Of a stretch of 64,000 bases of DNA, positions 1 to 64,000 are shown in pieces. Positions within the stretch are counted from its first letter, which is position 1, and each line of letters begins with the position of its first letter. The notes beneath the pieces are model-generated. The model did not search any database. It had not been told where the DNA came from and was given only the letters and a program-made list of their open reading frames with translations. Made by a program: the position numbers and the translations under genes. Where the stretch lies: assembly GCA_965231055.1 (NCBI GenBank), contig OZ246411.1:48334-112333 (forward strand). The letters run 5' to 3'. Source of the DNA: an uncultured Candidatus Saccharibacteria bacterium (GTDB taxonomy: Bacteria > Patescibacteriota > CALEFQ01 > G965231055).

Positions 1-145
1 GTCTTTTGATTTCATATAATTGCTCATATGGACAATTTGAATCGTTTTCTCAAGGGGTCTGCTTCTCTGCCTCTAAAAATATTTTAGCAAGCAGAGGTTC
101 CCTGGCAACTGAAATTTTGTCCAGATGGACAATTTTCCGAATCAA

Positions 146-190
146 ATATAAAAAGAGCCGCCATGTGTTTTAAGGACACAATGGCGGCAT
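146..190 (-). terminator. rho-independent terminator of CDS 198..839
   Basis: GC-rich hairpin gccgccatgtg...cacaatggcggc followed by T-run on minus strand. Confidence 0.55.
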
Positions 191-197
191 TTTGTTG

Positions 198-839
198 TCA
201 CTCTCCAACTTGGATAGTTTCAATTCGGATCTGGGTGCGTCTTTTGCTTCGATGATCAACAAGGATTGAGGATATAAACGGCCCGGGAGAAAACGGGATT
301 CCACTCCTGACGGTAATAACTGATGAATCCGCGTTTAGGCTGAGCTCGATTGGGACATTGATTATATCGAGATCGTCTTCCTCTTTTGGATACAACCATT
401 GTCCTGTCAGGTGATCAAGAACCAAATAAAGCACGAACATGTCAATCTTAACTTTTTGATTCCGATTTCCGTGAAATCTGACGGGGATTTTCGTAAATTC
501 ACCCCGGAGAATTCCTATTCTCAACCACTCTCTACATGTTGATTCCAGATCACCCCATGTTGTTGCAAGTTCTGATTCATACGAACGAATTTTGGAGAAT
601 TCTATGACCGCGCGCACATAACTGCAGATCAAATGCGAAGAAGCTTTGGCTAACTCAACAGGGGCATTGGGAATTCCGCAAAGCACTGATATAACCGATT
701 GCATTTTATTCATTACGATATGGTTCAACACACGACCAAGAAGATTGATCTTCTGCTCCGTCGTTGGCTCGACAACTTGTGGCTCGACGATCCTCCGATT
801 ACTACCGCTAAACCTCTTGATATTTGCTTTCTTATTCAT
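198..839 (-). CDS. hypothetical protein (GC-rich island gene, strong SD gaggagg)
   Basis: 213-aa ORF; about 50% GC versus about 33% background; strong SD 7 nt before ATG; conserved 80-nt leader upstream. Confidence 0.5.
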   Translation of the reverse strand: MNKKANIKRFSGSNRRIVEPQVVEPTTEQKINLLGRVLNHIVMNKMQSVISVLCGIPNAPVELAKASSHLICSYVRAVIEFSKIRSYESELATTWGDLESTCREWLRIGILRGEFTKIPVRFHGNRNQKVKIDMFVLYLVLDHLTGQWLYPKEEDDLDIINVPIELSLNADSSVITVRSGIPFSPGPFISSILVDHRSKRRTQIRIETIQVGE

Positions 840-924
840 AGTTTCCTCCTCGAAAGCAATTCCAAAACTACCGCCCTGTATTCAGGAGCCGTAATCGGGA
901 ATTTTGTTAACGAACAATCCATTC

Positions 925-1010
925 CTACCTCGTGCCTGAAATGCCAGAGGGTATTTCAAAAACGAAAGAAGAATGAGGGGCGAGAACAAAGATTTTGCTG
1001 CCGCCCCCTT
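925..1010 (-). promoter_or_regulatory. conserved about 80-nt leader/operator element, copy A (dyad TGAAATGCC-N5-GTATTTCA)
   Basis: about 75% identical to 1478..1555; both sit 30-90 nt upstream of adjacent minus-strand GC-island genes. Confidence 0.45.
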
Positions 1011-1023
1011 CATAGCTTGATAG

Positions 1024-1437
1024 CTACTTTTGTTGTGGCTTGAACGGACACGTTTGGATTGGACAATGAGGACAGATGAACCAGGCGAAATAGGTTTCTC
1101 TGGACATCGGATTTTTCGTCCGTGCATATGCTGTCACCGTGGAACAAACATCCCATGCATTCACAATTCTGTAAGCAAGCCGTGACGGGATCGCGCCATT
1201 TCGCTTAAGCTCAAACCACTGTTTACCCAGTAGACACCACTCGGTAACCAGTAATACCCCATAGGCCCCCATAGATAGTAGACGGTGTTCAGGTTTATCC
1301 TCCTTGAGTGGACGTTCCCAGCTCGTAACGCAAGTGAAATTTCCATAGTAACCATCTGGCCAGACCATATGATGTTCTAGTGCTTCCTTCCATTTTTTCA
1401 GATCTTCACTGTCGGGCACACGATATTCGGTGGTCAT
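1024..1437 (-). CDS. hypothetical protein (start at internal ATG 1437, SD aaggggga)
   Basis: ORF 1024..1563 trimmed to the ATG with a good SD; GC-rich; C-terminal CPHCPxxxC motif. Confidence 0.45.
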   Translation of the reverse strand: MTTEYRVPDSEDLKKWKEALEHHMVWPDGYYGNFTCVTSWERPLKEDKPEHRLLSMGAYGVLLVTEWCLLGKQWFELKRNGAIPSRLAYRIVNAWDVCSTVTAYARTKNPMSRETYFAWFICPHCPIQTCPFKPQQK

Positions 1438-1477
1438 GATTTTCCCCCTTTCATTGTTTCGACTTTCTTTCTTCGTG

Positions 1478-1555
1478 CCTGACATGCCCGGAAGCATTTC
1501 AAACACGAAGGAAGAATGAGGGACGGCGGCAGAAAGATCTGGGGCCGTCCCGAGT
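1478..1555 (-). promoter_or_regulatory. conserved about 80-nt leader/operator element, copy B (dyad TGACATGCC-N5-GCATTTCA)
   Basis: paralogous to 925..1010; shared core ccctcattcttcYttcgt. Confidence 0.45.
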
Positions 1556-1556
1556 C

Positions 1557-1814
1557 TCAACAAACGTTTCTTCGCATTTTTCGTTCCTGTTCACGCGCTC
1601 GCGCGAAGATTTCAACCAGACATTCGGGATCAAACGCCTCTTTAAGAACGGCAAAGAAATCATCACTTTTCTTGCTAGACAAAAAGTCTTGAAGATCATC
1701 CGGAATCTCACAGATCCAAGCAGCTGCAGAAATGGCTATTAAAACGCCGTCTTCTCCATGCAAGGCTTCCTCCATTTCTTTCTTAGATTTTTCAAGTATC
1801 TCGGGCCTTTTCAT
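1557..1814 (-). CDS. small acidic hypothetical protein
   Basis: 85-aa ORF with strong SD (caaggaggg); GC-rich. Confidence 0.4.
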   Translation of the reverse strand: MKRPEILEKSKKEMEEALHGEDGVLIAISAAAWICEIPDDLQDFLSSKKSDDFFAVLKEAFDPECLVEIFARAREQERKMRRNVC

Positions 1815-1946
1815 TGATTTACCCTCCTTGTTACAGCTCCGCCACTCCCTGCCTTCAAACAGAGAATCAGTGAGCTTTGTTAATGTTCATCCGTATTTAC
1901 CGTAACGCTGCATTCAACCATTAAGTCTATATAAAGTCAACACTAT

Positions 1947-1975
1947 TTGACGACTTTTGTTATTAGTGATATAAT
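1947..1975 (+). promoter_or_regulatory. sigma70-type promoter (TTGACG-17-TATAAT)
   Basis: perfect -35/-10 spacing upstream of the TrmB-like gene. Confidence 0.5.
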
Positions 1976-2027
1976 GGCTAATATAAGAGTTTTAGGTGAT
2001 TTCTATCCATTTATTTTGACATCTACT

Positions 2028-2774
2028 ATGCGCGATGAACTAATACAATTAGGTCTCTCCTCTCACCAGGCCGATATCTACCTGGCTCTTTTGGAGTCCG
2101 GACCAAGCTCAATTGGCCCCCTGGCCAAAAAAGTGCATCTGCACCGGCAGATCATCTACAATACCCTGGCTGAATTGGAACGGCAGGGTTTGGTGACTGT
2201 CTCCCCCAAAGGATATCGTCGTTATTTCCGCGCCGAGAGTCCGGAAAATATCACCCGCAATATCAAGCGCCAGGTCGCACTCGCCCAAGAAATCGTGCCG
2301 CAACTGAATCAGCACCAGGCAACCAGTAAGCACGCCAATGAAATCACTGTCTATGAAGGCATTCTGGAGATCCAGCGATTCTTTCGCCAGGCACTGGAAA
2401 ATCAACCGGCCCATAGCACGGTTTCTATCATCGGCGGTGGAGCCAGTAAGTTCTTTGATTTGGTGGATCAGGACAACTTCTTCCGGCAATATGAGAAGAT
2501 TCGTCTGCGCAAGCAGATCAAACACGCCATTCTGCTTTACGAGAATCAAAAAAAAGACCCCAAAGTGGATCTCTATACCAATCGACGCGACCTGGTGACA
2601 TCTAAATTTTTATCGGATGATTTTGATCAGCCTCTGGCCACGACTATCTGGCATGATCGCCTTTCCATGTTATTCTTCGGCCCTACTCCACTGATCATCT
2701 CCCTCAAAGGCGGAGCCCTGGTCAAAACCTACCAGAATTATTTCAAACTGCTCTGGAAAAGCGCCGGAAATTAA
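2028..2774 (+). CDS. TrmB-family transcriptional regulator
   Basis: N-terminal wHTH LGLSSHQADIYLALLESGPSSIGPLAKK...LERQGLV typical of TrmB; start moved to ATG 2028 because the ORF's first ATG lies inside the promoter. Confidence 0.65.
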   Translation: MRDELIQLGLSSHQADIYLALLESGPSSIGPLAKKVHLHRQIIYNTLAELERQGLVTVSPKGYRRYFRAESPENITRNIKRQVALAQEIVPQLNQHQATSKHANEITVYEGILEIQRFFRQALENQPAHSTVSIIGGGASKFFDLVDQDNFFRQYEKIRLRKQIKHAILLYENQKKDPKVDLYTNRRDLVTSKFLSDDFDQPLATTIWHDRLSMLFFGPTPLIISLKGGALVKTYQNYFKLLWKSAGN

Positions 2775-2818
2775 GAGGGCAGGCAGGACTCGAACTCGAT
2801 TATTTGGCTTATGAAAGC

Positions 2819-2845
2819 GAAAACCCCGTTTTGCGGGGTTTTTCG
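2819..2845 (+). terminator. rho-independent terminator
   Basis: aaccccgttttgcggggtt hairpin followed by T-run. Confidence 0.7.
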
Positions 2846-2919
2846 ATGCTGTTCACTCGAACTGTTTTTTTAGGCTGTGCTTAGCGGAAATTTGTATTCA
2901 AAGACAAATAAAAATTCGT

Positions 2920-2994
2920 TGGCTCCCCGAGCTGGACTCGAACCAGCAACCCTCTCGTTAACAGCGAGATGCTCTACCATTGAGCTATCGGGGA
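2920..2994 (-). tRNA. tRNA-Asn (anticodon GTT)
   Basis: cloverleaf: acceptor TCCCCGA/TCGGGGA, anticodon loop CTGTTAA, T-arm GGTTCGAGTCC, encoded CCA. Confidence 0.9.
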
Positions 2995-3017
2995 ATAATT
3001 GAATATGCAAATTTTTA

Positions 3018-3091
3018 TCAGCGAGATGCTCCCTGCCTCTACCTGTCGGTAGACAGGTGCCGGCAGGCAGATACCATTGAGCTATCGGGGA
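3018..3091 (-). pseudogene. truncated tRNA-Asn 5'-half pseudo-copy with 39-nt GC-rich palindromic insert in the D-loop
   Basis: TCCCCGATAGCTCAATGGTA + insert + GAGCATCTCGCTG, then diverges at the anticodon; no 3' half. Confidence 0.6.
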
Positions 3092-3100
3092 ATACGATAA

Positions 3101-3445
3101 CTAGTTTGAGCTAGAAATCATCCTTATCCTAATTTCTAGCATTTTTACTATATGCTCGCATTCGTAAGCGAGTTTTCTGTAAAATGACTTGTCTATAATA
3201 GCGGATTCGTAGAGATTGTCCAGCCATGCGAGAGTTTCATTGGCCTTTCCGAGCGCTCGCTCAAGAAATCTCTGAATATCGTTTTTATTCTGGCTTTTTC
3301 TTGCGGCAAGTAGATAATTGTCCACTGCCTCTGAAGACTCTATCATTTTCTCCCCTATCTCAGACATCACAAATCCTCTTGGCAACTTGTCAGCCAATAA
3401 AACAATCTGGGTGGAAAAACGTCCTGATGTTTCTATGATATCCAT
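3101..3445 (-). CDS. four-helix-bundle protein (23S rRNA-intervening-sequence protein family-like)
   Basis: 114-aa helical protein; start set to MDIIETS to avoid overlap with rpoD. Confidence 0.45.
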   Translation of the reverse strand: MDIIETSGRFSTQIVLLADKLPRGFVMSEIGEKMIESSEAVDNYLLAARKSQNKNDIQRFLERALGKANETLAWLDNLYESAIIDKSFYRKLAYECEHIVKMLEIRIRMISSSN

Positions 3446-3452
3446 GGAAAAT

Positions 3453-4796
3453 TTAATAGTCTCTAAGTTTTTTAAGATCTTCGTCTGCACGTATTTTTTC
3501 AAGTGCCTTCGCCTCTATCTGTCTTATACGCTCTCTCGTCACTCCAAATTCTTGTCCCACTTCCTCAAGAGTGTGTCCTATTCCATCAGTAAGTCCAAAT
3601 CGCATCTCTAGAATTTTTTGTTCTCTTGGGAGCAATCTTCTGAGTACTTTTTCAACATGCTCTTTGAGAAGCTTTCTGGCTGCACTTTGACTTGGAGAAA
3701 GAGTTTTGTCGTCTTCAATAAAATCTCCGAGCGTGCTCTCGCTGTCATCATCATCTCCCACTGAAGTCTGAAGTGAAACTGTTTCTTGATTTATTTTTAT
3801 AATATGTCTAACCTTGTCCACGTCCATTCCCATTTCTGCTGCAATTTCTTCTGGCAAAGGCTCTCTTCCGAGATCCTGAACTAGTCTTCGCGAAATTTGT
3901 GTAAATTTATTTATAGTTTCAACCATGTGCACAGGAATACGAATAGTTCTTGATTGATCAGCTAGCGCTCTTGTGATTGCTTGCCTGATCCACCATGTCG
4001 CATAAGTTGAAAATTTGTATCCCTTGCGATAATCAAATTTATCTACAGCTCTAAACAATCCTATATTTCCCTCTTGAATAAGATCAAGCAGTGTCAGGTC
4101 TCCTTGTCCTACATATTTTTTGGCAATACTTACGACAAGTCTCAAGTTGGCTTCAATCAATCTTTTGCGAGCCGCCTTGTCCCCTCGTTTCATTCTTTTT
4201 GCGAGCATCACTTCTTCTTCTCCTGTCAAAAGATTTACTCTACCTATTTCTCGTAGATACATCTGCACAGAATCTCCAGCAAGTCCGCCTGAAAAATCTT
4301 GACTGCTAAAAGTTTCACTTCCTTCATCTGATTCTTCTTCAATTTTCAATATCTCTGTCTCGTGTTTTTTTGATTCCAAAACTTCCTTCTTGGCTTCGAT
4401 AACAGAAGCATCCATGGATAGCGCTTCTTTACCTTCTACTACGTCTATGCCTTCATTATCAAAATACTCCAAAACTTCTTCAAGTTTTTGGATATTGGTT
4501 TCGGCTTCAGGTATTGCTTGCAAAATTTCGCCCTCAGAAACAAATCCTTGATCCTTGCCCTTGACTATAAGTTCATCAATTGATTTCTTCTGTTCTTCTG
4601 GAGTGATGCTCTGAATTTCTTTTTCTGATTTGGCTGGTGTTTTTACCCGAGAAAGAAATCCTTTTCTTTTCTTCGCATACTTTGCTTTTCTTTTGGCGTT
4701 CTGTTTTCTGGTTTTCTTTCGGGGCTTGCGAACCATTTTTACTCGCCTAGATTTTGCTGGTTTAGCCTTTTTCTTTTTGGAAGTTTTTTTCTTCAC
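3453..4796 (-). CDS. rpoD: RNA polymerase sigma factor RpoD (sigma-70) with lysine-rich N-terminus
   Basis: regions 2-4 motifs [50 protein letters not shown]. Confidence 0.95.
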
Positions 4797-4826
4797 GTAT
4801 TTTAAGTATTAATCGTCAAATTAAAA

Positions 4827-6647
4827 CTAACGAAAATCGGCCATTTGCTTTTGAAGTAGCTCCATGAGCTTTGATATTTCCACACTGATTTCTTCAGCTC
4901 TTTGATTATTGCCTTTGGCTTCTACTACTCTGAGTTCGCCCTCTTTATCCTTTAACCATCTTCTTAAATGGTAAATATAAAGCTCACCAAGGCATCTCTT
5001 GATTTCTGGTTCAAACTGATCTTCAGGTATGTTTTCGTTTTCTATGACCAAAACAAGCTCACTGAGCATGTCTGCAAGTTTTTTGTCCTGAATAGCAACC
5101 ACATCCTTGAAGGCACCGAGATCAAATTGTCCTGTCCTATTATAAAATTCTTTTAGGTTTTCGTAAAGCCCTATATAACTCTCCGGCAAAAGCTTGATTT
5201 TCTCTTCTTCTACCGAATTCACGAGTTCAGGAAAAGACAATAAAAGCGCCAAAATTCTATTTTCAAGTTTATTTTTTCTTCCTAGCATTTTATCCCCGCG
5301 TGGAATAGCTATTACAGATTTTTTGGATTCCAATCTTGTGTATTTTGATGAATTTTTGTCTTTGCTAATTGCACCCAAAAGATCTCTCACAATAGATTCT
5401 TCTGTATCTATTTTTTCTGAAAGCGATTTGATGTAATGATCCTGTTCTATCTTGTCAGACATAAAACTCAAAAATTTCAATATTTCAGCAGCAGCTTTTT
5501 TCTTTTGAACGACGTCTTTGAGATTGGTTTTGGCGAGCACGCTGTCTATAATAAAATCTCCTACTGATTTTTTGGCTTTGAGAATTGCGAGCCATCTTTT
5601 TGGACTCTCTTTTATGATATCGGCTGGATCTTTTCCCATATCACTTATGCTTACCACTTTTACATTCATTCCCGCGACAAGAGCGATTTCTATTCCTCTT
5701 CTTGTTGCCTTGTCTCCTGCGATATCCATATCGAAAGCTAGAACCAAATTATTTGTATATCTTTTTACGAGATCTATTTGCTCGGTGGTAAATGCTGTGC
5801 CAGAAACTGATACCGTATTTTTTACGTCAGCCTGATGAGACATGATAACATCCGTATATCCTTCGACGATAATAGCAAAATCATATTTGCGTATATAATT
5901 TTTGGCTTTATCAAGTCCATAAAGCACTGCACTTTTGTTGTATATCGGAGTTGTGGGAGTGTTTACATATTTGGGACCTTCGAATTTGGGATCAGATTTT
6001 ATAAACTCCCTGCCCCCAAACCCCACAGTATCTCCATGAGAATCAAAAATCGGAAACATAATTCTTCCCCTAAACCTATCGTATATTCCTTTTTTATTTT
6101 TTCTGGGTAGCCCTAGCCCCACTTCTATGCAATCGCTTTCGTTGAAACCAGATGCGTTCATTTTTCTTGATAGTTCATCCCATCCGATAGGAGAAAAACC
6201 TATGTGAAACTCTGAAATTGATTTTTCGGTAATGCCCCTTTTGACAAGATAATCAAAAGCTTTTTTTCCTTCCTCTGTTTTGGTTATATTTTCTTCAAAA
6301 AAAGCCATAGCTCTTTGATTCATCACAAAAAGTCTTCTTCTGTGCTCATCTATTTTGAAACTTGTTTTCTTGATTTCTACTCCCGCCTTTGTCGCCAATA
6401 CTCTCATGGCTTCAGGAAAATCTATATTGTCCATTTTCATTACGAAAGTAAAAATATCTCCACCCTCTCCGCAACCAAAACAATGCCAGATTTGTTTTTC
6501 TGGACTCACAACAAGAGAAGGTGTTTTTTCATTATGAAAAGGACACCTAGCTTTGTAATTCACGCCGGCTTTTGAGAGCTGAATATAATCTCTAATAACA
6601 TCTACTATATCCAGTTTTGATTTGATTTCTTCTTTTTGATCTAGCAT
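4827..6647 (-). CDS. dnaG: DNA primase DnaG
   Basis: CHC2 zinc finger CPFHNEKTPSL..CFGCGEGGD; TOPRIM EGYTDV; classical dnaG-rpoD arrangement. Confidence 0.95.
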   Translation of the reverse strand: MLDQKEEIKSKLDIVDVIRDYIQLSKAGVNYKARCPFHNEKTPSLVVSPEKQIWHCFGCGEGGDIFTFVMKMDNIDFPEAMRVLATKAGVEIKKTSFKIDEHRRRLFVMNQRAMAFFEENITKTEEGKKAFDYLVKRGITEKSISEFHIGFSPIGWDELSRKMNASGFNESDCIEVGLGLPRKNKKGIYDRFRGRIMFPIFDSHGDTVGFGGREFIKSDPKFEGPKYVNTPTTPIYNKSAVLYGLDKAKNYIRKYDFAIIVEGYTDVIMSHQADVKNTVSVSGTAFTTEQIDLVKRYTNNLVLAFDMDIAGDKATRRGIEIALVAGMNVKVVSISDMGKDPADIIKESPKRWLAILKAKKSVGDFIIDSVLAKTNLKDVVQKKKAAAEILKFLSFMSDKIEQDHYIKSLSEKIDTEESIVRDLLGAISKDKNSSKYTRLESKKSVIAIPRGDKMLGRKNKLENRILALLLSFPELVNSVEEEKIKLLPESYIGLYENLKEFYNRTGQFDLGAFKDVVAIQDKKLADMLSELVLVIENENIPEDQFEPEIKRCLGELYIYHLRRWLKDKEGELRVVEAKGNNQRAEEISVEISKLMELLQKQMADFR

Positions 6648-6712
6648 GAGTATTCAGTATTAAGCATTCAGCGTTCAGTTGTGTTTGAATACTGATTACT
6701 GAAAACTGACTA
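6648..6712. repeat. AGTATTCAGT-type palindromic intergenic repeat R1
   Basis: words agtattcagtatt / tgaatactga / tactgaaaactga immediately 5' of dnaG start. Confidence 0.6.
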
Positions 6713-7261
6713 CTTTCTAATAACTACTATTTTTCCGTTCTCAATTTTTATAACTTTTGAGGGTTTTTTGGAAGATACGCGGCCAGAAATATAAAGGCCT
6801 ACTTTATCTCCAAAATACTCTTTTGCCTGCTTGATATTCATAGCTGGAGGCTCGCCAGATGAATTAACACTCGTAGAAACAAGCGGGCCAGTCTTCATTA
6901 GAAGTCTAGTGAGTGTTGGCTTTTTTGGCAAGCGAAATGCAATAGCATCATTACCTCTATGCAAATATTTGAACTTATTATTTTTACACGGCAAAATCAC
7001 ACTTATAGGCCCCGGCCATACTTTTTGAAGTAGTTTATTTTCAAACTCATCGAGCTTGATACCAAACAAATCAAGCTGATCAATGGAGCCAATTAAAACT
7101 ATAAACGGCTTTTTGAAATCCCTAGATTTTAGATTATAAATATCTTGAACTGCTTTTTTGTTCAATGCATCGGCAAAAATACCGTATATAGTATCAGACG
7201 GCATAACCACAAGTTTTCCTGTTTTAAGTTTTTCAATCACTTTAACCATAATCTGACTCAC
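6710..7261 (-). CDS. tsaC: L-threonylcarbamoyladenylate synthase TsaC/YrdC family
   Basis: YrdC/Sua5 fold motifs (PSDTIYG, KxR, LSTSVN..SG). Confidence 0.8.
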   Translation of the reverse strand: MSQIMVKVIEKLKTGKLVVMPSDTIYGIFADALNKKAVQDIYNLKSRDFKKPFIVLIGSIDQLDLFGIKLDEFENKLLQKVWPGPISVILPCKNNKFKYLHRGNDAIAFRLPKKPTLTRLLMKTGPLVSTSVNSSGEPPAMNIKQAKEYFGDKVGLYISGRVSSKKPSKVIKIENGKIVVIRK

Positions 7262-7283
7262 TCAAATATACCATATCCGGCTA

Positions 7284-7316
7284 AAAAAATGGGATTCGAA
7301 CCTAAGCTCGAATCCC
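7284..7316 (-). terminator. rho-independent terminator built on a tRNA T-arm-like hairpin
   Basis: gggattcgaacctaagctcgaatccc hairpin + T7 on minus strand; contains GGTTCGAATCCCAT. Confidence 0.6.
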
Positions 7317-7339
7317 AACAAAGAACACGCATCGCGATA

Positions 7340-7768
7340 TCACCACTTGATAGTTGCAAGTAATCTCCTGGTATCAATAGCGCTCTTTAAACTCTCTGTA
7401 GACATAGTTTCGTGCCTGTACAGAATCTTGGATTGAGTCTCATAATCGCTCCAAATGGTAAATTCGCAATCTTGATTCAATTCAAACTGTTCCTCGGAAC
7501 GAGCAACACCAAGACGAAGAATGATAGTTTTGTTCTCGCATTTGTAGTCAGCACGGATACGGTACTGACCAATCAAATCCCCCAAGGACACTTCAACCGA
7601 AACAAAACCCCTGATGTCGAAACCCACGCGTTTCAGAAGAGAAAAAAGTAAATCACGCGCAGGATCATCGCTATCAATAGAGATAAACGTGAGTTTTGAA
7701 TTCTTAAAGGTCCGTGGTTCTTGCTTTTGAGATTTGTTTTTCTTGGAATTTCTTAAAAAAACACCCAT
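7340..7768 (-). CDS. hypothetical protein
   Basis: 142-aa ORF, no recognisable motif. Confidence 0.4.
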   Translation of the reverse strand: MGVFLRNSKKNKSQKQEPRTFKNSKLTFISIDSDDPARDLLFSLLKRVGFDIRGFVSVEVSLGDLIGQYRIRADYKCENKTIILRLGVARSEEQFELNQDCEFTIWSDYETQSKILYRHETMSTESLKSAIDTRRLLATIKW

Positions 7769-7862
7769 AACACCTCCTTGTCTGTTAATTGGGCAATTTG
7801 CATACTAGCAGAAAATTAAAGCTAGTCAATATTGGATAAAAAGGACTCTCAAATTCAAACAT

Positions 7863-7890
7863 TGACTTTTAACAATAAAAATAAGATAAT
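7863..7890 (+). promoter_or_regulatory. sigma70-type promoter TTGACT-16-GATAAT
   Basis: 8 nt upstream of the ABC ATPase start. Confidence 0.45.
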
Positions 7891-7897
7891 TGTCTAC

Positions 7898-8815
7898 ATG
7901 AAAACTCAAATCAAAGTAAAAAATCTCGTAAAAAAGTACAAAGGACTCACTGCCGTTAATGATGTTTCATTTGACGTGCATGAAGGTGAGATTTTTGGAT
8001 TGCTGGGAGAAAATGGTGCTGGAAAAACCACCACAATGGAAATTATGGAAGGACTTAGGAAACCAACATCAGGAAGAGTTGAGATTCTTGGTAAAGAAAT
8101 TGCCAAACAATCAAAATCAATCAAGCAAAAAATAGGCGTACAGCTTCAGTCCTCTGCCTATTTTAGCCTTCTTACTCTCAAAGAAATTCTTGAACTTTTC
8201 GGTAGTTTTTACGAAACACAAAAGGATCCTGATGAACTTTTGAAAATGGTCGCACTCTCAGAAAAAGCCAATTCATATGTAAACAAATTGTCTGGTGGAC
8301 AAAAGCAAAGATTTTCTATAGTAGCAAGTTTAGTAAACGACCCTGAAATAATATTTTTGGATGAACCAACTACCGGACTAGATCCATTAGCTCGAAGAAA
8401 TCTTTGGAAACTTATATCGCAAATTAAATCTCTAGGAAAAACAATAATCCTCACCACTCACTACATGGAAGAAGCTGAGACACTCTGCGACAGAGTTGCT
8501 ATTATGGAAAAGGGTAAGCTTTTGCGAATAGGCAAAACTCATGAGCTCGTAAATGAAATGCCCTATCCTTACAAAGCCAGCATAGTACTAAACGAACAAA
8601 ATAAAGACAAAATAAATTTGTTTTCAAAGTTCGGTGAAGTACAGGAAAAACAAGGCAAGAAAAACTATTTCAGCATCAGAATAAAAAGTCAGAAAGATTT
8701 GGACGACGTAATGGTGCTTATTCAAAAAATAAAACCAGAGGACTTCAAGGTAAGTAAGGCGAGTTTGGAGGATTTATTTATTCTCCTCACGGGAAAAACT
8801 ATTTTGGATGATTAA
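7898..8815 (+). CDS. ABC transporter ATP-binding protein (ABC-2 type)
   Basis: Walker A GENGAGKTT, signature LSGGQKQR, Walker [14 protein letters not shown]-loop; start at MKTQIKVKNL. Confidence 0.9.
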   Translation: MKTQIKVKNLVKKYKGLTAVNDVSFDVHEGEIFGLLGENGAGKTTTMEIMEGLRKPTSGRVEILGKEIAKQSKSIKQKIGVQLQSSAYFSLLTLKEILELFGSFYETQKDPDELLKMVALSEKANSYVNKLSGGQKQRFSIVASLVNDPEIIFLDEPTTGLDPLARRNLWKLISQIKSLGKTIILTTHYMEEAETLCDRVAIMEKGKLLRIGKTHELVNEMPYPYKASIVLNEQNKDKINLFSKFGEVQEKQGKKNYFSIRIKSQKDLDDVMVLIQKIKPEDFKVSKASLEDLFILLTGKTILDD

Positions 8816-8831
8816 TTAATATTCACTGTCA

Positions 8832-8853
8832 CCTCTGCCTGTCGGTAGGCAAG
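8832..8853. repeat. 22-nt motif CCTCTGCCTGTCGGTAGGCAAG (18/22 identical to the insert in the tRNA-Asn pseudo-copy)
   Basis: direct comparison with 3036..3057. Confidence 0.4.
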
Positions 8854-8915
8854 CTGAACTTGTTTCAAGGTCTATGGAAAGGAGAGAAAATGAAAGTTAG
8901 AAACAAGGATCTTAA

Positions 8916-9325
8916 GTCGTCGTCTTCCCCGCGAATGCGGGGATCCAGACACCACGTATGACTAATTTTAGGAGGGATAAATGAATAAAAGCTATTATGT
9001 ATATATTTTAGCAAGTAAGCGTAATGGTACGCTCTATATTGGTATAACCAATGATTTAGCAAGAAGAGTGCTTGAGCATAAGGAAGGAAAAGGCTCTATA
9101 TTCACAAAAAAGCATAAAGTTAATATACTCGTATACTGTGAAACCCTATCAACTGCACATGATGCCATCTGTAGAGAAAAACAACTCAAGAAATGGAACT
9201 GAAGATGGAAACTAGAACTTATTGAGACACAAAATCCTTTCTGGAAAGATCTATCAAAAGAATACTTTGGATACTAAACCACGACGACTTCTGGGTCCCC
9301 AATCAAGTTGGGGATGACGACGGGA
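8916..9325 (+). mobile_element. GIY-YIG mini-element with hairpin-containing terminal inverted repeats
   Basis: left gtcgtcgtcttccccgcgaatgcgggga; right tccccaatcaagttggggatgacgacggg (inverted); inserted between ABC ATPase and permease. Confidence 0.6.
8981..9202 (+). pseudogene. GIY-YIG nuclease family protein, interrupted by in-frame TGA (family-typical C-terminus continues to 9277)
   Basis: YYVYILASKRNGTLYIGITNDLARRVLEH; after TGA the frame reads RWKLELIETQNPFWKDLSKEYFGY. Confidence 0.7.
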
Positions 9326-9426
9326 GCATAGGCCTTATCGTAATTAGATGGAATGACGACTGTTTCAAGAACTGTTCGCAAAAGAAAGACTCCTAGTTAA
9401 AAACAATAACAACATATTATAAATAT

Positions 9427-10512
9427 ATGCTAAAACTTTTACTATCAGACATAAAAATGGTCATAAGAAACAAACAGGCTCTTTTCTGGAGCTTGATGTT
9501 TCCATTGGTTTTTACTGTTATTTTTGGATTCTTTTTTGCCAAATCAGATAGTTTTAGCGGAGGCAAAATTGGACTTATCAATAATTCAGATTCAGAAATA
9601 GCTATAAACCTAGAAAAAACACTGGATGAATCTGATACTTTTGAAGTTCAAAAACTTTCAAATGAAGACGAGATCAAAAACTTGATTTCAAAATCAAGCA
9701 TTGGAGCTGGAGTGGTGATCCCAGAAAGCTTTGGAGACATGAACCCAGAAAGTCCAAAACAGATTAAAATAGTATTTGATCCAGCCAACGCACAGTCCGT
9801 ACTCTCAATACAAGGATTTCTAAATAGCTATCTCACCCAAGTTAACTATCAAATTCAACAAGCTACTCCAATATTCTCCATAATCGAAGAAAAAACAGCA
9901 GGAGGAGAACTAAACTATTTCGATTTCGTGCTCGCAGGACTTCTTGGAATGGCCCTGATGAATAGCTCCATCCAAGGAATCGCTATCTCCATGGCAAAAT
10001 ACAGAGAAGACCAAATACTAAAACGCATAGGCACTACACCACTTAGAGCTTGGAAATTTGTAGCTTCGGAAGTTCTATCAAGATTGGTTTTAAATTTTAT
10101 ACAAATAGCGGTGGTTCTAATGGTGGGCTACTACGGATTTGGAGCACACATATACGGCAATCTCGGAATTATATTTTTGGTTGCACTAATAGGTGCAGCG
10201 CTTTTCCAGTCGATAGGATTTGCAATAGCCAGCGTATCAAAAACTACCCAAGCCGCAGAGGGTATGTCGGTTAGCGTCACTATCCCAATGATGTTTTTAT
10301 CAGGAGTATTTTTCCCAATAGACCAACTCCCTACCTGGCTAGGACTTTTTGTAAAATATCTCCCCCTCACTCCTCTACTCAAACTCACAAGGCAAGTAAT
10401 GCTCGACGGAGAATCTATGTTTACGAATCCTATAAATATAACCATCATCGGATGCTGGATAGCTTTTGCACTCACCGTTTCAATAATGCGATTTAAACTT
10501 TCGGAAGAATAA
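9427..10512 (+). CDS. ABC-2 family transporter permease
   Basis: 6 TM helices, ABC-2 architecture, downstream of the ATPase. Confidence 0.8.
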   Translation: MLKLLLSDIKMVIRNKQALFWSLMFPLVFTVIFGFFFAKSDSFSGGKIGLINNSDSEIAINLEKTLDESDTFEVQKLSNEDEIKNLISKSSIGAGVVIPESFGDMNPESPKQIKIVFDPANAQSVLSIQGFLNSYLTQVNYQIQQATPIFSIIEEKTAGGELNYFDFVLAGLLGMALMNSSIQGIAISMAKYREDQILKRIGTTPLRAWKFVASEVLSRLVLNFIQIAVVLMVGYYGFGAHIYGNLGIIFLVALIGAALFQSIGFAIASVSKTTQAAEGMSVSVTIPMMFLSGVFFPIDQLPTWLGLFVKYLPLTPLLKLTRQVMLDGESMFTNPINITIIGCWIAFALTVSIMRFKLSEE

Positions 10513-10542
10513 AAAATTATCAAGATTTTCAAATTAAAAAAT

Positions 10543-10568
10543 CCAGACAAAGCTGTCTGGTTTTTTTC
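10543..10568 (+). terminator. rho-independent terminator of ABC operon
   Basis: ccagacaaagctgtctgg + T8. Confidence 0.75.
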
Positions 10569-10578
10569 AAAAATAAAA

Positions 10579-10605
10579 GGCCGTGGTATAAAACACCAGC
10601 GGCCC
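10579..10605 (-). terminator. rho-independent terminator of 10633..11139
   Basis: ggccgtggt...accagcggcc hairpin + T-run on minus. Confidence 0.5.
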
Positions 10606-10632
10606 GATATAGAACATTTTGAACGGTAAGGA

Positions 10633-11139
10633 TCAAGTTTCTGTTTTTTTTCTTTCTGGGGAGCCATTGCAAACCAGTTGCCGTAAACAGTATTCTTTAC
10701 AACTATCACAATGACTCATGTGCACAACTGCATTTATTAGTCTCAGAATTATACCAGCATCGTAATCTGCGCCCTGAATAACAAACTGGCCAAATGCATG
10801 TTTGTGATTATCACATACATGATTCATGATTTCTTCTCTTTTGAGTGTTTCAGCCCACTGCCTTTCTCTCCAATACTCTGTACGAGAAAATACAAATGTA
10901 AGAATTGCGGAAAAACAGCACAACGCAATTAAAACAAGAGAGGCTATTGGCCCAAAGAGACCCCATTCATGCAATGCTATAGACACCACACATGCCACCA
11001 AACAACCGACGCAAGCTGATAACCAATCCGAAGATTTCATCTTAAACCCCTTTTTTGAAAGAGCCCCAATGGCTGTTAATGAAACAAAATGCATCATATT
11101 TCCTGACAATAAACTAATACAAGGATTCCAAAAAGTCAA
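10633..11139 (-). CDS. membrane protein with C-terminal Cys/His cluster
   Basis: TM segments plus HxCDNHKH...HCDSCKEYC. Confidence 0.4.
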   Translation of the reverse strand: MTFWNPCISLLSGNMMHFVSLTAIGALSKKGFKMKSSDWLSACVGCLVACVVSIALHEWGLFGPIASLVLIALCCFSAILTFVFSRTEYWRERQWAETLKREEIMNHVCDNHKHAFGQFVIQGADYDAGIILRLINAVVHMSHCDSCKEYCLRQLVCNGSPERKKTET

Positions 11140-11517
11140 AAAAATGGATACACATCACAAATGATTATATGAGAATTGAGGCAGTATTATATTTTACAAT
11201 TAAAAACAACCTCGCGGTCAATGACCACGAGGTATAAAAATGTGCTAACAAAAGCGACACCTATTGGCTCTCGATCTTCGTTTGCGGGATGCCTTTCTAT
11301 AGTTTCCCTGAAAATCCTCACCAATGGATTTCTCGGTTCCAGATTTTTGTCCCTTCATAAAAAGTACCACCGTAATTATCGAAAGGCCGATAACCACAAG
11401 CTCATAACCATCACCAAACACAGGATGAAAAATCAAAATAAGAAAAATAAGAGACATGATAAAGAAAATTCTAATCATCGCAATCTCCTCCTTATTAGTA
11501 AAGAACAATTAAGAAAA

Positions 11518-12513
11518 TTATCTACCGACAACCAATCTACCACAAGCCCCTGATACATCACGTCCAAATCTAAACCTTTCCACGGTATTTATATCTGCGC
11601 GCTCCAAAATTTCTTTAAAAGTCTCGGCTCGATTCTCTGATGAAGGTTTGAAGTTTTCTACCTGATTACACAAAATCAAATTTACTACGTACGGATACTT
11701 CAATTGCTTTAGCAAAACCACGAGTTCTTTGGCGTTTTCTATGCGATCATTTATACCATCAATCAAAACATATTCAATCATAACTTTTCTATGAGTTGCT
11801 TCCATGTAATCCGAAATGGCTTTGAGTATTTCTTTGAGCGAATTCTTTTTGGCAAAAGGAATGAGACTAGATCTAAGTTCATCATTTGGAGCATGCATAG
11901 AAAATGCCAGATTGTATTGGTCTTTTTCCTCGGTAAGCTTCTTTATTCCATCTACAACTCCCACAGTAGAAAAAGAAATCTTGCGCGCACTTATTTCAAA
12001 ATATTTCTGTATAAATTTAGCCGCCAATATCACTTCGTCATAATTTAAAAACGGTTCCCCCATTCCCATGAAAGTAACGTTTGTGACTCTTGCATTGTCT
12101 TTTTTAAGCATCCTTTCAAAAATCAAAACCTGATCCACAATCTCCATATAAGTCAAACTGCGCTTCAAGCCCATGGAACCAGTAGCGCAAAACTTGCATC
12201 CGAGTGCGCACCCCACCTGAGAAGAAACGCACACTGTATTTCTATTATCCTTGTGCCTCATCAAAACCGCTTCAATTTTTAATCCATCATCAAGAGTAAT
12301 CAATACTTTTTTGGTATTTTTATCTGCCGAGTTACTGACTTTGTAATTTATTTCCAATGAAAAATCTTTTTTGAGTTTTTCTCTGAGTTCTTTGGAGAGA
12401 TTTGTCGCCATGTCCCAATTTTCTATCGCCTTGGCATAAATCCACTCAAAAACCTGCCTCTCTCGAAACGCAGGTTCGCCTTTCAATAAATTTTTGAGTT
12501 TTTCTATTTGCAT
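11518..12513 (-). CDS. rlmN: 23S rRNA (adenine2503-C2)-methyltransferase RlmN (radical SAM)
   Basis: CVSSQVGCALGCKFCATG radical-SAM motif; RlmN N-terminal QIEKLK..ERQVFEW. Confidence 0.85.
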   Translation of the reverse strand: MQIEKLKNLLKGEPAFRERQVFEWIYAKAIENWDMATNLSKELREKLKKDFSLEINYKVSNSADKNTKKVLITLDDGLKIEAVLMRHKDNRNTVCVSSQVGCALGCKFCATGSMGLKRSLTYMEIVDQVLIFERMLKKDNARVTNVTFMGMGEPFLNYDEVILAAKFIQKYFEISARKISFSTVGVVDGIKKLTEEKDQYNLAFSMHAPNDELRSSLIPFAKKNSLKEILKAISDYMEATHRKVMIEYVLIDGINDRIENAKELVVLLKQLKYPYVVNLILCNQVENFKPSSENRAETFKEILERADINTVERFRFGRDVSGACGRLVVGR

Positions 12514-12548
12514 ATATGAAATTCCAATCAAGCATACCAAAACCACAT

Positions 12549-12580
12549 AAAATTAAAAGCTATCCCACGAAGATAGCTTT
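12549..12580 (-). terminator. rho-independent terminator
   Basis: aaagctatcccacgaagatagcttt 9-bp stem + T-run on minus. Confidence 0.6.
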
Positions 12581-12610
12581 TGAAGAGCAATTTTGATTGT
12601 ACAAAATGAA

Positions 12611-12901
12611 TTAGTCACAATTAATCCAATTATTGCAACTGGAACAAATGTCAGAATGAGTTTCGTCAATAGTTTTGCCTTCTTCCCGTGCAATGCGTGC
12701 ATTTCTGCGAAATTCCCTGCATTCGCTTCTTATCCAAAATTGGAAAAGCGCTGCAAGGATCAATCCCGGTAAAACCGCAAAACCCATCCAAATTCCTCCC
12801 AAAAAAAACAAATCGATCAACCACGAAACAATACCAGCTACGAAAGCGAGAAAGAAACCACCCCAAAAAGTCGAGATCTTGTTTCTTATTGCATCCAGCA
12901 T
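12611..12901 (-). CDS. small membrane protein with C-terminal Cys-rich tail
   Basis: 2 TM + CREF..CSSCNNWINC. Confidence 0.4.
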   Translation of the reverse strand: MLDAIRNKISTFWGGFFLAFVAGIVSWLIDLFFLGGIWMGFAVLPGLILAALFQFWIRSECREFRRNARIAREEGKTIDETHSDICSSCNNWINCD

Positions 12902-12931
12902 ACAATTTCCTTCTTTCCGCAGATACTCTGC

Positions 12932-13234
12932 TCAGTATATTGTTTGATGAGAAAACCACTTTCTACACCTATTGCATCTTGCCAGGTGATTTGGATCGAT
13001 TGATTTTCCGAGACCACAATAGGCCTTCCTATAACTCTTGCATTTCGAAAAATTAACTATCAGCCAAGCAACATAAACTAGCGCAAAGATGGGAGCGAGA
13101 AGAAGAGATTCTCTTGGCAAAAAAGTAACTTCAGAAAAAAATGCAAAAGGAGTAAGCACTATGCAAATTACGAACAAGGTGAAAAAGATTTTTCTCATAA
13201 AAACCTCCTGTGAAAGAACTATTACCGCAAACAC
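12932..13234 (-). CDS. small membrane protein with C-terminal Cys-rich tail (paralogue-like of 12611..12901)
   Basis: 2 TM + CKSYRKAYCG..CNRCRKW. Confidence 0.4.
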   Translation of the reverse strand: MFAVIVLSQEVFMRKIFFTLFVICIVLTPFAFFSEVTFLPRESLLLAPIFALVYVAWLIVNFSKCKSYRKAYCGLGKSIDPNHLARCNRCRKWFSHQTIY

Positions 13235-13326
13235 ACCATACGATCACACTAGCCCAACGCCATAAAAATTGCAAGTTTTGGCATAAAAAAAACAGTAAAT
13301 TATTACTGCCCTTTCTAATAATAACA

Positions 13327-13899
13327 TTATTGTTTTGCTGTTCCCCTAGCTAGCACTTTATCAAAAATAGCACATTCTTTGCTTGGCACATCAGCAAGTG
13401 CGATAGTGATATTTGAATTACTAAAATCAATTTCTTTTTTCTGTATTTTGGCCAAAGTTATCGCGGTAGCCCTGTGATGACCTTCAATGCAGGCTATCTG
13501 ATTCGTATCATTTCGCCTCAATCCTATAAACTCCGTATCAAATGGCATAGCATTCATAATTTTTAACACCCCATCGTTTTTTGCATACTTTTCATATTTT
13601 TTAAGAATAGTGAGAAGCTCAGCAAATGTGGTTTGGTTTTTCACGGCCAATCCCTCTTGCCAACCATTAAATGGCCCAATTAGCATTTCCGGAACTTCTT
13701 TTGAGGGATCAGTAAATTTAAAAATCTGCCATTTTCTATTGGGACATCCCAATTGATCTGCAGTAAAACCTCGCCAAGATTTCCAATCAGGCCAACCTTT
13801 GATCTCGGTCGCACATTTAATCCAGCCAGGATTACTGGCTTCTCTTTCTTCCCAGCCCTTAAAAATCTGATCCCAGGTTGTTGATTTGATCAATTTCAT
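13327..13899 (-). CDS. hypothetical protein with ParB/sulfiredoxin-like GHHR motif
   Basis: CIEGHHRATAITLAK resembles the ParB/Srx G-x-H-R-x-x-A motif; tentative. Confidence 0.35.
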   Translation of the reverse strand: MKLIKSTTWDQIFKGWEEREASNPGWIKCATEIKGWPDWKSWRGFTADQLGCPNRKWQIFKFTDPSKEVPEMLIGPFNGWQEGLAVKNQTTFAELLTILKKYEKYAKNDGVLKIMNAMPFDTEFIGLRRNDTNQIACIEGHHRATAITLAKIQKKEIDFSNSNITIALADVPSKECAIFDKVLARGTAKQ

Positions 13900-13950
13900 T
13901 AGTTGAAAACTAAGTTTACAGGCCGAAGCATCATGAAGTGATGCGAAGGC

Positions 13951-13964
13951 CTGGTCGGGGCGAG
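13951..13964 (-). repeat. 14-nt direct repeat of the tRNA-Pro 3' end (ctggtcggggcgag), att-like
   Basis: identical to 14753..14766; adjacent 35-nt hairpin 13919..13953. Confidence 0.45.
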
Positions 13965-14218
13965 TGAACGAAATCCGAACTTTTTTGTGGGAACATCTGG
14001 ATGATTTCCATGCGCCGGATTTCTCTTAAACAAGCTGATTTCATGTAAGTAATAATAGCAGAACAGACAAAATCGACAAGTCTTGACTTGCTTCTCATGA
14101 GAATAAATTTTGTGGAAAAGAAAAAGAGGTTCACCATCTCAGTGGCAAGCCTCTCTTCAACTATCATACTCGAAGATTGCTCAAACAGAAGATTATTCTT
14201 TTTTGTCAGCAACTTTTT

Positions 14219-14464
14219 TTAAGTTGTTCCCATCTTTCTTCTACTGAGAGGATTCCGAATTCCTCCAATTGAGAAGAAATTATTGAAAAATGCTTCTCCT
14301 TCTCCGAGGGTTTCGAAATCTGATGTCAGTATGCGTGTTTCTAACTCCAGTGTTATTGCCTGACAATGAGCGCAACTGTGAGCATGCTCAGACATAATAT
14401 CCATTTGCTCAGGAGTAGGTTCTGTTTCTTGTTCCAATAGCTTTTTATACTCTTCACAAGTCAT
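14219..14464 (-). CDS. zf-HC2-like putative anti-sigma factor zinc-finger protein
   Basis: MTCEEYKKLLEQ...HAHSCAHCQ matches C-x(n)-H-x3-C-x2-C. Confidence 0.4.
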   Translation of the reverse strand: MTCEEYKKLLEQETEPTPEQMDIMSEHAHSCAHCQAITLELETRILTSDFETLGEGEAFFNNFFSIGGIRNPLSRRKMGTT

Positions 14465-14586
14465 AATTAGTCCTCCCAGCTGATATGTTCAGCTTTTTGA
14501 ATTATTAAATGAACCATATCTTTACTATGCTTAGACAATTACATTTTTTACTAATTTTGTCAATATCTTAAAGGACAAGAACCCTG

Positions 14587-14602
14587 ATGGGATTCGAACC
14601 CC
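14587..14602 (-). other. tRNA 3'-end-like fragment (GGGGTTCGAATCCCAT)
   Basis: T-arm-like 16-mer without 5' half; same 14-mer as at 7289..7302. Confidence 0.4.
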
Positions 14603-14753
14603 ACAATTTACCTAACCCAAGCGAAAAACCGGCTTTTGACTGGTTTTTTTCATTTTCGTTCGAACTTTTCCTTCTGGATTTTCGGATCTTTATTGAGCTT
14701 AGGTTAGCCAAAAATGGAAAGTTGTAGGTATTAAAACAACAACCTGTTGCATC

Positions 14754-14831
14754 TGGTCGGGGCGAGAGGATTTGAACCTCCGGTCTCATGCACCCCATGC
14801 ATGCACTTTAGGCCAGCTAAGCTACGCCCCG
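14754..14831 (-). tRNA. tRNA-Pro (anticodon GGG)
   Basis: acceptor CGGGGCG/CGCCCCG, anticodon stem CATGC/GCATG loop ATGGGGT, T-arm GGAGGTTCAAATCCTCT, CCA. Confidence 0.9.
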
Positions 14832-14884
14832 ATAATAATATTCGCTTGTTATAAAAATTTTCACACAAAACCTAATCAACTACA

Positions 14885-14933
14885 CCTTAGGCCAGACCCG
14901 AGGGGTCCCCCTTGGGGCTAAGCTACCCCCCGA
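14885..14933 (-). pseudogene. truncated tRNA-Pro 5' pseudo-copy with 22-nt GC-rich palindromic insert in the D-loop
   Basis: CGGGGGGTAGCTTAG + ccccaagggggacccctcgggt + CTGGCCTAAGG, then diverges. Confidence 0.55.
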
Positions 14934-14999
14934 AAAGCTAAAGACATAAGTCACTAGCTAAATAGAATATACCTCAAATAAAACAAAAATCAACCCATA

Positions 15000-16682
15000 T
15001 TACTTTGATTTTTTGTTTTTAGTACCTTGTTTGATCGCATTTTCTACAAGTCCCAAAAATAATGGATGAGGATTTAGGAATTGAGATTTGAGTTCTGGGT
15101 GATACTGAGTTGCTATGAAATAAGGATGCTTTGATGGATCAAGCTCGATAGCTTCCACCAAGAGCCCGTCGGGACTTACTCCCGCGATATTAAGCCCTGC
15201 TTTCGCAAGAGAATCTCTGTAAGCCAAATTGAACTCGTAGCGATGCCTGTGTCTCTCCGCAACCAGTGCGGATTTTTTAAATATCGGGTTTTTGTATTTA
15301 TTGTAAACCGAATACATGAGACTGCTTTTGTCTATTTTGCATGGCCAAGCTCCGAGCCTAATAGTTCCACCATAATGCTTTTTTGCAATGAGTTCTTTTT
15401 GACTATTCATCAAATGAATCACCGGATGAGGAGTTTTTGGATCAACTTCTTCTGAATTCGCCTTTTTGAGTCCTACCACATTTCTAGCATATTCTATAAC
15501 CGCCATCTGCATACCAAAACAAAGTCCGAGATACGGAATTTTGTTTTCTCTGGCAATTCTCACTGCTTCAAGTTTTCCTTCAACTCCGCGTGATCCCCAA
15601 CCTTGTGGAATAATAATAGCATCAGAATTCAAAAGTTCTTTTTGTTTGGATTTATCTTTTTCAAATCCATCAGCGATAAACCATTTGATCTCAGGAATTA
15701 CTCCAAGCTGCCAAGAGGCGTGCTTTATGGCCTCAATCACGGAGACATAAGAATCTTTTACACTAAAATCTCCGCTTTTGTAATACTTACCTACTATGGA
15801 AATATTTACTTTTTTTGTAAGCTCTTTAATTTTATTAGTCCTACTTTTCCATTCGTCAAAAAGCCTGCCTCTTTTGGCTTTTTTAATTCCCAAACTTTCC
15901 AATATTAGTTTGCCAACCTTTTCTTTTTCAAAATTTACGGGCACATCATAAATACTTTTTACATCGGGCGCCGAAATAACTCTCTTGCTATTCAAGTTAC
16001 AAAAGTACGCGAGCTTTTTTCTTCTTATCTCATCGAGAAGATGAGTTCCCCTAGCTACGATAAAATCAGGAAAGATTCCGTAGTTATTTACCATTCTTAC
16101 TGAAATCTGAGTGGGCTTGGTTTTCATTTCCCCAAGAGTAGAGGGAATAGGAAGATATGACACATGAACATGCACTACATCATCTGGATTTGCTTGTTTC
16201 AAAATCCTGTTCGCCTCAAGGAAAAGTGCATTTTGATATTCACCCACAGTTCCACCAATTTCAAAAATAACCACTTCTGCCCTGTGACGCTTTAGTGCAG
16301 AACCAATTCTATTTATAATCTCCCCTGGAACATGTGGCACCACTTCCACGCATTTGCCATCATACCCCAAAGCTCTTTCTCTGTTTATAACTGATTGATA
16401 GACAGAGCCAGTGGTCATGTAGTTTTCCTTGGTCAAAAGATCACCGATAAAGCGCTCATAATGCCCCAAATCCATATCAGTTTCAAGTCCATCCTCAAGC
16501 ACAAAAGTCTCTCCATGTTCCATGGGATTCATGGTACCTGCATCCACATTTACATATGGATCTGCCTTGATAGAAGTAACTTTGACTCCATAGCTTTTCA
16601 GTATGAAGCCGAGTGAGGCTGCGGTAACACCCTTGCCTACCCCAGAAATCACTCCCCCTGATACGAAAATGTATTTTTTCAT
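15000..16682 (-). CDS. pyrG: CTP synthase PyrG
   Basis: N-terminal synthetase GGVISGVGKG, C-terminal GATase GLCFGMQ, H/E triad region. Confidence 0.95.
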   Translation of the reverse strand: MKKYIFVSGGVISGVGKGVTAASLGFILKSYGVKVTSIKADPYVNVDAGTMNPMEHGETFVLEDGLETDMDLGHYERFIGDLLTKENYMTTGSVYQSVINRERALGYDGKCVEVVPHVPGEIINRIGSALKRHRAEVVIFEIGGTVGEYQNALFLEANRILKQANPDDVVHVHVSYLPIPSTLGEMKTKPTQISVRMVNNYGIFPDFIVARGTHLLDEIRRKKLAYFCNLNSKRVISAPDVKSIYDVPVNFEKEKVGKLILESLGIKKAKRGRLFDEWKSRTNKIKELTKKVNISIVGKYYKSGDFSVKDSYVSVIEAIKHASWQLGVIPEIKWFIADGFEKDKSKQKELLNSDAIIIPQGWGSRGVEGKLEAVRIARENKIPYLGLCFGMQMAVIEYARNVVGLKKANSEEVDPKTPHPVIHLMNSQKELIAKKHYGGTIRLGAWPCKIDKSSLMYSVYNKYKNPIFKKSALVAERHRHRYEFNLAYRDSLAKAGLNIAGVSPDGLLVEAIELDPSKHPYFIATQYHPELKSQFLNPHPLFLGLVENAIKQGTKNKKSK

Positions 16683-16705
16683 TTTGGTTTTGATTAAAAA
16701 ATATT

Positions 16706-16743
16706 AAATAAAAAAAGAGTTTCAAGAAAAAAATCACTCTTTT
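16706..16743 (-). terminator. rho-independent terminator
   Basis: aagagt..actctt hairpin + T-run on minus. Confidence 0.55.
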
Positions 16744-16749
16744 AAAATG

Positions 16750-17085
16750 CTATTTCAAAGATAAATATATAGCAACTACTCCAAATTTATTTTCCTCTTC
16801 TTTACTGTAATACTTTGCATAACAAGAAAGCACATCTTCAACACTGTCTGATTCACTAAATCCAACCTTAACCAGATCAACTTGCTTATTTAATTCCTTA
16901 AAAGATTTAAAAACCCTCAGTCTAGTTATGGTGGCTTCAATAGACGAATCGTCTTTAAGATTCTTAAATTGAACAACATCCCCGATTTTCAATGCCCGTC
17001 TCTTTTCATCGTTAACTCTAACTTCAATGGTTTTTATGCCATCTTTTACCATTTTGAAGTCAACTGGGCCCAAGTGCATCTTCAT
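16750..17085 (-). CDS. ASCH domain protein
   Basis: MKMHL..VKDGIKTIEVRVNDEKRR pattern of ASCH/PUA-like fold. Confidence 0.55.
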   Translation of the reverse strand: MKMHLGPVDFKMVKDGIKTIEVRVNDEKRRALKIGDVVQFKNLKDDSSIEATITRLRVFKSFKELNKQVDLVKVGFSESDSVEDVLSCYAKYYSKEEENKFGVVAIYLSLK

Positions 17086-17121
17086 TATATGTATTATCTA
17101 TAAAACTACAATAATAAAAAT

Positions 17122-18720
17122 TTATTCTAGTGTGATAGAAATCTGATTTGAATAAACACCGCATGCTCCACCGAGATATTCGCATACTCTAACATAATAT
17201 TTTCCTGCGCCATCAAAAGCATTTACAGATGAACCCGTCACCGTAGCGCTGTTGTAGTAAAGGTATTTGTCATCGGCTCTAGTGGGGTAAGTAGGATTTT
17301 TGTTTTTTGACCAAACTACTTTAAATCCACTTTCCGAATATCCATTTACTGACCAGCTTATTTTACCACTTCCCAAGTAGCTAAGTGCGATTGAATCCAC
17401 TCCACTTGCCTGCTGTTCTTTTTTAGGAGCCGTTACTGTTATATTGTTACTATAAACTCCGCAACTTCCTCCGAGATACTGACACACCCTAAAATGATAA
17501 GTTTTTCCATCTTGGATAGACCATTTATAGCTTCTAGTAGCATTATCTGATAGGTACTGATAATCATTTCCAGGATATACAGGACTTGCTGATTCGCTTT
17601 TTACAAGCTTAAATCCCTGAGAAATATCAACCCCCGTAACCGTCCAGCTAAAATTTATTCCGTCATCAGTGGCGCTACCTGAAAGCGAGATAGATGCGCC
17701 CTGCTGTTGTTGCTGATTGGATTCTTGATTTTGTTCCTGAGCCCTTTCGCGTCTCGTAACTTTAAGACTTTTTTCATTTTTATGACCAAGGGAATTTTCG
17801 GCTCTCACGTTTATTTTGTTCTCACCCATCTCTAGTGCTATTTTTTGAGAAAATTTTCCGTCTGTATTTGTCACTTCCGTATCGTTTATATAAACTTTGG
17901 CATCGGTATCTGTCTTTCCTTCAACTAAAATCTCTGAATCCTCGGTGGTAGCTTCGTTTTTGGGGGTTGAAATTTCTAGCATCACACCATCAATGTTTTG
18001 CAAAAATCCCATTTTGTTTTTGAAATCTTCAAGCTTGAGGTCTTCACTCCTATTCCAAACTACAAATTCGTCTTCCTTCAAATCATCTAGGTTTAATTCG
18101 CCAATTTCATTGTTTTCCTTACCGTCTTTTACGAAATAGTATTCCTTACCTTGTTCTATTGTTTTTGATTCATCAGCTTTCTTAAATTCTACAGAGCTTT
18201 CAAAAACCTCAACTCCCTTTTCCGAATCCATATTCTTTGTGAGATATGCCGTGCCCAATGATTTCATGGAGTATTCATCAATTTTGACTTCAAATGATCT
18301 CTCGAGATCTGCGATTCTAGAATAAACTTCTCCTTTTTTATTTGTAATAACTATGGAATTTGGGTGCAAACTAGTAAGTTCCACTTCAGTGTTATTGTTT
18401 AATCTCAAAACACTTCCATCATCCAAACTTAATATCGCCTTGCCATTGTCACCAGTTTTTATCATGTCTCCCTCCTGCAAATCAAAATTTTGAGGAAGGT
18501 TTCCCGTAGATCCTAATCTTACATATTCTATAGTCCCCTCTACATATGCGGAGACAGCTTTCAATGAAGCTACGCCATGATCATCGTCCCTACTCGCATT
18601 CCATATAAAAAAGAGGGATACGATAATAGCAACTGCTAAAACTGTCATACAAATCCAAAAAAATCTTGGAACCCTACCTTTTTGCATAAAATCTCCAATT
18701 TTTTGTAGAAATTGCTTCAT
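17122..18720 (-). CDS. membrane-anchored protein with FecR-like domain and two C-terminal about 85-aa tandem repeats
   Basis: N-terminal TM; FecR-like GDMIKTGDNGKAILSLDDGSVLRL; repeats ending RVCQYLGGSCGVYSN / RVCEYLGGACGVYSN. Confidence 0.5.
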   Translation of the reverse strand: MKQFLQKIGDFMQKGRVPRFFWICMTVLAVAIIVSLFFIWNASRDDDHGVASLKAVSAYVEGTIEYVRLGSTGNLPQNFDLQEGDMIKTGDNGKAILSLDDGSVLRLNNNTEVELTSLHPNSIVITNKKGEVYSRIADLERSFEVKIDEYSMKSLGTAYLTKNMDSEKGVEVFESSVEFKKADESKTIEQGKEYYFVKDGKENNEIGELNLDDLKEDEFVVWNRSEDLKLEDFKNKMGFLQNIDGVMLEISTPKNEATTEDSEILVEGKTDTDAKVYINDTEVTNTDGKFSQKIALEMGENKINVRAENSLGHKNEKSLKVTRRERAQEQNQESNQQQQQGASISLSGSATDDGINFSWTVTGVDISQGFKLVKSESASPVYPGNDYQYLSDNATRSYKWSIQDGKTYHFRVCQYLGGSCGVYSNNITVTAPKKEQQASGVDSIALSYLGSGKISWSVNGYSESGFKVVWSKNKNPTYPTRADDKYLYYNSATVTGSSVNAFDGAGKYYVRVCEYLGGACGVYSNQISITLE

Positions 18721-18764
18721 GTTTTTTGATTAAATATAATATCTAATATTATCATATTTTGGGT

Positions 18765-18793
18765 TTTTTAAAAAACCGCTTCTTGGGGCGGTT
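18765..18793 (-). terminator. rho-independent terminator
   Basis: aaccgc..gcggtt hairpin + T-run on minus. Confidence 0.5.
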
Positions 18794-19125
18794 TAAACTA
18801 GAATGTTTTCTAGTATTTTGTCGTAAATTGTGCCGGCAAACTGCTTTGTAAAATGCTTTTTTTGATCTTCATTCTCAAATTTTTCTTCTGGAAAAATATT
18901 ATTTATGCTTTGCAAAAGCATGCTGAAGCTTTCTGAATCATCTTTGGACTCGTTTTTGTCTATTTTGTCTTTATTTTTCTTCCACCACAAAAATATAGTT
19001 TCAACTATTTTTTCATTGGTATCTGAAAAATCAAATTTAAATACGCCTGATTCCAAAACTGATTTAATCAGAGATTTCATCTGTTCTTTTTGAATTTCTT
19101 CTTGTGCTCGCAAAGTCTCATCCAT
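18793..19125 (-). CDS. hypothetical protein (K/E-rich)
   Basis: 110-aa ORF. Confidence 0.4.
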   Translation of the reverse strand: MDETLRAQEEIQKEQMKSLIKSVLESGVFKFDFSDTNEKIVETIFLWWKKNKDKIDKNESKDDSESFSMLLQSINNIFPEEKFENEDQKKHFTKQFAGTIYDKILENILV

Positions 19126-19126
19126 A

Positions 19127-19627
19127 TTATTGCGTCAATGAATCAGAAATTTTCATAGCCCACTCGGAAGCTTTATTTGAATTTACTTCTTTTGCTTTCA
19201 CATCATCTCTAGCATTTCTAAATCCCACCACATCCACAATCTCTGTATTGGGAATAGCTTTCGTAACTTTTTCTCGCAAATTTCCTAGCTCACTTTCATG
19301 AGAAGCAAAAACAGCCAGCTTTTTACCAGAGAAATCATATTTAGAAAAAAGAGTTTTAAATACTGGATTAAATCCACCTGCCCAAATCGGAGTACCCATT
19401 AAAATCATATCGTATTTTGAAATATCCAATTCAAAAGGCTTGAGCTCTGGCTTTTCATTGAAAAGCACTTGCTTGCCTCCCCAAAAATATTTGGCAAAAC
19501 CTTTTTTGCTTTTTGCATCATTTATTGCCTCTAATTCAATTTTATCCGCGCTAACTTTTCTAGCAATAGAGTCGGCTAATGCTCTAGTGTGTCCAGATAA
19601 TGAATAATAGATTACGAGTGTTTTCAT
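19127..19627 (-). CDS. flavodoxin-like fold protein (NAD(P)H-dependent oxidoreductase family)
   Basis: MKTLVIYYSLSGHTRALA flavodoxin FMN-binding loop. Confidence 0.7.
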   Translation of the reverse strand: MKTLVIYYSLSGHTRALADSIARKVSADKIELEAINDAKSKKGFAKYFWGGKQVLFNEKPELKPFELDISKYDMILMGTPIWAGGFNPVFKTLFSKYDFSGKKLAVFASHESELGNLREKVTKAIPNTEIVDVVGFRNARDDVKAKEVNSNKASEWAMKISDSLTQ

Positions 19628-19630
19628 ATG

Positions 19631-19692
19631 TGTTATTAGTATTCAATAATCAGTATTCATTATTCATGAAAACTGAACACTGATTACTAACT
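19631..19692. repeat. AGTATTCAGT-type palindromic intergenic repeat R2
   Basis: agtattcaataatcagtattca...gaaaactgaacactgattac 5' of the flavodoxin start. Confidence 0.55.
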
Positions 19693-20374
19693 ATTTAGTA
19701 CTTATCAAGAATCTCCAAAGTTTTTGGTTTTTCACCTCATCCAACCTTAGCACGATATATAGCCAATACAAAATGGGCCCCAATGAAAAATACATTATTT
19801 GCATCCAAGTAGGTGCGTGCATACAGTCACACAAAGGAAGTCCATCATAAGTTGCTGATGTTATATTATGAATATTCAAAGAATGATAACCATAAGTCTC
19901 AAAAAATATAAGTACTACAAAATAAATAAAATAGAAAAAAATGAACTTAGCCCAAAGTTTTTTAATTTTTAGTTTGTGCTTAAGATAAGCATAAAGGGTA
20001 TGAACTCCAAAAAGCCCGAGCGCCCAAGCAAAAGCTGGAAACAGATTTATACCCACTAGTGTTAAAAAGCTGTGGTTGTATCCATACTGATCTCTAGCAA
20101 AAATCATCCACAAAAAAGCGATCAATGACGCTACCAAAAAACGATAAGTTAAAACCTTATTTTTTAAAGCCAGCAAAAAACCCAAAACAAAAAAGTAGAT
20201 TATCACAAGCGAATAAGAAATAGTCAGCACATAATCAGGACTATTGATAAGTCCAAAAACAATCGTGATTAATAGAGCCACGAGACCACAATACAAAATC
20301 ACCTGCTTTTTGTGTTTCAGTAATGTTTGCTCAAGCTCTGCAATACTTTTTTCTACTTTTTTTATATTTATCAT
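19691..20374 (-). CDS. multi-pass membrane protein, hypothetical
   Basis: 6-7 predicted TM helices. Confidence 0.4.
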   Translation of the reverse strand: MINIKKVEKSIAELEQTLLKHKKQVILYCGLVALLITIVFGLINSPDYVLTISYSLVIIYFFVLGFLLALKNKVLTYRFLVASLIAFLWMIFARDQYGYNHSFLTLVGINLFPAFAWALGLFGVHTLYAYLKHKLKIKKLWAKFIFFYFIYFVVLIFFETYGYHSLNIHNITSATYDGLPLCDCMHAPTWMQIMYFSLGPILYWLYIVLRLDEVKNQKLWRFLISTK

Positions 20375-20377
20375 ATT

Positions 20378-21757
20378 TTACCAACCAAATTGTTTACCCA
20401 CTTCCTCCGAAGTTTCACGTTTTCTGATAACTTTTACTTCTCCGTTTGTCGCTACTAGTTTTGCAGGACTAGAAAGCAGACAATGATGAGAAGCTAAAGA
20501 ATCTTGATAAGCTCCCGTGTCAAAAAAAGCTATGTAAAGTTCTTCGCATTCATTGATATCGGGAAGCAAAATGTAATTTCCTCCGGCTGTGTATTTGTCA
20601 TCGCTGTCACAACTAGATCCAGCTATCCAAACTTTTTTAAGTTTTTTGGAATTAAGATGAGTAACTGGAGCCACATGCCATTTTTGATGAATAGACCAAG
20701 TATCTATAAGATCATTCATAAAACTTCCGTCTATTACATACCAGAGTTTGCTACCCACATCCTCAACTATTTTTTCCGCCAAAACTTTATAAATTGTAAT
20801 CTGGGAAGGAGCTACTATATATCTACTCCATTCTACTATAATATCAGGTGGCTTGGTACCCACTTTATCACAATATTTTTTGGCAGTACGAACTATGAGA
20901 TTTATAAGATTTCTACCTGTATAAAATCTTTTGTTTTTCATATAGGGAATCCCTGCTCCTCCTCCAATATCCATAGTATCTAGTCCTGGATTATGTTTTC
21001 GCATTTTCTCATACAGCTCCAATGCTTTTTTAAATGGAGCAATTATGCCTTCCATGGTCTCAACCTGACTAGATATATGATAATGCAAAATACTAAGATT
21101 TTTTATCTTGCCCATGCTCAAAAGCTCTGCTTCAGTAAAACCATATCTGTTGAATTTTTTATCCCAGTGGCTTTGCACTCTAATATCAAGATTCACCCTA
21201 ATTCCTATATTGCCTTTGAATTTTTTAAATCTTTCAAGCTCCCGATAATCTTCAATGATAGGAATTATAACAAGCCCCCTGCTCCTGAGCTCTTCTATTA
21301 GATTTATATATTTATCTGTCTTGGGACCATTGCAGATTACTCTGATTCTGGCATTGAACTTTTCCTGTTCTATCATGCGTTTCACCAAATAAAGTTCGTT
21401 TGCACTAGATACTTCCAAGTGAGCTCCCTCAGCTACGGCTGGCAAAACAAACTCTTTATTCTGGTTTACCTTCATCGCATAGTGATAAAAAAACTTTCCT
21501 TTATAATTTAGTATTTTTATATAAGCATTGAAAGTATCTATCAAATCTCTCACTCTATTTTCAATAATCGTAGGGAAAACTATCTCCGTGCTAGTTCCGT
21601 ATTTTTTTATGATATCGTGAATGTTGTATTGAAAATGTCCTTCTTTTACTACCATCTCTCCATCCGGACTAATATCAAAATTAGCTGTATTAAATTCTTC
21701 CATGCCGAGCTTCCAAAATTTTAACAGCTTCGCCTTATTACTCTTCGCCTTACCCAA
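20378..21757 (-). CDS. speA: PLP-dependent fold-III decarboxylase, arginine decarboxylase (SpeA)-like
   Basis: VFPTIIENRV...FFYHYAMKVNQNKEFV (SpeA-type FPDIL..YPIKVNQ pattern); IGGGAGIPY. Confidence 0.6.
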   Translation of the reverse strand: MGKAKSNKAKLLKFWKLGMEEFNTANFDISPDGEMVVKEGHFQYNIHDIIKKYGTSTEIVFPTIIENRVRDLIDTFNAYIKILNYKGKFFYHYAMKVNQNKEFVLPAVAEGAHLEVSSANELYLVKRMIEQEKFNARIRVICNGPKTDKYINLIEELRSRGLVIIPIIEDYRELERFKKFKGNIGIRVNLDIRVQSHWDKKFNRYGFTEAELLSMGKIKNLSILHYHISSQVETMEGIIAPFKKALELYEKMRKHNPGLDTMDIGGGAGIPYMKNKRFYTGRNLINLIVRTAKKYCDKVGTKPPDIIVEWSRYIVAPSQITIYKVLAEKIVEDVGSKLWYVIDGSFMNDLIDTWSIHQKWHVAPVTHLNSKKLKKVWIAGSSCDSDDKYTAGGNYILLPDINECEELYIAFFDTGAYQDSLASHHCLLSSPAKLVATNGEVKVIRKRETSEEVGKQFGW

Positions 21758-21843
21758 TTTGTTTGATTAATAAATAATTTGCGATTTATTATACTACAAT
21801 CTCAAAAATAGTATAGGAAGTTTTGATTTTATGTATACCTGAG

Positions 21844-22707
21844 TTATTCCGAAATAAAACACAACGCAATCACCGCAATCAAAGAGATGGCAAGTCCCCA
21901 CCACTGGTGTTTTTTTAGCTTTTCTTTATTGAAAACAAATCCCAAAACAGCAGCTATTCCGATATAACCCTGACTTATTCCAGTTGCCATTGGGATGGAC
22001 AAAAAAACCATTCCAAAAGAATACGCCAGCCAAGCAAAATTATCCAAAAAGCCTAACGAAAATATTAATTTTTTGTTATCTTGCCAGCTCTTCGAAATAA
22101 GTTTTGTTTGCGATTTAAAAATAAGGTAAAAAAGCACGACTACAAAAATAAAAAAGCTCGTAAACCAGTTTACGAGAATAGGATCGGTAAGTCTAGACCC
22201 CACACCAAAAAGAAAATTAACCAAACCCATCAAAAATGTACCCAGTATAGCCATCCATATTCCTTTTTCAAACCTAGCTTTTTTAAATTCACCAAAAGAC
22301 TTAGTAGAAAGTAAAAATAAACCAACCACAACGAAAATAACAAAAAATCCTTGAATGAAATTCATCTTTTCTCTGATAATCAAAGTAGTTATCAGAATAG
22401 TTATCGGGATTTCTATGGCAAAGACAGGATCTATGACTGAAATTTTTCCTATTTTCAACGCTTGGGTGTATAACAATCCAGCAAGAAGTACCAATATACT
22501 AGTAATTATGAGAACCAAAAGTTCCTTTGGGCTATTTAGAAGTGAATATATTGACCTCCAAGCAAATGGTAGGAACATTAGTGCCCCAAAAACTCCTATG
22601 TAAAACAGGGTAAGTAAATTTCCAAGTTTACGAGCGCTCTTTTGTAATAAAAAATCACCCACTCCCCAAAACAACAAAGCAATAATAGCGAACAAAACTC
22701 CCCACAT
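21844..22707 (-). CDS. EamA/DMT-family transporter
   Basis: 10 TM helices, two EamA-like halves. Confidence 0.7.
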   Translation of the reverse strand: MWGVLFAIIALLFWGVGDFLLQKSARKLGNLLTLFYIGVFGALMFLPFAWRSIYSLLNSPKELLVLIITSILVLLAGLLYTQALKIGKISVIDPVFAIEIPITILITTLIIREKMNFIQGFFVIFVVVGLFLLSTKSFGEFKKARFEKGIWMAILGTFLMGLVNFLFGVGSRLTDPILVNWFTSFFIFVVVLFYLIFKSQTKLISKSWQDNKKLIFSLGFLDNFAWLAYSFGMVFLSIPMATGISQGYIGIAAVLGFVFNKEKLKKHQWWGLAISLIAVIALCFISE

Positions 22708-22719
22708 AAAAAATTTACA

Positions 22720-23838
22720 TTATTTAGTTTTTGTTTTTACAAATTTCACAGCGAGAAATGTGGCAATAGGTATAGCAAGACAAAGCCCAATACTTCCTGC
22801 TAGAGTTCTCACTATTTCTGTAACTATAACTTCGTTGTTTATAGCTTGAGTAAAACTTAGAGCTGAGGAATTGTCTCCACTAAATAAAACGAGTAATGGC
22901 AATGAGCATCCAGCATAAGCTAAAAACAAAGTGTTTACCATGGAACTTAGATGAGACACGCCCACCTTCATAGCTTTTTTATAAAGCTCTTTACCATGAA
23001 TTGAAACGCCTGAAGACTTGAGCTCTTTAACAAGTACCACCTGAGAAATCACTACATCATCCAAAACTCCAAGTGTCCCTATAATTATTCCGGCAAGCAA
23101 AAGTCCCTTGAGATTTATACTGACTCCACTAAGTCCCGTCAAAAACATTGCTTCTTCAGTTGCAAACCCTGAAAGCTTGGTCATTTCAGTAAAAAGAAGG
23201 GAGAGAATTCCCGTCACAAGTAGAGCTATAACTATAGAAACGATAGATATTGTAGATTCTCTATTGAATCCTTCCGTAATATATATCGCAAGTAGCAATA
23301 TAAATATGGATCCAATAATACTTATAAAAAGTGGATTGTGACCAGCAAGAATCAGGGGCACCACAAATTTGATAATTATTAAAAAGGTTATACCAAGTAC
23401 GATCAATGCCCTAAGTCCTTTGAGTTTTCCGGTGAGCACCACAACCAAAGCAAAAACCAAAGCCATCCACCAAAGAGCACTAGTTCTCACATATCCATTT
23501 ATATAAAAAGTTTCCTCTCCACTTTCACTGAGCGTTCTGTTGATCAAAACTCTATCACCTACTTTGTATTTTGTGCCTGGCATTTTGGTTTCTTCGGTTT
23601 CATACACAAAAAACTCTTTGTTTTTATAATCTCCATCTAGCCCCCTTAGCTTCACCGGAGTTTGTGGTGAATCCAACCCCATGTCATCTGACACAATTTT
23701 TTCATCCTGGATTTCTAAAATTCTCGCCTTGAAAAAATCTGATTCCATCGTGTCTGTGTCTGCTTTCACAGAAAAAGCCACTGCGAAAACCACAGCTATC
23801 ATCACGAATAAAAATAATTTATTTTTAATTTTTTTCAT
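22720..23838 (-). CDS. YibE/F-family membrane protein
   Basis: signal/TM + extracytoplasmic domain + 6 TM with YibE/F pattern. Confidence 0.6.
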   Translation of the reverse strand: MKKIKNKLFLFVMIAVVFAVAFSVKADTDTMESDFFKARILEIQDEKIVSDDMGLDSPQTPVKLRGLDGDYKNKEFFVYETEETKMPGTKYKVGDRVLINRTLSESGEETFYINGYVRTSALWWMALVFALVVVLTGKLKGLRALIVLGITFLIIIKFVVPLILAGHNPLFISIIGSIFILLLAIYITEGFNRESTISIVSIVIALLVTGILSLLFTEMTKLSGFATEEAMFLTGLSGVSINLKGLLLAGIIIGTLGVLDDVVISQVVLVKELKSSGVSIHGKELYKKAMKVGVSHLSSMVNTLFLAYAGCSLPLLVLFSGDNSSALSFTQAINNEVIVTEIVRTLAGSIGLCLAIPIATFLAVKFVKTKTK

Positions 23839-23855
23839 TGTTTGAATAAATTATA

Positions 23856-24494
23856 CTATTCACAACTACCCTCGCACTCAAAAAGTTTTTCCGTGTTATC
23901 TGAATATTTTGAATTGCATGTTTCCACGCAAGATTTACAAAAAGTAAAATCTGGATTTTCTACTTGCTTGCAAGTACCGTTTTCTACTCCGCATGTCGCA
24001 TATTGTCTGCATTTATCTCCCAACACATACATCTCATCACAAACATCTGCACGATTTGAACCGCAAGAAATATCAAGTCCGTGACAATTCTCCACTTCAC
24101 AAGTGCCAACCACGTCGCCAGGATCATTTGCGACACTACAGTTTTTGGGAGAAAACTCCAGACCATCATCGGAAATATCTGCAATATACTCTTTTTGCGA
24201 AATGGTTTTATCAGGATCTACGGTAAAACATTTTGCTGAAATAATTGGTCTTCCCGATCCCTCTTGGATAAAAGCTACGTACCAAGTATCACCCTCTTTT
24301 TTTGACTTGATAGATTTGGGAGCAAGATTATCAGAAGGATATTCATCTAGCTCTGAATATTTTTGTTTCAAAAAAGACACTACCTGATCCTCTGTTTTTA
24401 GCTCAACTTTTCGCTCATAAAACATCCAGAACGCCACAGCAGACGATACGATTGCCAAAAGTACCACTAGGATCATTATGATTTTTGTTTGCAT
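23856..24494 (-). CDS. signal-anchored Cys-rich secreted protein, hypothetical
   Basis: N-terminal TM; about 20 Cys in the C-terminal half. Confidence 0.4.
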   Translation of the reverse strand: MQTKIIMILVVLLAIVSSAVAFWMFYERKVELKTEDQVVSFLKQKYSELDEYPSDNLAPKSIKSKKEGDTWYVAFIQEGSGRPIISAKCFTVDPDKTISQKEYIADISDDGLEFSPKNCSVANDPGDVVGTCEVENCHGLDISCGSNRADVCDEMYVLGDKCRQYATCGVENGTCKQVENPDFTFCKSCVETCNSKYSDNTEKLFECEGSCE

Positions 24495-24610
24495 TTTATT
24501 TAGATTAGATTATATTTTGGCTCTCATAACAGTATATCAAAATGAGAGGCAATGCAAAGCAATAAAAAAACGCTCATAAATAATACATGCTGAGCGCTAC
24601 TTACAAATTA

Positions 24611-24964
24611 TCAGGTAGTTTTTTTGGTTTTATTTTTTCTAAGTAACGTGGCTCTGGATTTATTTTGACACTTTGGGCATTTGAGATACTTCCAGCCACC
24701 ATTTTTACTAGGCCCATGAGGACTCAAAAAGTCTTTCCAAAACGAGATTTCAAATTCATTTCCACACCTTGGACAGCGGTAAGCAAAATTACTCGCGTGC
24801 CACTTTACAATAATCGCTACTCCAAAAATAACCAGCACCAACCAAACATAAATATATTCAGGAACCAGCAAAATTGCACCAATAACAATAACCGCAACAA
24901 AAATAGAAATAAAAAGAATTGTTTTCGTCCAATCCTTTTTCGTGGTTTCTACATATTTACTCAT
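24611..24964 (-). CDS. membrane protein with zinc-ribbon (CPRC...CPKC)
   Basis: 2 TM + YRCPRCGNEF..LKCPKCQNK. Confidence 0.4.
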   Translation of the reverse strand: MSKYVETTKKDWTKTILFISIFVAVIVIGAILLVPEYIYVWLVLVIFGVAIIVKWHASNFAYRCPRCGNEFEISFWKDFLSPHGPSKNGGWKYLKCPKCQNKSRATLLRKNKTKKTT

Positions 24965-25069
24965 AGGGTTTACTATGTTACACGGCGTTGCGATATGCGC
25001 TTACTAGCTCAAAATATATTTCTTGTTTTGATTATCACTATAAACTATTTTGAATTCCTATTGATTTAA

Positions 25070-25702
25070 CTACTTCTTCTTCAAAATTTTTATAAACCTC
25101 AGGGCGCCGTAAGAAATCAAGACAAAGCCGACAATCAAATTCAATATTTGAATTACATACATCGGGATTGTTTCTCTTAATAACGAAAACAAAATTACAG
25201 AAACCCCCATGAATATCATTGTCGCTAGGCCTACTGAAAAACCGAAAATGTATAAATTCTTTTTCGTATAATTTCGCTCAATAGCTTTTGAGGCAAAAAT
25301 GCCTGTGAAAAAAATTATTGTCATCGGATTGGAAATGGTTAGAACAAATGCAGATATAAAACTTGATACTAAATTTCCAGATTCGATCTCGGTATTAGTG
25401 GAAAGACCACTACCCAATATCCCATTTATTATAACCACTCCGAATGCAATTAGCACAATTGAGCTAATTGCTCCAAATAATCTCTTGGTTTTCTTATTTT
25501 CCAAAATTTTTCCAATCCCAGTAACTGACAGGGTAATGTAAATATAGTCAACTAAAGTAACGGCTAAAACAGCTACAAGCCCATCGTAAATTGTTTTTTG
25601 GAATGCTAGATTTATGATAAAGAAAAAAACTGGACCAATTGCGAGCTGAAGAAATAATCCAGTTAATAAACCGTTTGAGAATATTTTGAAACTGTTTTTC
25701 AT
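25070..25702 (-). CDS. LysE/RhtB-family amino-acid exporter
   Basis: 6 TM, N-terminal LQLAIGPVFFFIIN LysE signature. Confidence 0.65.
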   Translation of the reverse strand: MKNSFKIFSNGLLTGLFLQLAIGPVFFFIINLAFQKTIYDGLVAVLAVTLVDYIYITLSVTGIGKILENKKTKRLFGAISSIVLIAFGVVIINGILGSGLSTNTEIESGNLVSSFISAFVLTISNPMTIIFFTGIFASKAIERNYTKKNLYIFGFSVGLATMIFMGVSVILFSLLRETIPMYVIQILNLIVGFVLISYGALRFIKILKKK

Positions 25703-25789
25703 ATCGAAAGTTTTTACAAAGACGCCGTGCGATCAAGGACGCAACAAATCTTAACCGTAGCACTTTAAAAACATCGCACCTAGCTAAGA

Positions 25790-26140
25790 CTACTTTTTTG
25801 TTAAATTATTTTCTGGATTTTTGTGATTGTACTTTGCAAAAATCTCGGTTTTTACTAGATTAAAAGCTTCTTCGATATCTACTCCGAGCTGATTGGCAAG
25901 ACGACAAGTTCCAAAAAACAAATCACCTATTCCATCTATAAAAATTTCCTTGTTTTCTTCAACAAATTTCTTACGCTCTTTTTCTGATTTGTATCTCAGG
26001 TGCTGAGACATCTCTATAAGCTCTTCATGTAAATGATCAAACTTATCAACATTGGGAACATCTTTCCAATTATTCCGCTCAGCAAAAAACTTGAGCAGCT
26101 CCTGAGCGTCTTTCATTTTTGAGATTTGCTTTTCTTTCAT
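25790..26140 (-). CDS. MazG-like all-alpha NTP pyrophosphohydrolase
   Basis: HLHEELIEM...IGDLFF EExxE/D metal-binding pattern. Confidence 0.5.
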   Translation of the reverse strand: MKEKQISKMKDAQELLKFFAERNNWKDVPNVDKFDHLHEELIEMSQHLRYKSEKERKKFVEENKEIFIDGIGDLFFGTCRLANQLGVDIEEAFNLVKTEIFAKYNHKNPENNLTKK

Positions 26141-26358
26141 AATATTAAATAAAAATTCTAGATTTTATTATAAATTAATTATACCATAAAAACACCAAAA
26201 GTAGTTGAAATTTGGATATACGTCAAATCGAAAAGTGAATTGAAAAACGCACCTCCAAAATAGCTTTTTGAAATTTTTAGCTATTGACATCATTAAAACT
26301 ATTTGTTTGACTATAGTGTCTGATTAACAATAAAATCTGAAAGACGAGAGGAGGATCG

Positions 26359-26913
26359 ATGAAAAAGCATGTTTACTTATTAGTTGGTCAGCGTGGAGCA
26401 GGCAAAAGTTATTACGCCAAGCGATTGCTCACTGCACAACCCGAACTTTTACTCATAAGTCGTGACGAGATTCTTGTGCGTAATTTCGGCTCTACCGATA
26501 CGAACCCCTACGGCGGAACACAATGGTATGCCCTCAAGGCTATGCATCGTCTTCTTCGCTTTGTACTTCGGACTCGACCAACAGCCAAAATCATACTGGA
26601 CTGCTGGACAGGAGACAGCAAGGAACGAGCGTCACTTGTGCAAAAGCTCATAGAATACGGTGCGACCAAGGTTGTAGCTCTTTATTTTATAACACCACGC
26701 GAGATCGTAAACGATTGGTTTTGGCTCAAACCGGGAATAGCAAAAATGGAAGAGATGAGGTCACGTAAAGGGGAAAATCTTGTGTATTTTTCTGCCGAAG
26801 CACCCTTGCGAGATCATGAAGTATTCCATCAATTTGCACAGCAAATCGATTCAGACGGCTTCGATGAAGTTATCAGAATCAATCCACTCAACGAGCTCGT
26901 ATTCCTAGACTAA
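26359..26913 (+). CDS. P-loop kinase/ATPase (AAA_33/zeta-toxin-like); GC-rich, strong SD
   Basis: Walker A GQRGAGKS; about 50% GC; SD gaggagga; directly 3' of tRNA-Ser. Confidence 0.6.
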   Translation: MKKHVYLLVGQRGAGKSYYAKRLLTAQPELLLISRDEILVRNFGSTDTNPYGGTQWYALKAMHRLLRFVLRTRPTAKIILDCWTGDSKERASLVQKLIEYGATKVVALYFITPREIVNDWFWLKPGIAKMEEMRSRKGENLVYFSAEAPLRDHEVFHQFAQQIDSDGFDEVIRINPLNELVFLD

Positions 26914-26926
26914 AAAAGTCATAAAC

Positions 26927-26958
26927 GGAGTCGCCATCTCAAGATGACGACTTTTTTC
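26927..26958 (+). terminator. rho-independent terminator
   Basis: gtcgccatctcaagatgacgac hairpin + T6; a second hairpin at 26971..26986. Confidence 0.6.
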
Positions 26959-27042
26959 TTATCTCAAAAAAGCGCCGCTTGGCGCTTTCAAAAATACTAT
27001 AAACATAACTTACTTAATCATTTCACAGTGAGCTTATTGAAC

Positions 27043-27134
<92 letters not shown>

Positions 27135-27180
27135 ATGCTTAGGCATTAGAAGAACTAGAAGTTTCAGATGAGTTAGTATT
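27135..27180 (-). promoter_or_regulatory. conserved tRNA-Ser leader/promoter element (ATTAGAAGAACTAGAAGTTTCAGATGAG)
   Basis: about 85% identical 30-mer also 5' of tRNA-Ser-CGA (45575..45605). Confidence 0.5.
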
Positions 27181-27193
27181 AAATCGAAGTTAA

Positions 27194-27775
27194 TTACTTC
27201 ATCCTAATCACTGCATATTTCTGATTCATCGCGACAACTTTGTATTCCTTAAACATTTCTTTTGCTTGTCTTTTGATCAACTCCTTAATCCTACGCTGAA
27301 AAACCATCCACACTACCCCGCCTTCATTTAAATGTTCAGCGATAGATTTCATAAGTCTCTCCTCCCCTTCCTTGGTAAGGTGAGATGGTATATTGCACAA
27401 AACTACATCAAATTTTTCACTTTCGCAAGCGCTAAACACATCAGAACCTATTGCTTCTGCATTACCAATATTTAGTTTTTCTATATTCTGTTTCGCAAGC
27501 GCTATCGCTCTTGGATCTATATCAAAAAGCTTCACTTTGTTTTTGGTAAGAGTGGAGGCGCAAATTCCTAGTATTCCATTTCCGCATCCTAGATCCGCAA
27601 CCGTAGCGTTTTCAGTAATTTCAATTTTGGATAAAAGTAATTCAGATCCTTCATCTATTTTTTCATACGCAAAAACATCTGGGTAGGTCAGAAATTTCAT
27701 CTTGTTTCCACGAAAATCAAAATCAACTTCTTTGAGAAGCTTGGGATCTAATTTGATTTCAAAATTAATGTTCAT
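27194..27775 (-). CDS. class I SAM-dependent methyltransferase (RsmC/small-MTase domain)
   Basis: motif I DLGCGNGILG; NIP(S) motif CNIPSH. Confidence 0.7.
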   Translation of the reverse strand: MNINFEIKLDPKLLKEVDFDFRGNKMKFLTYPDVFAYEKIDEGSELLLSKIEITENATVADLGCGNGILGICASTLTKNKVKLFDIDPRAIALAKQNIEKLNIGNAEAIGSDVFSACESEKFDVVLCNIPSHLTKEGEERLMKSIAEHLNEGGVVWMVFQRRIKELIKRQAKEMFKEYKVVAMNQKYAVIRMK

Positions 27776-27796
27776 ATATTAAGAAATAGGGAACTA

Positions 27797-28990
27797 TTAA
27801 CCTTTTTTAACATACTCGCCAATCGCAATGCCTAGAACCTGCATCGCTTTCTTGAGTCTACCCGAATCCAGTACAAATGCAACCCTTATCTCATCTTTTC
27901 CAAGCCCCTTTGTAGAATAAAATCCGGAAGCAGGTGCTACCATAACTGTTTGATTTTTGTATCTAAATTTCTCAAGTAACCACTTAGCAAAATCATCAGA
28001 ATCTTTTATTGGTAGCTTTATAGTCATATAAAAAGCTCCGCGCGGCTTTACACAAAATGCGTTTTTGATTTTAGCTAATTCAACAAACGCAACATCTCTT
28101 CTTTTTTTATATTCCATAGCAATCTTGCGAGTATATTTTTTTGAATTTTCAAGCATTTTTACAGAAGCAAGCTGCTCAATCAACGGCACAGAAAGTCTAG
28201 CCTGAGCAAATTTCAAGATCGCCTGCATTATTTCTTTGTTTTTTGAAGCCACGCATCCTATCCTTACTCCACACGCATTAAACCTCTTTGAAATACTATC
28301 CATGATAACTATTCTTTCTCTAGCTCCCGCAAAATCAAATGGAGAAACAAATCTAGCGTCATCATAGACAAATTCCCTATAAACTTCGTCAGAGAGAATA
28401 AACAAATCGTGTTCTTTGGCAATGGCGACGATCATCTCAATTTCTTTTTTGGTATAAACCGTGCCCGTGGGATTATTTGGATTACAAATCAAGATAGCTT
28501 TGGTTTTCTTGGAGATACACTTCTCTATTTCTTTTTTTGAAGGCAAATGAAATCCATTTTCAGCTTTCAGCGTAATTGGTTTTAGTTTTATATTGGCTAT
28601 AGATGCATAGCCATTGTAATTGGCATAAAAAGGTTCAAAAACCAAAATTTCATCACCATAGTCAGCAACCGCCGCCATGGCAAACAAAATCGCCTCACTT
28701 CCTCCGGCAGTCACAATAATCTCTGAGGCATCAAAATTCATCTTGTAACCCTTGAAATATTTTTGCCATGCGGTAATAGTCTCAGGAATTCCGCTTGAAG
28801 GAGTATAGGGAATTATTTTTTTATTAAACTTTTTTATCGCACTCAAAATTTCTTTTGGAGTTTCTATGTCTGGCTGACCTATATGCAATTCAAAAACCTC
28901 CACTCCCTCTTTTTTGGTTTTTTCAAGAAGTGGAACAAATTTGCGTATTGGAGATGATTGAGCCTCGCTGGCTCTTTTGGAAATATACAT
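27797..28990 (-). CDS. pyridoxal-phosphate-dependent aminotransferase (class I/II, AspAT-like)
   Basis: fold-type I architecture, SxSKxF lysine motif DSISKRFNACGVRIG. Confidence 0.85.
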   Translation of the reverse strand: MYISKRASEAQSSPIRKFVPLLEKTKKEGVEVFELHIGQPDIETPKEILSAIKKFNKKIIPYTPSSGIPETITAWQKYFKGYKMNFDASEIIVTAGGSEAILFAMAAVADYGDEILVFEPFYANYNGYASIANIKLKPITLKAENGFHLPSKKEIEKCISKKTKAILICNPNNPTGTVYTKKEIEMIVAIAKEHDLFILSDEVYREFVYDDARFVSPFDFAGARERIVIMDSISKRFNACGVRIGCVASKNKEIMQAILKFAQARLSVPLIEQLASVKMLENSKKYTRKIAMEYKKRRDVAFVELAKIKNAFCVKPRGAFYMTIKLPIKDSDDFAKWLLEKFRYKNQTVMVAPASGFYSTKGLGKDEIRVAFVLDSGRLKKAMQVLGIAIGEYVKKG

Positions 28991-28992
28991 AA

Positions 28993-29068
28993 TAAGTATT
29001 CAGTTTTCAGTATTAAGTGATCAGTGTTCATGAATATTAATCACTGACAACTGAATACTTAATACTTC
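28993..29068. repeat. AGTATTCAGT-type palindromic intergenic repeat R3 (centre catg)
   Basis: aagtattcagttttcagtattaagtgatcagtgttcatg / mirror image. Confidence 0.6.
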
Positions 29069-29154
29069 GTATTATACCAGAAAATCAACAAAGTATCTGC
29101 AATGGCTTGAAATCTTATCAGCTCCTTATTAAAAATTTAATCCGGTTTTTTATC

Positions 29155-29187
29155 TATGAAAACAGCTACACCCCTGGGGCGTAGCTG
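29155..29187 (-). terminator. terminator hairpin
   Basis: cagctacacccctggggcgtagctg. Confidence 0.45.
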
Positions 29188-29205
29188 TAGCAAAAAAACG
29201 AAAAC

Positions 29206-29553
29206 TTAAAATCTCTTCAGTCCTCCTGGCTCTTTGTTGGCATTGCCCGCTGCAACCATCCTGCTCCACTGCCAAAAAGATATCGGGCGAGGAACTTTGG
29301 TCGGATTTTCAGCGGACACCGTTTCAATCGGAAAAACTTGAGCATTCATATCCTTGAATTCCTCGAGTTTTTGAGCCGAATACAAAGAACATTTCGAAGG
29401 ATCAGCCCCTACGACTGTGCACGGGCAGAACTCTTCTCCACCCGTAGAAATTATACCACAGCACTTCTCTGTTTCACCCTGCAGAGTCGTATCGACAAAA
29501 ATCCCTGGAGCAACCTGGCGAAAACCATAAAAAGAACAGCTTCTCTTACCCAT
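29206..29553 (-). CDS. hypothetical protein (GC-rich, strong SD aaggagg)
   Basis: 115 aa; about 50% GC; own SD and terminator. Confidence 0.4.
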   Translation of the reverse strand: MGKRSCSFYGFRQVAPGIFVDTTLQGETEKCCGIISTGGEEFCPCTVVGADPSKCSLYSAQKLEEFKDMNAQVFPIETVSAENPTKVPRPISFWQWSRMVAAGNANKEPGGLKRF

Positions 29554-29607
29554 ATAATTATTCCTCCTTTTGATGATGGGTTAACTAAACACAAACTATC
29601 ACAAAAA

Positions 29608-29643
29608 TTCAAAAAGTCAAAAAGACGAGGCTATGCCTCGTCT
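29608..29643 (-). terminator. rho-independent terminator
   Basis: aagacgaggctatgcctcgtctt + T-run. Confidence 0.55.
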
Positions 29644-29672
29644 TGATAATTTTTTTATCCTTAGCATTTCAA

Positions 29673-30164
29673 TTACACTTCCGCAAATCCTACTACATAA
29701 TTTTTTCCGTATGCTTTGGCACATTTGGGACAAGTGGTGTAGTAAAAATAAATTTTCTTTACTTGCCTACCTTTTGACTCCACATAACTAATCATTTCTT
29801 TGTGCCACTTCTTTGCATCTTGGTATGGACCCTCAAAAACTTTGGTCATAAAGGTACCGGAAAGCTTTGTATTATTCATCCCCTCAACTGGCTTCGTAAC
29901 GCTTAGATAGTGATCACTGTACCACGGCGAGGATTCGAGCGAGAGCATTACAAAATCCTTGTCAGCAGGAGCAGCGCCAGCGGTTCTGATCTGTTCCATT
30001 GTTTTTGTCATCATCTGCCCCATGTTTAGAGGTATATGCATAAAACTTTTTACTCTCCCTATCACAAAAGGCTTATTATTCCACGTAAATTCTTTACCAT
30101 CCCACATCGAGGGATCAAAAATCGGACAGCATCCTGTTGGCTTAATTGTTTCTTTGTTTTCCAT
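29673..30164 (-). CDS. hypothetical protein
   Basis: 163-aa ORF. Confidence 0.4.
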   Translation of the reverse strand: MENKETIKPTGCCPIFDPSMWDGKEFTWNNKPFVIGRVKSFMHIPLNMGQMMTKTMEQIRTAGAAPADKDFVMLSLESSPWYSDHYLSVTKPVEGMNNTKLSGTFMTKVFEGPYQDAKKWHKEMISYVESKGRQVKKIYFYYTTCPKCAKAYGKNYVVGFAEV

Positions 30165-30183
30165 TTTATTAGTTTAATATTTT

Positions 30184-30660
30184 TTATTTAATAAGCTTAT
30201 TTCCAAAATCTTTTACCAAGATTCTCTTTCCTTTTTTCTCAAATTTATGTCCTTCTTTTGAAAGCAACTTTTTCTGGCCAGCTACTCCGCCAGGATATTT
30301 GGGATTTACCTCTCCATCGGTTTTAATAGTGCGCCAATACGGGGTAATATTTTTCTTTCCGGCGGTTCTTTCTTCATCAGCAGCCCATGCAGAAACCCAT
30401 GAGAATATTCCACTCGTAATTGGACATCCCATTGTGGCTTTATGCTTTTTTGCAATTTTCTTTTGGATTTGACCAATCGTAAGTAATCTACCCTTAGGAA
30501 CTCGTTGCATTATAGAGTTTACTTCTATCGGAGAAGGTATGGCCAATGTACCACCCCCCCATCTTTTTGAAAGCTTCTTATCTATTTTAACAACTTTGGG
30601 TAAATTCTTACTGTCATGCAATTTTTTTACCCAAGATTTTTGTGGTTTTTTTGATTGCAT
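30184..30660 (-). CDS. lysine-rich protein with possible MGMT/ATL-like DNA-binding C-terminal domain (tentative)
   Basis: TPYWRTIKTDGEVNPKYPGG resembles PCHRVV..G..GY.GG of the O6-alkylguanine transferase-like fold; no active-site Cys. Confidence 0.3.
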   Translation of the reverse strand: MQSKKPQKSWVKKLHDSKNLPKVVKIDKKLSKRWGGGTLAIPSPIEVNSIMQRVPKGRLLTIGQIQKKIAKKHKATMGCPITSGIFSWVSAWAADEERTAGKKNITPYWRTIKTDGEVNPKYPGGVAGQKKLLSKEGHKFEKKGKRILVKDFGNKLIK

Positions 30661-30702
30661 ATTTTGAAATTATGTTACCAGTTAATTATATCATTGCTGC
30701 GA

Positions 30703-30736
30703 AATAAAAAAAGAGAGCGATTGTTCTCACTCTCTT
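30703..30736 (-). terminator. rho-independent terminator
   Basis: aagagagcgattgttctcactctctt + T-run on minus. Confidence 0.55.
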
Positions 30737-30755
30737 AAAAGTTATAGACTAACTT

Positions 30756-30860
30756 TTATTTTCTCTTCTTAGTTTTCTTAGCCTTCTTCTTTGTTTTTCT
30801 TTTTGCAACTTTCTTAGCTGGCTTTCTTTTCTTTGCAACCTTCTTTTTCTTTTTTGCCAT
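30756..30860 (-). CDS. 34-aa lysine-rich small basic protein (MAKKKKKVAKKRKPAKKVAKRKTKKKAKKTKKRK)
   Basis: ATG-initiated small ORF with its own downstream terminator; not in the 60-aa-cutoff ORF track. Confidence 0.3.
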   Translation of the reverse strand: MAKKKKKVAKKRKPAKKVAKRKTKKKAKKTKKRK

Positions 30861-30953
30861 TTTGTTTTTTTTAATTAATCGGCTGTTACTTTCATTATAT
30901 GGCTATGAGATTACATGTAAACCTCTATCACAAAGTTATCCACAGAGGAAATT

Positions 30954-31496
30954 TTATTTTTTGTTTTGAGAAAAATATTTTTCATACTCTTGATCAACGA
31001 AAGTTGAAATTTCAAAATCTGGAGTATCAAATATTTCGACTGCTTCTCCTTTCGGAAAACCCGTAGCTATGTTCAACGCTTCCATTTGATTTGTCTCACC
31101 AGATTGCTCCAAAAGTTTTTTTGAAAAACCAGAAAGATCAGCGAAATATTTTTCTACAAACTCTGAATTTAAAAGCTCCTTAGATTTTTTTTCCAAAACA
31201 TTTTTATAAAGAAATCTCTCTATCGAATCTTCACCTTCAAAATCCCAGCAAGTAATATCTTTTGGCGGAGTACTCATTCCCGCATGATAACTCATTGTAT
31301 ATTTTAGCTCTGTGCTACTGTATTTTTCTTTCAAAAGATTAATAAAATTGTAATGACGCTCACTCATACTCTTATCAAACATTACTTCATGTTTTTTGGA
31401 AGCAAGCGCACTAAACCTAGGAAACAAAACTCTCTCCTCTTTTTGCTTACTAAAAACCCCTTCTTGCTCCCTATTTTTTATATCTGGATTTGACAT
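30954..31496 (-). CDS. hypothetical protein
   Basis: 180-aa ORF. Confidence 0.4.
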   Translation of the reverse strand: MSNPDIKNREQEGVFSKQKEERVLFPRFSALASKKHEVMFDKSMSERHYNFINLLKEKYSSTELKYTMSYHAGMSTPPKDITCWDFEGEDSIERFLYKNVLEKKSKELLNSEFVEKYFADLSGFSKKLLEQSGETNQMEALNIATGFPKGEAVEIFDTPDFEISTFVDQEYEKYFSQNKK

Positions 31497-31501
31497 ACAG
31501 C

Positions 31502-32092
31502 TTACTTGAAATTTTTTATAGTCTCCGCAACGCCCTTTGCAAATTTCAAATCTTCTTCATTTGTAAGAGCCTTTATGGAACTTCTTTGAATACTTATAAA
31601 TTTGTTATCGCTCAAGACAAGATAAATGGAATTTATATTCCCATCTTCTTGATACACAACCATGTTTTTCATGGGAATATTTGCATCCTCTTCAACTCGT
31701 CTATCTAGAGCTTCTTGTCCTTCTTTTTGATTCGTCGCACTTAAATAATTCAGATTGAGCATCACATAGTCTTTATCAGAAGTATAATACGAACAACTAT
31801 AAACACTGCTTATCGTGGAAGACTTAGCTTTTACAACATCCTTGCCAAGTTTGTTTTCTATAAATTCTTTTGTGAATTGAGCACAAAGATCTTCTACAAT
31901 ATAATAATCACTAGTTTCCCTACTTGGCTCACCCGGAAGCCTGACAAATCCATCATCATTTGAAGTGTCCTCAACTACAGTGTTTTCAGATACCTTACCC
32001 TGACTAGAATCATTTGGGGTTTCATTTTTTGTACATCCTGAGAAGACCAAAACAGCAACCAGCAAAATACCAATCGTTATTAGTTTTTTCAT
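31502..32092 (-). CDS. putative lipoprotein
   Basis: signal peptide + lipobox LVFSGC. Confidence 0.5.
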   Translation of the reverse strand: MKKLITIGILLVAVLVFSGCTKNETPNDSSQGKVSENTVVEDTSNDDGFVRLPGEPSRETSDYYIVEDLCAQFTKEFIENKLGKDVVKAKSSTISSVYSCSYYTSDKDYVMLNLNYLSATNQKEGQEALDRRVEEDANIPMKNMVVYQEDGNINSIYLVLSDNKFISIQRSSIKALTNEEDLKFAKGVAETIKNFK

Positions 32093-32194
32093 GTTTTTTT
32101 ATTAATTATTTATTGTATATTTTCATTGAAATTAGTGCAAATCCTATATTTGACTCTAATTGACATAAAAATCATATTTGATAAAATATAGTTA

Positions 32195-32362
32195 CAGGTG
32201 AGGTCTCTCCACTTTTTCTCCCAACACACGGGTTCATTCGGGACTAAAAGATGTTTCTCTTACCTCCACCTTTCTTACACGCTCTCTTTTCTTACAACTC
32301 GTTCTCCATTCCATTTACCTTCTCTCATGAGAGGTACCCATTGGTGGTACCTCATTTTTTTT
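32195..32362 (+). ncRNA. candidate small RNA, unknown class (promoter TTGACA-16-TAAAAT, CU-rich body, double hairpin + T8 terminator)
   Basis: promoter 32160..32187; terminator gaggtacccattggtggtacctc + T8 at 32331..32362; no plausible CDS. Confidence 0.3.
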
Positions 32363-32397
32363 GGACTTAAGGCGTTTCTTGATTTCAAAATCATATA

Positions 32398-33879
32398 TCA
32401 ATTCCCCTTTAAAGATTTTCGAAAGTGAAATCCATAGATCGCATAAGTTATCGCCCTAGGAAAAAGCTTTGGCCTAGTGAAAAGCGTCCAGAAAAATAAT
32501 TTCCAATAATAAATTCTTCCATTATTTTTTATTCCGAGTACCCATATAGATTTTACAAAAGCTCCTAAATAAAATAAATGAAATTGGGATTTATCCTTCT
32601 TTGTTAGGGGCTTAAAGTTTTTGAGAAAAGTTTTTACCCTTTCATAATAATTTTTGTGAGAATAAATAGTCTTCATCACCTTTTTATATCCTTCGACTAG
32701 TTTTTGAGGATTCATCTTTGGAACAAAATTCAGAGAATTGTCAGTATTATCTCCTGACATATTTTTTATCAACCTATTTTCTTTTTTGAGTCTTTCATAA
32801 AGCCGAGTGTTTTTTGGCGCATTAAGAATGCCGACCATGGCGGTAGCTATGCCGCTTTTTTGAATGAAACTAATCATACGCTCAAAAACTGAATCGTTGT
32901 CACTATCAAATCCCAAAATAAATCCTCCTTGTACTTGTAGCCCCAGTCCTTGAATCTTTTGCACACAAGCGATCAGATCTCTTCCTTTGTTTTGTAGTTT
33001 TCCACACTCTATTAGACTTTTGTCGTCTGGAGTTTCTATGCCCACGAAAACTTGATCAAAACCCGCTTCCACCATTAAGTTTATTAGCTCCTCATCATCA
33101 GCCAAATTCACAGAAGCCTGGGTGCTGAAACTAAAAGGATATCTTCTGAGTTTAAGCCACTCAATCATAGCGGGAAGTATTTCATTTTTTAGCTCTTTTT
33201 TATTTCCTATAAAATTATCATCTACCACAAAAACTCTGCCCTTCCAACCACTCATATATAAAGATTCTAGTTCACCTATAAATTGATTTTTGGTTTTGGT
33301 TCTGAATTTTTGACCAAAAAGCAATGTTACATCACAAAAATCACAATTAAATGGGCACCCCCTAGAATACTGAACACATGCTATGGCATAATCCTTTTGA
33401 TTGAATAAATTCCACTGTGGCGTGGGGGTTTTCCTAATATCTGCGAAATCCGAAGTTGTATAAATATGCTTGGCACAACCATTTTCCAGGTCCTTTAAAA
33501 ACATTGGCAAAGTGATTTCCGCTTCATTTAGAATCAAATGATCAACGTCGTCAAATTCATTGCATCGCGCAGTAAACAGGGTTCCTCCTGCAACCATTTT
33601 GACCCCAAGTTTCTTACATCTATCAATCAATGTTCTCGCTGAATCAAACTGGACAGACATCGCACTTATAAATACATAATCAGCTCCGAGCAAATCCTTG
33701 TCTCTCACCTCAGAAGCATTCATATCTATTAGCTGTTTTTGCCAATGTTTAGGCAAAAGAGATGCGACAGTCAGAAGTCCTAGTGGTGGTAGATTTGCTT
33801 TACGTGAAATAAATTTCAAAGCATATCTAAAACTCCAAAAAGTACTAGGGTATCTCGGATATACTAAAAGTATTTTCAT
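32398..33879 (-). CDS. B12-binding-domain radical SAM protein
   Basis: N-terminal B12-binding fold MKILLVYPRYP; CPFNCDFC radical-SAM cluster motif. Confidence 0.8.
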   Translation of the reverse strand: MKILLVYPRYPSTFWSFRYALKFISRKANLPPLGLLTVASLLPKHWQKQLIDMNASEVRDKDLLGADYVFISAMSVQFDSARTLIDRCKKLGVKMVAGGTLFTARCNEFDDVDHLILNEAEITLPMFLKDLENGCAKHIYTTSDFADIRKTPTPQWNLFNQKDYAIACVQYSRGCPFNCDFCDVTLLFGQKFRTKTKNQFIGELESLYMSGWKGRVFVVDDNFIGNKKELKNEILPAMIEWLKLRRYPFSFSTQASVNLADDEELINLMVEAGFDQVFVGIETPDDKSLIECGKLQNKGRDLIACVQKIQGLGLQVQGGFILGFDSDNDSVFERMISFIQKSGIATAMVGILNAPKNTRLYERLKKENRLIKNMSGDNTDNSLNFVPKMNPQKLVEGYKKVMKTIYSHKNYYERVKTFLKNFKPLTKKDKSQFHLFYLGAFVKSIWVLGIKNNGRIYYWKLFFWTLFTRPKLFPRAITYAIYGFHFRKSLKGN

Positions 33880-34011
33880 ATTTATTTTTTATGAGCTAAA
33901 TGATAATTGAAATTTAAAAACACCTGAGTACAGGTGCTTGGTGTATATTAACCGCGATGGTGTTGAAATTATCTCGCTATTTACATACACAGTTTATTTA
34001 GGTTAATCGGC

Positions 34012-34428
34012 TTATTTTGAATTAGTCTTGGCATGACAATCAGAGCATTCTCCTCTGTGCACGCATATTGTATCACCGCATGAGGCACAGCGCCACCTCT
34101 TTTTTTCTAATTTCACAAATTCGTTGATTGCTACCCTTTTTATTTTGTCCAGATTTTCAATCATACTCATCCCATATCTGGTTCTATATCTCTTATCAAG
34201 ATGTTTTATTTTCGCGCAAGGATAATCCTCACACGCAAAACAAAATTTGAAATCTCCTTTTTTAAGTTTGTTGCAATTTTTTATTTTGCATTTTGACCAG
34301 ATCTTCTCGGTATAGCTATCGGTTCCCCCGCATCCAGAGCAATGATTTTTCTCGCGCAAAAACGCCATACATATTCCACAATTCATACCACAACTAGCTA
34401 TGAGTTTTCTTGTGATATTATTTTTCAT
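34012..34428 (-). CDS. Cys-rich protein (DUF3795-like)
   Basis: about 22 Cys arranged CGMNCGIC, CSGCGG, CFACEDYPC, CASCGDTIC. Confidence 0.4.
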   Translation of the reverse strand: MKNNITRKLIASCGMNCGICMAFLREKNHCSGCGGTDSYTEKIWSKCKIKNCNKLKKGDFKFCFACEDYPCAKIKHLDKRYRTRYGMSMIENLDKIKRVAINEFVKLEKKRWRCASCGDTICVHRGECSDCHAKTNSK

Positions 34429-35134
34429 CAGCGTGATTTAAAAAATTTTCAACTATTTTTATATCCTCGGGACGTCCAAAATCGAGCCAAGGATCAACGC
34501 ATTTTTGAAGCTTAATTTTTTTATCTTCCGCAAGTTTAAGCAGTGCATCTGTAATTTTATACTCACCTTTCGGAGAAATAGGCACTTGATTCGCCAATTC
34601 AAAAACCTCTTTTTTGAATGTATAAAGCGCACTATTTACGATTCCAGTTTCAGATTTTTCAGTCTTACCTTTTATATCAATCAAATTATGATCCGTATCT
34701 TCTACCAATACCCCATATCTACTGGTATCCCCAAGCACTCCATAAACCGCATTTCCAGAAAATTTCATTGCTCGTTTTAAATCGTTTTTTCCATAAAGAT
34801 TATCTCCCATTGCATAAACAAACTGCTCGTCTTTTATTATTTTCTCAACTGCGATTATCGGGATAGCTGTGCCGTATTTTTGACCCACTAAATCCTGATC
34901 GACTATTTCAAGTTCAAATTCATTTGAATATTTTTTTTGAAAATCGAAAAACTTTTCTTTTTTATATCCCACAACCAGAATTATTCTTTCATATCCAGCT
35001 TGTTTAATATTTTTTAGCAAAAAATAAATAAAAGGTTTGCCACAAACTTCAATCAAAGGTTTTGGAGTATCCTTGGTAAGCTCACCCATGCGAGTTCCCC
35101 TACCCGCACAAGCTACGGCAATCGACGTGATCAT
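34418..35134 (-). CDS. sugar-phosphate nucleotidyltransferase (NTP_transferase family)
   Basis: AGRGTRMGELTKDTPKPL G-x-G-T-R motif. Confidence 0.75.
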   Translation of the reverse strand: MITSIAVACAGRGTRMGELTKDTPKPLIEVCGKPFIYFLLKNIKQAGYERIILVVGYKKEKFFDFQKKYSNEFELEIVDQDLVGQKYGTAIPIIAVEKIIKDEQFVYAMGDNLYGKNDLKRAMKFSGNAVYGVLGDTSRYGVLVEDTDHNLIDIKGKTEKSETGIVNSALYTFKKEVFELANQVPISPKGEYKITDALLKLAEDKKIKLQKCVDPWLDFGRPEDIKIVENFLNHADEK

Positions 35135-35143
35135 TTTTTCAAA

Positions 35144-35800
35144 TCAATTACTAATTAATTTAATTCGCCTAATGGCTTTTGGTAAATTACGCATACCCTG
35201 TCCGATAGGATAAAAAGTTGGGTAAACATTGAACTTTTTATTTCTAACTTTCAATATTTCTTTATCGCTTTTTTTATATTCAGAAACTTTGATGCTTTTA
35301 CCGAGCAAAATACTGCTCACTTGATTTCCAAAAGAAATAATATGCTTAGGATTAACCATGGCAATTTCCTTTTTTGCAAGCTCCAAATACTCCAAAAATA
35401 TTTTATTATGCAGGGGCCTCGCATCAATTTGCGTACATTTGGCTAGATTTGTGATATAAACTTTATTTTTTGCTAGTTCCAGATAGAGAGAGCTGGCGAA
35501 ATCAGGAGTCCATTCAGAAGGTTTTAGTTTTTGAGTTTGCAGAAACAGTTTTCTGGATATCAAGCTTAGAGAATAAAGCATCTTCCAAATATTTTTAGTT
35601 CCTAACCACTGAGCCCTTATTCCTTTCCAGTTTTTACTTGAAGCTACGTTTCTTGCAGTAGGATTCATGAAAAGTAAAAATAGCTTGGGATTTTTTATAC
35701 ATCCGGCACCATAAATAGAACATAAGTCTTTATGTCCATGGAAGCTTTGAAGATCGTCAAATTCCTGAAAAAGCTTGGTTAATTGCATAACGTTATACAT
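35144..35800 (-). CDS. uracil-DNA glycosylase superfamily protein (Mug/TDG-like FMNP motif)
   Basis: LFLLFMNPTA resembles GINPG; ITNLAKC resembles TNxVKC. Confidence 0.4.
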   Translation of the reverse strand: MYNVMQLTKLFQEFDDLQSFHGHKDLCSIYGAGCIKNPKLFLLFMNPTARNVASSKNWKGIRAQWLGTKNIWKMLYSLSLISRKLFLQTQKLKPSEWTPDFASSLYLELAKNKVYITNLAKCTQIDARPLHNKIFLEYLELAKKEIAMVNPKHIISFGNQVSSILLGKSIKVSEYKKSDKEILKVRNKKFNVYPTFYPIGQGMRNLPKAIRRIKLISN

Positions 35801-35812
35801 AAAATCAATTTT

Positions 35813-36247
35813 TTATACCCTCTCCCACGCCTCTATTTTACCATTTTTTAATTTAAAAATCTTATTAATCTCGATGTTTGAAATCTTTATACTTTCAAGT
35901 TCTCGAAACTTTTCATTGTTTCTTTTTTTAAGTTTTTTTAAAAGATGAGTATATTCATATTTCACTTGTCCTCTAGTCACAAAAAGCTTTTGTTTTGTGA
36001 TACGAATTTGCATCTTTGATTTATTGAATCTATATTTTCTTTTTACGCCCTCTTTCCATATTTCGCAAAGAAAAGCATTTATAAATTTAGTTGAATTTTT
36101 TGACTCCTTAAAACGCAAAAGCTGGGGATGATTTTTATATCCCCTTGTTTTTCCTTCTAAAACTTTTTTAGCTAAAAGCGCCTCTCTCCAAAGTGCCAAA
36201 AGTCCTGCCCTATCTAAATATTTAGGATGTAAACTCCAAAGCCTCAT
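35813..36247 (-). CDS. pyrimidine-dimer DNA glycosylase / endonuclease V-like protein
   Basis: N-terminus MRLWSLHPKYLDRAGLLALWREALLAKKVL matches the DenV-like family pattern as recalled; unverified. Confidence 0.45.
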   Translation of the reverse strand: MRLWSLHPKYLDRAGLLALWREALLAKKVLEGKTRGYKNHPQLLRFKESKNSTKFINAFLCEIWKEGVKRKYRFNKSKMQIRITKQKLFVTRGQVKYEYTHLLKKLKKRNNEKFRELESIKISNIEINKIFKLKNGKIEAWERV

Positions 36248-36249
36248 AT

Positions 36250-37059
36250 TTATTTCTTACCGTGGTGAAAATAAATTCTATATTTCAAATTATTTTTTTC
36301 ACAGTAATTATTTATTTCTGCTTCCTCTCGTGACCAGTAACCATCGCCTTTACTATAAATTTTTTCATATTTTTGAACCAAATCACTATTTATTGTTTTT
36401 AGAAATGAAAATATTCCGGGCTTCACGGATGAATAAAGATTGAGATTTTCAAACCAATACTCATCTACGAAATCTTTTGTTTTTTGTATCATGGCCTTCC
36501 AATCCGTAAGATATGGAAATATCGGAGAAATAAATAGCACAGTTCTAATTCCAACATCGTGTAGTGATTTCAACGCATCAAATCTGTTTTTAGCCGATAC
36601 ACTATTTTCAATCTTATTTCTTTTTGAGTCGTCTAAAATTGAAAGTGAAATCGCGACAGTGCATTTTTTTAGGTGCTTAAGAATATCTATATCTCTTTTT
36701 ACTAAATCAGACTTGGTCAATACGTCCAATTCGGGTTGAAATTTTACCAATTTTTCGAGAACACCTCTTGTAATTTTTAATTCTTTTTCCAATGTCTGAT
36801 ATGGATCTGTCACCGAACCAAGCACAACCTTTTTACCAACTATCTTTTTCCCCTCCTTTTCTACTAGCTCCGGGGCATTTATTTTTACATCCACAAAATC
36901 ACCCCAAGATTCGCTATGTCCCGTAAATCTTTTCATAAATCTGGCGTAACAATACGCGCATCCATGTCCACAACCAGTATATGGATTTATTACAAAATCA
37001 GCATCAGGAAGTCCTGACTTGGTGATTATAGATTTGGCTTTTATAGTTTTAATTTTCAT
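36250..37059 (-). CDS. radical SAM DNA repair photolyase (SplB/COG1533-like)
   Basis: NPYTGCGHGCAYCYA CX3CX2C motif typical of the SPL family. Confidence 0.7.
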   Translation of the reverse strand: MKIKTIKAKSIITKSGLPDADFVINPYTGCGHGCAYCYARFMKRFTGHSESWGDFVDVKINAPELVEKEGKKIVGKKVVLGSVTDPYQTLEKELKITRGVLEKLVKFQPELDVLTKSDLVKRDIDILKHLKKCTVAISLSILDDSKRNKIENSVSAKNRFDALKSLHDVGIRTVLFISPIFPYLTDWKAMIQKTKDFVDEYWFENLNLYSSVKPGIFSFLKTINSDLVQKYEKIYSKGDGYWSREEAEINNYCEKNNLKYRIYFHHGKK

Positions 37060-37069
37060 TTTAATTCTA

Positions 37070-38893
37070 CTATTCCACCGTTACGGATTTTGCGAGGTTT
37101 CTTGGTTTATCTACATTGCACCCGCGCTTTATTCCAATATAATACGCGAAAAGCTGAAGTGGTACAACAGTTAGAAGTGGCTCAAGTGCCTCGTAAGTTT
37201 TGGGGATATAGAAAATATCATCAGCAAATGATTCAAACCTTTTGTCTCCCTCAGTCGCAATTACAAATATAGGACCACTTCTCGCTTTTATTTCTTCAAG
37301 ATTTGAAAGCATTTTTTCTGATACGCTATTTTTGGGAGCTATCGCAAGAGTTGGAAAATTTGGACTAATAAGCGCTATGGGACCATGCTTCATTTCACCT
37401 GCGCCAAATCCCTCAGCATGAATATACGAAATTTCTTTTAATTTAAGCGCACCTTCTAAAGCTGTTGGATAATTGTATCTTCTACCAAGAAACAAAAAAT
37501 CATCATAGTTTTTGCATTTTTCTGCCAGTTTTTCTATTTCTTTATGTCTTTTAAGTATTTCTTCTATTTTTGAAGGAATTTTTTCAAGCTCTTTTAGTAT
37601 TTTTTTGAATTCACCATTTTTGGTTTTGCAAAAAAGCGAAGCTATGAGGGTCAAAATAGTCACTTGGGAAAGAAATGCCTTGGTAGATGCTACTGCGATT
37701 TCGGGTCCCGCGTGATTATATACTCCTGCATCCGTGGCTCTTGAGATAGAGGATCCCACAGTATTCACGATACCCAAAGTTATCAGTTTTTCTTTTTTTG
37801 CTTTTGTGAGAGCTGCAAGCGTGTCAGCTGTTTCACCAGATTGAGAGATAGCGAGGGCGACTGTATTTTTATTAAATGGCTCTTTGCGATAACGAAATTC
37901 TGAAGCAAACTGCACTTCCGTAGGAATCTTTGCAATTTCTTCAAACAAATATTCTCCGATTAGCCCTGCATAATAAGAAGTACCACATGCGGTGATAATA
38001 AGTCGCTTCATATTTTTTATTTTGGGCATTATTTCTTCGAGCCCTCCGAGCTTCACCGTATTTTTCTTTGCATTCAATCTCCCCCTAAGAGCAGAGCGCA
38101 CCACCTCGGGTCCTTCAAAAATTTCTTTGAGCATGAAATGAGAAAAATCCCCTTTTTTCGCTTGCTCCAAATTCCATTCAAGTCTCACCACCTCTATCGG
38201 CTTTGGTTTTTTATCCAAATCAATAATTTTTATTTTGGTTTTGGTGATCTCCGCCACTTCTCCATCTTTTAGATAAATCACATCTTTTGTAGCTCCGATA
38301 ATTGCCGAGGGATCAGACGCTATGTAGTTTTCATTTTTTCCTATTCCTATAACCAAGGGGCTAGATATTCTTGTCGCATAAACCGTATCCGGATCCTCTG
38401 AATCAACTATCACCAAAGCGTAAGCACCCCTTATCATTTTTAGAGCCCTAAACATGGCGTCCTTGAAAGATTTTCCAGAATTCATGAAGTCTTCAATGAG
38501 ATGTGCGACAGCCTCGGTGTCAGTGTCTGAAACGAAATCATGTTCTCTATCCTCCAGATATTTTCTAAGCTCTTTGTAATTTTCTATAATTCCATTGTGG
38601 ACTAGGAATATTCTTTCGTGACAATCAAAATGAGGATGAGCATTGGCTTCGCTGGGTACTCCATGTGTCGCCCATCTCGTATGCGCTATTCCCATACATC
38701 CATCAAAATCTTGAATAGTTGTAGATTCTTCAAGCACATGAACTTGTCCCAATGTTTTTTTGCAATTCTTTTTATTCTTCAAAAAAACTGCCACACCGGC
38801 AGAATCATAACCTCTGTATTCTAGAGCTTTTAGCCCCTGAATCAATATGGGAAGAGCTGTTTTTGTACCTATATACCCAACTATTCCACACAT
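37070..38893 (-). CDS. glmS: glutamine--fructose-6-phosphate aminotransferase GlmS
   Basis: MCGIVGY Ntn start; two SIS domains. Confidence 0.95.
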   Translation of the reverse strand: MCGIVGYIGTKTALPILIQGLKALEYRGYDSAGVAVFLKNKKNCKKTLGQVHVLEESTTIQDFDGCMGIAHTRWATHGVPSEANAHPHFDCHERIFLVHNGIIENYKELRKYLEDREHDFVSDTDTEAVAHLIEDFMNSGKSFKDAMFRALKMIRGAYALVIVDSEDPDTVYATRISSPLVIGIGKNENYIASDPSAIIGATKDVIYLKDGEVAEITKTKIKIIDLDKKPKPIEVVRLEWNLEQAKKGDFSHFMLKEIFEGPEVVRSALRGRLNAKKNTVKLGGLEEIMPKIKNMKRLIITACGTSYYAGLIGEYLFEEIAKIPTEVQFASEFRYRKEPFNKNTVALAISQSGETADTLAALTKAKKEKLITLGIVNTVGSSISRATDAGVYNHAGPEIAVASTKAFLSQVTILTLIASLFCKTKNGEFKKILKELEKIPSKIEEILKRHKEIEKLAEKCKNYDDFLFLGRRYNYPTALEGALKLKEISYIHAEGFGAGEMKHGPIALISPNFPTLAIAPKNSVSEKMLSNLEEIKARSGPIFVIATEGDKRFESFADDIFYIPKTYEALEPLLTVVPLQLFAYYIGIKRGCNVDKPRNLAKSVTVE

Positions 38894-38975
38894 ATATTTA
38901 TAATTTATTGTATTAGAGATTTATACAAAGCTCACTAACTTTATAATTAGTTTAGCACCTAAAAAGATATTTGTT

Positions 38976-39015
38976 AAATAAAAAGCCTGTCGAATACAAA
39001 CACAATTCGACAGGC
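38976..39015 (-). terminator. rho-independent terminator
   Basis: gcctgtcgaat..attcgacaggc 11-bp stem + T-run on minus. Confidence 0.65.
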
Positions 39016-39027
39016 AAAAATAAACGA

Positions 39028-39636
39028 CTAAACCCCGAATGACCTGATCACGTATGAATTAACAAACTCGAGAACTGTAGGCATCACGGATATGACCTTC
39101 TCAATCTCAACAACAATCTCGGGTGGAATTCTTCTAAATTCTTCCTTCACCTCTTGAAGAAAAGATTTTGTTAATTTCGCCCGAGACTTATTCTCGTAAT
39201 CAAGAATGTCCCCGTTACCATAGTGTGCGAAATCACTTTCATAATACGGACGGTCATGTGGTTGATCAATGGATTTTGGGAGTAAAATTTTGAGCATCGG
39301 CAACCAGAAAATCTTGGAAACAGATTTTTCGTTTTCGATGTACACACGCCACAGCATCAACCACGAATAAATTTCAACATTTGGCCGCCAATCAAGGGGC
39401 TCTGGATCAGGCGGAACAATGAGTTTGTCAGTCACGGTGGCTATCATGGTAGCTGAAAGGCAATACGAAATCCACCGAAAATTAACTGGGCAAAAACTAC
39501 TGCCCACACCTTTTCCGAGAATAATATAATCATAACTCACATCTCCAGCACCCATAAGAGATAACCACTTCATCACATCGTTCATCTGAAGAAGATCTGC
39601 AGTCAAAAATTCACTAGGTAATACAAGCTTATTCAT
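39028..39636 (-). CDS. hypothetical protein (GC-elevated, strong SD aaggag)
   Basis: 202 aa; about 41% GC. Confidence 0.4.
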   Translation of the reverse strand: MNKLVLPSEFLTADLLQMNDVMKWLSLMGAGDVSYDYIILGKGVGSSFCPVNFRWISYCLSATMIATVTDKLIVPPDPEPLDWRPNVEIYSWLMLWRVYIENEKSVSKIFWLPMLKILLPKSIDQPHDRPYYESDFAHYGNGDILDYENKSRAKLTKSFLQEVKEEFRRIPPEIVVEIEKVISVMPTVLEFVNSYVIRSFGV

Positions 39637-39789
39637 ACGAATCTCCTTTTTGAAAGAGCACTGTTGTTAATAAAAAAACACTAGCACAATACCATTAAAC
39701 AAATCAACCCCTCAGAAAAAATTAGTATTTCTTGGAACCATATCTATCCAATCTCGTTCAGTAAACTCATTGAAATATTTTCAAAATAC

Positions 39790-40719
39790 CTATTTACTAA
39801 TAATAAATTCTACGATCACATAAGAAATCCAGAAAAACAGAAGCGCGTATCCTTCTTTTTTTGTTATCACTCTTTCTGATTTCATAAAATTTAGTAGCAC
39901 AAGAGCCGCCACAATCATAAAAAATCCAGTCACATAAATTATTTTTGCTGGAAAATGAAAGGGAGAAATAAAAGCCAAAACTCCCACAACTATAGTAGCA
40001 TCAGCAAGCACCGATCCAAGAATGTCTCCAGCAGCTAAGCTATCCTCGTTGGAATGCATTGATTTAAGCGAAAAGAAAAATTCGGGCATCGTAGTTCCCA
40101 GACTTACAACCAAAATCCCCATAAGCACAGGATTGATAGCCCATAAACTAGAAAGTTTAACCGCAGAATCAACTGCAAAATATGAACCAACGAGAAGTAA
40201 AGCCATAGCAAGAGCTAGCATTGCAAAAGTTTTGAAACTTTTTTTAGTGGGTTTTATTTCCACCGAAACATTTACGCTCTTCTTAAAAACCATGTAGTAA
40301 AAAAGGACACCGGCAATAATGAGAAAAATCCCCTCCAATTTGGAATAGTATCCATCCAAACCAAGAATCAAAGGAAGCAAAAGAAAAAACGGATAGATGC
40401 TAATATTTTTCAAAATTTTGCTCTGAATCTTCATTCCCCGCTTATTGATGATTATGAGAAGGGCAAAAATCAAAGTGAGATCTGCAACATTTGATCCAAA
40501 CAAAGTGCCCAAACCAAATTCAGGAACACCAGCAATTGCGGAGTTTACTGAAATCAGTGTTTCAGGAAGTATAGAAATAAAAGCTATAATGATAAATCCC
40601 ACAATATATTTGGACAATCTAAAACTTCTCGCAAGTTTTGCAGAGTATTTAGTCGCCAGAGTAGATCCCTGCACCACCAGAAATAGCGAAAGCAATAATA
40701 TGATAATGTTTTTTATCAT
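39790..40719 (-). CDS. Ca2+/Na+ antiporter (CaCA/YrbG family)
   Basis: 10 TM, two alpha-repeat regions (GSNVADL, GDILGS). Confidence 0.6.
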   Translation of the reverse strand: MIKNIIILLLSLFLVVQGSTLATKYSAKLARSFRLSKYIVGFIIIAFISILPETLISVNSAIAGVPEFGLGTLFGSNVADLTLIFALLIIINKRGMKIQSKILKNISIYPFFLLLPLILGLDGYYSKLEGIFLIIAGVLFYYMVFKKSVNVSVEIKPTKKSFKTFAMLALAMALLLVGSYFAVDSAVKLSSLWAINPVLMGILVVSLGTTMPEFFFSLKSMHSNEDSLAAGDILGSVLADATIVVGVLAFISPFHFPAKIIYVTGFFMIVAALVLLNFMKSERVITKKEGYALLFFWISYVIVEFIISK

Positions 40720-40808
40720 TTTGTGTTGATTTTTTACCTCGACATCAATTTAATAACACCTAATAAGCAAACTCGTTCAGGGTTTTTAAAAATCCTTTTT
40801 TTATTTTA

Positions 40809-42074
40809 CTAATATCTATTTCCTCTACCGAGTGGTCGTATCTTTTTATGACCATAAGTATATGATTTTTTAGCTATTACGTTTCTCGCAAATGGCTTTT
40901 TGGTTGGCACAAATTTGGAAATAGCTTTTGCCTTGCGACCCGCTGGAAGCTCAGGAACCTCGGAGATTGGCAAATGTTTTTTTATCAATCTCTCAATCTC
41001 GCGCAATTCTCTGCGCTGATCTGGAGTGGCAAAAGAGATAGCATGACCAGTACCCCCTGCTCTCGCTGTACGACCAATTCTGTGAACATAATCCTTTGAG
41101 TCTGTTGGCAAATCATAGTTCAAAACAAGTTCAATTCCAGCAACATCAATTCCGCGAGATGCTATATCTGTCGCGACCAAGATTCTAAATTTACCAGACT
41201 TGAATCCAGCTAACGCTGCTCTTCTTTGAGAAAGAGATCTGTTTGAGTGCATCTCAACTGCACTGTGTCCCATATCTCTAATGGCAGTGGTGAGTTTTTT
41301 TGCACCATGCTTTGTTCTTGTGAATACAAGCACGACTCCGAGATATTGTTTCAGAATCTTTTCAACTAGTCTATCTTTATTGGCCTTGGGAATGATAAAA
41401 ATTTCCTGAGTGAGATTTTCTGCAATAGAACCAGTAGGCGCAACTTCAATTCTAATAGGAAGTTTCAAGAAGCTTGTCGCCATTTTCATTATTTCAGGAG
41501 CAAGTGTTGCAGAAAAAAGCATTGTCTGGCGTTCTTTTGGAAGTTCTTTGAAAATCTTGTCTATCTGAGGAGCAAAACCCATATCCAACATTCTATCAGC
41601 TTCATCCAATACAACTATTTTTACATTTTTTATATTGGCTGTTCTCTGATGCAAATGATCATTAAGTCTTCCTGGAGTAGCAACAATCACATGAGGTCGC
41701 CTTCGCAAAGCTTGGATCTGAGGACGTATAGGAGTACCTCCGATAAGCACAGCTGTTCTAAGACCAAGCTTGGCTCCTATCTTATTCAATGCTTCGTTTA
41801 CCTGAATAGCTAGCTCCCTAGTTGGTAGCACTATTAGTCCACCACCCTTGACCTGATTCAATCTCTGAAGCAAAGGAATACCAAAAGCAAGGGTTTTTCC
41901 TGTACCCGTCTGAGCCACTCCAACCAAATCTTTTCCCTGAAGTGCGACAGGAATTGCCTGACGCTGGATAGATGTAGGTTCTTTGTAATCTAATCTAGCT
42001 AGAGCTTCCATAAGACTAGGAGCGATACCCAATCCAGAAAAACCAGAGCTAACACTCTTTACATTCTGATTCAT
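40809..42074 (-). CDS. DEAD-box ATP-dependent RNA helicase
   Basis: Q motif, AQTGTGKT, DEAD, SAT, HRIGRTARAG. Confidence 0.9.
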   Translation of the reverse strand: MNQNVKSVSSGFSGLGIAPSLMEALARLDYKEPTSIQRQAIPVALQGKDLVGVAQTGTGKTLAFGIPLLQRLNQVKGGGLIVLPTRELAIQVNEALNKIGAKLGLRTAVLIGGTPIRPQIQALRRRPHVIVATPGRLNDHLHQRTANIKNVKIVVLDEADRMLDMGFAPQIDKIFKELPKERQTMLFSATLAPEIMKMATSFLKLPIRIEVAPTGSIAENLTQEIFIIPKANKDRLVEKILKQYLGVVLVFTRTKHGAKKLTTAIRDMGHSAVEMHSNRSLSQRRAALAGFKSGKFRILVATDIASRGIDVAGIELVLNYDLPTDSKDYVHRIGRTARAGGTGHAISFATPDQRRELREIERLIKKHLPISEVPELPAGRKAKAISKFVPTKKPFARNVIAKKSYTYGHKKIRPLGRGNRY

Positions 42075-42165
42075 AAGTTTTTTTAATAAAGTTTTGGCAA
42101 CAGAAAGTGTGAGGAAGTTGCCGTTAATAAAATACGTTAAGCAAAAATCACCTATTTGGTGTTAT

Positions 42166-43878
42166 TTACTCAGTCTTGCGTGAATTCTCAATAATGTCAA
42201 TGTTTGATTTGGGTTTTTGGGAAAATTCTGTATGAAGCACTTTTTGGCTGATGGCTTCGTCCACAAAAAATTCATCATAAACTTTTTTCACAATTGGATT
42301 TTCGTGAGCTTTTCTCACTTTTTTACCACTATCTATGGTATAAAGCGAGGCACCCCTCTTACTCACTATCTCTTTTGTAGTCGGCAATGACTGACCGCCT
42401 CCCCCAACGCATCCCCCTGGACACGCCATCACTTCGACAGCGTCATAAAGCTTGGGATTTTCCTTGAGCTCTTTCAATATTTTTTCTGCATTTTTGATGC
42501 CTGACACCACGCATAGTCTAACCTTCCTGCCTTTTAGAGAAAATTCCTTTATCTTGATTCCTTTTGATCCGCGTATTTCTTTCACTGACTCTTCCGGTAG
42601 ATCCTTGCCAGTTGTTTTAAAATACACTGTACGAAATGCAGACTCAAACACACCTCCGCTAGAACCATAGATCACTCCAGCACCAGAAGGCATACACAAA
42701 GGATTGTCTATCTCCTGCTCTTCGATATTTTTTAGATCTATGTTTTTACTTTTGAAAAATCTTACAAGCTCTCTAGTGGTCAGAACCATATCTACCGGAT
42801 ATATTCCATCTATTTTTAGCTCCTCTCTCTTTATTTCATATTTCTTGGCGACGCAGGGCATAATAGAAACAACAAATATATCTTTTGGATCTATTTTATT
42901 TTCCTTGGCCCAATAGTTTTTTATGATGCCTCCGAGCATTGTCTGAGGTGAACGCGCAGTGCAGAGATTTGGAACAAATTCAGGATGATAAAATTCCACA
43001 TATTTCACCCAAGCAGGACAGCACGAAGTGAAACCTGGAAGTTTTGTATTTGTTTGCAATCGCTCCATCAGCTCACCCGCCTCTTCTGTCGTAGTAAAAT
43101 CAGCACCAGCTGCAGTATCAAAAACATGATCAAATCCAAGTTGCTTTAGTCCTGCTATGAGTTTACCTGTATTTATTTCTCCGTACTTCATTCCAAATTC
43201 CTCGCCTATGCTTGTGCGAATTGACGGAGCAAACTGGACTACAACGACTTTGTTCTTGTCCATAAAATGTTTTTGGAGTTCTTCAAACTCACCCACTCCC
43301 TCTATAGCTCCCACAGGGCAATGTAAAATACACTGACCACAGTTTATGCATTCTTTACTTTCATCTTTGGAGGGTGTCAGATTTCCATTTTTATCAAGCT
43401 CCAAAAATCCCGTAGGACAAACATCGATACAATTTTCACATCCGATACATTTGGTCTGATCAAAAACTATGGTGCCAGATTTGAAAACTTTTTCATCATC
43501 CTTTTTTGTCGCAATAGGCTTAGCATCAAATTTCTTTGTGAGTTCAAGCAGTTTACAGTGTTGGAACCAAACACAATCATCGCATTCCAAAAGATGCTTT
43601 GATAAAATTTTGTCCAAATTATTTTTTCGTTCTTTGTTTATCTCTTCTGATTCTGTAATTATTTCCATGCCTTCCTTAACTTCAGTAGCGCACGCTCTTA
43701 CTAGCTCATTTTCTTTATCAATTTTAACCAAACACATCCCACAATGATGCTTGATTTCTATATCAGGATGAAAACAAAGTGATGGAATCTTAATACCATT
43801 TTCATGAGCAACGCGAAGAATGGTTTTTCCTGCGTCTGCCAAAACCGCTTTACCGTTTATTTTTATAGAGATTTTCAT
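42166..43878 (-). CDS. [FeFe]-hydrogenase large subunit (2Fe-2S + 4Fe-4S + H-cluster domains)
   Basis: TSCCPAWV, MPCVAKKYE, EVMACPGGCVGGGG H-cluster motifs. Confidence 0.85.
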   Translation of the reverse strand: MKISIKINGKAVLADAGKTILRVAHENGIKIPSLCFHPDIEIKHHCGMCLVKIDKENELVRACATEVKEGMEIITESEEINKERKNNLDKILSKHLLECDDCVWFQHCKLLELTKKFDAKPIATKKDDEKVFKSGTIVFDQTKCIGCENCIDVCPTGFLELDKNGNLTPSKDESKECINCGQCILHCPVGAIEGVGEFEELQKHFMDKNKVVVVQFAPSIRTSIGEEFGMKYGEINTGKLIAGLKQLGFDHVFDTAAGADFTTTEEAGELMERLQTNTKLPGFTSCCPAWVKYVEFYHPEFVPNLCTARSPQTMLGGIIKNYWAKENKIDPKDIFVVSIMPCVAKKYEIKREELKIDGIYPVDMVLTTRELVRFFKSKNIDLKNIEEQEIDNPLCMPSGAGVIYGSSGGVFESAFRTVYFKTTGKDLPEESVKEIRGSKGIKIKEFSLKGRKVRLCVVSGIKNAEKILKELKENPKLYDAVEVMACPGGCVGGGGQSLPTTKEIVSKRGASLYTIDSGKKVRKAHENPIVKKVYDEFFVDEAISQKVLHTEFSQKPKSNIDIIENSRKTE

Positions 43879-43912
43879 TTTTTAAATATTTTATTTTGGT
43901 TAATTCTTTTTA

Positions 43913-45397
43913 TTATTTGTTTTCATCAACTCTCTCCCACTTCACACCAGACTCAAAAGCATTTACATCTTCCTCGTGCTGCTCGTGAGTAGCTCTGATA
44001 GTTATTGAATCAATATTCAATCTTAATGAGTATTGGTCCAAAAGTGCTTTTGCAGCACGCGTTTTTTGAACGTTAACCCAATCAGCAATAATATCAAAAC
44101 GAGACAATGGATTGGATTTTATTTTCTGACGCAAATCTGAAACAAAAGTGCTAAAATCCTCATTATTAAATTTTGCGCCAAGCTCCTCTGGATCAGATTC
44201 GTTTTTATCCGCTGACTCACCCCCTATTTGCTCCATCTTTGCCAAATCAATAATACCTTTTGGATTTACTACCCTAAGCCCCTTTTCATTTTTCACAGCA
44301 CTCTCATTTATAATTTCGGCTATTCTTTCTCTTCCTATATTCGGATTTACCTGTAAAATCAGCGCAAACAATCCAGCGAGATACGGAACAGACCAACTAA
44401 TTCCGCCTTTCCCGTTGTACGCATACTGATCCTTCTTGCTCCAAGAAGAAGCCATTGTTCTGTAATCAGAAGGAATAACTATCTCTTTTTTTCTCGCACC
44501 TAGATATTCTTCGATTTTTTTAGTTAAATCTGCGTCAGAAATATTTGAAAGAACTTCTTTCTTTTGTTCTCTTAGTTTTTTTGCTATTTCACCCACATCG
44601 CCTTTATCTATAATTTTATTTAGTTCTTTATTTCCTTCAGCTTCATGCAACCACGGTGAATAATTTTCAAAACTATCTTTAGTTTCTGGACTTCCACCTC
44701 CAACAAATGAAACATCTATTTGACTACCGTCAGAATCTATTACAAAAATTCCTTCTTTTTTGGCTTTTTCAAGAGCATCAATCCACCGATCAAGTCCTGG
44801 TTTTGGATTTTCTATCGCATAACCAAAAGAGCAACTAACAACTCTCACCTTTTCATTTTGTGAAACGTCTTTGTTTTTATTAATAATCTCTATTAGCGCT
44901 TTGGTTTTTGAATGAAAACCTTCATCACTAGATGGAATAGCCTTGTAAACCAATTTTGCTTCGGGAGCTACGCCACAATCTTTTCCAACAAGTAAGCTAG
45001 CCACAGCCGGACCGTGCATACTGATTTTCTCATCTCCAGCTCCATCGTATTCCGTGTAATCAACTATAGAATTTTTATATTCCGGATGCTTTGTGTCTAG
45101 TTTTTGATCAATAATAGCTACCACTACCCCTTCTCCCGTTATACCCTGTTCATGCAGTTCTCTAATGCCTAAACCTGGGTTTTTGCTTTCTTCCAAAAGT
45201 TTTTCTGGACTGAAGTCATTTGGTAATCTATCTTTTTCTGGCCATACGGTTTCCGTATCAAAATCCGCTGTTTGCAAAACATCCATAGAAACATTTGCAA
45301 AATTTTCGCGAAACAAATCTTTTCCACGAAAATCTGCAAATCGAGAAGCTACCACTCCTTGCTCTCCTTTATGCTCATTTTTTTCAAACTCATTCAT
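43913..45397 (-). CDS. subtilisin-like serine peptidase (S8 family)
   Basis: D (VAIIDQ), H (MHGPAVAS) and S (GGISWSVPYLAG) triad context. Confidence 0.55.
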   Translation of the reverse strand: MNEFEKNEHKGEQGVVASRFADFRGKDLFRENFANVSMDVLQTADFDTETVWPEKDRLPNDFSPEKLLEESKNPGLGIRELHEQGITGEGVVVAIIDQKLDTKHPEYKNSIVDYTEYDGAGDEKISMHGPAVASLLVGKDCGVAPEAKLVYKAIPSSDEGFHSKTKALIEIINKNKDVSQNEKVRVVSCSFGYAIENPKPGLDRWIDALEKAKKEGIFVIDSDGSQIDVSFVGGGSPETKDSFENYSPWLHEAEGNKELNKIIDKGDVGEIAKKLREQKKEVLSNISDADLTKKIEEYLGARKKEIVIPSDYRTMASSWSKKDQYAYNGKGGISWSVPYLAGLFALILQVNPNIGRERIAEIINESAVKNEKGLRVVNPKGIIDLAKMEQIGGESADKNESDPEELGAKFNNEDFSTFVSDLRQKIKSNPLSRFDIIADWVNVQKTRAAKALLDQYSLRLNIDSITIRATHEQHEEDVNAFESGVKWERVDENK

Positions 45398-45477
45398 AGT
45401 TCTTTATAAGATACTAACTCTACTTATAATTTTATAAAAAATATTATTTGTATAGTCCATATAGGTTTATCACAAAA

Positions 45478-45567
45478 TGGCGGAGAGGGTGGGATTTGAA
45501 CCCACGAAGCCCTTTCGAACTTACCGGTTTTCGAAACCGGCGCCTTCGACCACTCAGCCACCTCTCC
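45478..45567 (-). tRNA. tRNA-Ser (anticodon CGA), long variable arm
   Basis: GGAGAGG acceptor, anticodon stem CCGGT/ACCGG loop TTCGAAA, T-arm GGGTTCAAATCCC, CCA. Confidence 0.9.
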
Positions 45568-45649
45568 ATATTTTAGATATTAGAAGGAACAGAAGTTTTA
45601 GATGAATCAGGGCGTGAAATACAAGGCTTAATACTGCAACTTCTGTAAA

Positions 45650-46204
45650 CTAATTTTGAATTTTTTTAAACTGCCAATTCTCCCAGCTCCACACACTATC
45701 ATTATGTGAAAATATAGCAAATCTATCAAGCATATTTCTTGCCTCCCTTATTTTAAAAAGCTTTTCTTGAGGTTCATCCAAAATTTCTATTTTTACAAAT
45801 GGCTCTGGCATAACATCAGAAACCCATAGTAAATTAAATTCTGGTTCAAGATTGTATATGGCCACATGCGAACCAAATTTAATTTTGTATTCAGGATTTT
45901 TATCTGCCTTTTTTTGTAATGGATCTGAAACGTCCACAATTTCGAGTTTCCAAATAATCATAGCAATATCCGTACTTCCATTCTTGTCAGCATCCCCCAA
46001 ACTATAAGAAGCAACATGCCACAAAGGATGCGTAGAAAAGATCTTTTTATCGTTTTTCTCAATCGAAACGGTATTCAAAATACGTTTGACTGTAAACTTT
46101 TGATATTCTGTTTTTGAAAAACCGAAGTAATACAAAAAAACGCCCAAAAGGGCAAAGCAAATAACGATTCCAAATATATTTATCAAAGTGTTTCTTGAAA
46201 TCAT
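45650..46204 (-). CDS. membrane-anchored hypothetical protein
   Basis: N-terminal TM, 184 aa. Confidence 0.4.
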   Translation of the reverse strand: MISRNTLINIFGIVICFALLGVFLYYFGFSKTEYQKFTVKRILNTVSIEKNDKKIFSTHPLWHVASYSLGDADKNGSTDIAMIIWKLEIVDVSDPLQKKADKNPEYKIKFGSHVAIYNLEPEFNLLWVSDVMPEPFVKIEILDEPQEKLFKIREARNMLDRFAIFSHNDSVWSWENWQFKKIQN

Positions 46205-46217
46205 TGTTTTGCCAAAC

Positions 46218-47666
46218 TTAGTTAATCACATGAAGCAATGAAGAGTGGTGATGTATATCTGTCGCAAAATCATTTATAAAAACTATTCCGCCTTCTCCGC
46301 GAGGAAGAGTATGAGCATCAAGCTCTTCTATAAATTTCTCAACATTTTTATCTTCAAGAGATTTTAGTATAGCTTCCGGCACTACATGAGGATCCATCGC
46401 CCATCCGCACACTGCTTGATTTTGGATTCTTTTGTGTGGAGTAAGAAGCACTATAGGAATTTCATATCTATGAGCTGAAATCGCATGAGCTATTTCTTCT
46501 GACGAGCTAGCTATCACTATACCCCTCGCTCTTATAGTCTTTGCGAGCTTTACGGCACTTGCAGCAAAAATATAAAAAGCTGGATTGTATGGCAAAAGTT
46601 TTAGTGCTTTTTCTGGGACATGAAGATCTTCGAGCACATCATCATAAGGAGAGATTTCAGATTCTTTGATTATTTCCGCCATTGTCTTCACACTTTCTAC
46701 GGGATACTTACCAGTCGTAGTTTCGGCAGAAAGAGTGGTGCAATCAGTATGATCAAAAACAGCATGAGCTACATCAGATAGCTCAGCCCTAGTTGGTCTA
46801 GGATTTTCCTTCATGGATTCAAGCATTTGAGTAGCCACAACCACAGGTTTTCCTGCAATCCTGCATTTTTCTATGAGCATTTTTTGGATACGAGGAACTT
46901 TGGCCTGATCTATTTCCACAGCCAAATCCCCCCTCGCTATCACTATTCCATCAGCTACTTTTATAATCTCATCGATATCTTCTAGTGCCGCTTGCTTTTC
47001 TATTTTTGCCATTATCTTCGGAGGAATATCTCCATCAAAATATTTTTTGATAAGTGCTTTGAGCTGCTTTACATCTTCGTTTGATTTTACAAAAGACTGC
47101 CAAATCCAATCCACACCAAGTTTCAAACCAAATTTCAAATCATCTTCATCTTTTTCGGAAATAGAAGGTGCTGAAAGTTTTACTCCGGGAACATTGAAAG
47201 CTTTGTGTGAACCGAGCACTCCACCTTTTATCACAAAAGTTTTGATGCTGTTTCCACTCACCCCCTCAACCATCACTTCCATCAAACCATCATCAAGCAA
47301 AACTCTATCCCCTTTTTTGACTTCTTTATGTAGCTCTCTATAAGTCATAGGAATTTCTTTGCCATCAAATTTATCTATGGCCGTAGAAAAAACCACCTGC
47401 TCATTTTCCTTGAGTTCAATTCCCTCTTTGGGAAGCTCACCAACTCTAATCTTTGGACCCTGTAAGTCCTGATGAATACTTATGGGGACATTCAGCTCTC
47501 TTGAAACAGCCCTGATGTTTTCATAAATCATCTGGTGATTTTCATATGTTCCATGCGAAAAATTGAGGCGAGCAATATTCATGCCCGCCCCAACCATTTT
47601 TCGAAGAGTTTCCTTATCTTCCGATGCTGGACCGATTGTAGCTATTATTTTTGTTCTTTTTTTCAT
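46218..47666 (-). CDS. pyk: pyruvate kinase
   Basis: KIIATIGPAS, NFSHG, MVARGDLAVE-like IARGDLAVE motifs. Confidence 0.9.
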   Translation of the reverse strand: MKKRTKIIATIGPASEDKETLRKMVGAGMNIARLNFSHGTYENHQMIYENIRAVSRELNVPISIHQDLQGPKIRVGELPKEGIELKENEQVVFSTAIDKFDGKEIPMTYRELHKEVKKGDRVLLDDGLMEVMVEGVSGNSIKTFVIKGGVLGSHKAFNVPGVKLSAPSISEKDEDDLKFGLKLGVDWIWQSFVKSNEDVKQLKALIKKYFDGDIPPKIMAKIEKQAALEDIDEIIKVADGIVIARGDLAVEIDQAKVPRIQKMLIEKCRIAGKPVVVATQMLESMKENPRPTRAELSDVAHAVFDHTDCTTLSAETTTGKYPVESVKTMAEIIKESEISPYDDVLEDLHVPEKALKLLPYNPAFYIFAASAVKLAKTIRARGIVIASSSEEIAHAISAHRYEIPIVLLTPHKRIQNQAVCGWAMDPHVVPEAILKSLEDKNVEKFIEELDAHTLPRGEGGIVFINDFATDIHHHSSLLHVIN

Positions 47667-47701
47667 TTGAAGCAATGCTTCTAATTCCGAGATATCTTAA
47701 A

Positions 47702-48061
47702 CTAGAATTTTATTTTCTCTGCCAAATCTCCTATTAGAGGAAGTTTGTACCACTGTCTATCAAGAGCCTTGGTAAGACCAACTATGATTGCTACTAGTAT
47801 AAGGATGTTTAGAATCCAAGCAACAACTGGAATCCAAGAAATTATCAAAGCTGCGATGAATAGAATTAGACCTTGTTTGGCGTGAAATGATGCGAATTTG
47901 CTGTCCTTCTTTACCACCAAAACAATAATGCTAACTATCCAAAGATAGCTTATAGCAGCCAATACTCTGTTTTCCTCAATGTCATTTTTTGGAGGCTGAT
48001 TTGCGTTGGCACCACCTTGCTGTGGCTGTCCTTGTGGGTTTTGCTGATTCTGATTTTCCAT
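47702..48061 (-). CDS. DUF4870-like small membrane protein with Q/P-rich N-terminus
   Basis: MENQNQQNPQGQPQQ + 3 TM; LAAISYLWIVS..HAKQGL pattern. Confidence 0.45.
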   Translation of the reverse strand: MENQNQQNPQGQPQQGGANANQPPKNDIEENRVLAAISYLWIVSIIVLVVKKDSKFASFHAKQGLILFIAALIISWIPVVAWILNILILVAIIVGLTKALDRQWYKLPLIGDLAEKIKF

Positions 48062-48143
48062 TTGTAGTTTGTTATTAACTAATATTAAAACATGCTCTTT
48101 TTAAGCTTTGTTATTATACCACAATACAATGCACAGATGCAAT

Positions 48144-48689
48144 TTATCGCATCCGCATTTTCAATTCCCATTTCACAAGATTATCCAAAATATATTGCTG
48201 AAATCGTGCATATTTATTTTGATTTCTGATAATGCGATCGTAATATGATTTTTGCCAGGCAAAATCTACGCCATTTAATTGTCGATGAATTTCGCGGGTT
48301 GTGGATGATTTGAATCCGTGAATGATTTTAGGCAAATGCATTTTGGTGCGATATTGATTATATGAATATTGCGATTGTAGGGAATGCAGATCTGCATTCC
48401 CTACAATCATTGCGGATATCATATCCGCATTTTCAATAATCAATATTCCATGAATATGATCGGGCATGATGATAAAATAACCCAAAACCACATTTTTGAA
48501 ATGAAATGGAATTGATCGCCAACATTCATTCGCAATTTTTCCGATTTGGAATAAAATTATTTTGCCATTTTTTATTTTACCCAAAACACGCTTGCGATCT
48601 TTGACACAAATCGTAATAAAATAATAACCTGGACTACTATAATCATATCTTTTTAATCTGATTGATTTACGATTGCGATATTTTTGCAT
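48144..48689 (-). CDS. RAYT/IS200-like HuH tyrosine transposase carrying an in-frame REP-like palindrome
   Basis: GYYFITICVKDR; HuH PDHIHGIL; catalytic WQKSYYDRII; about 25-aa insert encoded by GTAG-flanked palindrome 48373..48440. Confidence 0.7.
   Translation of the reverse strand: MQKYRNRKSIRLKRYDYSSPGYYFITICVKDRKRVLGKIKNGKIILFQIGKIANECWRSIPFHFKNVVLGYFIIMPDHIHGILIIENADMISAMIVGNADLHSLQSQYSYNQYRTKMHLPKIIHGFKSSTTREIHRQLNGVDFAWQKSYYDRIIRNQNKYARFQQYILDNLVKWELKMRMR
48373..48440. repeat. REP-like element: 34-bp perfect palindrome attGTAGggaatgcagatctgcattccCTACaat plus 19-bp palindrome tgcggatatcatatccgca
   Basis: read directly; lies inside the transposase CDS; 15-nt atccgcattttcaat repeated at 48151 and 48423. 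Confidence 0.7.
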
Positions 48690-48718
48690 AAAAAATCCCC
48701 CCTTTCATAGGAGGGATT
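48686..48718 (-). terminator. groEL terminator
   Basis: atcccccctttcataggagggat hairpin + T-run on minus. Confidence 0.65.
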
Positions 48719-48736
48719 TTGAATTTTGGATAAAAA

Positions 48737-50386
<1,650 letters not shown>

Positions 50387-50402
50387 TTAATATTTAACCA
50401 AT

Positions 50403-50696
50403 TTATTTTTCTACGATTCCTATAATATCTTCTTCCGAAAGAACTAGAAATTCTTTTTCACCTACTTTGAATTCGTCTGCTGAATATTTTTTGAACAAAA
50501 CCATATCTCCTTTTTTTATCAATGGCTTAACCACATTTCCTTCTGGGGTAATTCTGCCGTCACCTATTGCGATAACTTTTCCTTGCTCTGGTTTTTCTTT
50601 GTCTACAGTGTCAGGGAGTACTATTCCTGATTTGGTTTTTTCCTCAACCTTCATTGGTTCGAGGATAACTTTGTCTCGTAGTGGTTTGATTTTCAT
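50403..50696 (-). CDS. groES: co-chaperonin GroES
   Basis: 97 aa, canonical GroES. Confidence 0.95.
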   Translation of the reverse strand: MKIKPLRDKVILEPMKVEEKTKSGIVLPDTVDKEKPEQGKVIAIGDGRITPEGNVVKPLIKKGDMVLFKKYSADEFKVGEKEFLVLSEEDIIGIVEK

Positions 50697-50797
50697 ATAT
50701 TTGAATTTAATTTATACGTAAATTTTTATTGATCAATTCTAGTTTTTAGCTGAGAACTAAAAACTGATCGCTGACTTGCCCTAACATTTTATATCCA

Positions 50798-50824
50798 TTA
50801 GCACTCCCCTGTCAAGAGTGCCAA
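50798..50824. promoter_or_regulatory. CIRCE operator (TTAGCACTC-N9-GAGTGCCAA)
   Basis: matches HrcA-binding CIRCE consensus about 100 nt upstream of groES. Confidence 0.75.
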
Positions 50825-50850
50825 AAATATTGTTTTTTGCTTCATTCTAT

Positions 50851-51843
50851 TTAGTTTTCTACTACTTTTTCATATTCCTTCAAAAACTTTTCTCTAAATT
50901 CTTCTCTTCTATCGTTTTCGTGAAATTTCAAAATCTTGTCGCATACGATCACATCAGTGTTGGGCTTGTCGCTTTTAGTTTTGTGCTCCCTGCTCATATA
51001 CTTTAGCTGCATTTTTTTCACCATTTTTTCGATTAGCCGACCAAAGCGCCCACCCAAAATATTTTCCCATATACTAGCTACCATTTTAGAAAAATTGGTG
51101 TCATCTACTCTTCTCCTGAAAGAAGGACTAAATCCATGAAATCTATAAAACCATCTCCCTATCCACAAATTTGCTTTTTGAAATTTTTTGTAAACCTTGC
51201 CACCTCTTTCATAAATCGGAGCCATAATAGCAATCCAGTTTATAAAATATGGATCATATGGTTTTTTTTGCAGATGTCTAAGATCCAAATATTTATCAGT
51301 CACAAAAAAACTCAAACATAGTTTATTTGATATTTTGAATCTTCTCCACTGTCCCTGAATAGCAAAAAGAAATGTGATAAAAAGTCTAGCCGTCCACATC
51401 CTACCATCCTTTACGATAATAAAAATATCTATATCACTTCTTTCGCTGATTGCATTGATGGGATTTGTATTACATAGCCCAACTAGCTTCACAAAAGGAA
51501 CAAATCTCAATTGTTTAGTCATTTTTACTGCTTTATCCCATCTTTTTATCGCGAGCAAATGCCTATCCCTTCTTGTTTGAATATTGCCTTCTCGATCTTT
51601 GAGAAAATAAAATCCATCCCTAGTTCTAAGTCTCTCTTTGAGCCAATCACTTTCATCAAGTGCCTTGTAAACATCCTCAAGGCTAACTTCAGATTTTCTA
51701 AACTCATCTTTAATCACCAATTCATTTGTGCCCGAGTCTATGCTCTGCAAAAATTTGTATATCTCAAGAACTGTCAGTGGGTATCTGAAAATATCGTAGA
51801 ACACGATGGTTGCCAATATGTCTTTTTCTATGTACGTAGACAT
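50851..51843 (-). CDS. hypothetical protein with minimal nucleotidyltransferase-fold motif
   Basis: VGLCNTNPINAISERSDIDIFII (G-x13-DxD) and later VTDKY acidic residue. Confidence 0.35.
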   Translation of the reverse strand: MSTYIEKDILATIVFYDIFRYPLTVLEIYKFLQSIDSGTNELVIKDEFRKSEVSLEDVYKALDESDWLKERLRTRDGFYFLKDREGNIQTRRDRHLLAIKRWDKAVKMTKQLRFVPFVKLVGLCNTNPINAISERSDIDIFIIVKDGRMWTARLFITFLFAIQGQWRRFKISNKLCLSFFVTDKYLDLRHLQKKPYDPYFINWIAIMAPIYERGGKVYKKFQKANLWIGRWFYRFHGFSPSFRRRVDDTNFSKMVASIWENILGGRFGRLIEKMVKKMQLKYMSREHKTKSDKPNTDVIVCDKILKFHENDRREEFREKFLKEYEKVVEN

Positions 51844-51844
51844 T

Positions 51845-52003
51845 TGATTAGAAGCATTAAAAGGACTAGGGATTAGATATTGGGTGTTAGGTTATGGGTT
51901 TTAGAAGTATTAAAGGATCTAGATGAACTAGAAATTAATCGGTTCTTATAATATCTTTGATGCTTCTAGGTTCACTAAAAACTTTAATCTATAACCTAAC
52001 ACC
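51845..52003. repeat. TTAGAAG/CTAGGG/TTAGAT word-repeat region containing a perfect 13-bp inverted repeat (51883..51895 / 51991..52003)
   Basis: ggtgttaggttat ... ataacctaacacc 95 bp apart; divergent intergenic spacer. Confidence 0.5.
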
Positions 52004-52090
52004 TCGCTCGTAGTGTAACAAGTAATACTACTAATTTTTTTGAACTTTATCAATAAAAATGCTATTATTCCTTATTAATCACAAAAAATT

Positions 52091-52738
52091 ATGTCCATAA
52101 AAAATAGTGAGTCAATGCCGAATAAGCAAGAACAAGAGCCACAAATAGACATCACGCAAAAAACTAAGGAGCTCGAAAAAGCATTAAAATCAAAAAAAAG
52201 CTTCACCCTGATAGAATTAGCATCGATAGCGTCGATACTTCTATGTCTCGGGGGCGTTGTTAAAGAAAGGTTTCCCAAAGTCAGAGGAGAAAACACAAAA
52301 CCAGAAATGTCCACCCCAAGTCAAGAAAAACCTAAACAAAAAATGTGGGAGGAAGATTTTCACACAAACGAACAAAAAAAATCTACTCGTGAAATTAAAT
52401 CAGAGCCGGAACAAAAAAGCGAAGAAGACAAACTTCAAGACGCGATCAAAATGTGCGTAGATGATTTTGAAAAAGGAGCATTCCGCCACAAAACAGAAAG
52501 TCCGGTAAGATGGATGATATTTGATGCAAGACAACCCAAAGAGGGCGAAACTCAAAGCAATTTTGAAATCAATTCGGCAAAAGAACAAATAACTGAAAAA
52601 ATAGACGGAATGATTGATGCAATGCGCACAGAAAAAAATGACGAAGAAGCTGACTACATGGAAGAACTGCGAGACAAGATCTCTGCATGCAATAGCGAGG
52701 AAGAATTAGCAAAACTACAATCCGAGCTTAAACGATAA
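52091..52738 (+). CDS. K/E-rich single-TM protein, hypothetical (possible retron-associated effector)
   Basis: TM FTLIELASIASILLCLGGVV then charged low-complexity tail; ends 70 nt before the retron-like ncRNA. Confidence 0.45.
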   Translation: MSIKNSESMPNKQEQEPQIDITQKTKELEKALKSKKSFTLIELASIASILLCLGGVVKERFPKVRGENTKPEMSTPSQEKPKQKMWEEDFHTNEQKKSTREIKSEPEQKSEEDKLQDAIKMCVDDFEKGAFRHKTESPVRWMIFDARQPKEGETQSNFEINSAKEQITEKIDGMIDAMRTEKNDEEADYMEELRDKISACNSEEELAKLQSELKR

Positions 52739-52807
52739 TCAAACAAATGAAGCAAAGCATTGACAATGCACCAAACAGTGCTATGTTTTTTGTATAAGTC
52801 GGTACAT

Positions 52808-52957
52808 CGGGGACTGGTATTGAAACCGAAAAGGATATCAAAAGATATCTCCGTTTACACAAGTAAGCGGAAGGGAAATCTACAAAGTGGATTTTCCACC
52901 AAAATCAAACTTTTCTATGTCCGACTATGCCAAGTGGGAAAACAAGTCCAGTCCCCG
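52808..52957 (+). ncRNA. retron-like msr/msd non-coding RNA candidate
   Basis: a1 cggggactgg (52808..52817) and a2 ccagtccccg (52948..52957) 10-bp inverted repeat; internal hairpins; 33 nt before the RT start. Confidence 0.45.
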
Positions 52958-52990
52958 CCCCCTTGGTATTAGGACAAAATAGGAGGAATT

Positions 52991-53860
52991 ATGGGTTCTT
53001 TAAAAAATAAATTTGGAAGTGATATCGAAAACCCTATGTTTTATCGCGAGACCATGTTACCCTTTTGCAAAAAGAATCGCACCATCAGTATCCAAAATCA
53101 AGAAATGAGGAAGCTTCAAAAAAGATTTGCAAAATATATTAGGCAAATCAAAAGTTGGAATGAAGAAAAGTCTGTTGTCGTAAATTTGATACTCCATTCA
53201 TATCAAGGAAGATTTTTCTATCTCACAGATATTTGCGATGCCTTTTCATCTGTAAAGCTAGATCGATTTTTGGGAGCTTTTTCAAGGGCGAGCCATAATC
53301 ATTGGAGTGATGCCAAAGAATTTCTGCAAATCTTTTTTTCCGAAAACGGAGAACTAATTACCGGAGGATCAGCATCTCCCGCAATCTTTAGCCTGTACTG
53401 TCACTTATTGCTAGATGTCGAAATCAGAAACGTAATTGAAAATCAACCAATACTGTACACGAGATATGTTGACAACCTAACATTTTCATCACCCAAAAGA
53501 ATTGGAGCTAAGACAAGAAAAGAAATAAGAAGAGCTATGGCAAAAGTTGGGTTTAGACCAAATCATGGTAAATCCAAAGTCCTCGACATAAAAAAGGGAC
53601 CAATAAATATCATGGGACTAAATATGGATGACTCGAGACAGGTATTTTTCCGCAGAGAAATGCTGGCAAAAATTCACGGACTCCTACATTCATACAAGTC
53701 TAGAAAAGATGTCCCAATCGAGGTGTTACTTGGTTATTACGGCATATTCAAAGATCTTTATATAAACCACAGCCACCGCGCAAAAACAACATCACTTTCA
53801 GAAAAAATCAAAGCTCAATTTCAAGAACTATTTTTACAAACACGAGGGGATTATTTTTGA
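52991..53860 (+). CDS. retron-type reverse transcriptase (YXDD box = YVDN)
   Basis: RT motifs KKNRTISIQNQEMRKLQ (1), NLILH (NAxxH), FYLTDICDAF (A), GGSASPAIFSLY (B'), YTRYVDNLTFSS (C), IMGLNM (VTG-like); SD aggagg. Confidence 0.75.
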   Translation: MGSLKNKFGSDIENPMFYRETMLPFCKKNRTISIQNQEMRKLQKRFAKYIRQIKSWNEEKSVVVNLILHSYQGRFFYLTDICDAFSSVKLDRFLGAFSRASHNHWSDAKEFLQIFFSENGELITGGSASPAIFSLYCHLLLDVEIRNVIENQPILYTRYVDNLTFSSPKRIGAKTRKEIRRAMAKVGFRPNHGKSKVLDIKKGPINIMGLNMDDSRQVFFRREMLAKIHGLLHSYKSRKDVPIEVLLGYYGIFKDLYINHSHRAKTTSLSEKIKAQFQELFLQTRGDYF

Positions 53861-53878
53861 TCCCCTTTTTTATTTTTT
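53846..53878 (+). terminator. rho-independent terminator of RT gene
   Basis: ggggattatttttgatcccc + T-run; a second minus-strand terminator follows at 53879..53911. Confidence 0.6.
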
Positions 53879-53925
53879 AAATAAAAAGACCCTCCAACTT
53901 TTGGAGGGTCTATATGGACTACTAT

Positions 53926-54228
53926 TTATTTAGCTGTGAACCACTTGATGCTGGTGATCAATGCCCATACCCAAGCGATCATCATTAGAGGGATTCCGAT
54001 AATCATTCCAATTATGGTCCAGATCAATACCCATCCTACCAAAGCTAGAACCAACTGGATAACTCCTGGCTTCATTTGCTTGGCAATAATTGTTCCAAGT
54101 CCAGGAAGAACTGCTATGTTGACGATCAAACCGACGATTTTCAAAGTCTGGTTTGGATCTGATGGCTGTGTGGCAGGTCCTGTTGGAGGAGTCTGCTGTG
54201 GAGCCGACTGCTGTGCTTGATTTTCCAT
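53926..54228 (-). CDS. small 2-TM membrane protein with Q/P-rich N-terminus
   Basis: MENQAQQSAPQQTPP + 2-3 TM; resembles the N-terminus of 47702..48061. Confidence 0.45.
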   Translation of the reverse strand: MENQAQQSAPQQTPPTGPATQPSDPNQTLKIVGLIVNIAVLPGLGTIIAKQMKPGVIQLVLALVGWVLIWTIIGMIIGIPLMMIAWVWALITSIKWFTAK

Positions 54229-54303
54229 TTATTTGGTTAATTAGTTTTTTAAATACTAAACTTATTTCGAATACGCCTTCGAAATATCAAAAAGATTATA
54301 TCA

Positions 54304-57171
54304 CTATCTTTTGGCGTCTGCAATTGCTTTTGCAAGATACTTAGAAGTGTACCCTTTTTTACTACTTACAATCTTTTCTGGGGTTCCTTCTGCGATAATG
54401 CTGCCTCCCCCTTCTCCACCCTCCATACCAAGATCGATAATATGATCTGCTGACTTTATTATATCCAATTGATGCTCGATCACCAATACAGAATTACCTT
54501 TATCAACTAATCTCTGAAGAACTTCCAACAGTCTTTTTATATCATCAAAATGAAGGCCAGTAGTCGGTTCATCTAGAATATAAAGAGTTTTTCCTGTATC
54601 TCTCCTAGAAAGCTCCGTGGCAAGCTTGATTCTCTGTGCTTCTCCCCCAGAAAGAGTGGTAGCTGGCTGTCCTATTTTTATATACCCAAGTCCCACGTCA
54701 AAAAGGGTTCTCAGCTTGCGTTTGATAAGCGGCACATTTCCAAAAAATCCCATCGCTTCTTCTACATTCATATCTAGCACATCTGATATTGTTTTTTCTT
54801 TGTAGTGAATATCTAGCGCCTCCTTGTTATACCTTTTTCCTTTGCACTCATCGCATTCTACATATATATCAGGTAAAAACTGCATTTCTATTTTTACAAA
54901 ACCATCTCCCTGACACGCTTCACATCTCCCGCCTTTTACATTGAAACTAAATCTGCCAGCTTTGTATCCACGCATTCTAGCTTCGGGAGTTTGTGCAAAT
55001 AAATCTCGTATAAAAGTAAATACACCTGTATATGTAGCTGGGTTTGATCTGGGACTTCTGCCTATGGGAGATTGATCTATGGTAACTACTTTGTCTATGT
55101 TTTCAATTCCAGAAATAGTTTTATGTTCTCCTGGAGCATCCTTTGCTCCGTAAAATTCTTTGGCCAAAACTTTTGACAAAATATCATGAATCAATGTTGA
55201 TTTGCCAGAACCCGAAACTCCGGTTACAGCAACTAGTTTACCCAAAGGAATTTTTGCATCTATATTTTTAAGATTGTTTTCTTTGGCTCCTTTGATAACA
55301 ATAAATTTACCATTGCCTTTTCTGCGTTTTTTGGGAACCTCGATAACTTCTTTTCCGGAAAGGTATTGACCGGTAAGTGATGTTTTTGATTTTTTGATTT
55401 GTTCAGGGGTACCCTCAAAAATAACTTCTCCTCCGTATTCTCCAGCGCCAGGACCAATATCTATAATATAATCAGCCTCCCTCATCATCTCTTCATCATG
55501 TTCAACTACAATAACAGTATTGCCCAAATCCTTTAGCCTTTTTAATGTATCTATTAATTTTTGGTTGTCCCTTTGGTGAAGTCCTATAGATGGCTCGTCC
55601 AAAATATAAAGCACTCCCGTGAGCCCTGATCCTATCTGAGTAGCAAGTCGGATTCTCTGCGCTTCTCCCCCAGCAAGAGTTGCCGATGCACGATTCAAAG
55701 TGAGATAAGCCACCCCCACATCTATCAAAAATTCGAGTCGGCTTTTTATTTCCTTCATCACCTGCTTTGCGATTTGCTTTTCTCTTTTTGAAAAAGTTGT
55801 TTCTGTTTGATTGAAAAATTCTATCGCTTCACCTATGTTCATAGCAGAAACCTCTGCGATATTTTTTTTGTTTAAAATAATACTGAGAGCTTCTTTTTTA
55901 AGTCTTGTTCCATTACATGAAGGACAGACGTAAGTCCTCATATATCTTTCTGTTTCTGTACGCACATAGTCCGAATCAGTTTCTTTGTATCTTCTTTCCA
56001 TTTGAGGAATAACTCCTTCAAAGTGAGTATTGAAGGTGCCAGAAAATCTATCAGTATCTGCTTCTATCACTATTTCTTTGTCCTTTGCGCCATACAAAAT
56101 CAAATCCATTGTTTTTTTGGAAAGCTTTGAGACTGGCGCATCCATAGAAAAATCAAACTCCTTGGCAAGAGCTTCCAAATGACGCATATACCAAGTAGGT
56201 TTGCCTTGGGTTCTGCTCCACGGTCTTATCGCTCCCTCGCGCAAACTCAATTTTTTATTGGGAATAACTAGGTCAGGATCTACTTCTAGTTTCAAACCCA
56301 AACCAGAGCATTCTGTGCAAGCGCCATGAGGGGAATTGAAAGAAAAAAGTCGTGGCTGTATTTCTGGAATAGAAATTCCGCACTTGGCGCAAGCGAAGTG
56401 CTCACTAATGGTTTTCTCTTCTTTGGTTTCAGGATCAAGCAAAATAATGATTCCATTACCAAAATCAAGAGCAGTTTCCACGGAATCAGCGATCCGCGAA
56501 CGATCAGGGTGTTCAGATATATCGCCCTCAAATTTTGAAATAATAATTCTATCAACCACAACATCTATAGAATGCTTTTTGTTTTTGTCCTTTTTCTTTT
56601 CTATGGCTTCATCTATTTCCATAACAGTTCCGTCCAATCTTATTCTGACAAAACCAGATTTTCTAATACCTTCCAAGGTGTCTTTATGTTCACCTTTTCT
56701 GTCTGTTACAACGGGAGCCATGACGATAAGTTTTTTTCCATCTTGCATTCCCAAAATACTATCCGTGATTTGAGTTGGGCTTTGGGATTTGATTTCTATT
56801 CCGCACTTGGGGCAATGAGGCTTCCCCACTCTAGCAAAAAGCAATCTTACATAATCATAAATTTCAGTAACAGTTCCTACGGTAGATCTTGGATTTTTTG
56901 AAGTGCTTTTTTGATCTATGGAAATCGCTGGAGAAAGTCCTTCGATCTGATCCACATCAGGTTTATCCATCAAACCCAAAAACTGCCTAGCATAAGCAGA
57001 CAATGATTCTACATATCTTCTTTGACCCTCGGCATAAATAGTATCAAAGGCGAGAGAGGATTTTCCCGAACCAGAAAGACCCGTGATCACCACGAGTTTA
57101 TCTCTAGGAATGTCTATATCAATATTTTTTAGGTTGTGCACCCTGGCACCTCTGATTTTTATTGATTTCAT
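54304..57171 (-). CDS. uvrA: excinuclease ABC subunit UvrA
   Basis: two ABC modules with zinc fingers, 955 aa. Confidence 0.95.
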
Positions 57172-57174
57172 TGA

Positions 57175-57285
57175 TTAGATGTATTAGTAGAACTAGAAGG
57201 ATTAGGAGAATTAGAACTACGTCATTACTGATACTTCTAATCCTACTAGTACTTCTAGCTCATCTAATAAGCAAGCTAATATTGT
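57175..57285. repeat. about 110-bp imperfect palindrome built from TTAGATG / TAGAACTAGAAGG / ATTAGGAG words
   Basis: left arm and reverse complement of right arm alignable; immediately 5' of uvrA start. Confidence 0.55.
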
Positions 57286-57326
57286 ACACTCGCAAAAGGA
57301 GCATGTCAACGATACGATCAGCAACC

Positions 57327-57466
57327 AGTTTTCAGTATTCAATAGCTCTCGGCAGCTGATTGCTAATTGCCAATAGCCGAATGAAAACTGAGTACTAAAT
57401 ACTGAACACTTAATACAAAAAAGACCCCCTAGATTAGGAGGTCTTGATGAAAACTGAATACTCAAT
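57327..57466. repeat. AGTATTCAGT-type intergenic repeat R4
   Basis: cagttttcagtattcaat ... gaaaactgagtactaaatactgaacacttaatac ... gaaaactgaatactc. Confidence 0.55.
57414..57444 (-). terminator. rho-independent terminator
   Basis: agaccccctagattaggaggtct + T6 on minus. Confidence 0.6.
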
Positions 57467-59460
57467 CTATCTCTTATAATATATCCCGTCATATTTTATA
57501 CCCGAAACATTTCCCATAGCATCTCGATACTGAGCGTAAACATATTTAGTGCCATTATTGGAATTGCCACCGTATGATGTTGAGGTAAGCTGCCACTTGG
57601 GATAGAGAGTTCTGTAAACCTTCCACCCAGTCCAACTCACACCATTGTTTGAAAATCTCATGAGCACTACTCCAGATAGCGAATCAGTTGAAGATGGCAA
57701 TAGATTTACATAGCTTGAATGGTTTGTTTGATCAGCATTCTCTATGGTGAGTGAACCCTTGGGTGGCGCTCTATCATAAATAATACTGTCGTATTTCTTA
57801 TTTGAAATATTACCTGCAGAATCTTTAAGTTGAGCATATACATATTTCTTTCCACTCTTGGCATTGCCACCGTATGCTGAAGTAACTAGATTCCAAGAAG
57901 CTTTTGATTGATAAGGAATCCAGGCTGACCAGTGTTTGCTGTCGCTTGAAAAACGCATGAGATGTGTACCTGAACTATATACACTAACTTTGATCCTCTT
58001 TGTTCCCGTGTACTGATCCCCCTTGTTTATTCTGATGAAGCCAGAGGGAGGTGTGTGATCGTAAATTATAGTATCTGATTTTGAAGAAGTGGTTCCTGCG
58101 ACATCTTTGTATTGCGCATAAACTCTCTTGGTTCCACTGTTGGAATTGCCACCATAACTAGAATTGGCCAAATTCCAATTATATGTAGAAGAATAGACTT
58201 TCCATCCGGTCCAATGAGAACCGTCATTTGAAAAGCGCATACGATATATTCCGCTTCCTGAGTTTCTCAAAGCCACGCTTGTGGAAGTGGTATATGTATT
58301 ACCCCCCTTTATAGTAATACCTGTACCTGAGAGAGCTGTATATCCAAAAGCATATTTTAGATCGCCATCGCCTTCATCATAATAGGAAATATGTGCGTTA
58401 CCATTTTCATCTATTGCGAGAGAGTTTGCACTTCCTACTTCAGTATTGCCATCAGCTACTTCATGGTACCAAGTTGAGCCTGATTTATACGAATAAAGAA
58501 GCAAACCACTATTAAATTCATAATAGGCTATTCTAGGATTACCATTTCCATCTAGGGCAATAGAATTATTCATACCATAACTTCCAGTATCATCACGCAC
58601 TGTCTCGAGAGACCAGTTCGTACCTGTCTTTTTAGCATATTTCAATTTTTCACTATCGTTATCGTGATATGAAACATGTACATTGCTATCGCAATCAATT
58701 GCAATTGAAGTTCCGAGCTGTATTGTTCCTGAATCGTCTATGGCTTCAAGAGTCCAAACTCCCCCAGTTAAATCTCCTGAGTGGGAAGCCAGTTTTACAT
58801 AGCCACTACTTACATCTATATAACTCATACGTGGCTGATTTGTATTATCATCTACTGCGATATCAATATAGTATCCGGTAGTAAAAATTGCATCTTCCAC
58901 AACCACTTTCAACCAACCACCCCCATATGGTCGATACATATATTTGAGACTATCATCGGTAGCGTCAAAGTAGCCAATATGCACTCCCCTATTTTCATCT
59001 ATCGCAATGGATGAAAAGCCTCCCACTTCAGCGTCATTGTCTATAGTTGTCACCTGCCAGTCTCCATCTTCATTGGAAGCGTATTTCAGGGAGCTATTGG
59101 TAGCATCAAAATAACTAATGGCGTAAATATCATTGTCTTCATCGTAAGCAATTCCAATATCCGTACCCACATCTCCTCCACTGTCCAAAATCTGAGTACT
59201 CCAAGTATCATCACCATTCTGGTAAGCATATTTCAAATCGCCACTAGTTTCATCTCTATATGCAATATGAGCAAGTCCGTTATTATCTAGCACGATAGAA
59301 GTATATCCCCCCTTGTCCCCAGCTGATTCTATGATTTCTCTTGACCAAGTTTTGGCCCACGTAGTTGCTCCAAAAGTCAATAAACCAAAGACAATTACTA
59401 TTACAAAAACTACGCCTTTTACAACGGGCGTTGGCTCTGCGAATAATGAATGGTTTTTCA
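57467..59460 (-). CDS. cell-surface repeat protein (beta-propeller-like LKYA repeats + three about 70-aa MRFSxxGxxWTGWKVY repeats)
   Basis: signal/TM; internal tandem repeats; start set to MKNHSLF. Confidence 0.55.
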
Positions 59461-59625
59461 TTTTTTGTTTTTTAGTTTTATATTTTAATATTATACAACA
59501 CATTCAATATGGTGCAAAATGCATCATTTTTTGCGAGATAAACCTTGAATATCTATCGTGGCAAATTACCCAAAGAAAAAGGAGTTCTAGCAAAAGCCAG
59601 AACTCCCCCAAATTACAATTTTGAT

Positions 59626-60609
59626 CTACTTTCTATAATTACGCCAGTTAGCGATAAACATTGGCCACATTCTGGCATGAATAAAAGCTCTTTGAGCTAC
59701 GCTAACATGACATCCCCTAGGAACGACTTTTCTGAGATCGACGTTATTATTTCTAGAAGTCATAACCAAAACTTTTTCGGAATAATCGTTTCGAAAAATT
59801 ATTCCGGCTACAACCACATTGGGATATTTTTTTTCAATCTCTTTCCAGAAAACACTAAAATTTATATTTCTTCCATCTGTGGGCTGATTGCGAAGATCAC
59901 ATTGCACAACATCCCTTCCTCCTGGCACCAGATTGGCATATTCATTGGCGATATATGCAGCCTTGGCGCTAGCGCGACTTTTGAGTTGAGCTGAAAATTC
60001 AACCAATCTGTCAAAATGTTGTCGACTCATTTCTCCAGAAAACCAATCAATCAGTTTTTTGTAGCAATCCCTCCTCTCTTGTGAGTAAACTTTTTGTGAA
60101 GCATTCAGGCTTGGATAATTGAAATTCAAAAAGTTGGCAACCATTATCCCCGTTTCCGAAATCGGCTCTGTTCCAAATCTGCCATCTATCCTCCTAATAT
60201 CAGGGATCATTCGTTCATAAGTAATCCCACATCCTCTTAAAAAAGAGAAGAAACCATCCATGTCGTCGTGAAAAAAAACTTTCTTTACCTTTTTCGCGAG
60301 CCACAATCTGGGTTGCACAAGTTCACAACAAGATGGAGCCAAATCCCTGCTTTTTAAAATGGTAGAAATACATTTCTTGTAGGGAAAAGGAATTGATGGA
60401 TTGTACGGAAGATGATGATCAATATACATTCGTAATAGTTGCTCGGCCCCGGAAAGTAATCTATGAATGTGAAAGCTAAGCGCAACATCAACAAAGGCAA
60501 TCTCACATTTATCTTTGTTTACTTCTTCAATTAGCCTTTTCACCATACCCTTGCCCATCTTAGGCTTCACAGCGAAACCAGTAACTCCACGACACTCAAC
60601 TTTTATCAT
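59626..60609 (-). CDS. hypothetical protein with weak DHH/DHHA1-like motifs
   Basis: FFHDDMDGFFS and PRGCHVSVAQRAF; start at MIKVECRG with SD aaaggag. Confidence 0.35.
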   Translation of the reverse strand: MIKVECRGVTGFAVKPKMGKGMVKRLIEEVNKDKCEIAFVDVALSFHIHRLLSGAEQLLRMYIDHHLPYNPSIPFPYKKCISTILKSRDLAPSCCELVQPRLWLAKKVKKVFFHDDMDGFFSFLRGCGITYERMIPDIRRIDGRFGTEPISETGIMVANFLNFNYPSLNASQKVYSQERRDCYKKLIDWFSGEMSRQHFDRLVEFSAQLKSRASAKAAYIANEYANLVPGGRDVVQCDLRNQPTDGRNINFSVFWKEIEKKYPNVVVAGIIFRNDYSEKVLVMTSRNNNVDLRKVVPRGCHVSVAQRAFIHARMWPMFIANWRNYRK

Positions 60610-60763
60610 CTCGATCTCCTTTCTGAATGCGCTAAACTTAGCGGAAAAAGTTAGATCAAACCTAGTTTTAAATGAACACTCAAAACTACAATTTATCCCA
60701 AAATATGTCAACCAAGCCAAAGACATCATACCCAAGTTCTTTTGTGGTATAATCTTAGACGAA

Positions 60764-62050
60764 ATGAATAGACTCAAAACAAATAAGTCCTCATATATTA
60801 TTTTACCCATCTTGATGTTGGTGTTTTGTATTTTATTGATTCCAACCTCAAAGATAAATGCGGATAAGCTTGAAGATAAAAAAGCCGAACTTAGAGAACT
60901 TGAAAACAAAATCTCAGAAGCTCAAAAAGATGTGAGCTCAAAGCAATCTCAAAATTTTACACTCCAAAACTATATTAGTCAGCTGGAATCTGAAATAGAA
61001 AAGCTGAGACTTGAAATGGAAAAATCCCAAAAAGAATTGAGCATCACTGAAACCGAAATAGAGCAAAAACAAAAAAGTTTGGACGAACTTAATTCAGAAA
61101 TGAGTAGAAAAAAAATCGCACTCAAATCTTACATCCAACACATATCTAGACAAAGTAGCCATTCGGCCTTTGAGCTCATGCTTTCTACTTCAAAACTCTC
61201 AAAGTTTTTCAGACTTTTCAATTATGCTAGATCTATAGAAAGAAAAGTTTACGAGTCCACAATGGAACTCAAGGAAGTAAGAGATAAAATGAATCAAGAA
61301 AAAGAGGGACTTGAAAACAAAATGAATCAGCAAAAAATAACTTCCTCGACTTTGTTTGAACAGCAAAAACAAGCTGATCTAAAAAAACAGGAAAGTGAAA
61401 TTTTACATGGTAGAAATGAAAGCGAAATAAAAAACCTAGAAGATGTTATGTCGAGCACAACCGACCTCACCACGCAACTTCGCAACCAAATATTTCAGCT
61501 TGAAAGCAATGGCAAATCGGTAAAATTTACAGACGCGGTAGATGCAGCGAGATTTGCAGAAAAAGCCACGGGAGTTGAAGCGCCACTACTTCTCGGAATC
61601 ATGTCCCAAGAATCAGGACTAGGAAGAAATGTGGGCCAATGCGTTTATGAAGGCAACATGAATCCAGAACAATATGGAGTGTTTTTTGACATCATGGATG
61701 ATCTAAAAAAAGATCCCAAAAGCGTCAGGGTATCATGCAAACCTCAAACTTACAGTGGCTGGGGAGGTGCTATGGGACCTGGTCAGTTTATTCCTTCCAC
61801 ATGGGCAGCGTATAAACCACAAGTAGAATCCATAACACATCGAAGTGCGGATCCTTGGGAAATTACTGATGCAATGATTGCCATAGGACTTTATGTAAAA
61901 GCGCATGGTGGCTCAACCATGGAAAATGCATCCACCAGAGGAGCTGTCGGACAATTTTTCGCTGGCTCAAATTGGCAAAATTATCCATGGTATGTCGATC
62001 AAGTTTATAGCAAGGCGCAAATCTTTAAAGAGCAAATGGGACGACTATAA
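60764..62050 (+). CDS. coiled-coil protein with C-terminal lytic transglycosylase (MltB-like) domain
   Basis: TM, long coiled coil, then SQESGLG and GAMGPGQFIPSTW motifs. Confidence 0.6.
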   Translation: MNRLKTNKSSYIILPILMLVFCILLIPTSKINADKLEDKKAELRELENKISEAQKDVSSKQSQNFTLQNYISQLESEIEKLRLEMEKSQKELSITETEIEQKQKSLDELNSEMSRKKIALKSYIQHISRQSSHSAFELMLSTSKLSKFFRLFNYARSIERKVYESTMELKEVRDKMNQEKEGLENKMNQQKITSSTLFEQQKQADLKKQESEILHGRNESEIKNLEDVMSSTTDLTTQLRNQIFQLESNGKSVKFTDAVDAARFAEKATGVEAPLLLGIMSQESGLGRNVGQCVYEGNMNPEQYGVFFDIMDDLKKDPKSVRVSCKPQTYSGWGGAMGPGQFIPSTWAAYKPQVESITHRSADPWEITDAMIAIGLYVKAHGGSTMENASTRGAVGQFFAGSNWQNYPWYVDQVYSKAQIFKEQMGRL

Positions 62051-62069
62051 ATCAGTTTAATCTTTTGTT

Positions 62070-63713
62070 TTGAATCTTAAATACAAAACCTCATCACTCC
62101 CCCGCAAATCAGGGGTTTATCTTTTCAAAGACGAGAAAGGAAAAATTTTGTATGTGGGAAAGGCTGTAGATCTCAAGTCTAGAGTAAATCAATATTTTCA
62201 AAAAGGTGCCACGCTAGAATACGGAAAAGAACAAATGGTCGCTCTAGCAAAAGACCTGGATCACATTATTACAGATAATGAGCTTGAGGCGCTGGTGCTT
62301 GAAGCGTCTTTAATAAAACAGCATAAACCCAAATACAATATTCGCCTCAAGGATGATAAATATTACAAATTTATTGTCATAGATTACACGACATCATTTC
62401 CCAAGATTTTTTCAACAAGACAAATAGAAAAAAAATCAAAAAACAAAAAATATTTTGGTCCATTCACCGATGGACTTGCCGTAAACGAAACACTAGAAAT
62501 ACTTCGCACCACTTTTAGATACAGAAATTGCTCGAGAGAAATACCAGAAAATCAGGCAGAAGCCAAAAGGAAAAACAAAAGACCATGCCTAGATTTTTAT
62601 ATAAAAAGATGCACGGCTCCCTGCGTTGGCTTGATTGATAAAAAACAATACCAAGAACAAATCAAAAACGCTGAAGAATTTTTGAAGGGAAAATCCGAAG
62701 ATCTAGAAAAAAAACTAAAAATCGAAATGCAAACGGCGGCACAGCTGATGGATTTTGAAAGAGCAACACTTCTAAGAGACCAAGTAAAAAGTCTCGCTAA
62801 AACAAGAGAAAAACAAAAAGTACTGTCTGTAAAAGGCGAAAACCAAGATATCATAGCGATAAACCAAGGAATAGTACTCATGCTGATTATACGAGATGGG
62901 AAGCTTTTGAATAAAGAAAAATTTGAGCTAGAAAATATTGACAAAGACCAATCCAAAACCCTCACATCCTTTCTTGAGCAATACTATATAAGGGAAAATA
63001 GTTTTCCCAAAGAAATAATAATACCTTTTAAAATCGATTCCACTCTCATTCAGAAGTTTTTTCAAGACAAAAATAATTCTGATCTACAAATAACCATTCC
63101 CGAAAAAGGCAAAAAACTAAGTTTACTAAAACTAGCACAAACAAACTTGGAAGAATTTCAAAAACAGGAAGTAAAAACCAAAAAACTTGCACGAGAAAAC
63201 CAATTGCAACAGCTTTTAAAAACTAAATCACCGATAAATCGCATAGAGGCTTATGATATTTCAAATATTCAAGGAAAATTTGCGACGGGATCCATGGTAG
63301 TTTTGAAAAACAATCAACCCCAAAAATCCGAATACAGAAAATTTAAAATCATCAGAGAGGGAGAACCAGATGATGTGGCGATGATGAGCGAAATGGTGCT
63401 ACGAAGACTAAACCATTCACAGTTCGCAAGAATCAAAAAAGACAAATGGGAGGATCCAGACCTCGTACTTTTGGATGGAGGCAAGGGGCAACTAAATGCT
63501 GTGAACAAAATCTTTGAATCACAAAAAGTCACTTGGCCCATTGCCGCAATTGCAAAAAAAGAAGAAGAACTATATCTACCAAATAGAAAAAATCCTATCG
63601 CACTAAAAAAATATCCAGAAATAATGAAATGCTTTCAGCTAATCAGAGATGAGGCGCATCGTTTTGCTATTACTTATCATAGAAAGCTCAGAAATAAAAA
63701 CAGTCTTAGATAA
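62070..63713 (+). CDS. uvrC: excinuclease ABC subunit UvrC
   Basis: N-terminal GIY-YIG GVYLFKDEKGKILYVGKA, UvrBC-binding and RNase-H-like endonuclease domains. Confidence 0.9.
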   Translation: MNLKYKTSSLPRKSGVYLFKDEKGKILYVGKAVDLKSRVNQYFQKGATLEYGKEQMVALAKDLDHIITDNELEALVLEASLIKQHKPKYNIRLKDDKYYKFIVIDYTTSFPKIFSTRQIEKKSKNKKYFGPFTDGLAVNETLEILRTTFRYRNCSREIPENQAEAKRKNKRPCLDFYIKRCTAPCVGLIDKKQYQEQIKNAEEFLKGKSEDLEKKLKIEMQTAAQLMDFERATLLRDQVKSLAKTREKQKVLSVKGENQDIIAINQGIVLMLIIRDGKLLNKEKFELENIDKDQSKTLTSFLEQYYIRENSFPKEIIIPFKIDSTLIQKFFQDKNNSDLQITIPEKGKKLSLLKLAQTNLEEFQKQEVKTKKLARENQLQQLLKTKSPINRIEAYDISNIQGKFATGSMVVLKNNQPQKSEYRKFKIIREGEPDDVAMMSEMVLRRLNHSQFARIKKDKWEDPDLVLLDGGKGQLNAVNKIFESQKVTWPIAAIAKKEEELYLPNRKNPIALKKYPEIMKCFQLIRDEAHRFAITYHRKLRNKNSLR

Positions 63714-64000
63714 TCAGCTTTGACGAAAAATAAAAATTTAAATTTTCACCATGCTACCAAAATCAAAACAAAACAAATACAAAAGAAGGGACAAAAAGCG
63801 AAGACCCAAAATGAAAGTTTCAGGCAAGTCAGTCATAAAACTTGCAGATTTGTCTAAAAGAAAATGACCGGCACACAAAGTGACGGTCACTATTTTCAAA
63901 GAGCGAGTTAATTAAATTTTGGGAGTGAGATCTGAAATGGCGAGTAATAGCTGGTCGTCTTCAAGACGGAAGAATTTTAGAGGAATTTCTCTGGAACACA

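Follow-up and report, generated by a model that had tools for sequence, protein, structure and literature searches.

A probable mosaic, integrase-less islet at a tRNA-Asn slot of a Moranbacteria-like CPR genome

Genes and composition of the tract

The window, i.e. the whole stretch of 64,000 nucleotides analysed here, belongs to a Moranbacteria-like CPR bacterium. It opens on DNA of atypical composition that directly abuts the 3′ end of a tRNA-Asn gene, as a preliminary description had stated; the atypical DNA begins at position 2919. Features of this tract, and of the loci elsewhere in the window that were compared with it, are listed in Table 1.

Table 1. Features of the tract beside tRNA-Asn and of comparison loci in the window (energies are Shine-Dalgarno duplex energies)
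Feature	Position	Strand	Remarks
Proximal 2.9 kb of atypical tract	1..2919	.	GC 44.9% vs 36.7% in backbone
p213, SD-led near-ORFan	198..839	-	-11.6 kcal/mol
Double-hairpin element, copy B	920..1007	-	Upstream of p213; repeat family D1
p137, SD-led ORFan	1024..1437	-	-11.0 kcal/mol
Double-hairpin element, copy A	1463..1551	-	Upstream of p137; repeat family D1, five-copy alignment and consensus fold
p85, SD-led small gene	1557..1814	-	Divergent from TrmB; -11.7 kcal/mol
Divergent control region	1815..2027	.	TrmB promoter: TTGACG 1947-1952, 17-nt spacer, TATAAT 1970-1975
TrmB-family HTH regulator	2028..2774	+	GC3 0.57; no SD; convergent with tRNA-Asn
Junction module	2776..2870	-	Half palindrome, two T-loop-like boxes, hairpin; conserved in L085
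Intact tRNA-Asn(GTT), slot anchor	2920..2994	-	ARAGORN; Rfam tRNA 72.6 bits
Partial 5′ tRNA-Asn copy (positions 1-20 and 21-33)	3019..3091	-	k-mer matches; 21 nt upstream of the real gene
0.8-kb islet 3′ of tRNA-Pro	13951..14766	-	14-nt direct repeat of tRNA 3′ end, 14753-14766 and 13951-13964
SD-led 81-aa gene in tRNA-Pro islet	14219-14464
Junction module in tRNA-Pro islet	14590-14669		Similar to tRNA-Asn junction module
SD-led AAA_33 kinase-like singleton	26359..26913	+	GC 0.45; -12.0 kcal/mol; convergent, 3′ of tRNA-Ser(GGA), as TrmB with tRNA-Asn
SD-led GC-elevated singleton	29206-29553		GC 0.47; -11.8 kcal/mol
SD-led GC-elevated singleton	39028-39636		GC 0.41; -8.9 kcal/mol

The GC content is 45.8% at positions 200-2800 and 36.7% in the backbone (3500-64000), where 2.6-kb windows have a standard deviation of 1.6% and a maximum of 40.3%. 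The elevation reported earlier is real (about 5-6 standard deviations), but the figures then given (50% against 33%) were too far apart, and within 200-2800 the GC is uneven (37% to 54% across 200-nt windows). Tetranucleotide correlation with the backbone falls to 0.82-0.88 between about -3800 and +3700 (~7 kb). The Logan contig L001, which extends 9.8 kb past the window's left edge, brings the atypical tract to ~6.8 kb; ~3.86 kb of it lie beyond the edge and end at about -3857 (L001 ~7800). The distal ~3.7 kb of the tract hold two SD-led ORFans, DUF7670 and a sulfatase. As the codon usage of the sulfatase and DUF7670 is backbone-like (r = 0.63 and 0.54), the left boundary near -3857 is supported by GC and Shine-Dalgarno (SD) use alone, and the tract is a mosaic and not one recent island. 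The codon usage of the SD-led ORFans resembles neither that of the host nor that of OZ246404.1, a related CPR genome of 47-50% GC.

Positions 1-2919 probably form the proximal part of a genuine, mosaic accessory islet of ~6.8 kb, integrase-less and located directly 3′ of tRNA-Asn. The proximal ~3 kb may be regarded as a TrmB module, in which TrmB with its own promoter stands divergent to SD-led near-ORFans spaced by a double-hairpin RNA element, and the distal ~3.7 kb as putatively older or partly ameliorated cargo. This islet is of a fairly ordinary kind and its practical consequence is modest; it stands out mainly by strong ribosome-binding sites on most of its genes, which are absent from the host's own genes.

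SD strength was scored as predicted anti-SD duplex energy for 61 genes of the window. The distribution is bimodal: nine genes lie at or below -8.9 kcal/mol, and the other 52 are weaker than -5.8. The latter include rpoD, dnaG, groEL, groES and uvrA, in agreement with the earlier remark that backbone genes are SD-less. All nine SD-led genes look accessory, and they are GC-richer than the rest (Mann-Whitney p=0.004). Six of them lie outside the islet, namely an IS200-like TnpA, a reverse transcriptase, the AAA_33 kinase and three ORFans. The claim that every gene of the tract has a strong SD site is correct for p213, p137 and p85, but not for TrmB (+0.7 kcal/mol). For the kinase gene, previously credited with the same signature at about 50% GC, SD site, raised GC (0.45) and position 3′ of tRNA-Ser are confirmed, but no att-like tRNA-Ser repeat was found flanking it; the other two singletons are SD-led and GC-elevated, as described. 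In the extension, SD sites precede the sulfatase gene and five consecutive small genes; the CSD, GIY-YIG, HI0933 and metK genes on the flank lack them.

Likewise, in OZ246404.1 small hypothetical genes with SD sites stand among housekeeping genes without them, and their GC is that of the genome; SD use may therefore mark a class of genes and not recent import. We hypothesize that strong SD sites are the signature of an accessory or mobile gene pool that is common to hosts whose core genes do without SD. In genomes where the core, groEL/ES included, lacks SD, a strong SD site could be a simple marker telling accessory from core genes. An anti-SD motif has been reported in only ~48% of Parcubacteria (PMC9297842). 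Neither the window nor the fetched flanks contain an rRNA gene; if the host rRNA also lacked the anti-SD tail, the SD sites would be unused relics, or mobile genes would follow an unknown initiation route.

The tRNA junction and the mode of entry

The junction module comprises a half palindrome (CCTGCCTGCC, 2778-2787), a terminator-like hairpin at ~2818-2845 that reads as bidirectional, and two T-loop-like boxes, box 2 at 2786-2796 (10-mer match 2786-2795) and box 1 at 2855-2862 (8-mer match). The sequence GTTCGAGT occurs just three times in 73.8 kb, always on the minus strand and within 150 nt, from which it follows that the boxes are real and non-random. In the preliminary description they figured, at 2790 and 2857, as decayed copies of the tRNA 3′ region. 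The T-loop matches stand, but boxes of 8-11 nt are not recognisable decayed tRNA halves. Simple decay of the resident tRNA-Asn is also contradicted by L085, where an independent module copy of 84% identity conserves them, and by their being part of a ~82-nt unit which recurs 3′ of tRNA-Pro (local score 34 vs 17 +/- 2.4 for shuffles, 0/2000 reaching 34). The conserved junction module to which the boxes belong may have been left behind by a family of tRNA-targeting elements.

On the other side of the tRNA gene, the D loop of the partial 5′ tRNA-Asn copy is interrupted by a GC-rich hairpin of 40 nt (3032-3071), and the copy folds at -14.7 kcal/mol (z = -4.0). An orthologous arrangement is present in L094, a contig of a relative with 97% RpoD identity. 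In the present genome, partial 5′ tRNA copies with GC-rich palindromes (consensus CCTGCCTGCCGGCAGGCAGG) occur at the Asn and Pro loci; a genome with only 65% RpoD identity has them at its Val and His loci.

Genomic islands and integrative elements at tRNA genes, in their tyrosine-integrase form, have att sites at the tRNA 3′ end; the tyrosine or serine integrase gene of such islands mostly lies beside the tRNA or at the opposite end. The islet resembles them in its position directly 3′ of an intact tRNA, its atypical composition, its accessory and ORFan cargo and the tRNA-derived boxes at its junction. Moreover, the same slot of a relative holds different, compositionally deviant cargo, and the sister tRNA-Pro locus has a proper 14-nt direct repeat of the tRNA 3′ end. 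On the other hand, the tract is mosaic in age, and its boxes lie in a conserved module and not in a duplicated tRNA segment. No integrase, excisionase or transposase gene was found within 10.8 kb of tRNA-Asn (Pfam gene table, PHROG, NCBIfam). The lack of an integrase had been attributed to truncation of the island by the window edge, but the 9.8 kb of leftward extension contain neither integrase nor recombinase. Nor is the 3′ end of tRNA-Asn repeated at a distal site (attR), as was also expected there: over 13.7 kb, a scan at k>=9 returned only a proximal 10-mer (L001 1148-1157) and a chance-level 10-mer in the backbone (L001 11946).

These two absences would fit an exchange of cargo by homologous recombination, anchored in tRNA-Asn (and rpoD/IVP) at one end and in a second conserved flank at the other end, the boxes and tRNA fragments being passengers or older scars. 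The dnaG-rpoD-IVP-tRNA-Asn flank is kept between genomes at just 65% RpoD identity, their tRNA-Asn genes are identical at 65/76 positions (by eye), and the L085 module can be aligned up to ~60 nt from the expected tRNA start, all of which speaks for such an exchange. However, none of the fetched relatives shows synteny with the left flank (CSD, GIY-YIG, HI0933, metK), and the islet at tRNA-Pro, which shares the junction module, carries the tRNA 3′-end direct repeat that is a hallmark of site-specific integration. We consider homologous recombination a serious but unlikely alternative. The reading that we prefer is that recombination at the tRNA gene brought in the islet DNA, and that the recombinase may have acted in trans or may since have been lost.

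TrmB, lateral transfer and the slot in relatives

TrmB-family regulators are defined by PF01978, and the N-terminal winged-helix domain of the window protein scores well above the Pfam cutoff (46.3 vs 25.6 bits, E=4e-12). Since its homologues measure 247-249 aa, ATG 2028 is the most likely start. Unlike in the characterised TrmB/TrmBL1, where this part is a sugar-sensing domain, the C-terminal ~150 residues match no sugar-binding TrmB equivalog (NCBIfam equivalogs at 16-27 bits, cutoffs 500-650). The promoter is of sigma-70 type (11/12 matches in a promoter scan), and an AAAGTC..GACTTT inverted repeat, read by eye, surrounds its -35 hexamer. The control region is 84% conserved in L085, and L093 likewise shows an AGTCAA..TTGACT-type palindrome. 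As in other TrmB-family regulators, the gene is divergent from genes possibly under its control and has a palindrome at its own promoter; TrmB may thus regulate itself and the divergent operon, the palindrome being its putative operator.

Only four close homologues of this TrmB exist among 5.8 billion proteins. The identity of TrmB is 90% with its homologue in L085 and 88% with that in OZ246404.1. Between the window and OZ246404.1, DnaG is 39%, RpoD 65% and IVP 31% identical, and the relative synonymous codon usage (RSCU) of TrmB correlates at 0.65 with the genes of OZ246404.1 and at -0.22 with the host backbone. In OZ246404.1 the gene lies at a locus other than the tRNA-Asn slot and matches the local GC. 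Because its identity is far above that of DnaG, RpoD and IVP and its codon usage is of the OZ246404.1 type, TrmB is, judging by these comparisons, laterally acquired. It is the only gene for which atypical composition comes with evidence of lateral origin. The label of a foreign segment accordingly holds for the composition of the tract and for TrmB at least; it does not extend to the distal, backbone-like genes of this mosaic. The locus presents a clean, quantifiable lateral exchange between CPR lineages that are related but differ widely in GC, and among which the TrmB module may circulate.

The dnaG-rpoD-IVP-tRNA-Asn context is also present in OZ246404.1, where tRNA-Asn is followed, over at least 9 kb, by DNA of lower GC (33-43%) whose products have defence-type domains (DNA-glycosylase, Fic, TIR-TPR, SduA_C and HNH). 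As this cargo differs from that of the window, the place behind rpoD-IVP-tRNA-Asn looks like a recurring cargo slot, to go by the two genomes, with composition deviating in opposite directions in the two hosts. No empty-site relative was found among those fetched; the L094 contig ends inside the tRNA-Asn region. L085 may perhaps be the orthologous islet of a close relative, given TrmB at 90% and DnaG at 87% (window vs L094), in which case the acquisition would be older than the host species.

Such co-divergence of L085 would also suit a native, vertically inherited tract, i.e. a fast-evolving regulatory operon of locally raised GC, in which the SD sites would be due to gene-class-specific translation initiation and not to foreign origin. 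The SD-led small genes of OZ246404.1 at their own genomic GC and the backbone-like codon usage of sulfatase and DUF7670 agree with this. We nevertheless judge it very unlikely. The 88% identity of TrmB against 31-65% in backbone proteins, its donor-type codon usage, its different locus in OZ246404.1 and the atypical tetranucleotide signature argue against it, as does another SD-led gene, p142, which is missing at the orthologous place in the 97%-RpoD relative.

Small genes, hairpins and contiguity of the tract

Among 5.8 billion proteins p213 matched only itself; a 62% identical homologue is encoded in L085. Its residues 89-133 are weakly similar to a MerR/HTH_17 (excisionase-type) helix-turn-helix, with a library-wide E=1.5e-6 to the P0126 MerR/HTH_17 repeats. 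No match to p137 was found in Pfam, PHROG or NCBIfam, and its AF2 model is uninformative (pLDDT 36). p85 is 31% identical to the N-terminus of p195 from L085, and p195 matches a long ORF beside TrmB in L086 and L093; on these matches, p85 is a conserved partner of this TrmB subfamily. L085 has TrmB, control region, junction module, p213 homologue and double-hairpin element in common with the window and carries p195/p116(142)/p171 in place of p85/p137. The gene content of the divergent string thus differs between the two copies of the module. A prophage or phage remnant was considered and rejected: PHROGs gives just generic HTH matches (TrmB) and one match to a family of unknown function (sulfatase), IMG/VR contains no TrmB relative, and phage and plasmid collections gave no DNA match.

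The double-hairpin element is a conserved stretch of 88-89 nt with a variable terminal loop. The consensus fold of five copies has 38 pairs, six with compensatory changes, and 92% of cells are paired (45-56% in slid controls). Five conserved U.G pairs become C.A mismatches on the other strand; the element is therefore strand-specific, which fits an RNA element. The long G.U-rich hairpin may act at the RNA level, in processing, in stability or by occluding a short upstream ORF. Phage polycistronic mRNAs carry intercistronic RNase III hairpins. By analogy only, the islet has a long (~25 bp), imperfect, strand-specific hairpin between short SD-led cistrons; it differs in having no phage genes and a GC-rich hairpin before each long one, and processing is putative here.

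Co-oriented, mostly ORFan small genes punctuated by a structured repeat with a variable loop, in two otherwise homologous arrays that differ in gene content but keep the elements, also recall an integron-like cassette array (CALIN), with the double hairpins as attC-type sites and the integron integrase elsewhere in the genome. This appears highly improbable. By inspection of the five-copy alignment the element ends lack R''/R' core sites (RYYYAAC / GTTRRRY), and the U.G pairs and the separate SD site of each gene fit an RNA element instead; furthermore, a regulator and promoter stand upstream of the array, and JGI metagenomes do not contain the exact pattern. No IntI with an attI site was found in the window's first 3.5 kb or the 9.8-kb extension, within a genome of 844 kb.

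Strong-SD genes, an ORFan string punctuated by double hairpins, the ~82-nt module at two tRNA loci and palindromic partial tRNA copies might together be the footprint of an undescribed, CPR-specific gene mobility system, which we regard as quite unlikely. Such a system would combine tRNA-associated palindromes with a host-encoded (e.g. Xer-like) or trans-acting recombinase in place of an island-borne integrase, and the genes that it moves would be distinguished by translation signals unlike those in the core genome of the host. Gene flow in the small genomes of CPR/Patescibacteria is little characterised.

The abrupt composition shift at the tRNA gene, a repeat-like sequence (several contigs of relatives break at tRNA-Asn), could suggest an assembly chimera, in which the contig of a GC-richer organism was fused to the CPR backbone, but this is effectively refuted, and with it a chimeric join near 2.8-2.9 kb, by an independently built Logan contig (SRR10912416_2054, 'samples_with_this_contig: 4') that shows 100% identity along 3,942 nt and reproduces the tRNA-Asn junction exactly. 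This contig runs from the backbone through the islet and reaches, beyond it, backbone genes that are low in GC and SD-less.

The tRNA-Asn slot and its cargo

The tRNA-Asn(GTT) gene occupies positions 2920–2994 on the minus strand, and the GC-richer DNA therefore adjoins its 3′ end, as the preliminary description had stated. The GC content between positions 200 and 2800 is 45.8%, compared to 36.7% for positions 3500–64000 and 37.1% for the whole window, and 2.6-kb windows of the backbone vary with a standard deviation of 1.6% and a maximum of 40.3%. The elevation is real, but its size had been overstated as 50% versus 33%. Together with its extension to the left, the atypical tract spans about 6.8 kb at 43.2% GC, and the tetranucleotide correlation with the backbone falls from 0.95–0.98 outside the tract to 0.82–0.88 across it. 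An assembly chimera is ruled out, because an identical independent contig covers both tract boundaries. This Logan contig (SRR10912416_2054; 21.6 kb, annotated 'samples_with_this_contig: 4'), on which the gene of a 213-aa protein (p213) was found, matches the window with 100% identity over 3,942 nt and reaches 9.8 kb further left. To the left of p213 it carries two ORFans (152 and 105 aa) led by a Shine-Dalgarno (SD) site, then a DUF7670 protein gene, then an SD-led sulfatase-family gene, and then low-GC genes without SD (CSD, GIY-YIG, HI0933-like flavoprotein, MetK and others).

Neither an integrase nor an excisionase or transposase is encoded in the islet or in the 9.8-kb left extension. An integrase had been thought to be unseen because the window edge cuts the island; after this leftward extension, which was to reveal an integrase or recombinase and a distal att repeat and revealed neither, it must be regarded as truly missing. 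Across the window start and left extension, the 3′ end of tRNA-Asn is not repeated at any far boundary; a 10-mer at position 11946 of the extending contig was rejected as a distal att repeat, being at chance level. PHROGs, a TrmB scan of IMG/VR and blastn against phages and plasmids gave no sign of a prophage or plasmid origin, and by these searches the locus is not phage- or plasmid-like. Comparison with 80 GTDB rpoD loci for synteny or an empty site yielded no left-flank genes in common, the relatives being too distant.

The gene order dnaG-rpoD-IVP-tRNA-Asn is kept in OZ246404.1, a 1.136-Mb chromosome. Downstream of tRNA-Asn, GC drops to 33–43% over 9 kb or more (positions 11869–21296 of the region L095) in a genome of 47–50% GC, as found throughout both regions retrieved. 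The GC3 of this cargo is 0.31–0.46 versus 0.54–0.61 for the backbone, and its products include Pur_DNA_glyco (DNA-glycosylase), Fic, TIR-TPR, SduA_C (Shedu-like) and HNH domains; the tract is probably a defence island. Given low-GC cargo there and a high-GC islet here, one tRNA-Asn slot holds compositionally deviant cargo in both genomes, deviating in opposite ways. In three more distant MAGs (L004, L006, L007) the contig breaks off either at a tRNA-Asn downstream of rpoD or no more than a few hundred nt beyond it, which fits, anecdotally, strain-variable DNA at this place.

The locus behaves like a genomic islet associated with a tRNA gene and departs from the integrase-mediated class in two defining respects, because integrase and distal att repeat are missing. 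A serious rival explanation is that the cargo arrived by homologous-recombination exchange, with the conserved tRNA and rpoD flank serving as anchor. The core reading of the preliminary description is partly right, in that foreign DNA occupies a tRNA-linked slot; the magnitudes, an SD site for TrmB, the truncated integrase and the att remnants do not stand. The islet belongs to a well-known class, of which it is an unusual variant, its notable features being the SD dichotomy, the opposite-GC cargo in one slot of two genomes, a structured spacer element and tRNA pseudo-halves.

Shine-Dalgarno use and the origin of TrmB

Each ORF start was scored for pairing with an anti-SD tail; a search for the 16S tail of the host itself in the window and the 8 kb to its right found no rRNA gene. 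The resulting SD strength is sharply bimodal: 9 of 61 genes reach −8.9 kcal/mol or lower, and all of the remaining 52, including rpoD, dnaG, groEL, groES and uvrA, are weaker than −5.8 kcal/mol. This agrees with the earlier remark that backbone genes (rpoD, dnaG, groEL, uvrA) lack SD sites, and the three further genes listed there, namely the kinase gene and the two singletons (ORFans) at 29206 and 39028, all belong to the set of nine. The statement that all islet genes are SD-led holds for p213, p137 and p85 but not for TrmB. SD-led genes are higher in GC than the others in the window (p=0.004). According to a published survey, no more than about 48% of the 16S genes of Parcubacteria carry the anti-SD motif (PMC9297842). 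Core genes are without SD in both genomes compared (host and OZ246404.1), and SD-led genes are mostly small hypotheticals, with the GIY-YIG and IVP genes of OZ246404.1 as exceptions; accessory genes can thus be usefully recognised here by a strong SD, which may reflect either their recent import or a mode of initiation specific to this class of genes.

The SD-led gene p142 (the ORFan at 7340) is missing at the orthologous place in a relative with 97% RpoD identity (contig L094, ERR4067841), where the homology to the window (86.8% at the DNA level) breaks off just upstream of Sua5, beside another T-loop-like terminator. In this region (window 7262–7831) the break adjoins a tRNA-T-arm-shaped terminator, GGGATTCGAGCTTAGGTTCGAATCCC, at about 7290–7315, and L094 bears a GGGGTTCGAGTG box at the corresponding spot. 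No att remnants were found beside the kinase singleton next to tRNA-Ser(GGA). The SD-led reverse transcriptase (RVT_1, 289 aa) adjoins a GC-rich 100-aa ORF (window 52991–54228), and an SD-led IS200-like Y1 transposase gene lies elsewhere in the window.

Since its homologues measure 247–249 aa, the TrmB start was placed at the ATG at 2028, which is preceded by a near-consensus promoter (1947–1975) and no SD. Only four homologues were found among 5.8 billion proteins, two of them informative, and an alignment scan of JGI metagenomes returned two short contigs only. The RpoD of the host is 64–72% identical to that of Moranbacteria-like Patescibacteria MAGs, which places the host among them. Identities between host and OZ246404.1, a fairly distant relative as judged from RpoD, are 39% for DnaG, 65% for RpoD, 31% for IVP and 88% for TrmB, whose gene lies at a different locus there. 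Its codon usage correlates with that of OZ246404.1 at r=0.65 and with that of the host backbone at r=−0.22. TrmB has thus moved laterally between lineages, probably out of a GC-richer one. In codon usage the SD-led ORFans match neither host nor OZ246404.1, and the sulfatase and DUF7670 genes are host-like; the tract is therefore a mosaic.

Coordinates of genes and repeats (window positions unless a contig or region is named; negative values lie left of window position 1)
Feature	Sequence	Position
p213 gene, SD-led	window	198–839 (−)
p137 gene, SD-led	window	1024–1437 (−)
p85 gene, SD-led	window	1557–1814 (−)
TrmB gene	window	2028–2774 (+)
AAA_33 kinase gene, SD-led	window	26359–26913
ORFan genes, SD-led	window	7340–7768, 29206–29553, 39028–39636
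IS200-like TnpA gene, SD-led	window	48144–48689
Reverse transcriptase gene, SD-led	window	52991–53860
Double-hairpin element copies	window	920–1007, 1463–1551
tRNA-Asn 5′ partial copy	window	3019–3091
tRNA-Pro 5′ partial copy	window	14883–14932
tRNA-Asn 5′ partial copies (two)	L094 (97%-RpoD relative)	4838–4965
tRNA-His, tRNA-Val 5′ partial copies	L083 (OZ246404.1)	~18340–18440, 18740–18790
CCTGCCTGCCGGCAGGCAGG-type palindromes	window	2778–2787, 3062–3071, ~ −85
CCTGCCTGCCGGCAGGCAGG-type palindromes	L095 (OZ246404.1)	7288–7305, 7521–7538
CCTGCCTGCCGGCAGGCAGG-type palindrome	L083 (OZ246404.1)	18743–18762
CCTGCCTGCCGGCAGGCAGG-type palindrome	L094 (97%-RpoD relative)	4940–4959

The small-gene string and its double-hairpin element

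A second copy of the TrmB module is found on a 3.5-kb Logan contig from a different sample (L085, SRR27710297, about 45% GC), which is 84% identical to window 1786–2863 at the DNA level (TrmB, control region, 3′ UTR, junction boxes) and carries a p213 homologue with 62% amino acid identity. Between TrmB and p213 the window has p85 and p137, and L085 has p195, p116/142 and p171, of which p195 is homologous to p85 at the N-terminus. On two JGI contigs, the regions resembling p195 and p171 lie within one long ORF adjoining TrmB. In these more distant copies of the TrmB locus, L093 (111–1316) and L086/L092, a single ORF of about 380 aa, divergent from TrmB, merges the p195-like and p171-like genes that are separate in L085; fragmentation may have produced the string, or fusion the long ORF.

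Among 5.8 billion proteins p213 found only itself. An exhaustive HMMER search returned one protein (E=1.5e-6) with five MerR/HTH_17 (excisionase-type) helix-turn-helix repeats, to which residues 89–133 of p213 align. This suggests, as a lead only, that p213 binds DNA and is of a type that mobile elements often carry. The ORFan genes had no family matches in the searches run, and the AF2 model of p137 (pLDDT 36) is unusable for function.

Each string gene after the first is preceded by a conserved repeat element, present in five copies (two in the window, three in L085) and composed of a 13-bp GC-rich hairpin followed by a hairpin of about 25 bp with five conserved U·G pairs and compensatory changes. 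In the alignment 92% of cells are paired, versus 45–56% with slid partners, and six pairs are changed on both sides. Because of the U·G pairs, the structure can fold on the sense strand only, and the element is therefore an RNA feature. The layout resembles an integron cassette array; here, however, attC core motifs are absent, the first 3.5 kb of the window and the 9.8-kb extension contain no IntI gene, and the repeat is of RNA type, and an attC reading is ruled out on motif and strand grounds. Rfam on positions 1–4000 reported tRNA only, plus sub-threshold noise, and no known RNA family for the element. A 26-base gapped element pattern had 0 matches in JGI metagenomes, and an 18-base pattern had five single matches in IMG/VR, judged to be at about chance level.

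As read from the alignment, the 3′ arm of the long hairpin holds GAGG-N5-ATG, opening a short ORF of variable length (MDCSLT...), whose SD and start codon the hairpin would hide. The long hairpin may be a processing or translational-control site, and the first hairpin may terminate or stabilise the upstream mRNA. We hypothesize that TrmB regulates both its own gene and the divergent string, acting at the palindrome AAAGTC..GACTTT around its −35 hexamer. The short ORF (MDCSLT.../MGCSLT..., 12–29 codons) begins in this arm in four of the five copies (window copy 890–1007), and one copy has its stop codon overlapping the start codon of p213 (ATGA). Next to it, the conserved TCGTTAACA (905–913) corresponds in reverse complement to 9 nt from the anticodon arm of tRNA-Asn, possibly by coincidence, because GTTAAC is palindromic.

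The junction module and tRNA-linked repeats

Two T-loop-like boxes, a 10-mer (2786–2795) and an 8-mer (2855–2862), lie between TrmB and tRNA-Asn. As the 73.8 kb contain GTTCGAGT at three places only, on the tRNA strand and no more than 150 nt apart, the boxes are non-random, though short. On this strand the junction consists of the tRNA, a 62-nt stretch, AGTTCGAGTG, a strong and apparently bidirectional terminator hairpin, GAGTTCGAGTCC, and CCTGCCTGCC fused to the TrmB stop codon. The unit of about 82 nt is kept in L085 and has a significant paralogue 3′ of tRNA-Pro (14590–14669; local score 34 versus 17 ± 2.4 for shuffles, reached by 0 of 2000).

The tRNA-Pro(GGG) locus holds a 0.8-kb islet (13951–14766) with the junction unit, then an SD-led 81-aa Cys/His-rich gene (14219–14464) and, at a distance of 0.8 kb from the tRNA, a 14-nt sequence that repeats the 3′ end of the tRNA perfectly and follows a degenerate T loop. 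The repeat is a classical attR-type scar, and this locus is the best evidence of integration-related boxes. By these comparisons, the boxes appear to belong to an incoming element family and not to decayed resident tRNA-Asn copies. The T-loop matches noted earlier are real, but they form part of a conserved junction module and do not represent att remnants left by tRNA-Asn decay. Each box pair can be read as a 7–8-nt target duplication around a hairpin insert of about 59 nt, or as recombinase-binding repeats.

CTGCCTGC, looked for as a sign of IS200/IS605-type ends, is absent near the IS200-like tnpA and occurs only three times in the 73.8 kb of window and extension, always on the same strand and either inside the islet or at its edge. 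Partial 5′ copies of tRNA genes share the orientation of the intact gene and lie 20–250 nt upstream of it, with a GC-rich palindromic hairpin in the D loop. The L094 counterpart of the intact tRNA-Asn of the window has a 20-nt perfect palindrome after GGTA, where the contig ends. The CCTGCCTGCCGGCAGGCAGG palindrome, or its nested and half forms, could be a REP-like or recombination-site motif; it recurs beside tRNA genes in genomes whose RpoD proteins share no more than 65% identity.

Follow-up and report, generated by a model that had tools for sequence, protein, structure and literature searches.

The question raised by this locus is what a palindrome-bearing non-coding stretch, present in two similar copies in front of two consecutive minus-strand genes, does there. 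It could be bound as duplex DNA by a transcription factor, or it could act in the message as folded RNA. A preliminary description had left both options standing: a shared transcription-factor operator, with the adjacent TrmB-family regulator as the obvious candidate for its binding, or a cis-regulatory RNA. We analyzed the locus in the window, i.e. the whole stretch of 64,000 nucleotides (64 kb) in which it lies, and in the public contig that reaches 10 kb further at the left edge. Of the two options, the evidence favors the cis-regulatory RNA; the operator has neither a promoter to act on nor an enriched half-site to its credit.

The two stretches that had been reported at 925-1010 and 1478-1555, with about 75% identity, proved to be a genuine repeat that is slightly longer (918-1012 and 1461-1556) and more similar than first estimated. 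Aligned with MAFFT, the spacer repeat copies (918-1012 and 1461-1554 on the minus strand) had a mean column identity of 83% over 96 columns, and a repeat search returned an ungapped core of 61 nt (922-982 and 1465-1525) that was 80% identical. When both whole spacers were aligned, the Smith-Waterman score was 40, compared with a mean of 8.7 (sd 1.3, maximum 14) for 1000 dinucleotide shuffles. The shared core CCCTCATTCTTCYTTCGT was likewise confirmed and has exactly two sites in the 64 kb, with up to three mismatches tolerated and an expectation of 0.1.

Copy B begins 5 nt past the TGA of gene C and leaves 27 nt to the start codon (ATG) of gene B; copy A begins 15 nt past the TAG of gene B and leaves 82 nt to that of gene A (Table 1). 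The distance of 30-90 nt from the start codons given previously is close to these values, and there is indeed a conserved, dyad-containing non-coding element before two consecutive minus-strand genes. Its characterization as a leader particular to gene fronts is not supported. Each copy fills an intercistronic gap, beginning 5-15 nt past the preceding stop codon, and no copy lies in front of gene C, the first of the three: in 1815-2027 the local alignment score was 8-10, which is the level of shuffles. The element was also absent from the remaining island spacers, which are ordinary and unrelated. The borders of the element are the limit of the similarity, and the protein pairs C/B and B/A are unrelated; as the flanking proteins are dissimilar, the duplication was one of the spacer only and not of a gene. 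Tandem duplication that took coding sequence along, which the preliminary description had set against its own reading, thus does not apply here.

Table 1. Features of the locus. Positions are counted from the first letter of the window; the bit scores and E values of the two element copies are those of a covariance model built from copies A and B only, and the E value of PF01978 is that of the Pfam match.
Feature	Position	Strand	Description
Intrinsic terminator after gene A	144-188	minus	GCCGCCAT..ATGGCGGC then UCUUUUUAUAUUU; -19.2 kcal/mol, unbroken U run
Gene A	198-839	minus	213 aa, last cistron; ATG at 839; Shine-Dalgarno GAGGAGG
Element copy A	918-1012	minus	Spacer, from gene B stop to the untranslated stretch before gene A; 97.2 bits, E 1.4e-20
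hp2 copy A	922-973	minus	52 nt imperfect hairpin, 20 predicted pairs including several G-U; -15.7 kcal/mol
hp1 copy A	976-1008	minus	GGGGGCGG..UCGCCCCU, -18.0 kcal/mol sense vs -13.2 antisense; tail CAUUCUUCUUUCGUUUUU; 15 nt past gene B TAG
Gene B	1024-1437	minus	137 aa; ATG at 1437; Shine-Dalgarno AGGGGG 6 nt upstream of ATG
Element copy B	1461-1556	minus	Spacer, from gene C stop to the gene B ribosome-binding region; 102.8 bits, E 7e-22
hp2 copy B	1465-1516	minus	52 nt imperfect hairpin, 21 predicted pairs; -26.3 kcal/mol sense vs -23.9 antisense
hp1 copy B	1520-1551	minus	GGGACGGC..GCCGTCCC, -21.2 kcal/mol; tail UCAUUCUUCCUU; 5 nt past gene C TGA
Gene C	1557-1814	minus	85 aa, first cistron; strong Shine-Dalgarno AAGGAGG
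Divergent promoter region, gene C / TrmB-like gene	1815-2027	both	Sigma-70-like sites each way
TrmB-family winged-helix regulator gene	2028-2774	plus	248 aa; PF01978, E 3.1e-12, residues 7-67
tRNA-Asn	2920-2994		

Folded as sense (minus-strand) RNA, each copy contains two adjacent hairpins, hp1 and hp2, separated by 2-3 nt. The upstream third of each copy is hp1, a stable GC-rich stem-loop right after a stop codon, as is expected of an intrinsic terminator. Its energies (-18.0 and -21.2 kcal/mol) are similar to those of the neighboring true terminators, namely -19.2 kcal/mol after gene A and -16.3 kcal/mol after the TrmB-like gene. Of the first eight bases of the tail, five are U in copy B and four in copy A, with C and A breaking up the run; there are internal loops in the stem, and a terminator scanner made no call on either copy. 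Given terminator-like energies together with an interrupted U-rich tail, we read hp1 as a weak terminator or attenuator and/or a hairpin that protects a 3' end. The two copies of hp1 are only 59% identical, yet the alignment columns that pair are the same in both. In its stem, two pairs have changed on both sides and so compensate fully, one from G-C to A-U and the other from A-U to G-C, and a third pair shows a wobble change, from G-U to G-C.

The second hairpin, hp2, is longer, and its 5' arm is the same U/C-rich tract that forms the tail of hp1. The imperfect palindrome that had first drawn attention to the locus is present in both copies (937-958 in copy A and 1480-1501 in copy B) as a 9+9 dyad, TGAAATGCC-N4-GGCATTTCA, in the same register, but it is merely the apical third, or tip, of this much longer hairpin. 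In copy B the inverted repeat has 23-nt arms with 83% complementarity, and in the helix as drawn 19 of 23 pairs in copy A and 21 of 23 in copy B are standard. Counted by its predicted pairs, hp2 has the length of an RNase III site, i.e. a duplex of at least about 20 bp (two helical turns) in which mismatches are tolerated. Eight differences between the copies fall in the hp2 stem, four of which are wobble-neutral, three make or break a pair, and one affects a position where neither copy has a pair; there are no double compensatory changes. The wobble-neutral differences replace U-G with U-A or C-G, and on the other strand they would leave A-C mismatches.

The sense-strand fold had a z-score of -5.5 for the copy B spacer and of -3.3 to -4.2 for the copy A spacer. 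Standard pairs made up 94% of the pair cells, compared with 47-56% when the 3' partners were slid by 1-3 columns. All four hairpins were 0.4-4.8 kcal/mol more stable as sense than as antisense RNA, differences that are small. In the shuffle control for covariation, the observed values were reached in 127 of 500 shuffles; with two copies only, and a homologous locus found nowhere, covariation has almost no statistical power. Taken this way, it is suggestive support for the structure and not proof. Identity was 80% in the linker and hp2 and 59% in hp1 (Fisher p = 0.048), and this uneven conservation suggests that hp1 is constrained in structure only, while hp2 and the invariant CCCUCAUUCUUC tract may also be constrained in sequence.

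No relative of the element emerged from the searches. In a cmscan of positions 1-4000 of the window at E up to 10, the element had no Rfam 15 match at gathering threshold and noise only, namely BTnc231 (17.6 bits, threshold 80.4) and mir-4520 (17.3 bits, threshold 90). Run with filters off over the window and the left-edge contig (77,745 bases), the covariance model found no third copy; its best other match, 20.7 bits at 48370-48479, is a palindrome of a Y1 transposase-like ORF and was rejected as unrelated. An exact-pattern scan with the 18-nt core gave chance matches only (14 in genome contigs and 2 in viral contigs). The hp2 pattern and the 24-nt pattern of the 5' arm, each searched in viral and metagenome collections, returned unrelated chance matches or nothing, blastn against phage and plasmid records returned zero matches, and no relatives of the TrmB-like protein were found in viral contigs.

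The genes around the element are equally isolated. Searched against 5.8 billion clusters, proteins A, B, and C each recovered the query alone, and none had a match in Pfam, PHROGs, PADLOC, NCBIfam, or the PDB sequences. A full HMMER search gave a sole, weak match (E 1.5e-6) between residues 89-133 of protein A and the repeat unit of a sevenfold MerR/HTH_17 protein, and protein A may tentatively be a helix-turn-helix protein of the excisionase/MerR type. AlphaFold single-sequence models were unusable (pLDDT 36.5 for protein B and 40.8 for protein A). The regulator gene is assigned to the TrmB family solely by an N-terminal winged-helix domain, PF01978. The public call for gene B is 157 aa long and has its ATG inside hp2, without a Shine-Dalgarno sequence; we correct it to the start given in Table 1, the annotated one being within the hairpin. 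Small upstream ORFs with an ATGA overlap are seen at the starts of genes A and B; they differ between the copies and are possibly coincidental.

GC content is 44% in the first ~3-4 kb of the window, compared with ~36% elsewhere. In the public contig the GC-richer region extends past the left edge of the window, where there are further small genes without known domains. No recombinase domain appeared in the Pfam assignments precomputed for the called genes of the neighboring 13.7 kb, and no att-type repeat of the tRNA-Asn 3' end was found within 10 kb.

We scanned for sigma-70-like promoters with a cut-off of at least 9 of 12 matches and found none on the sense strand of either element-containing spacer. 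The sole -35-like hexamer in the spacers, TTGAAA, is followed 16-18 nt on by GGCACG. A sigma-54 promoter was rejected by eye, as GGCACG comes without TTGC and both spacing and sequence are unsuitable, and an ECF-type promoter was rejected by eye on spacing and sequence. The region 1815-2027 carries TTGACG-17-TATAAT with TG (11 of 12 matches) on the plus strand and TGGATA-18-TATATT on the minus strand. By eye, the spacers before other island genes have good -35/-10 pairs. A canonical terminator is found only after gene A and so marks the end of the transcription unit. With no promoter in the spacers, promoter sites upstream of gene C, and a terminator after gene A, a single transcription unit is the simplest arrangement. 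Genes C, B, and A are probably co-transcribed in this order, from a start in the region shared divergently with the TrmB-like gene to the terminator after gene A.

We propose that the element works between cistrons as an RNA module and punctuates one three-gene mRNA, C-B-A, by combining a leaky terminator or 3' stabilizer with a duplex that is processed or bound. This is the best explanation we can offer, and we hold it tentatively, at somewhat less than an even chance. The steps from structure to function are ones that we infer. In this proposal, hp1 would work as a leaky intrinsic terminator of low strength and/or impede 3' exonucleases, and in either role it would give a graded output, C > B > A, and a stabilized upstream cistron. 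Efficient termination at hp1 would require genes B and A to have promoters of their own, and none were found. The second hairpin would form a duplex of about two turns, the target of a double-strand-specific nuclease of the RNase III type or of an RNA-binding protein, and would set the 5' end, the stability, or the translation of the downstream cistron. It counts against the proposal that a recent duplication of the spacer would yield equal identity without any function.

The operator is the other reading offered in the preliminary description. On that reading, a dimeric transcription factor binds TGAAATGCC-N4-GGCATTTCA as duplex DNA and represses or roadblocks genes B and A, and the binder could be the adjacent TrmB-like protein or else protein A, with its possible MerR/excisionase-type helix-turn-helix. 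An imperfect 9+9 palindrome in equal register in both copies, a winged-helix regulator encoded 600 bp off, and the weak match of protein A residues 89-133 to the MerR/HTH_17 repeat unit are what one would hope to see. But as neither spacer has a promoter, an operator would have nothing to repress. In the window, the dyad half-site had 17 matches where 24 were expected and is thus not enriched, and it is absent from 1815-2027, where the operator of an autoregulating TrmB protein is expected. The dyad is also unlike any characterized TrmB motif; the known ones, TACT-N3-AGTA, TATCAC-N5-GTGATA, and TACT-N7-8-GAGTA, all lie at promoters (PMC4158304). These last two results speak against the suggestion that the TrmB-family regulator binds here. 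The 23 complementary positions per arm are far beyond what an operator needs, and part of them are G-U, which is meaningless in duplex DNA. Nor are the half-sites better conserved than other parts of the element: in the alignment of the copies they hold 3 of the 11 differences in the linker and hp2, and the longest invariant runs, CCCTCATTCTTC and TCAGGCACGA, are asymmetric. We therefore think the operator quite improbable.

Further alternatives explain the repeat differently. In promoter-early stem-loops (PeSLs), which are conserved intergenic motifs of ~100 bp, a polyG/polyC stem-loop terminator follows the stop codon, and the motif runs up to the Shine-Dalgarno sequence and ATG of the gene behind it. 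PeSLs belong to T4-like phages, where many copies are concentrated in hyperplastic regions with a preference for orphan genes, and they are defined by an early promoter of sigma-70 consensus whose upstream region is AT-rich (Arbiol, Comeau & Krisch 2010, PMC2839356; Comeau et al. 2014, PMC4122927). A PeSL-like junction would be a composite spacer of terminator stem-loop and non-canonical start signal, and the orphan genes mobile cassettes; the ~95 bp of identity would mainly be a substrate for homologous recombination, which shuffles, inserts, and deletes island orphan genes, with regulation secondary. Here, hp1 is a G-run/C-run stem-loop directly after the stop in a ~100-bp spacer, the flanking genes are orphans, identity is restricted to the spacer, and regional GC (44%) is higher than that around it (36%). 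However, the sigma-70 promoter with its AT-rich upstream region is absent, there are two copies only while the other island orphan genes have unrelated spacers, the locus is not that of a T4-like phage, and the flanking genes have no PHROG matches. The uneven divergence of hp1 and hp2 and the compensatory changes also favor structural selection over recombinational homogenization, and we consider this alternative unlikely. Slightly more doubtful is a selfish or neutral repeat, i.e. a non-autonomous element of the REP/BIME, MITE, or Correia type or a recent duplication of a terminator-containing spacer, with no dedicated function. Co-transcribed palindromic intergenic repeats in operons are common among bacteria, duplication can create two-copy families, and the window does contain a Y1 (IS200/RAYT-like) transposase ORF (48144-48689), 47 kb away. 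Yet the Y1 gene is not flanked by the element, there are no terminal inverted repeats that span the unit (its ends are GGGRCGG... and ...GAAAG) and no target-site duplication, the only two copies in 77,745 bases (~78 kb) are adjacent, and the exact-pattern scans of viral, metagenome, and genome collections gave chance matches only. A very recent neutral duplication is further opposed by hp1, which has kept its stem at 59% identity. Small, promoterless, co-oriented orphan genes with imperfect palindromic repeats of ~90 nt between them also bring to mind attC-type single-strand recombination sites, palindromes folded as ssDNA for a tyrosine recombinase, with genes B and A as promoterless cassettes. 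The core sites RYYYAAC (R'') and GTTRRRY (R') are found on neither strand of either spacer, the fold consists of two independent hairpins instead of one long bulged hairpin, what comes after the last gene, A, is an ordinary terminator and not a copy of the element, and the Pfam families precomputed for the neighboring 13.7 kb include no recombinase domain. The absent core sites, the two hairpins, and the missing copy after gene A largely refute an integron attC, to which we give hardly any weight. Also conceivable, though in our judgment very unlikely, is that the two-hairpin unit is an undescribed cis-acting RNA recognized by a factor, letting transcription pass hp1 and gating genes B and A. 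It could be a platform for an island protein (protein A, or else the TrmB-like protein if this works on RNA), or it could be an RNA that modifies RNA polymerase, like HK022 put or the Bacillus EAR element. The recognition determinants would then be the fully invariant tracts CCCUCAUUCUUC and UCAGGCACGA.

If punctuation at the RNA level holds, the element would be a compact way for a small-genome bacterium to set the relative expression of horizontally acquired orphan genes, a reusable spacer that joins an attenuator to a processing hairpin and needs no promoter for each gene. The likeness to PeSLs hints that the orphan genes of chromosomal islands may be put together by "regulatory glue" of a similar sort. 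With two copies, no relatives, and no function assigned to the genes, the practical value is limited.

Compared with known systems, the element resembles TrmB operators in having palindromic inverted repeats near a TrmB-family gene, but it differs from them in sequence, lies off the promoters, is missing at the regulator's own promoter, and has its palindrome within a much longer, wobble-containing hairpin. In architecture and in its association with orphan genes, the closest described analogue is the PeSL cassette, with the promoter missing here. As in PeSLs, a conserved composite spacer of ~100 bp recurs in a variable region, where it separates small orphan genes; the identity does not extend beyond the spacer, and copy B stops close to the Shine-Dalgarno sequence and start codon of gene B. 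In contrast to PeSLs, a hairpin of ~20-24 bp (hp2) takes the place of the promoter, there are two copies instead of dozens, and the element sits in a chromosomal island beside tRNA-Asn and not in a phage genome. Like intrinsic terminators, hp1 is GC-rich (-18 to -21 kcal/mol), lies just past a stop codon, and has a pyrimidine-rich tail; unlike them, it has an interrupted U tract and internal loops, receives no call from the scanner, and stands inside an apparent operon. Stem-loops that segment polycistronic mRNAs include the malE-malF REP hairpins, those of the puf and pap operons, and the RNase III sites of the phage T7 early genes. The hairpins of the element likewise lie between cistrons, where one at a 3' end could shield the cistron before it, and hp2, at about two helical turns, is in the size class that RNase III cuts. 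There is no sequence relationship to these stem-loops, and cleavage or differential stability is only proposed here. What sets the element apart from them is that its two hairpins form one conserved unit, in which a single U/C-rich tract is both the tail of the terminator and an arm of the hairpin that follows.

Two orphan genes, B and A, follow the two-hairpin spacers. For gene B, the public call (P0001, 157 aa) places the start at an ATG within the 3' arm of hp2, the second hairpin of the spacer, with no Shine-Dalgarno sequence (window 1435-1497). Translation from the ATG at 1437, which AGGGGG precedes by 6 nt, would yield 137 aa; the start as annotated is probably an error. Short upstream ORFs were found before both genes (see the table of features). 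The 28-codon ORF has its first codon at the 3' end of hp2 in copy A, the spacer preceding gene A; a possible Shine-Dalgarno sequence for it, GAGGUAGGA, lies in the hairpin arm, and an ATGA overlap joins the end of the ORF to the start of gene A. The 6-codon mini-ORF ends with the same ATGA overlap, at the start of gene B. These overlaps could reflect translational coupling or be a coincidence, and the upstream ORFs are not conserved between copies A and B of the element.

Coordinates of additional features in the window
Feature	Window position	Strand	Other position or support
Short palindrome pair downstream of gene A	20-38 and 117-135		L017 (public contig extending past the left edge of the window) 3809-3827 and 3906-3925
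28-codon upstream ORF before gene A	836-922	minus	
6-codon mini-ORF before gene B	1434-1454	minus	
Truncated second copy of the tRNA-Asn 5' half	3004-3095	minus	
23S rRNA intervening-sequence protein family gene	3101-3502	minus	PF05635, E 2.9e-11
181-aa Y1_Tnp (IS200-like/RAYT-like) transposase family ORF	48144-48689	minus	E 1.9e-6

The surrounding region is richer in GC (42-49% in window 1-~3000 and L017 ~900-5100 versus about 36% in the rest of the window), adjoins tRNA-Asn (2920-2994), and contains many small genes with no known domains. The truncated tRNA copy sits just upstream of tRNA-Asn. It is identical to the intact gene through the D-arm, with its D-loop split by a 40-nt palindromic insert (TCTGCCTGCC...GGCAGG), differs by one change in the anticodon stem-loop (CTGTTAA to CTGATAA), and lacks the 3' half. 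An old integration or rearrangement at tRNA-Asn may have left this partial copy as a scar. The precomputed Pfam families for genes called in the GC-richer region include no recombinase domain, and the 10 kb searched contained no att-type repeat of the tRNA-Asn 3' end. On the far side of the fragment, the PF05635 gene lies between it and a sigma-70 (rpoD-like) gene (3453-4796). Within the coding sequence of the Y1_Tnp ORF lie two perfect palindromes, at 48370-48401 (TTGTAGGGAATGCAGATCTGCATTCCCTACAA) and 48412-48428 (GCGGATATCATATCCGC).

Protein A, the product of gene A (198-839), may be a DNA-binding protein of the island: its residues 89-133 show a weak likeness to a MerR/HTH_17 repeat unit (37% identity, E 1.5e-6) of a 661-aa protein with seven such units. 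The short palindromes, TTGTCCATCTGGACAA and the imperfect TTGTCCATATGAGCAA, are spaced 97 nt apart and bracket a sigma-70-like site that follows closely on the gene A terminator and precedes the next island gene. This pair resembles a classical operator pair more closely than does the dyad at the tip of hp2, which had initially been read as a possible operator.

Follow-up and report, generated by a model that had tools for sequence, protein, structure and literature searches.

Split 5' tRNA copies beside tRNA-Asn and tRNA-Pro in a Saccharibacteria contig are probably orphan repeats of a compact GIY-YIG cassette of tRNA genes

The window analysed here, a 64,000-nt stretch of DNA from an uncultured Candidatus Saccharibacteria bacterium, carries two interrupted copies of the 5' part of a tRNA gene, each located just upstream of the intact tRNA gene that it matches. 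We consider it probable that a compact selfish cassette residing in tRNA genes accounts for both 5'-half pseudo-tRNAs, each of which would be its orphan repeat. An intact cassette, as we reconstruct it, has three parts: a gene for a stand-alone, UPF0213/Slx1-like GIY-YIG putative nuclease; a part of the target tRNA gene that is directly duplicated around the nuclease gene, such that one copy stays complete and functional; and a 20-nt GC-rich palindrome (PAL, CCTGCCTGCCGGCAGGCAGG; PAL2, CCTGTCTACCGACAGGTAGA; or a relative) that interrupts the other copy, with no target duplication, at a site coding for a loop, in most 5' orphans the D loop and in most 3' orphans the T loop. The window loci have only 24-nt and 51-nt spacers between orphan and gene, and are therefore remnants or non-autonomous derivatives of the cassette; most likely they are ORF-less remnants and, less likely, non-autonomous copies. 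The two spacers contain neither an ORF nor a recognisable ORF remnant, and loss of the ORF in the window is therefore a reading drawn from the family rather than an event observed in the lineage.

At the first locus, ARAGORN and Rfam (RF00005, 72.6 bits) identify an intact tRNA-Asn(GTT) gene with encoded CCA at positions 2920-2994 of the minus strand, the strand of all features of this locus. Upstream of the gene lie an AT-rich spacer of 24 nt (2995-3018), at the position that is the slot for the GIY-YIG ORF in intact cassettes (compare the tRNA-Asn cassettes L150 and L191), and then an orphan in two segments, corresponding to tRNA-Asn positions 21-33 (3019-3031; 13/13 nt identical) and 1-20 (3072-3091; 20/20 nt identical, E 3e-6). 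BLAST of the tRNA against the window thus confirms the original prediction that tRNA-Asn positions 1-33 are copied upstream of the gene and are interrupted by an insert; both pieces are collinear with the gene, with 33/33 nt identical. The same prediction placed a 39-nt palindrome in the D loop; an insert is indeed present, but it is 40 nt long (3071-3032) and is not a single palindrome. It comprises two nested 20-nt elements, tCTGCCTGCCGGCA + CCTGTCTACCGACAGGTAGA + GGCAGG (14 + 20 + 6 = 40 nt): that is, the left 14 nt of PAL (3058-3071), with the first base changed from C to T; an exact PAL2, nested after PAL base 14 (3038-3057); and the right 6 nt of PAL (3032-3037). PAL accordingly matches at 19/20 positions (1 mismatch) and PAL2 at 20/20, and PAL interrupts the orphan between GGTA and GAGC, identical to its position in L150.

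At the second locus, on the same strand, ARAGORN and Rfam identify an intact tRNA-Pro(GGG) gene (14754-14831), preceded by an AT-rich spacer of 51 nt (14832-14882), again at the position of the ORF in intact cassettes, and by an orphan corresponding to tRNA-Pro positions 16-28 (14883-14895; 12/13 nt identical) and 1-15 (14918-14932; BLAST, 1 mismatch), for an overall identity of 26/28 nt. The orphan is split in the D loop by a clean 22-nt GC-rich hairpin, CCCCAAGGGGGACCCCTCGGGT (14896-14917). The earlier description of this locus was essentially right, except that the second segment extends to position 28 rather than position 26. Both window loci therefore contain a partial, near-identical tRNA copy that starts from position +1, and both copies are split in a loop-coding position by a palindrome, although at tRNA-Pro the insert has 22 nt rather than 20 nt and is not PAL-like in sequence; it was matched by no other insert among the loci compared with it. 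In neither locus does a GIY-YIG ORF separate the orphan from the intact tRNA gene, and neither orphan has a matching 3' half.

ARAGORN and Rfam find four tRNA genes in the window, all on the minus strand, and Rfam at gathering thresholds finds in the window these four tRNAs only, with no intron match. A search upstream of the two tRNA-Ser genes found no tRNA copy, and the orphan pattern is thus present at two of the four window tRNAs. The suggestion that other tRNAs be checked for the pattern thus had a mixed outcome: within the window both tRNA-Ser genes lack it, and in other genomes the architecture is found at many tRNAs. The gene order leading to tRNA-Asn, entirely on the minus strand, is dnaG, rpoD, a gene for a PF05635 "23S rRNA IVS protein" (IVP) and tRNA-Asn, and a CTP synthase gene is found upstream of tRNA-Pro. 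The GC content of the window is ~36%, and that of its first 4 kb is 44%. No uninterrupted match to PAL with up to 3 mismatches is present in the 64 kb, and the inserts are not high-copy dispersed repeats there: PAL2 has two matches, and the Pro insert matches only itself.

The window also encodes a member of the broad family of cassette ORFs away from both tRNA loci. A stand-alone GIY-YIG ORF (PF01541; hmmsearch, Pfam) occupies positions 8981-9277 of the plus strand and has flanking GC hairpins. It contains an in-frame TGA (9200-9202), beyond which the homologous reading frame continues, and, for this reason, it is probably a pseudogene. A PAL2-like 20-mer (17/20) is located ~130 nt upstream of the ORF, at 8834-8853 of the minus strand, where 0 would be expected by chance.

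Several PAL matches in other genomes lie in the D loop of a tRNA 5' fragment with the same complete tRNA directly downstream. The usual architecture comprises a tRNA part that PAL or a related palindrome interrupts, a GIY-YIG ORF of ~80 aa, and the intact tRNA. Intact examples are provided by L046, a tRNA-Lys locus in a curated complete genome of WWE3, by L127 (tRNA-Leu) and, with a frameshifted ORF, by L115 (tRNA-Gly); in these three, the intervening 230-250 nt encode a protein of 75-90 aa. At L150 the ORF stop lies within the tRNA, and an intron-like insertion at position 35/36 is present besides the cassette. A mirror form, in which a complete tRNA is followed by the ORF and then by a 3' orphan, is observed at ~10 loci (including L131, L151, L154, L178, L190, and L196); here the T loop holds the palindrome, or the D loop does if the second copy is nearly full length. 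In either orientation the predicted ORF transcript has the palindrome at its outer end. At L007, the ORF lies between two copies of the tRNA-Pro 3' end plus downstream flank, one with PAL and one without, and this pair of filled and empty sites shows that the 20 nt were inserted cleanly and that no target sequence was duplicated. In general terms, the ORF lies between direct repeats of the target, and a palindrome interrupts one repeat at a fixed point. The original prediction held that two independent tRNAs with the same pattern suggest a specific mechanism, and the presence of the same architecture in dozens of unrelated assemblies supports a specific and recurrent phenomenon. Among the origins then proposed, a D-loop-targeting insertion element followed by partial duplication came closest, and it lacked the GIY-YIG ORF, the 20-nt palindrome family and the mirror form with 3' orphans. 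Separately, one GIY-YIG ORF (L102) was observed within 23S rDNA.

Cassettes are also found in states of decay. A 5'-truncated ORF occupies the cassette position in L048 and L083, as does the frameshifted ORF in L115, and ORF decay therefore does occur. Window-like copies that consist of an orphan with PAL and no ORF are present at L010, L013, L039, and L092.

The cassette ORFs encode 73-88 aa (also given as ~75-90 aa) and match PF01541 only (E 1e-14 to 1e-16), with invariant residues Y5, Y15, R25, H29, and E61. The nearest solved structures are the UPF0213 proteins 1YWL and 1ZG2, followed by SLX1, and the protein matches the "minimal, Slx1-like" prokaryotic GIY-YIG group (Dunin-Horkawicz et al., 2006; PMC1564403). 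The ORFs thus have the GIY-YIG domain and conserved catalytic residues of a homing endonuclease but consist of the GIY-YIG domain alone, with no separate DNA-binding domain.

The association of ORF, tRNA and palindrome was assessed in a set of 80 metagenomic loci retrieved through ORF homology only. The results show an adjacent same-strand tRNA at 70/80 loci (59 downstream, 17 upstream); the 59 downstream tRNAs begin from -5 to +130 nt past the ORF, and the 17 upstream tRNAs lie just before it. Leu and Arg isotypes predominate over Lys, Gly, Met, His, Gln, Val, Ser, Ala, Ile, Phe, Pro, and Asn. Where a 5'-type locus has enough sequence upstream, the stretch of 60-130 nt that precedes the ORF matches, in nearly every case, the 5' part of the same tRNA at 95-100% identity from position 1 to position ~22-74, and an insert splits this copy. 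PAL-like 20-mers (at most 4 mismatches) number 47, 29 of them exact, within -200/+250 nt of the ORFs, vs. 1 in the remaining 143,764 nt of flank. The length of clean inserts is exactly 20 nt in 18/33 cases, the commonest value, and their position is at 10-30% of tRNA length, that is, in the D arm, in 26/33; other inserts are related GC palindromes (e.g. CCCGCCCG...CGGGCGGG), and PAL with large nested insertions is found at L173 (~120 nt), L179 (~95 nt), and L194 (three inserts). Repeat identity ends 0 nt from tRNA +1 in 15/41 loci and no more than 6 nt from it in 38/41, and therefore fits transfer through tRNA-only homology, not local tandem duplication. Nearest neighbours among the ORFs share the tRNA isotype in 42/68 cases (shuffles: mean 16.7, maximum 29) and the anticodon in 28/68 (shuffles: mean 5.7, maximum 16); they show no clustering by 5' vs. 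3' architecture. The clustering by isotype could reflect vertical inheritance rather than homing.

At least 120 stretches of GTDB species-representative genomes contain PAL without a mismatch, where ~0.5 would be expected by chance in 596 Gb, and 35 IMG/VR viral stretches also contain PAL. Among the matches listed, the hosts, as assigned from record titles, include many Patescibacteria lineages, Bacteroidota (including cultured isolates), Omnitrophota, Planctomycetota, Proteobacteria-labelled MAGs, Thermodesulfovibrionales, and others. Also among the matches listed, 9/120 PAL loci have a GIY-YIG match within the 8-kb stretch, 6 of them at less than 400 nt, and 15/125 PAL copies lie within 300 nt of a tRNA. 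Most genomic copies among the matches listed are solo, which means that PAL can be present or spread with no ORF beside it; solo copies are enriched within tandem, often heptameric, repeats and at hairpin centres, and occur there far from tRNAs. For the matches listed, an inverted repeat of at least 6 bp surrounds PAL in 11% of cases vs. 2.2% of controls, and a shared direct 6-mer in 15% vs. 3.8% of controls; the proposal of an invariable location of PAL at hairpin tips holds only in part, with a flanking inverted repeat in just that 11%. The relationship of solo to ORF-linked PAL resembles that of non-autonomous to autonomous elements, by analogy with REP/RAYT.

Three features of the palindrome family bear on mechanism. 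First, the centre of PAL is a hotspot for nested insertions, in the window as elsewhere. Second, PAL stays identical across phyla while the adjacent ORFs diverge to ~50% identity, which argues for sequence-specific recognition of PAL. Third, PAL is conserved as sequence, without compensatory structural changes, which points to recognition by a protein rather than to a generic RNA hairpin. The second palindrome of the window Asn locus, PAL2, belongs to the same setting: L154 and L205 have it unchanged and L167 has it with 1 mismatch, in each case within the T loop of a 3' tRNA fragment, and these 3' orphans adjoin GIY-YIG ORFs.

Comparison of orthologous loci, which had been proposed as a check, gives results of two kinds. 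One relative, L002 (97% RpoD identity), has the IVP gene followed by a degenerate orphan, into which a 31-nt GC hairpin is inserted, and, in a second copy, tRNA-Asn positions 1-20 joined to a perfect PAL and GAGCAT, at which point the contig ends; at least two PAL-bearing copies are present in L002. By contrast, L003-L007 (65-66% RpoD identity) keep the dnaG-rpoD-IVP-tRNA-Asn synteny, and no orphan is seen there, from which it follows that the lineage of the window acquired the structure, which is evolving fast. The IVP protein has three database members only (the window, its NCBI copy, and L002). A search of close relatives in the window's lineage for an ORF-bearing version of the window loci found none. 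The DNA 3' of tRNA-Asn is variable in the relatives and includes a large serine recombinase gene in L003. The motif ATTATT before tRNA-Asn was considered as a remnant of the ORF 3' end and was rejected, as it is also present in the cassette-less tRNA-Asn locus of L007.

From the boundary at +1, the clustering by isotype, the constancy of PAL, and the nested insertions at PAL centres, we infer a break-and-repair (homing) cycle driven by the nuclease through tRNA homology. In such a cycle, the putative nuclease would break naive target DNA at the loop-coding site, and the break would be repaired from the cassette-bearing allele, with tRNA sequence serving as homology arm on both sides and with the palindrome, the ORF and the second repeat being copied. 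The duplication would keep the essential tRNA intact, and the palindrome would mark the break point, inactivate the orphan, and shorten the repeats able to delete the cassette. The persistence of a live tRNA copy with an unmodified target site is awkward for simple homing-endonuclease logic. Two further observations count against the cassette reading: the ~80-aa protein has no DNA-binding domain, and the Pro insert is without a counterpart among the comparison loci.

The reading of the window loci as ORF-less remnants must be weighed against the possibility that the window orphans never had an ORF, that is, that they arose as mini-cassettes of palindrome and tRNA pieces that a GIY-YIG nuclease from another locus mobilises in trans, or through insertion of autonomous palindromes, as very small mobile repeats, into a pre-existing local duplication of part of the tRNA. 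Orphans with a palindrome and no ORF are common (two in the window and four elsewhere, at the loci named above), PAL is mostly solo among the matches listed and extends to hairpin centres and heptamer tracts, the complete identity of the Asn orphan to the live tRNA suggests a recent event, and a GIY-YIG family member is encoded in the window at 8981-9277. However, the truncated and frameshifted ORFs show decay at the very position in question, PAL and the ORF are very strongly associated in the unbiased 80-locus set, and pre-existing duplications that start exactly at +1 at two tRNAs would be an odd coincidence. We regard an origin without an ORF as unlikely.

Quite improbable, in our assessment, is the explanation that orphan and hairpin are kept for an action in cis on the tRNA, whether as a promoter, as a processing or stability hairpin, or through competition for pairing with the 3' acceptor strand. 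In its favour, both inserts form stable hairpins, the acceptor strand of the orphan is paired with the 3' acceptor strand of the real tRNA in the centroid fold, sigma-70-like motifs, though weak, precede both orphans as well as the real tRNA-Pro, and the location of the palindrome at the outer end of the predicted transcript in both orientations would suit such a role; but the fold z-scores are modest (-2.8 and -1.7), the syntenic relatives and half of the window tRNAs do without any orphan, and PAL is conserved across phyla as sequence rather than as structure with compensatory changes. The suggestion that promoter-bearing pseudo-tRNA leaders account for the origin of the structures thus finds no support, although, given the promoter-like motifs, the orphan may possibly be transcribed as part of a tRNA leader; we do not regard this as the reason for the structures.

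Very little speaks for the orphans being scars of integrases, that is, att-site remnants of tRNA-targeting elements since excised or deleted. tRNA-Asn is an integration hotspot in relatives, as the serine recombinase in L003 illustrates, and in an archaeal case a recombinase element separates a 5' fragment from the tRNA downstream of it (PMC3293823). An integrase-generated att duplication, with a tRNA 3' repeat and a tyrosine or serine integrase, is nevertheless absent from the window loci, as the original prediction had recognised: the 5' part is duplicated at both, 24-51 nt from the gene, with no integrase adjoining. The family architecture contradicts it as well, since the orphans are split by a palindrome and the intact versions hold a GIY-YIG ORF, not a recombinase. 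Misassembly at tRNA repeats and a split, permuted or intron-containing tRNA gene can be dismissed with near certainty: contig L002 does end inside repeated tRNA sequence, and Patescibacteria tRNA-Asn can harbour group I introns (PMC13011429; compare L150), but the Asn structure is identical base for base in an independent Logan assembly of SRR10912416 (L001), so that the suspicion of an assembly artefact is not borne out, the architecture recurs across assemblers, platforms and phyla, and the functional tRNAs are complete and uninterrupted, with no Rfam intron match and with orphans that have no 3' half.

The cassette reading accounts for 5' orphans immediately upstream of live tRNAs, which annotation pipelines and integrase models leave unexplained. 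It also suggests a likely role for the very widespread UPF0213/Slx1-like GIY-YIG proteins, which may be selfish, target-duplicating invaders of essential RNA genes. The constancy of PAL implies conserved sequence-specific recognition, and PAL and its enzyme might serve as a compact nuclease/site pair. More tentatively, and with some doubt, we raise the idea that PAL and the minimal GIY-YIG protein constitute a previously unrecognised class of mobile element, a GIY-YIG counterpart of REP/RAYT. In such a class, a structure- or palindrome-specific nuclease and its cognate 20-bp palindrome would enter tRNA genes and hairpin-rich DNA, duplicating the target, and would seed solo 20-nt palindromes across genomes of many phyla and some phages; sequences flanking the palindrome might guide target choice by homology. 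No description of the cassette or of PAL was found in the literature searched, and such absence is no proof of novelty.

Among known systems, the very small mobile repeats (SDRs, 21-27 nt) of Nostocales treated by Elhai et al. in 2008 reportedly form hairpins and are said to occur as clean and nested insertions, in heptamer repeats and in structured RNA genes. They share with PAL the ~20-nt hairpin form and the clean or nested mode of insertion, but differ in sequence and in taxa, and we know of no associated nuclease gene or tRNA duplication described for them. REP/REPIN sequences with their RAYT genes (PMC3116915; PMC3733652) are likewise ~20-nt, GC-rich, dispersed and mostly solo palindromes, with one small nuclease-type gene physically flanked by palindromes. 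In contrast to REP/RAYT, the cassette enzyme belongs to the GIY-YIG family rather than to the HUH/Y1 transposases, a GTAG or CGTC tag is lacking from PAL, PAL is the same sequence in different phyla whereas each REP is specific to its species, and tRNA duplication is no feature of REPs.

Free-standing GIY-YIG homing endonuclease genes, for example segB in the tRNA gene cluster of phage T4 (PMC2330249), resemble the cassette in the presence of a GIY-YIG nuclease gene among or next to tRNA genes, in presence/absence polymorphism between relatives, and in a presumed spread by break-induced gene conversion that co-converts flanks. They differ in that the cassette ORF comprises an ~80-aa catalytic domain alone, with no DNA-binding domain; in that the cassette lies inside a duplicated tRNA gene, not between genes; and in that it carries a near-invariant 20-nt palindrome and is found in cellular genomes of many phyla. 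In published work, prokaryotic tRNA fragments are ascribed to integrative elements and to CRISPR. With integrative elements that leave tRNA fragments (PMC9897764), and with the element at the tRNA-Thr 5' fragment of Caldiarchaeum (PMC3293823), the cassette shares an insert flanked by a partial and a complete tRNA and the preservation of a working tRNA; these elements, however, measure 2-23 kb, encode integrases or recombinases, usually duplicate the 3' part, and have no palindrome split. The Caldiarchaeum fragment, with its recombinase element, is the nearest precedent for duplication of a 5' part (PMC3293823).

In the host phylum itself, group I introns have been described at position 35/36 of Patescibacteria tRNA-Asn and tRNA-Asp (PMC13011429), and insertion sequences in rRNA genes of CPR bacteria (PMC11270868); the work on tRNA introns makes no mention of orphans, palindromes or GIY-YIG. 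The host phylum, the tRNA, and the selfish insertion into structured RNA genes are the same in those cases and in the window. The difference is that the introns interrupt a functional gene and are spliced out, whereas here a duplicate carries the insertion and the functional gene is uninterrupted. The cassette thus extends the picture of Patescibacteria (CPR) RNA genes as hotspots of selfish insertion.

The exact form of the conserved 20-nt GC-rich palindrome, CCTGCCTGCCGGCAGGCAGG, is present on genome contigs of at least 120 species-level genomes from many phyla (L010-L129) and on viral contigs (35 viral stretches, L210-L244). Among the genome and viral matches listed, the solo state is the commonest for exact copies, and the base most often found immediately 5' of the palindrome is A (44% of the matches listed) and immediately 3' is T (38% of the matches listed). 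Frequent settings of the palindrome are tandem heptamer tracts and the centres of larger palindromes. At least six exact copies lie on a single 29.5-kb viral contig. The window contains two long imperfect intergenic palindromes, at 28989-29072 and 19640-19693, built of tandem heptamer-like units (such as TATTCAG and TTTTCAG) and having TTCATGAA as their centre.

The GIY-YIG ORF region of the window (8900-9330; in-frame TGA at 9200) has GC hairpins on both sides and is also bracketed by the 10-bp inverted repeat AAGTCGTCGT ... ACGACGACTT. The ORF appears to sit in a large stem-loop, not in a tRNA.

Downstream of tRNA-Asn, at 2766-2795 on the - strand, the sequence GAGTTCGAGT + CCTGCCTGCC + CTC combines a T-loop-like motif, whose sequence is that of tRNA-Asn positions 52-61, and, after it, the exact left half of the conserved palindrome. 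This element is located 125 nt downstream of tRNA-Asn, beside the stop codon of a TrmB-like gene, and is possibly a 3' orphan (a partial copy of the tRNA) in truncated form. GC content 3' of tRNA-Asn (window 1-4000) is 44%, vs. 36% elsewhere. In the relatives that keep the dnaG-rpoD-IVP-tRNA-Asn synteny (L003-L007), the islands downstream of tRNA-Asn differ: one type carries a large serine recombinase and restriction-modification genes, another an EcoRI-type methylase and GmrSD, and another Fic and TIR genes. The position 3' of tRNA-Asn looks like an integration hotspot.

The 3' end of tRNA-Pro, CTCGCCCCGACCA, has a 13-nt exact copy (E 0.05) at 13952-13964, ~790 bp downstream of the gene and within a local GC-rich island; the copy may represent an att-like repeat, or the match may be due to chance. 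In one of the relatives (L007, 2980-3560), GC-rich multi-hairpin repeat families, some with UUCG-type loops, flank tRNA-Ser and both tRNA-Pro genes, and the repeat that bears the palindrome follows each tRNA-Pro gene.

At L069 (3861-4145), the palindrome (translated PACRQAG) and a GIY-YIG domain are in frame in one long ORF similar to specificity subunits of type I restriction systems. A 23S rRNA gene of a Saccharibacteria MAG (L102) has an insertion that contains a GIY-YIG ORF of the family (4650-5250, - strand). At L150 (1700-1875), a tRNA-Asn with an upstream cassette, and with a second, older-looking orphan further upstream, also seems to be interrupted after anticodon position 35, the site of the group I introns reported in Patescibacteria (PMC13011429).

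Follow-up and report, generated by a model that had tools for sequence, protein, structure and literature searches.

Genomic context of the repeat arrays

The window, i.e., the whole 64,000-nt stretch of DNA analyzed in this work, belongs to the genome of a candidate-phyla-radiation bacterium (Patescibacteria) in which most genes are devoid of a Shine-Dalgarno (SD) site: an SD-like motif was detected at only 11 of the 72 ORF starts in the window, the other 61 having none. UvrA encoded in the window is at most 68% identical to that of any species representative, its best matches being found in MAGs of Patescibacteria (Komeilibacteria, Kerfeldbacteria and similar). Logan contigs from the runs SRR10912415 to SRR10912418, comprising four assemblies of the population, were 100% identical to the window, repeats included.

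All four arrays of short words described in the initial annotation were recovered at the positions reported there. Each of these sites (R1-R4) consists of tandem repeats of a degenerate 7-nt unit in opposed arrays, (AGTATTC)n followed by (GAATACT)n, with 3-5 units per arm in R1-R3 and 2-5 in R4. The sites are 62 to about 140 nt long, and the number and order of units vary between the copies. All arrays in the window are intergenic, being confined to four gaps, and the genes neighbouring R1-R4 all reside on the - strand. The arrays and the signals adjacent to them are listed below.

6648..6714, - strand: R1, four AGTnnTC units, an 8-nt loop and 4-5 GAnnACT units
19628..19693, - strand: R2, opposed heptad arrays centred on TTCATGAA
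28991..29070, - strand: R3, the longest of the R1-R3 copies, 5 + 5 units around TTCATGAA; the aminotransferase ATG is at 28990-28988
29079-29071, - strand: extended -10 promoter box TGGTATAAT, predicted from sequence, directly 5' of R3
57325-57466, - strand: R4 as a whole, after the gene of a 678-aa surface protein and around its intrinsic terminator
57325..57412, - strand: R4a, 4-5 AGTnnTC units (57412-57383), a 40-nt core and two GAnnACT units (57343-57327)
57446..57466, - strand: R4b, two AGTnnTC units (GAGTATTCAGTTTTCAT) between the stop codon of the 678-aa ORF (57469-57467) and its terminator
57445-57421, - strand: intrinsic terminator of the 678-aa gene, AAGACCTCCTAATCTAGGGGGTCTT followed by a T-run; not itself a repeat, with heptad units on both sides
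57309-57281, - strand: uvrA promoter TTGACA-17-TACAAT, 11 of 12 consensus matches, 17 nt downstream of R4a

R1 occupies the entire 62-nt gap between the TAG stop codon of a Sua5/YrdC-like gene (6712-6710; Pfam assignment) and the ATG of dnaG (6647-6645), the stop codon being located within the first R1 unit. Similarly, R2 makes up the entire 63-nt gap between the TAG stop codon of a 227-aa ORF (19693-19691) and the ATG of the FMN_red/flavodoxin-like gene (19627-19625). R3, whose symmetry around TTCATGAA had been pointed out earlier and is confirmed here, is preceded by an intrinsic-terminator-like hairpin and by the extended -10 box, downstream of which it begins after 4-5 nt. Since the first paired bases of R3 coincide with the predicted transcript start, the array probably represents the complete 5'UTR of the aminotransferase gene transcribed from this putative promoter. 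The distance from the last unit to the ATG is 1 nt for dnaG, 10 nt for the FMN-reductase/flavodoxin-like gene and 4 nt for the aminotransferase gene.

R4 is organized differently. Its larger part, R4a, is placed between the terminator of the 678-aa gene and the uvrA -35 box, and the 40-nt core of R4a is built of a different 7-nt unit (ATTGGCA, ATTAGCA, ATCAGCT). As the uvrA promoter is located downstream of R4, the array lies outside the uvrA transcript and is not at the uvrA 5' end. Consequently, of the four genes whose 5' ends had been suggested to carry the arrays, only those at R1-R3 have an array abutting the start codon. The further suggestion that the arrays replace the SD and promoter elements is not supported by our data: most genes of this genome lack an SD, so that its absence at R1-R3 is not a replacement, R3 is situated downstream of TGGTATAAT, and R4 upstream of the uvrA promoter.

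Several other features were registered in the same region. A 91-aa ORF (57217-57492, - strand), which crosses R4 and the terminator and was called as a gene on Logan contig L208, is probably spurious. The uvrA 5'UTR (57174-57268) contains an imperfect palindrome of its own with 41-nt arms (78% complementary, -33.3 kcal/mol, z = -4.8), which ends 13 nt before the ATG, is not 7-periodic and stands outside the GAATACT family. Its word GATTAGAAG, considered as a second dispersed family around the uvrA leader, was rejected, having 18 matches in the window vs 24 expected. The terminator upstream of the Sua5-like gene (7290-7317, - strand) holds GGTTCGAATCCCA, which resembles the T-arm and acceptor end of a tRNA and may be a tRNA remnant. 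A perfect palindrome with 20-nt arms (GATTGTAGGGAATGCAGATC / GATCTGCATTCCCTACAATC) was found at 48373-48408 within the ORF 48144-48689. Finally, a possible retron is located at 51870-53860 (+ strand), where a 289-aa RVT_1 protein (52991-53860), having retron-type reverse transcriptases as its best PADLOC matches, is preceded by a 215-aa ORF without family match; the region 51870-52020, further upstream, has a very stable predicted fold (-47.7 kcal/mol, z = -5.5) and contains GGTGTTAGGTTAT / ATAACCTAACACC, an inverted repeat of 13 nt whose arms are separated by about 95 nt, both features resembling msr/msd RNA.

Composition and enrichment of the 7-nt unit

The consensus of 36 units read in one orientation was GAATACT (G 78%, A 100%, A 72%, T 61%, A 94%, C 89%, T 97%), with A2, A5, C6 and T7 being near-invariant and positions 3 and 4 free. 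Read in shifted register, the unit corresponds to [A/T][A/T]ACTGA, so that A5, C6, T7, G1 and A2 constitute an ACTGA core. GAATACT, GAAAACT, GATTACT and other variants occur in the window, appearing in the ACTGA register as ATACTGA, AAACTGA, TTACTGA and similar; exact TAACTGA is absent from R1-R4 on either strand. Tandem Repeats Finder detected the period of 7 at 6649-6679, 6686-6714, 19640-19667 and 28995-29030.

The enrichment of the unit in the window was far above chance. With one mismatch allowed, AGTATTCAGT had 20 matches vs 4.3 expected, 19 of them inside R1-R4; none of 100 shuffles reached this number, the largest value being 12. The three-unit pattern ACTnnnnACTnnnnACT had 10 matches vs 0.38 expected, all inside R1-R4, and ACTGAnnACTGA had 5 vs 0.09 expected. 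The arrays are, therefore, a genuine dispersed repeat family, as proposed in the initial annotation, rather than frequent AT-rich k-mers, the shuffles having rejected chance and the copies being only intergenic and mostly just before starts. The description of the family as palindromic words proved correct in that the copies are imperfect palindromes with predicted hairpin folds, and incomplete in that the period of 7 was missed: the words are overlapping reads of the 7-nt tandem unit.

In R1-R3 the units are arranged head-to-tail in three or more copies; they occur above chance and are intergenic, as is characteristic of the prokaryotic tandem heptamer repeats (LSSR/STRR). In R1, R2 and R3 the ACTGA-type array faces a start codon within a few nucleotides and with no SD between, which is not the case in R4. 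We are thus highly confident that the arrays are degenerate tandem heptamer repeats of the ACTGA-core type, organized as two opposed hairpin-capable arrays. Both the heptamer-repeat class and the ACTGA core are already known.

Hairpin folding and pairing of the arms

The opposed arrangement creates a potential hairpin of 25-30 bp with one mismatch per approximately 7 nt. The predicted folds of the sense strand amounted to -21.5 kcal/mol for R1 (z = -4.9), -23.7 for R2 (z = -5.9), -24.9 for R3 (z = -4.9) and -29.9 for R4a (z = -3.6). Permutation of the unit order in the 3' arm, performed for 36 hairpins, did not weaken the folds (mean difference +0.09 kcal/mol, Wilcoxon p = 0.63). Pairing strength is therefore not visibly optimised, and covariation between the arms is rejected by the same permutation, positions 3 and 4 not covarying; the complementarity of the two arms results solely from the core that they share. 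What is conserved is the core of the unit, the opposed arrangement and the polarity, and not maximal pairing. Neither fold energies nor G-U pair counts differed consistently between the sense and antisense strands, and these values do not separate the RNA level from the DNA level.

The Rfam search of the window at the gathering threshold revealed only four tRNAs and no family at the arrays, while relaxed searches gave sub-threshold matches only, mostly to long-hairpin (microRNA-precursor) models. We also considered the array as a module of stop codons in three frames. In the AT-rich window this property is not distinctive, as the 5' arms carry stops as well, and the idea was rejected; in GC-richer contigs with ACTGA arrays, stops in all three frames were present in 34 of 36 3' arms, and 30 of 36 5' arms contained none in any frame.

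Conservation of the arrays in a related species

Three orthologous sites were compared with a congener from the sample ERR4067841, with amino acid identities of 87% for DnaG, 88% for the aminotransferase and 82% for FMN_red.

R1 ortholog, L202 1206-1267: kept at equal length, 53 of 62 positions identical; fold -21.5 kcal/mol in the window, -21.9 in the congener
R2 ortholog, L210: kept, 4 substitutions in 63 nt; fold -23.7 kcal/mol in the window, -22.5 in the congener
R3 orthologous site, L209: R3 absent

In R1 and R2 pooled, 112 of 125 positions (90%) are identical; in the flanking genes the value at 4-fold degenerate sites is 439 of 642 (68%), and the binomial test of the difference gave p = 2e-8. 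The number of units is the same in the congener, and the substitutions affect mostly unit positions 1, 3 and 4. Among random substitution sets, the fold energy of the congener was matched by 6.5% for R1 and by 10% for R2. Judging from this sequence comparison, R1 and R2 are under purifying selection between the two species.

At the R3 site of the congener (L209) there is a terminator, TGATATAAT in the position of the -10 box of the window, and a plain leader of 38 nt followed by a GTG start; the leader is unrelated to R3, and no clean empty site is present. As R1 and R2 are kept and R3 is absent, some copies appear to be old and constrained, and others to have been gained or lost. The congener additionally possesses a G+C-rich insert of 193 nt (L209 1820-2012) in the aminotransferase-methyltransferase gap, which is 21 nt in the window. 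A phase-variable slippage locus was considered and rejected: in the 36-unit survey neighbouring units of an array nearly always differed, the four runs are identical, and the congener keeps the unit number.

Related elements in metagenomes and phages

Relatives fetched via UvrA carry other heptamer hairpins before start codons, e.g., (AAGTCAA)n...(TTGACTT)n followed by ATG in L002. The metagenome scan for GAAAACTGAATACT recovered many contigs, of 32-66% GC, with (NNTCAGT)n-loop-(ACTGANN)n elements. In the grpE-dnaK-dnaJ operon of one of the loci (L101), each of the two gaps holds a hairpin whose 5' arm directly adjoins the stop codon and whose 3' arm stops 8 nt short of the ATG.

The IMG/VR scan for ACTGAAWACTGAAWACTGA yielded 84 loci. 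Two of these are assigned to tailed phages on the basis of PHROGs, namely, L223 with a tape-measure protein and L260 with a major head protein, a head protease and a major tail protein. In the structural operon of L260 the hairpin fills 9 of 12 gaps from stop to start, mostly without an SD. Some phage contigs, such as L223, have a normal SD downstream of the array, which therefore is not simply an SD substitute. Among the cultured-isolate phages no match was found either to L223 or to the model hairpin, though for the latter the low-complexity filter may hide matches. The phage contigs also contain other heptamer pairs before starts (L260 7046-7149; L223 2230-2330 and 6520-6620), namely, (GGGATTA)n...(GAATCCC)n, (AGCGAAT)n...(CCCTACT)n and (CGGCTGT)n...(CCCTACT)n. 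As complementarity is lacking in the latter two pairs, a hairpin is not a necessary outcome of opposed or adjacent arrays.

The polarity of the paired arrays appeared to be absolute. In viral contigs the AGT-type arm is 5' and the ACT-type arm 3' in 32 cases and the reverse in none (32 distinct elements, 14 loci); the same polarity was observed in metagenome contigs (at least 6 to 0) and in the window (4 of 4), i.e., in at least 40 to 0 overall. Both arrangements are strand-symmetric, and their detection is consequently unbiased with respect to polarity. Unpaired ACTGA arrays are oriented as well: 58 face the start of a long ORF within 60 nt, vs 11 in the opposite orientation, and mostly lie 0-20 nt away.

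Possible function of the arrays

Considering the orientation bias with respect to genes, the stop-to-start placement in operons, including late operons of phages, and the conservation, we tentatively propose that the arrays act as a transcribed cis-acting mRNA element which, from a position immediately before the start codon, influences the start of translation or the processing of the transcript (estimated probability about 0.4). The 58-to-11 orientation bias points to the transcript rather than to duplex DNA. Favorable to this proposal is also the extent of the arrays in the window. R1 and R2 cover the gene gap beginning at the stop codon and leave no more than 10 nt free in front of the ATG, R3 covers the leader beginning at the predicted transcript start and leaves 4 nt, and in all three no SD is located between array and ATG. 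Assuming that R1-R3 are transcribed within the mRNA, the ACUGA-type arm beside the AUG would be the functional part, as in single TAACTGA-type arrays, and, in a genome poor in SD sites, could serve as a leader that loads ribosomes or marks the start independently of an SD. It would pair with the UCAGU-type arm upstream, and the intercistronic or 5'-terminal stem-loop formed in this way might set the accessibility of the start. Opening of the stem-loop could be brought about by an RNA chaperone or by the ribosome terminating at the stop codon next to the 5' arm. The same structure could also be a point of stability or processing in polycistronic RNA.

Several observations count against the mRNA element. 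R4 is outside the uvrA transcript, R3 is dispensable in the congener, arm positions do not covary, no consistent asymmetry between sense and antisense folds was detected, and an SD follows the array in L223. Moreover, a stem of -21 to -25 kcal/mol touching the AUG should inhibit initiation and not help it.

The neutral or selfish origin of the repeats is the alternative that survives best, and we regard it as rather unlikely. In this case the arrays would arise by slippage, template switching or a mobilising enzyme (as REP or MITE) and be kept where the gaps tolerate them, the hairpin and the proximity to starts being by-products of short gaps. This explanation agrees with the presence of R3 in one species and not in its congener, with the position of R4 in the no-man's-land between terminator and promoter, where it is interrupted by other 7-mers, with the unrelated functions of the downstream genes (dnaG, FMN reductase-like, aminotransferase), with complementarity of the arms no better than the shared core predicts, and with heptamer repeats being the commonest intergenic tandem repeat of prokaryotes with no known role (PMC6344855). 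It is opposed by the conservation of R1 and R2 (90% vs 68% at synonymous sites, no unit gained or lost) and by the near-complete absence of identical neighbouring units together with the identity of the four population assemblies, the former indicating that no recent slippage has taken place. The polarity and the orientation bias described above are both unexpected under neutrality. As to mobility, the identification of the arrays as MITEs, suggested initially, is not supported, since the copies share only the 7-nt unit, differ in unit number, order and length, and show neither target-site duplications in the flanks nor a clean empty site.

A different explanation, which we consider improbable, is that the arrays are operators acting at the DNA level, bound by a small sequence-specific protein with one 7-bp unit per subunit and regulating adjacent promoters, as in the global regulator of the initial annotation. 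The invariance of A2, A5, C6 and T7 with positions 3 and 4 free and no covariation would fit a sequence-specific binder, the interspecies substitutions fall mainly at positions 1, 3 and 4, R3 (4-5 nt after the -10 box) and R4a (ending 17 nt before the -35 box) are both placed in an operator-like manner, and the omega heptads provide a precedent. Yet R1 and R2 are located inside operons where no convincing promoter was found, and the orientation bias of single arrays and the stop-to-start filling in phage late operons fit RNA better. Furthermore, the occurrence of the ACTGA-core unit in genomes of 32-67% GC from very different lineages would require one conserved binder, and no candidate protein was identified.

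About equally improbable are hairpins dedicated to RNA processing or stability, i.e., sites of RNase III or another endonuclease, or protective stem-loops which split the polycistronic RNA by half-life, translation not being the target. The imperfect stems of 25-30 bp in exactly intercistronic positions, R3 as a would-be 5'-terminal stem-loop, one hairpin per gene gap in the phage structural operon and the fold energy kept in the congener are compatible with such a role. It leaves unexplained, however, the single unpaired start-facing arrays, the fixed polarity, and the conservation of the unit sequence rather than of pairing. Intrinsic terminators or attenuators between genes, suggested by stable hairpins in intergenic gaps, are, along with chance, effectively excluded: R1-R3 are not followed by a U-tract, their 3' arm is A-rich, their stems are A/U-rich and followed by ATG, and the terminator scan gave no matches at R1-R3 and a classical terminator beside R4.

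Returning to the mRNA element, a broader version of it can be formulated, to which we assign a low probability. ACUGA-type heptad arrays might be a widespread SD-free mark of translation start, recognized by a conserved factor that binds single strands and covers about 7 nt, with ribosomal protein S1 and cold-shock-domain proteins as candidates, and the opposed-array hairpin might be the built-in switch of this mark. Such a signal would be common to Patescibacteria, cyanobacteria, Bacteroidetes, Beggiatoaceae and other lineages up to 67% GC, as well as to their phages, and the UCAGU arm would mask the ACUGA arm until the upstream ribosome or a chaperone opened the hairpin. If true, this start mark would account for the absolute polarity as well as for the period of 7.

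Significance and comparison with known repeat systems

In the full-text literature search we found no description of the opposed-array hairpin form with fixed polarity, nor of its occurrence in Patescibacteria and tailed-phage operons or of evidence for purifying selection. Our results extend the heptamer class to a reduced Patescibacteria genome and to late operons of tailed phages, and add to it four testable regularities: strict paired polarity, stop-to-start filling, purifying selection and non-optimised pairing at variable positions. Should the arrays prove to control translation start or mRNA processing, SD-poor bacteria would have in them a general expression signal. The arrays would also matter for gene calling, given the spurious ORFs which run through the TCAGT-oriented arm.

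REP/BIME elements of enterobacteria are short dispersed imperfect palindromes, often within operons, which are transcribed and stabilise mRNA; REPs are palindromes of 20-40 nt headed by a conserved GTAG, are associated with RAYT (Y1) transposases and are not built of 7-nt units. The REP-like nature suggested for the arrays in the initial annotation holds as an analogy in the dispersed imperfect palindromes and in their placement between the genes of operons, while R1-R4 are built of 7-nt units and lack a shared GTAG head. The omega repressor of pSM19035 is a ribbon-helix-helix protein which binds WATCACW heptads, direct and inverted, with one dimer per unit and at promoters only. Contiguous 7-bp units in direct and inverted orientation are common to these operators and the window arrays; however, the unit is not WATCACW, and R1 and R2 are not at promoters.

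Polycistronic RNA of phage T7 is cut at intercistronic RNase III sites. In mycobacteriophages, start-associated sequences (SAS/ESAS) are repeats, some of them inverted, upstream of many starts, the SAS including the SD (PMC3203893). The hairpins of L223 and L260 resemble both in being repeated elements just before many starts in phage operons, and differ from them in sequence and in the heptad periodicity, which is absent from those elements.

The STRR heptamers of cyanobacteria include CCCCAGT, CAACAGT and TTGGTCA. In Nostoc, heptamer repeats are located near the starts of recF and recO, and their deletion is reported to affect the expression of both genes (bioRxiv 10.1101/2022.06.06.494920). 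The window arrays have in common with them the period-7 intergenic arrangement, the AGT/ACT trinucleotide in several units, the position near promoters or starts and a suspected binding partner. The unit sequences are different, and the cyanobacterial arrays are usually long, homogeneous and direct, in contrast to the short degenerate opposed pairs of the window. For prokaryotes in general, Mori et al. (2018, PMC6344855) described tandem heptamers as more abundant than any other intergenic tandem repeat and saw "no clear clue" to what they do.

The closest parallel is provided by the TAACTGA direct repeats described in marine Beggiatoaceae, 15 cyanobacteria and 5 Bacteroidetes (MacGregor, 2015, PMC4679880), for which translational control was proposed: 147 of 170 sets face a start codon, the commonest end being 1 nt upstream of it, and SD sites are rare. 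The Beggiatoaceae genome contains 169 direct sets and one inverted set (PMC4679880). Unlike the TAACTGA repeats, the window units are degenerate, are almost never identical to their neighbours, form opposed hairpin-capable pairs and belong to a Patescibacteria host. Common to both systems are the 7-nt unit with the ACTGA core, its intergenic location and forward orientation, the end of the array a few nucleotides before a start codon with no SD, the unrelated nature of the downstream genes and the SD-poor genomes of the hosts.
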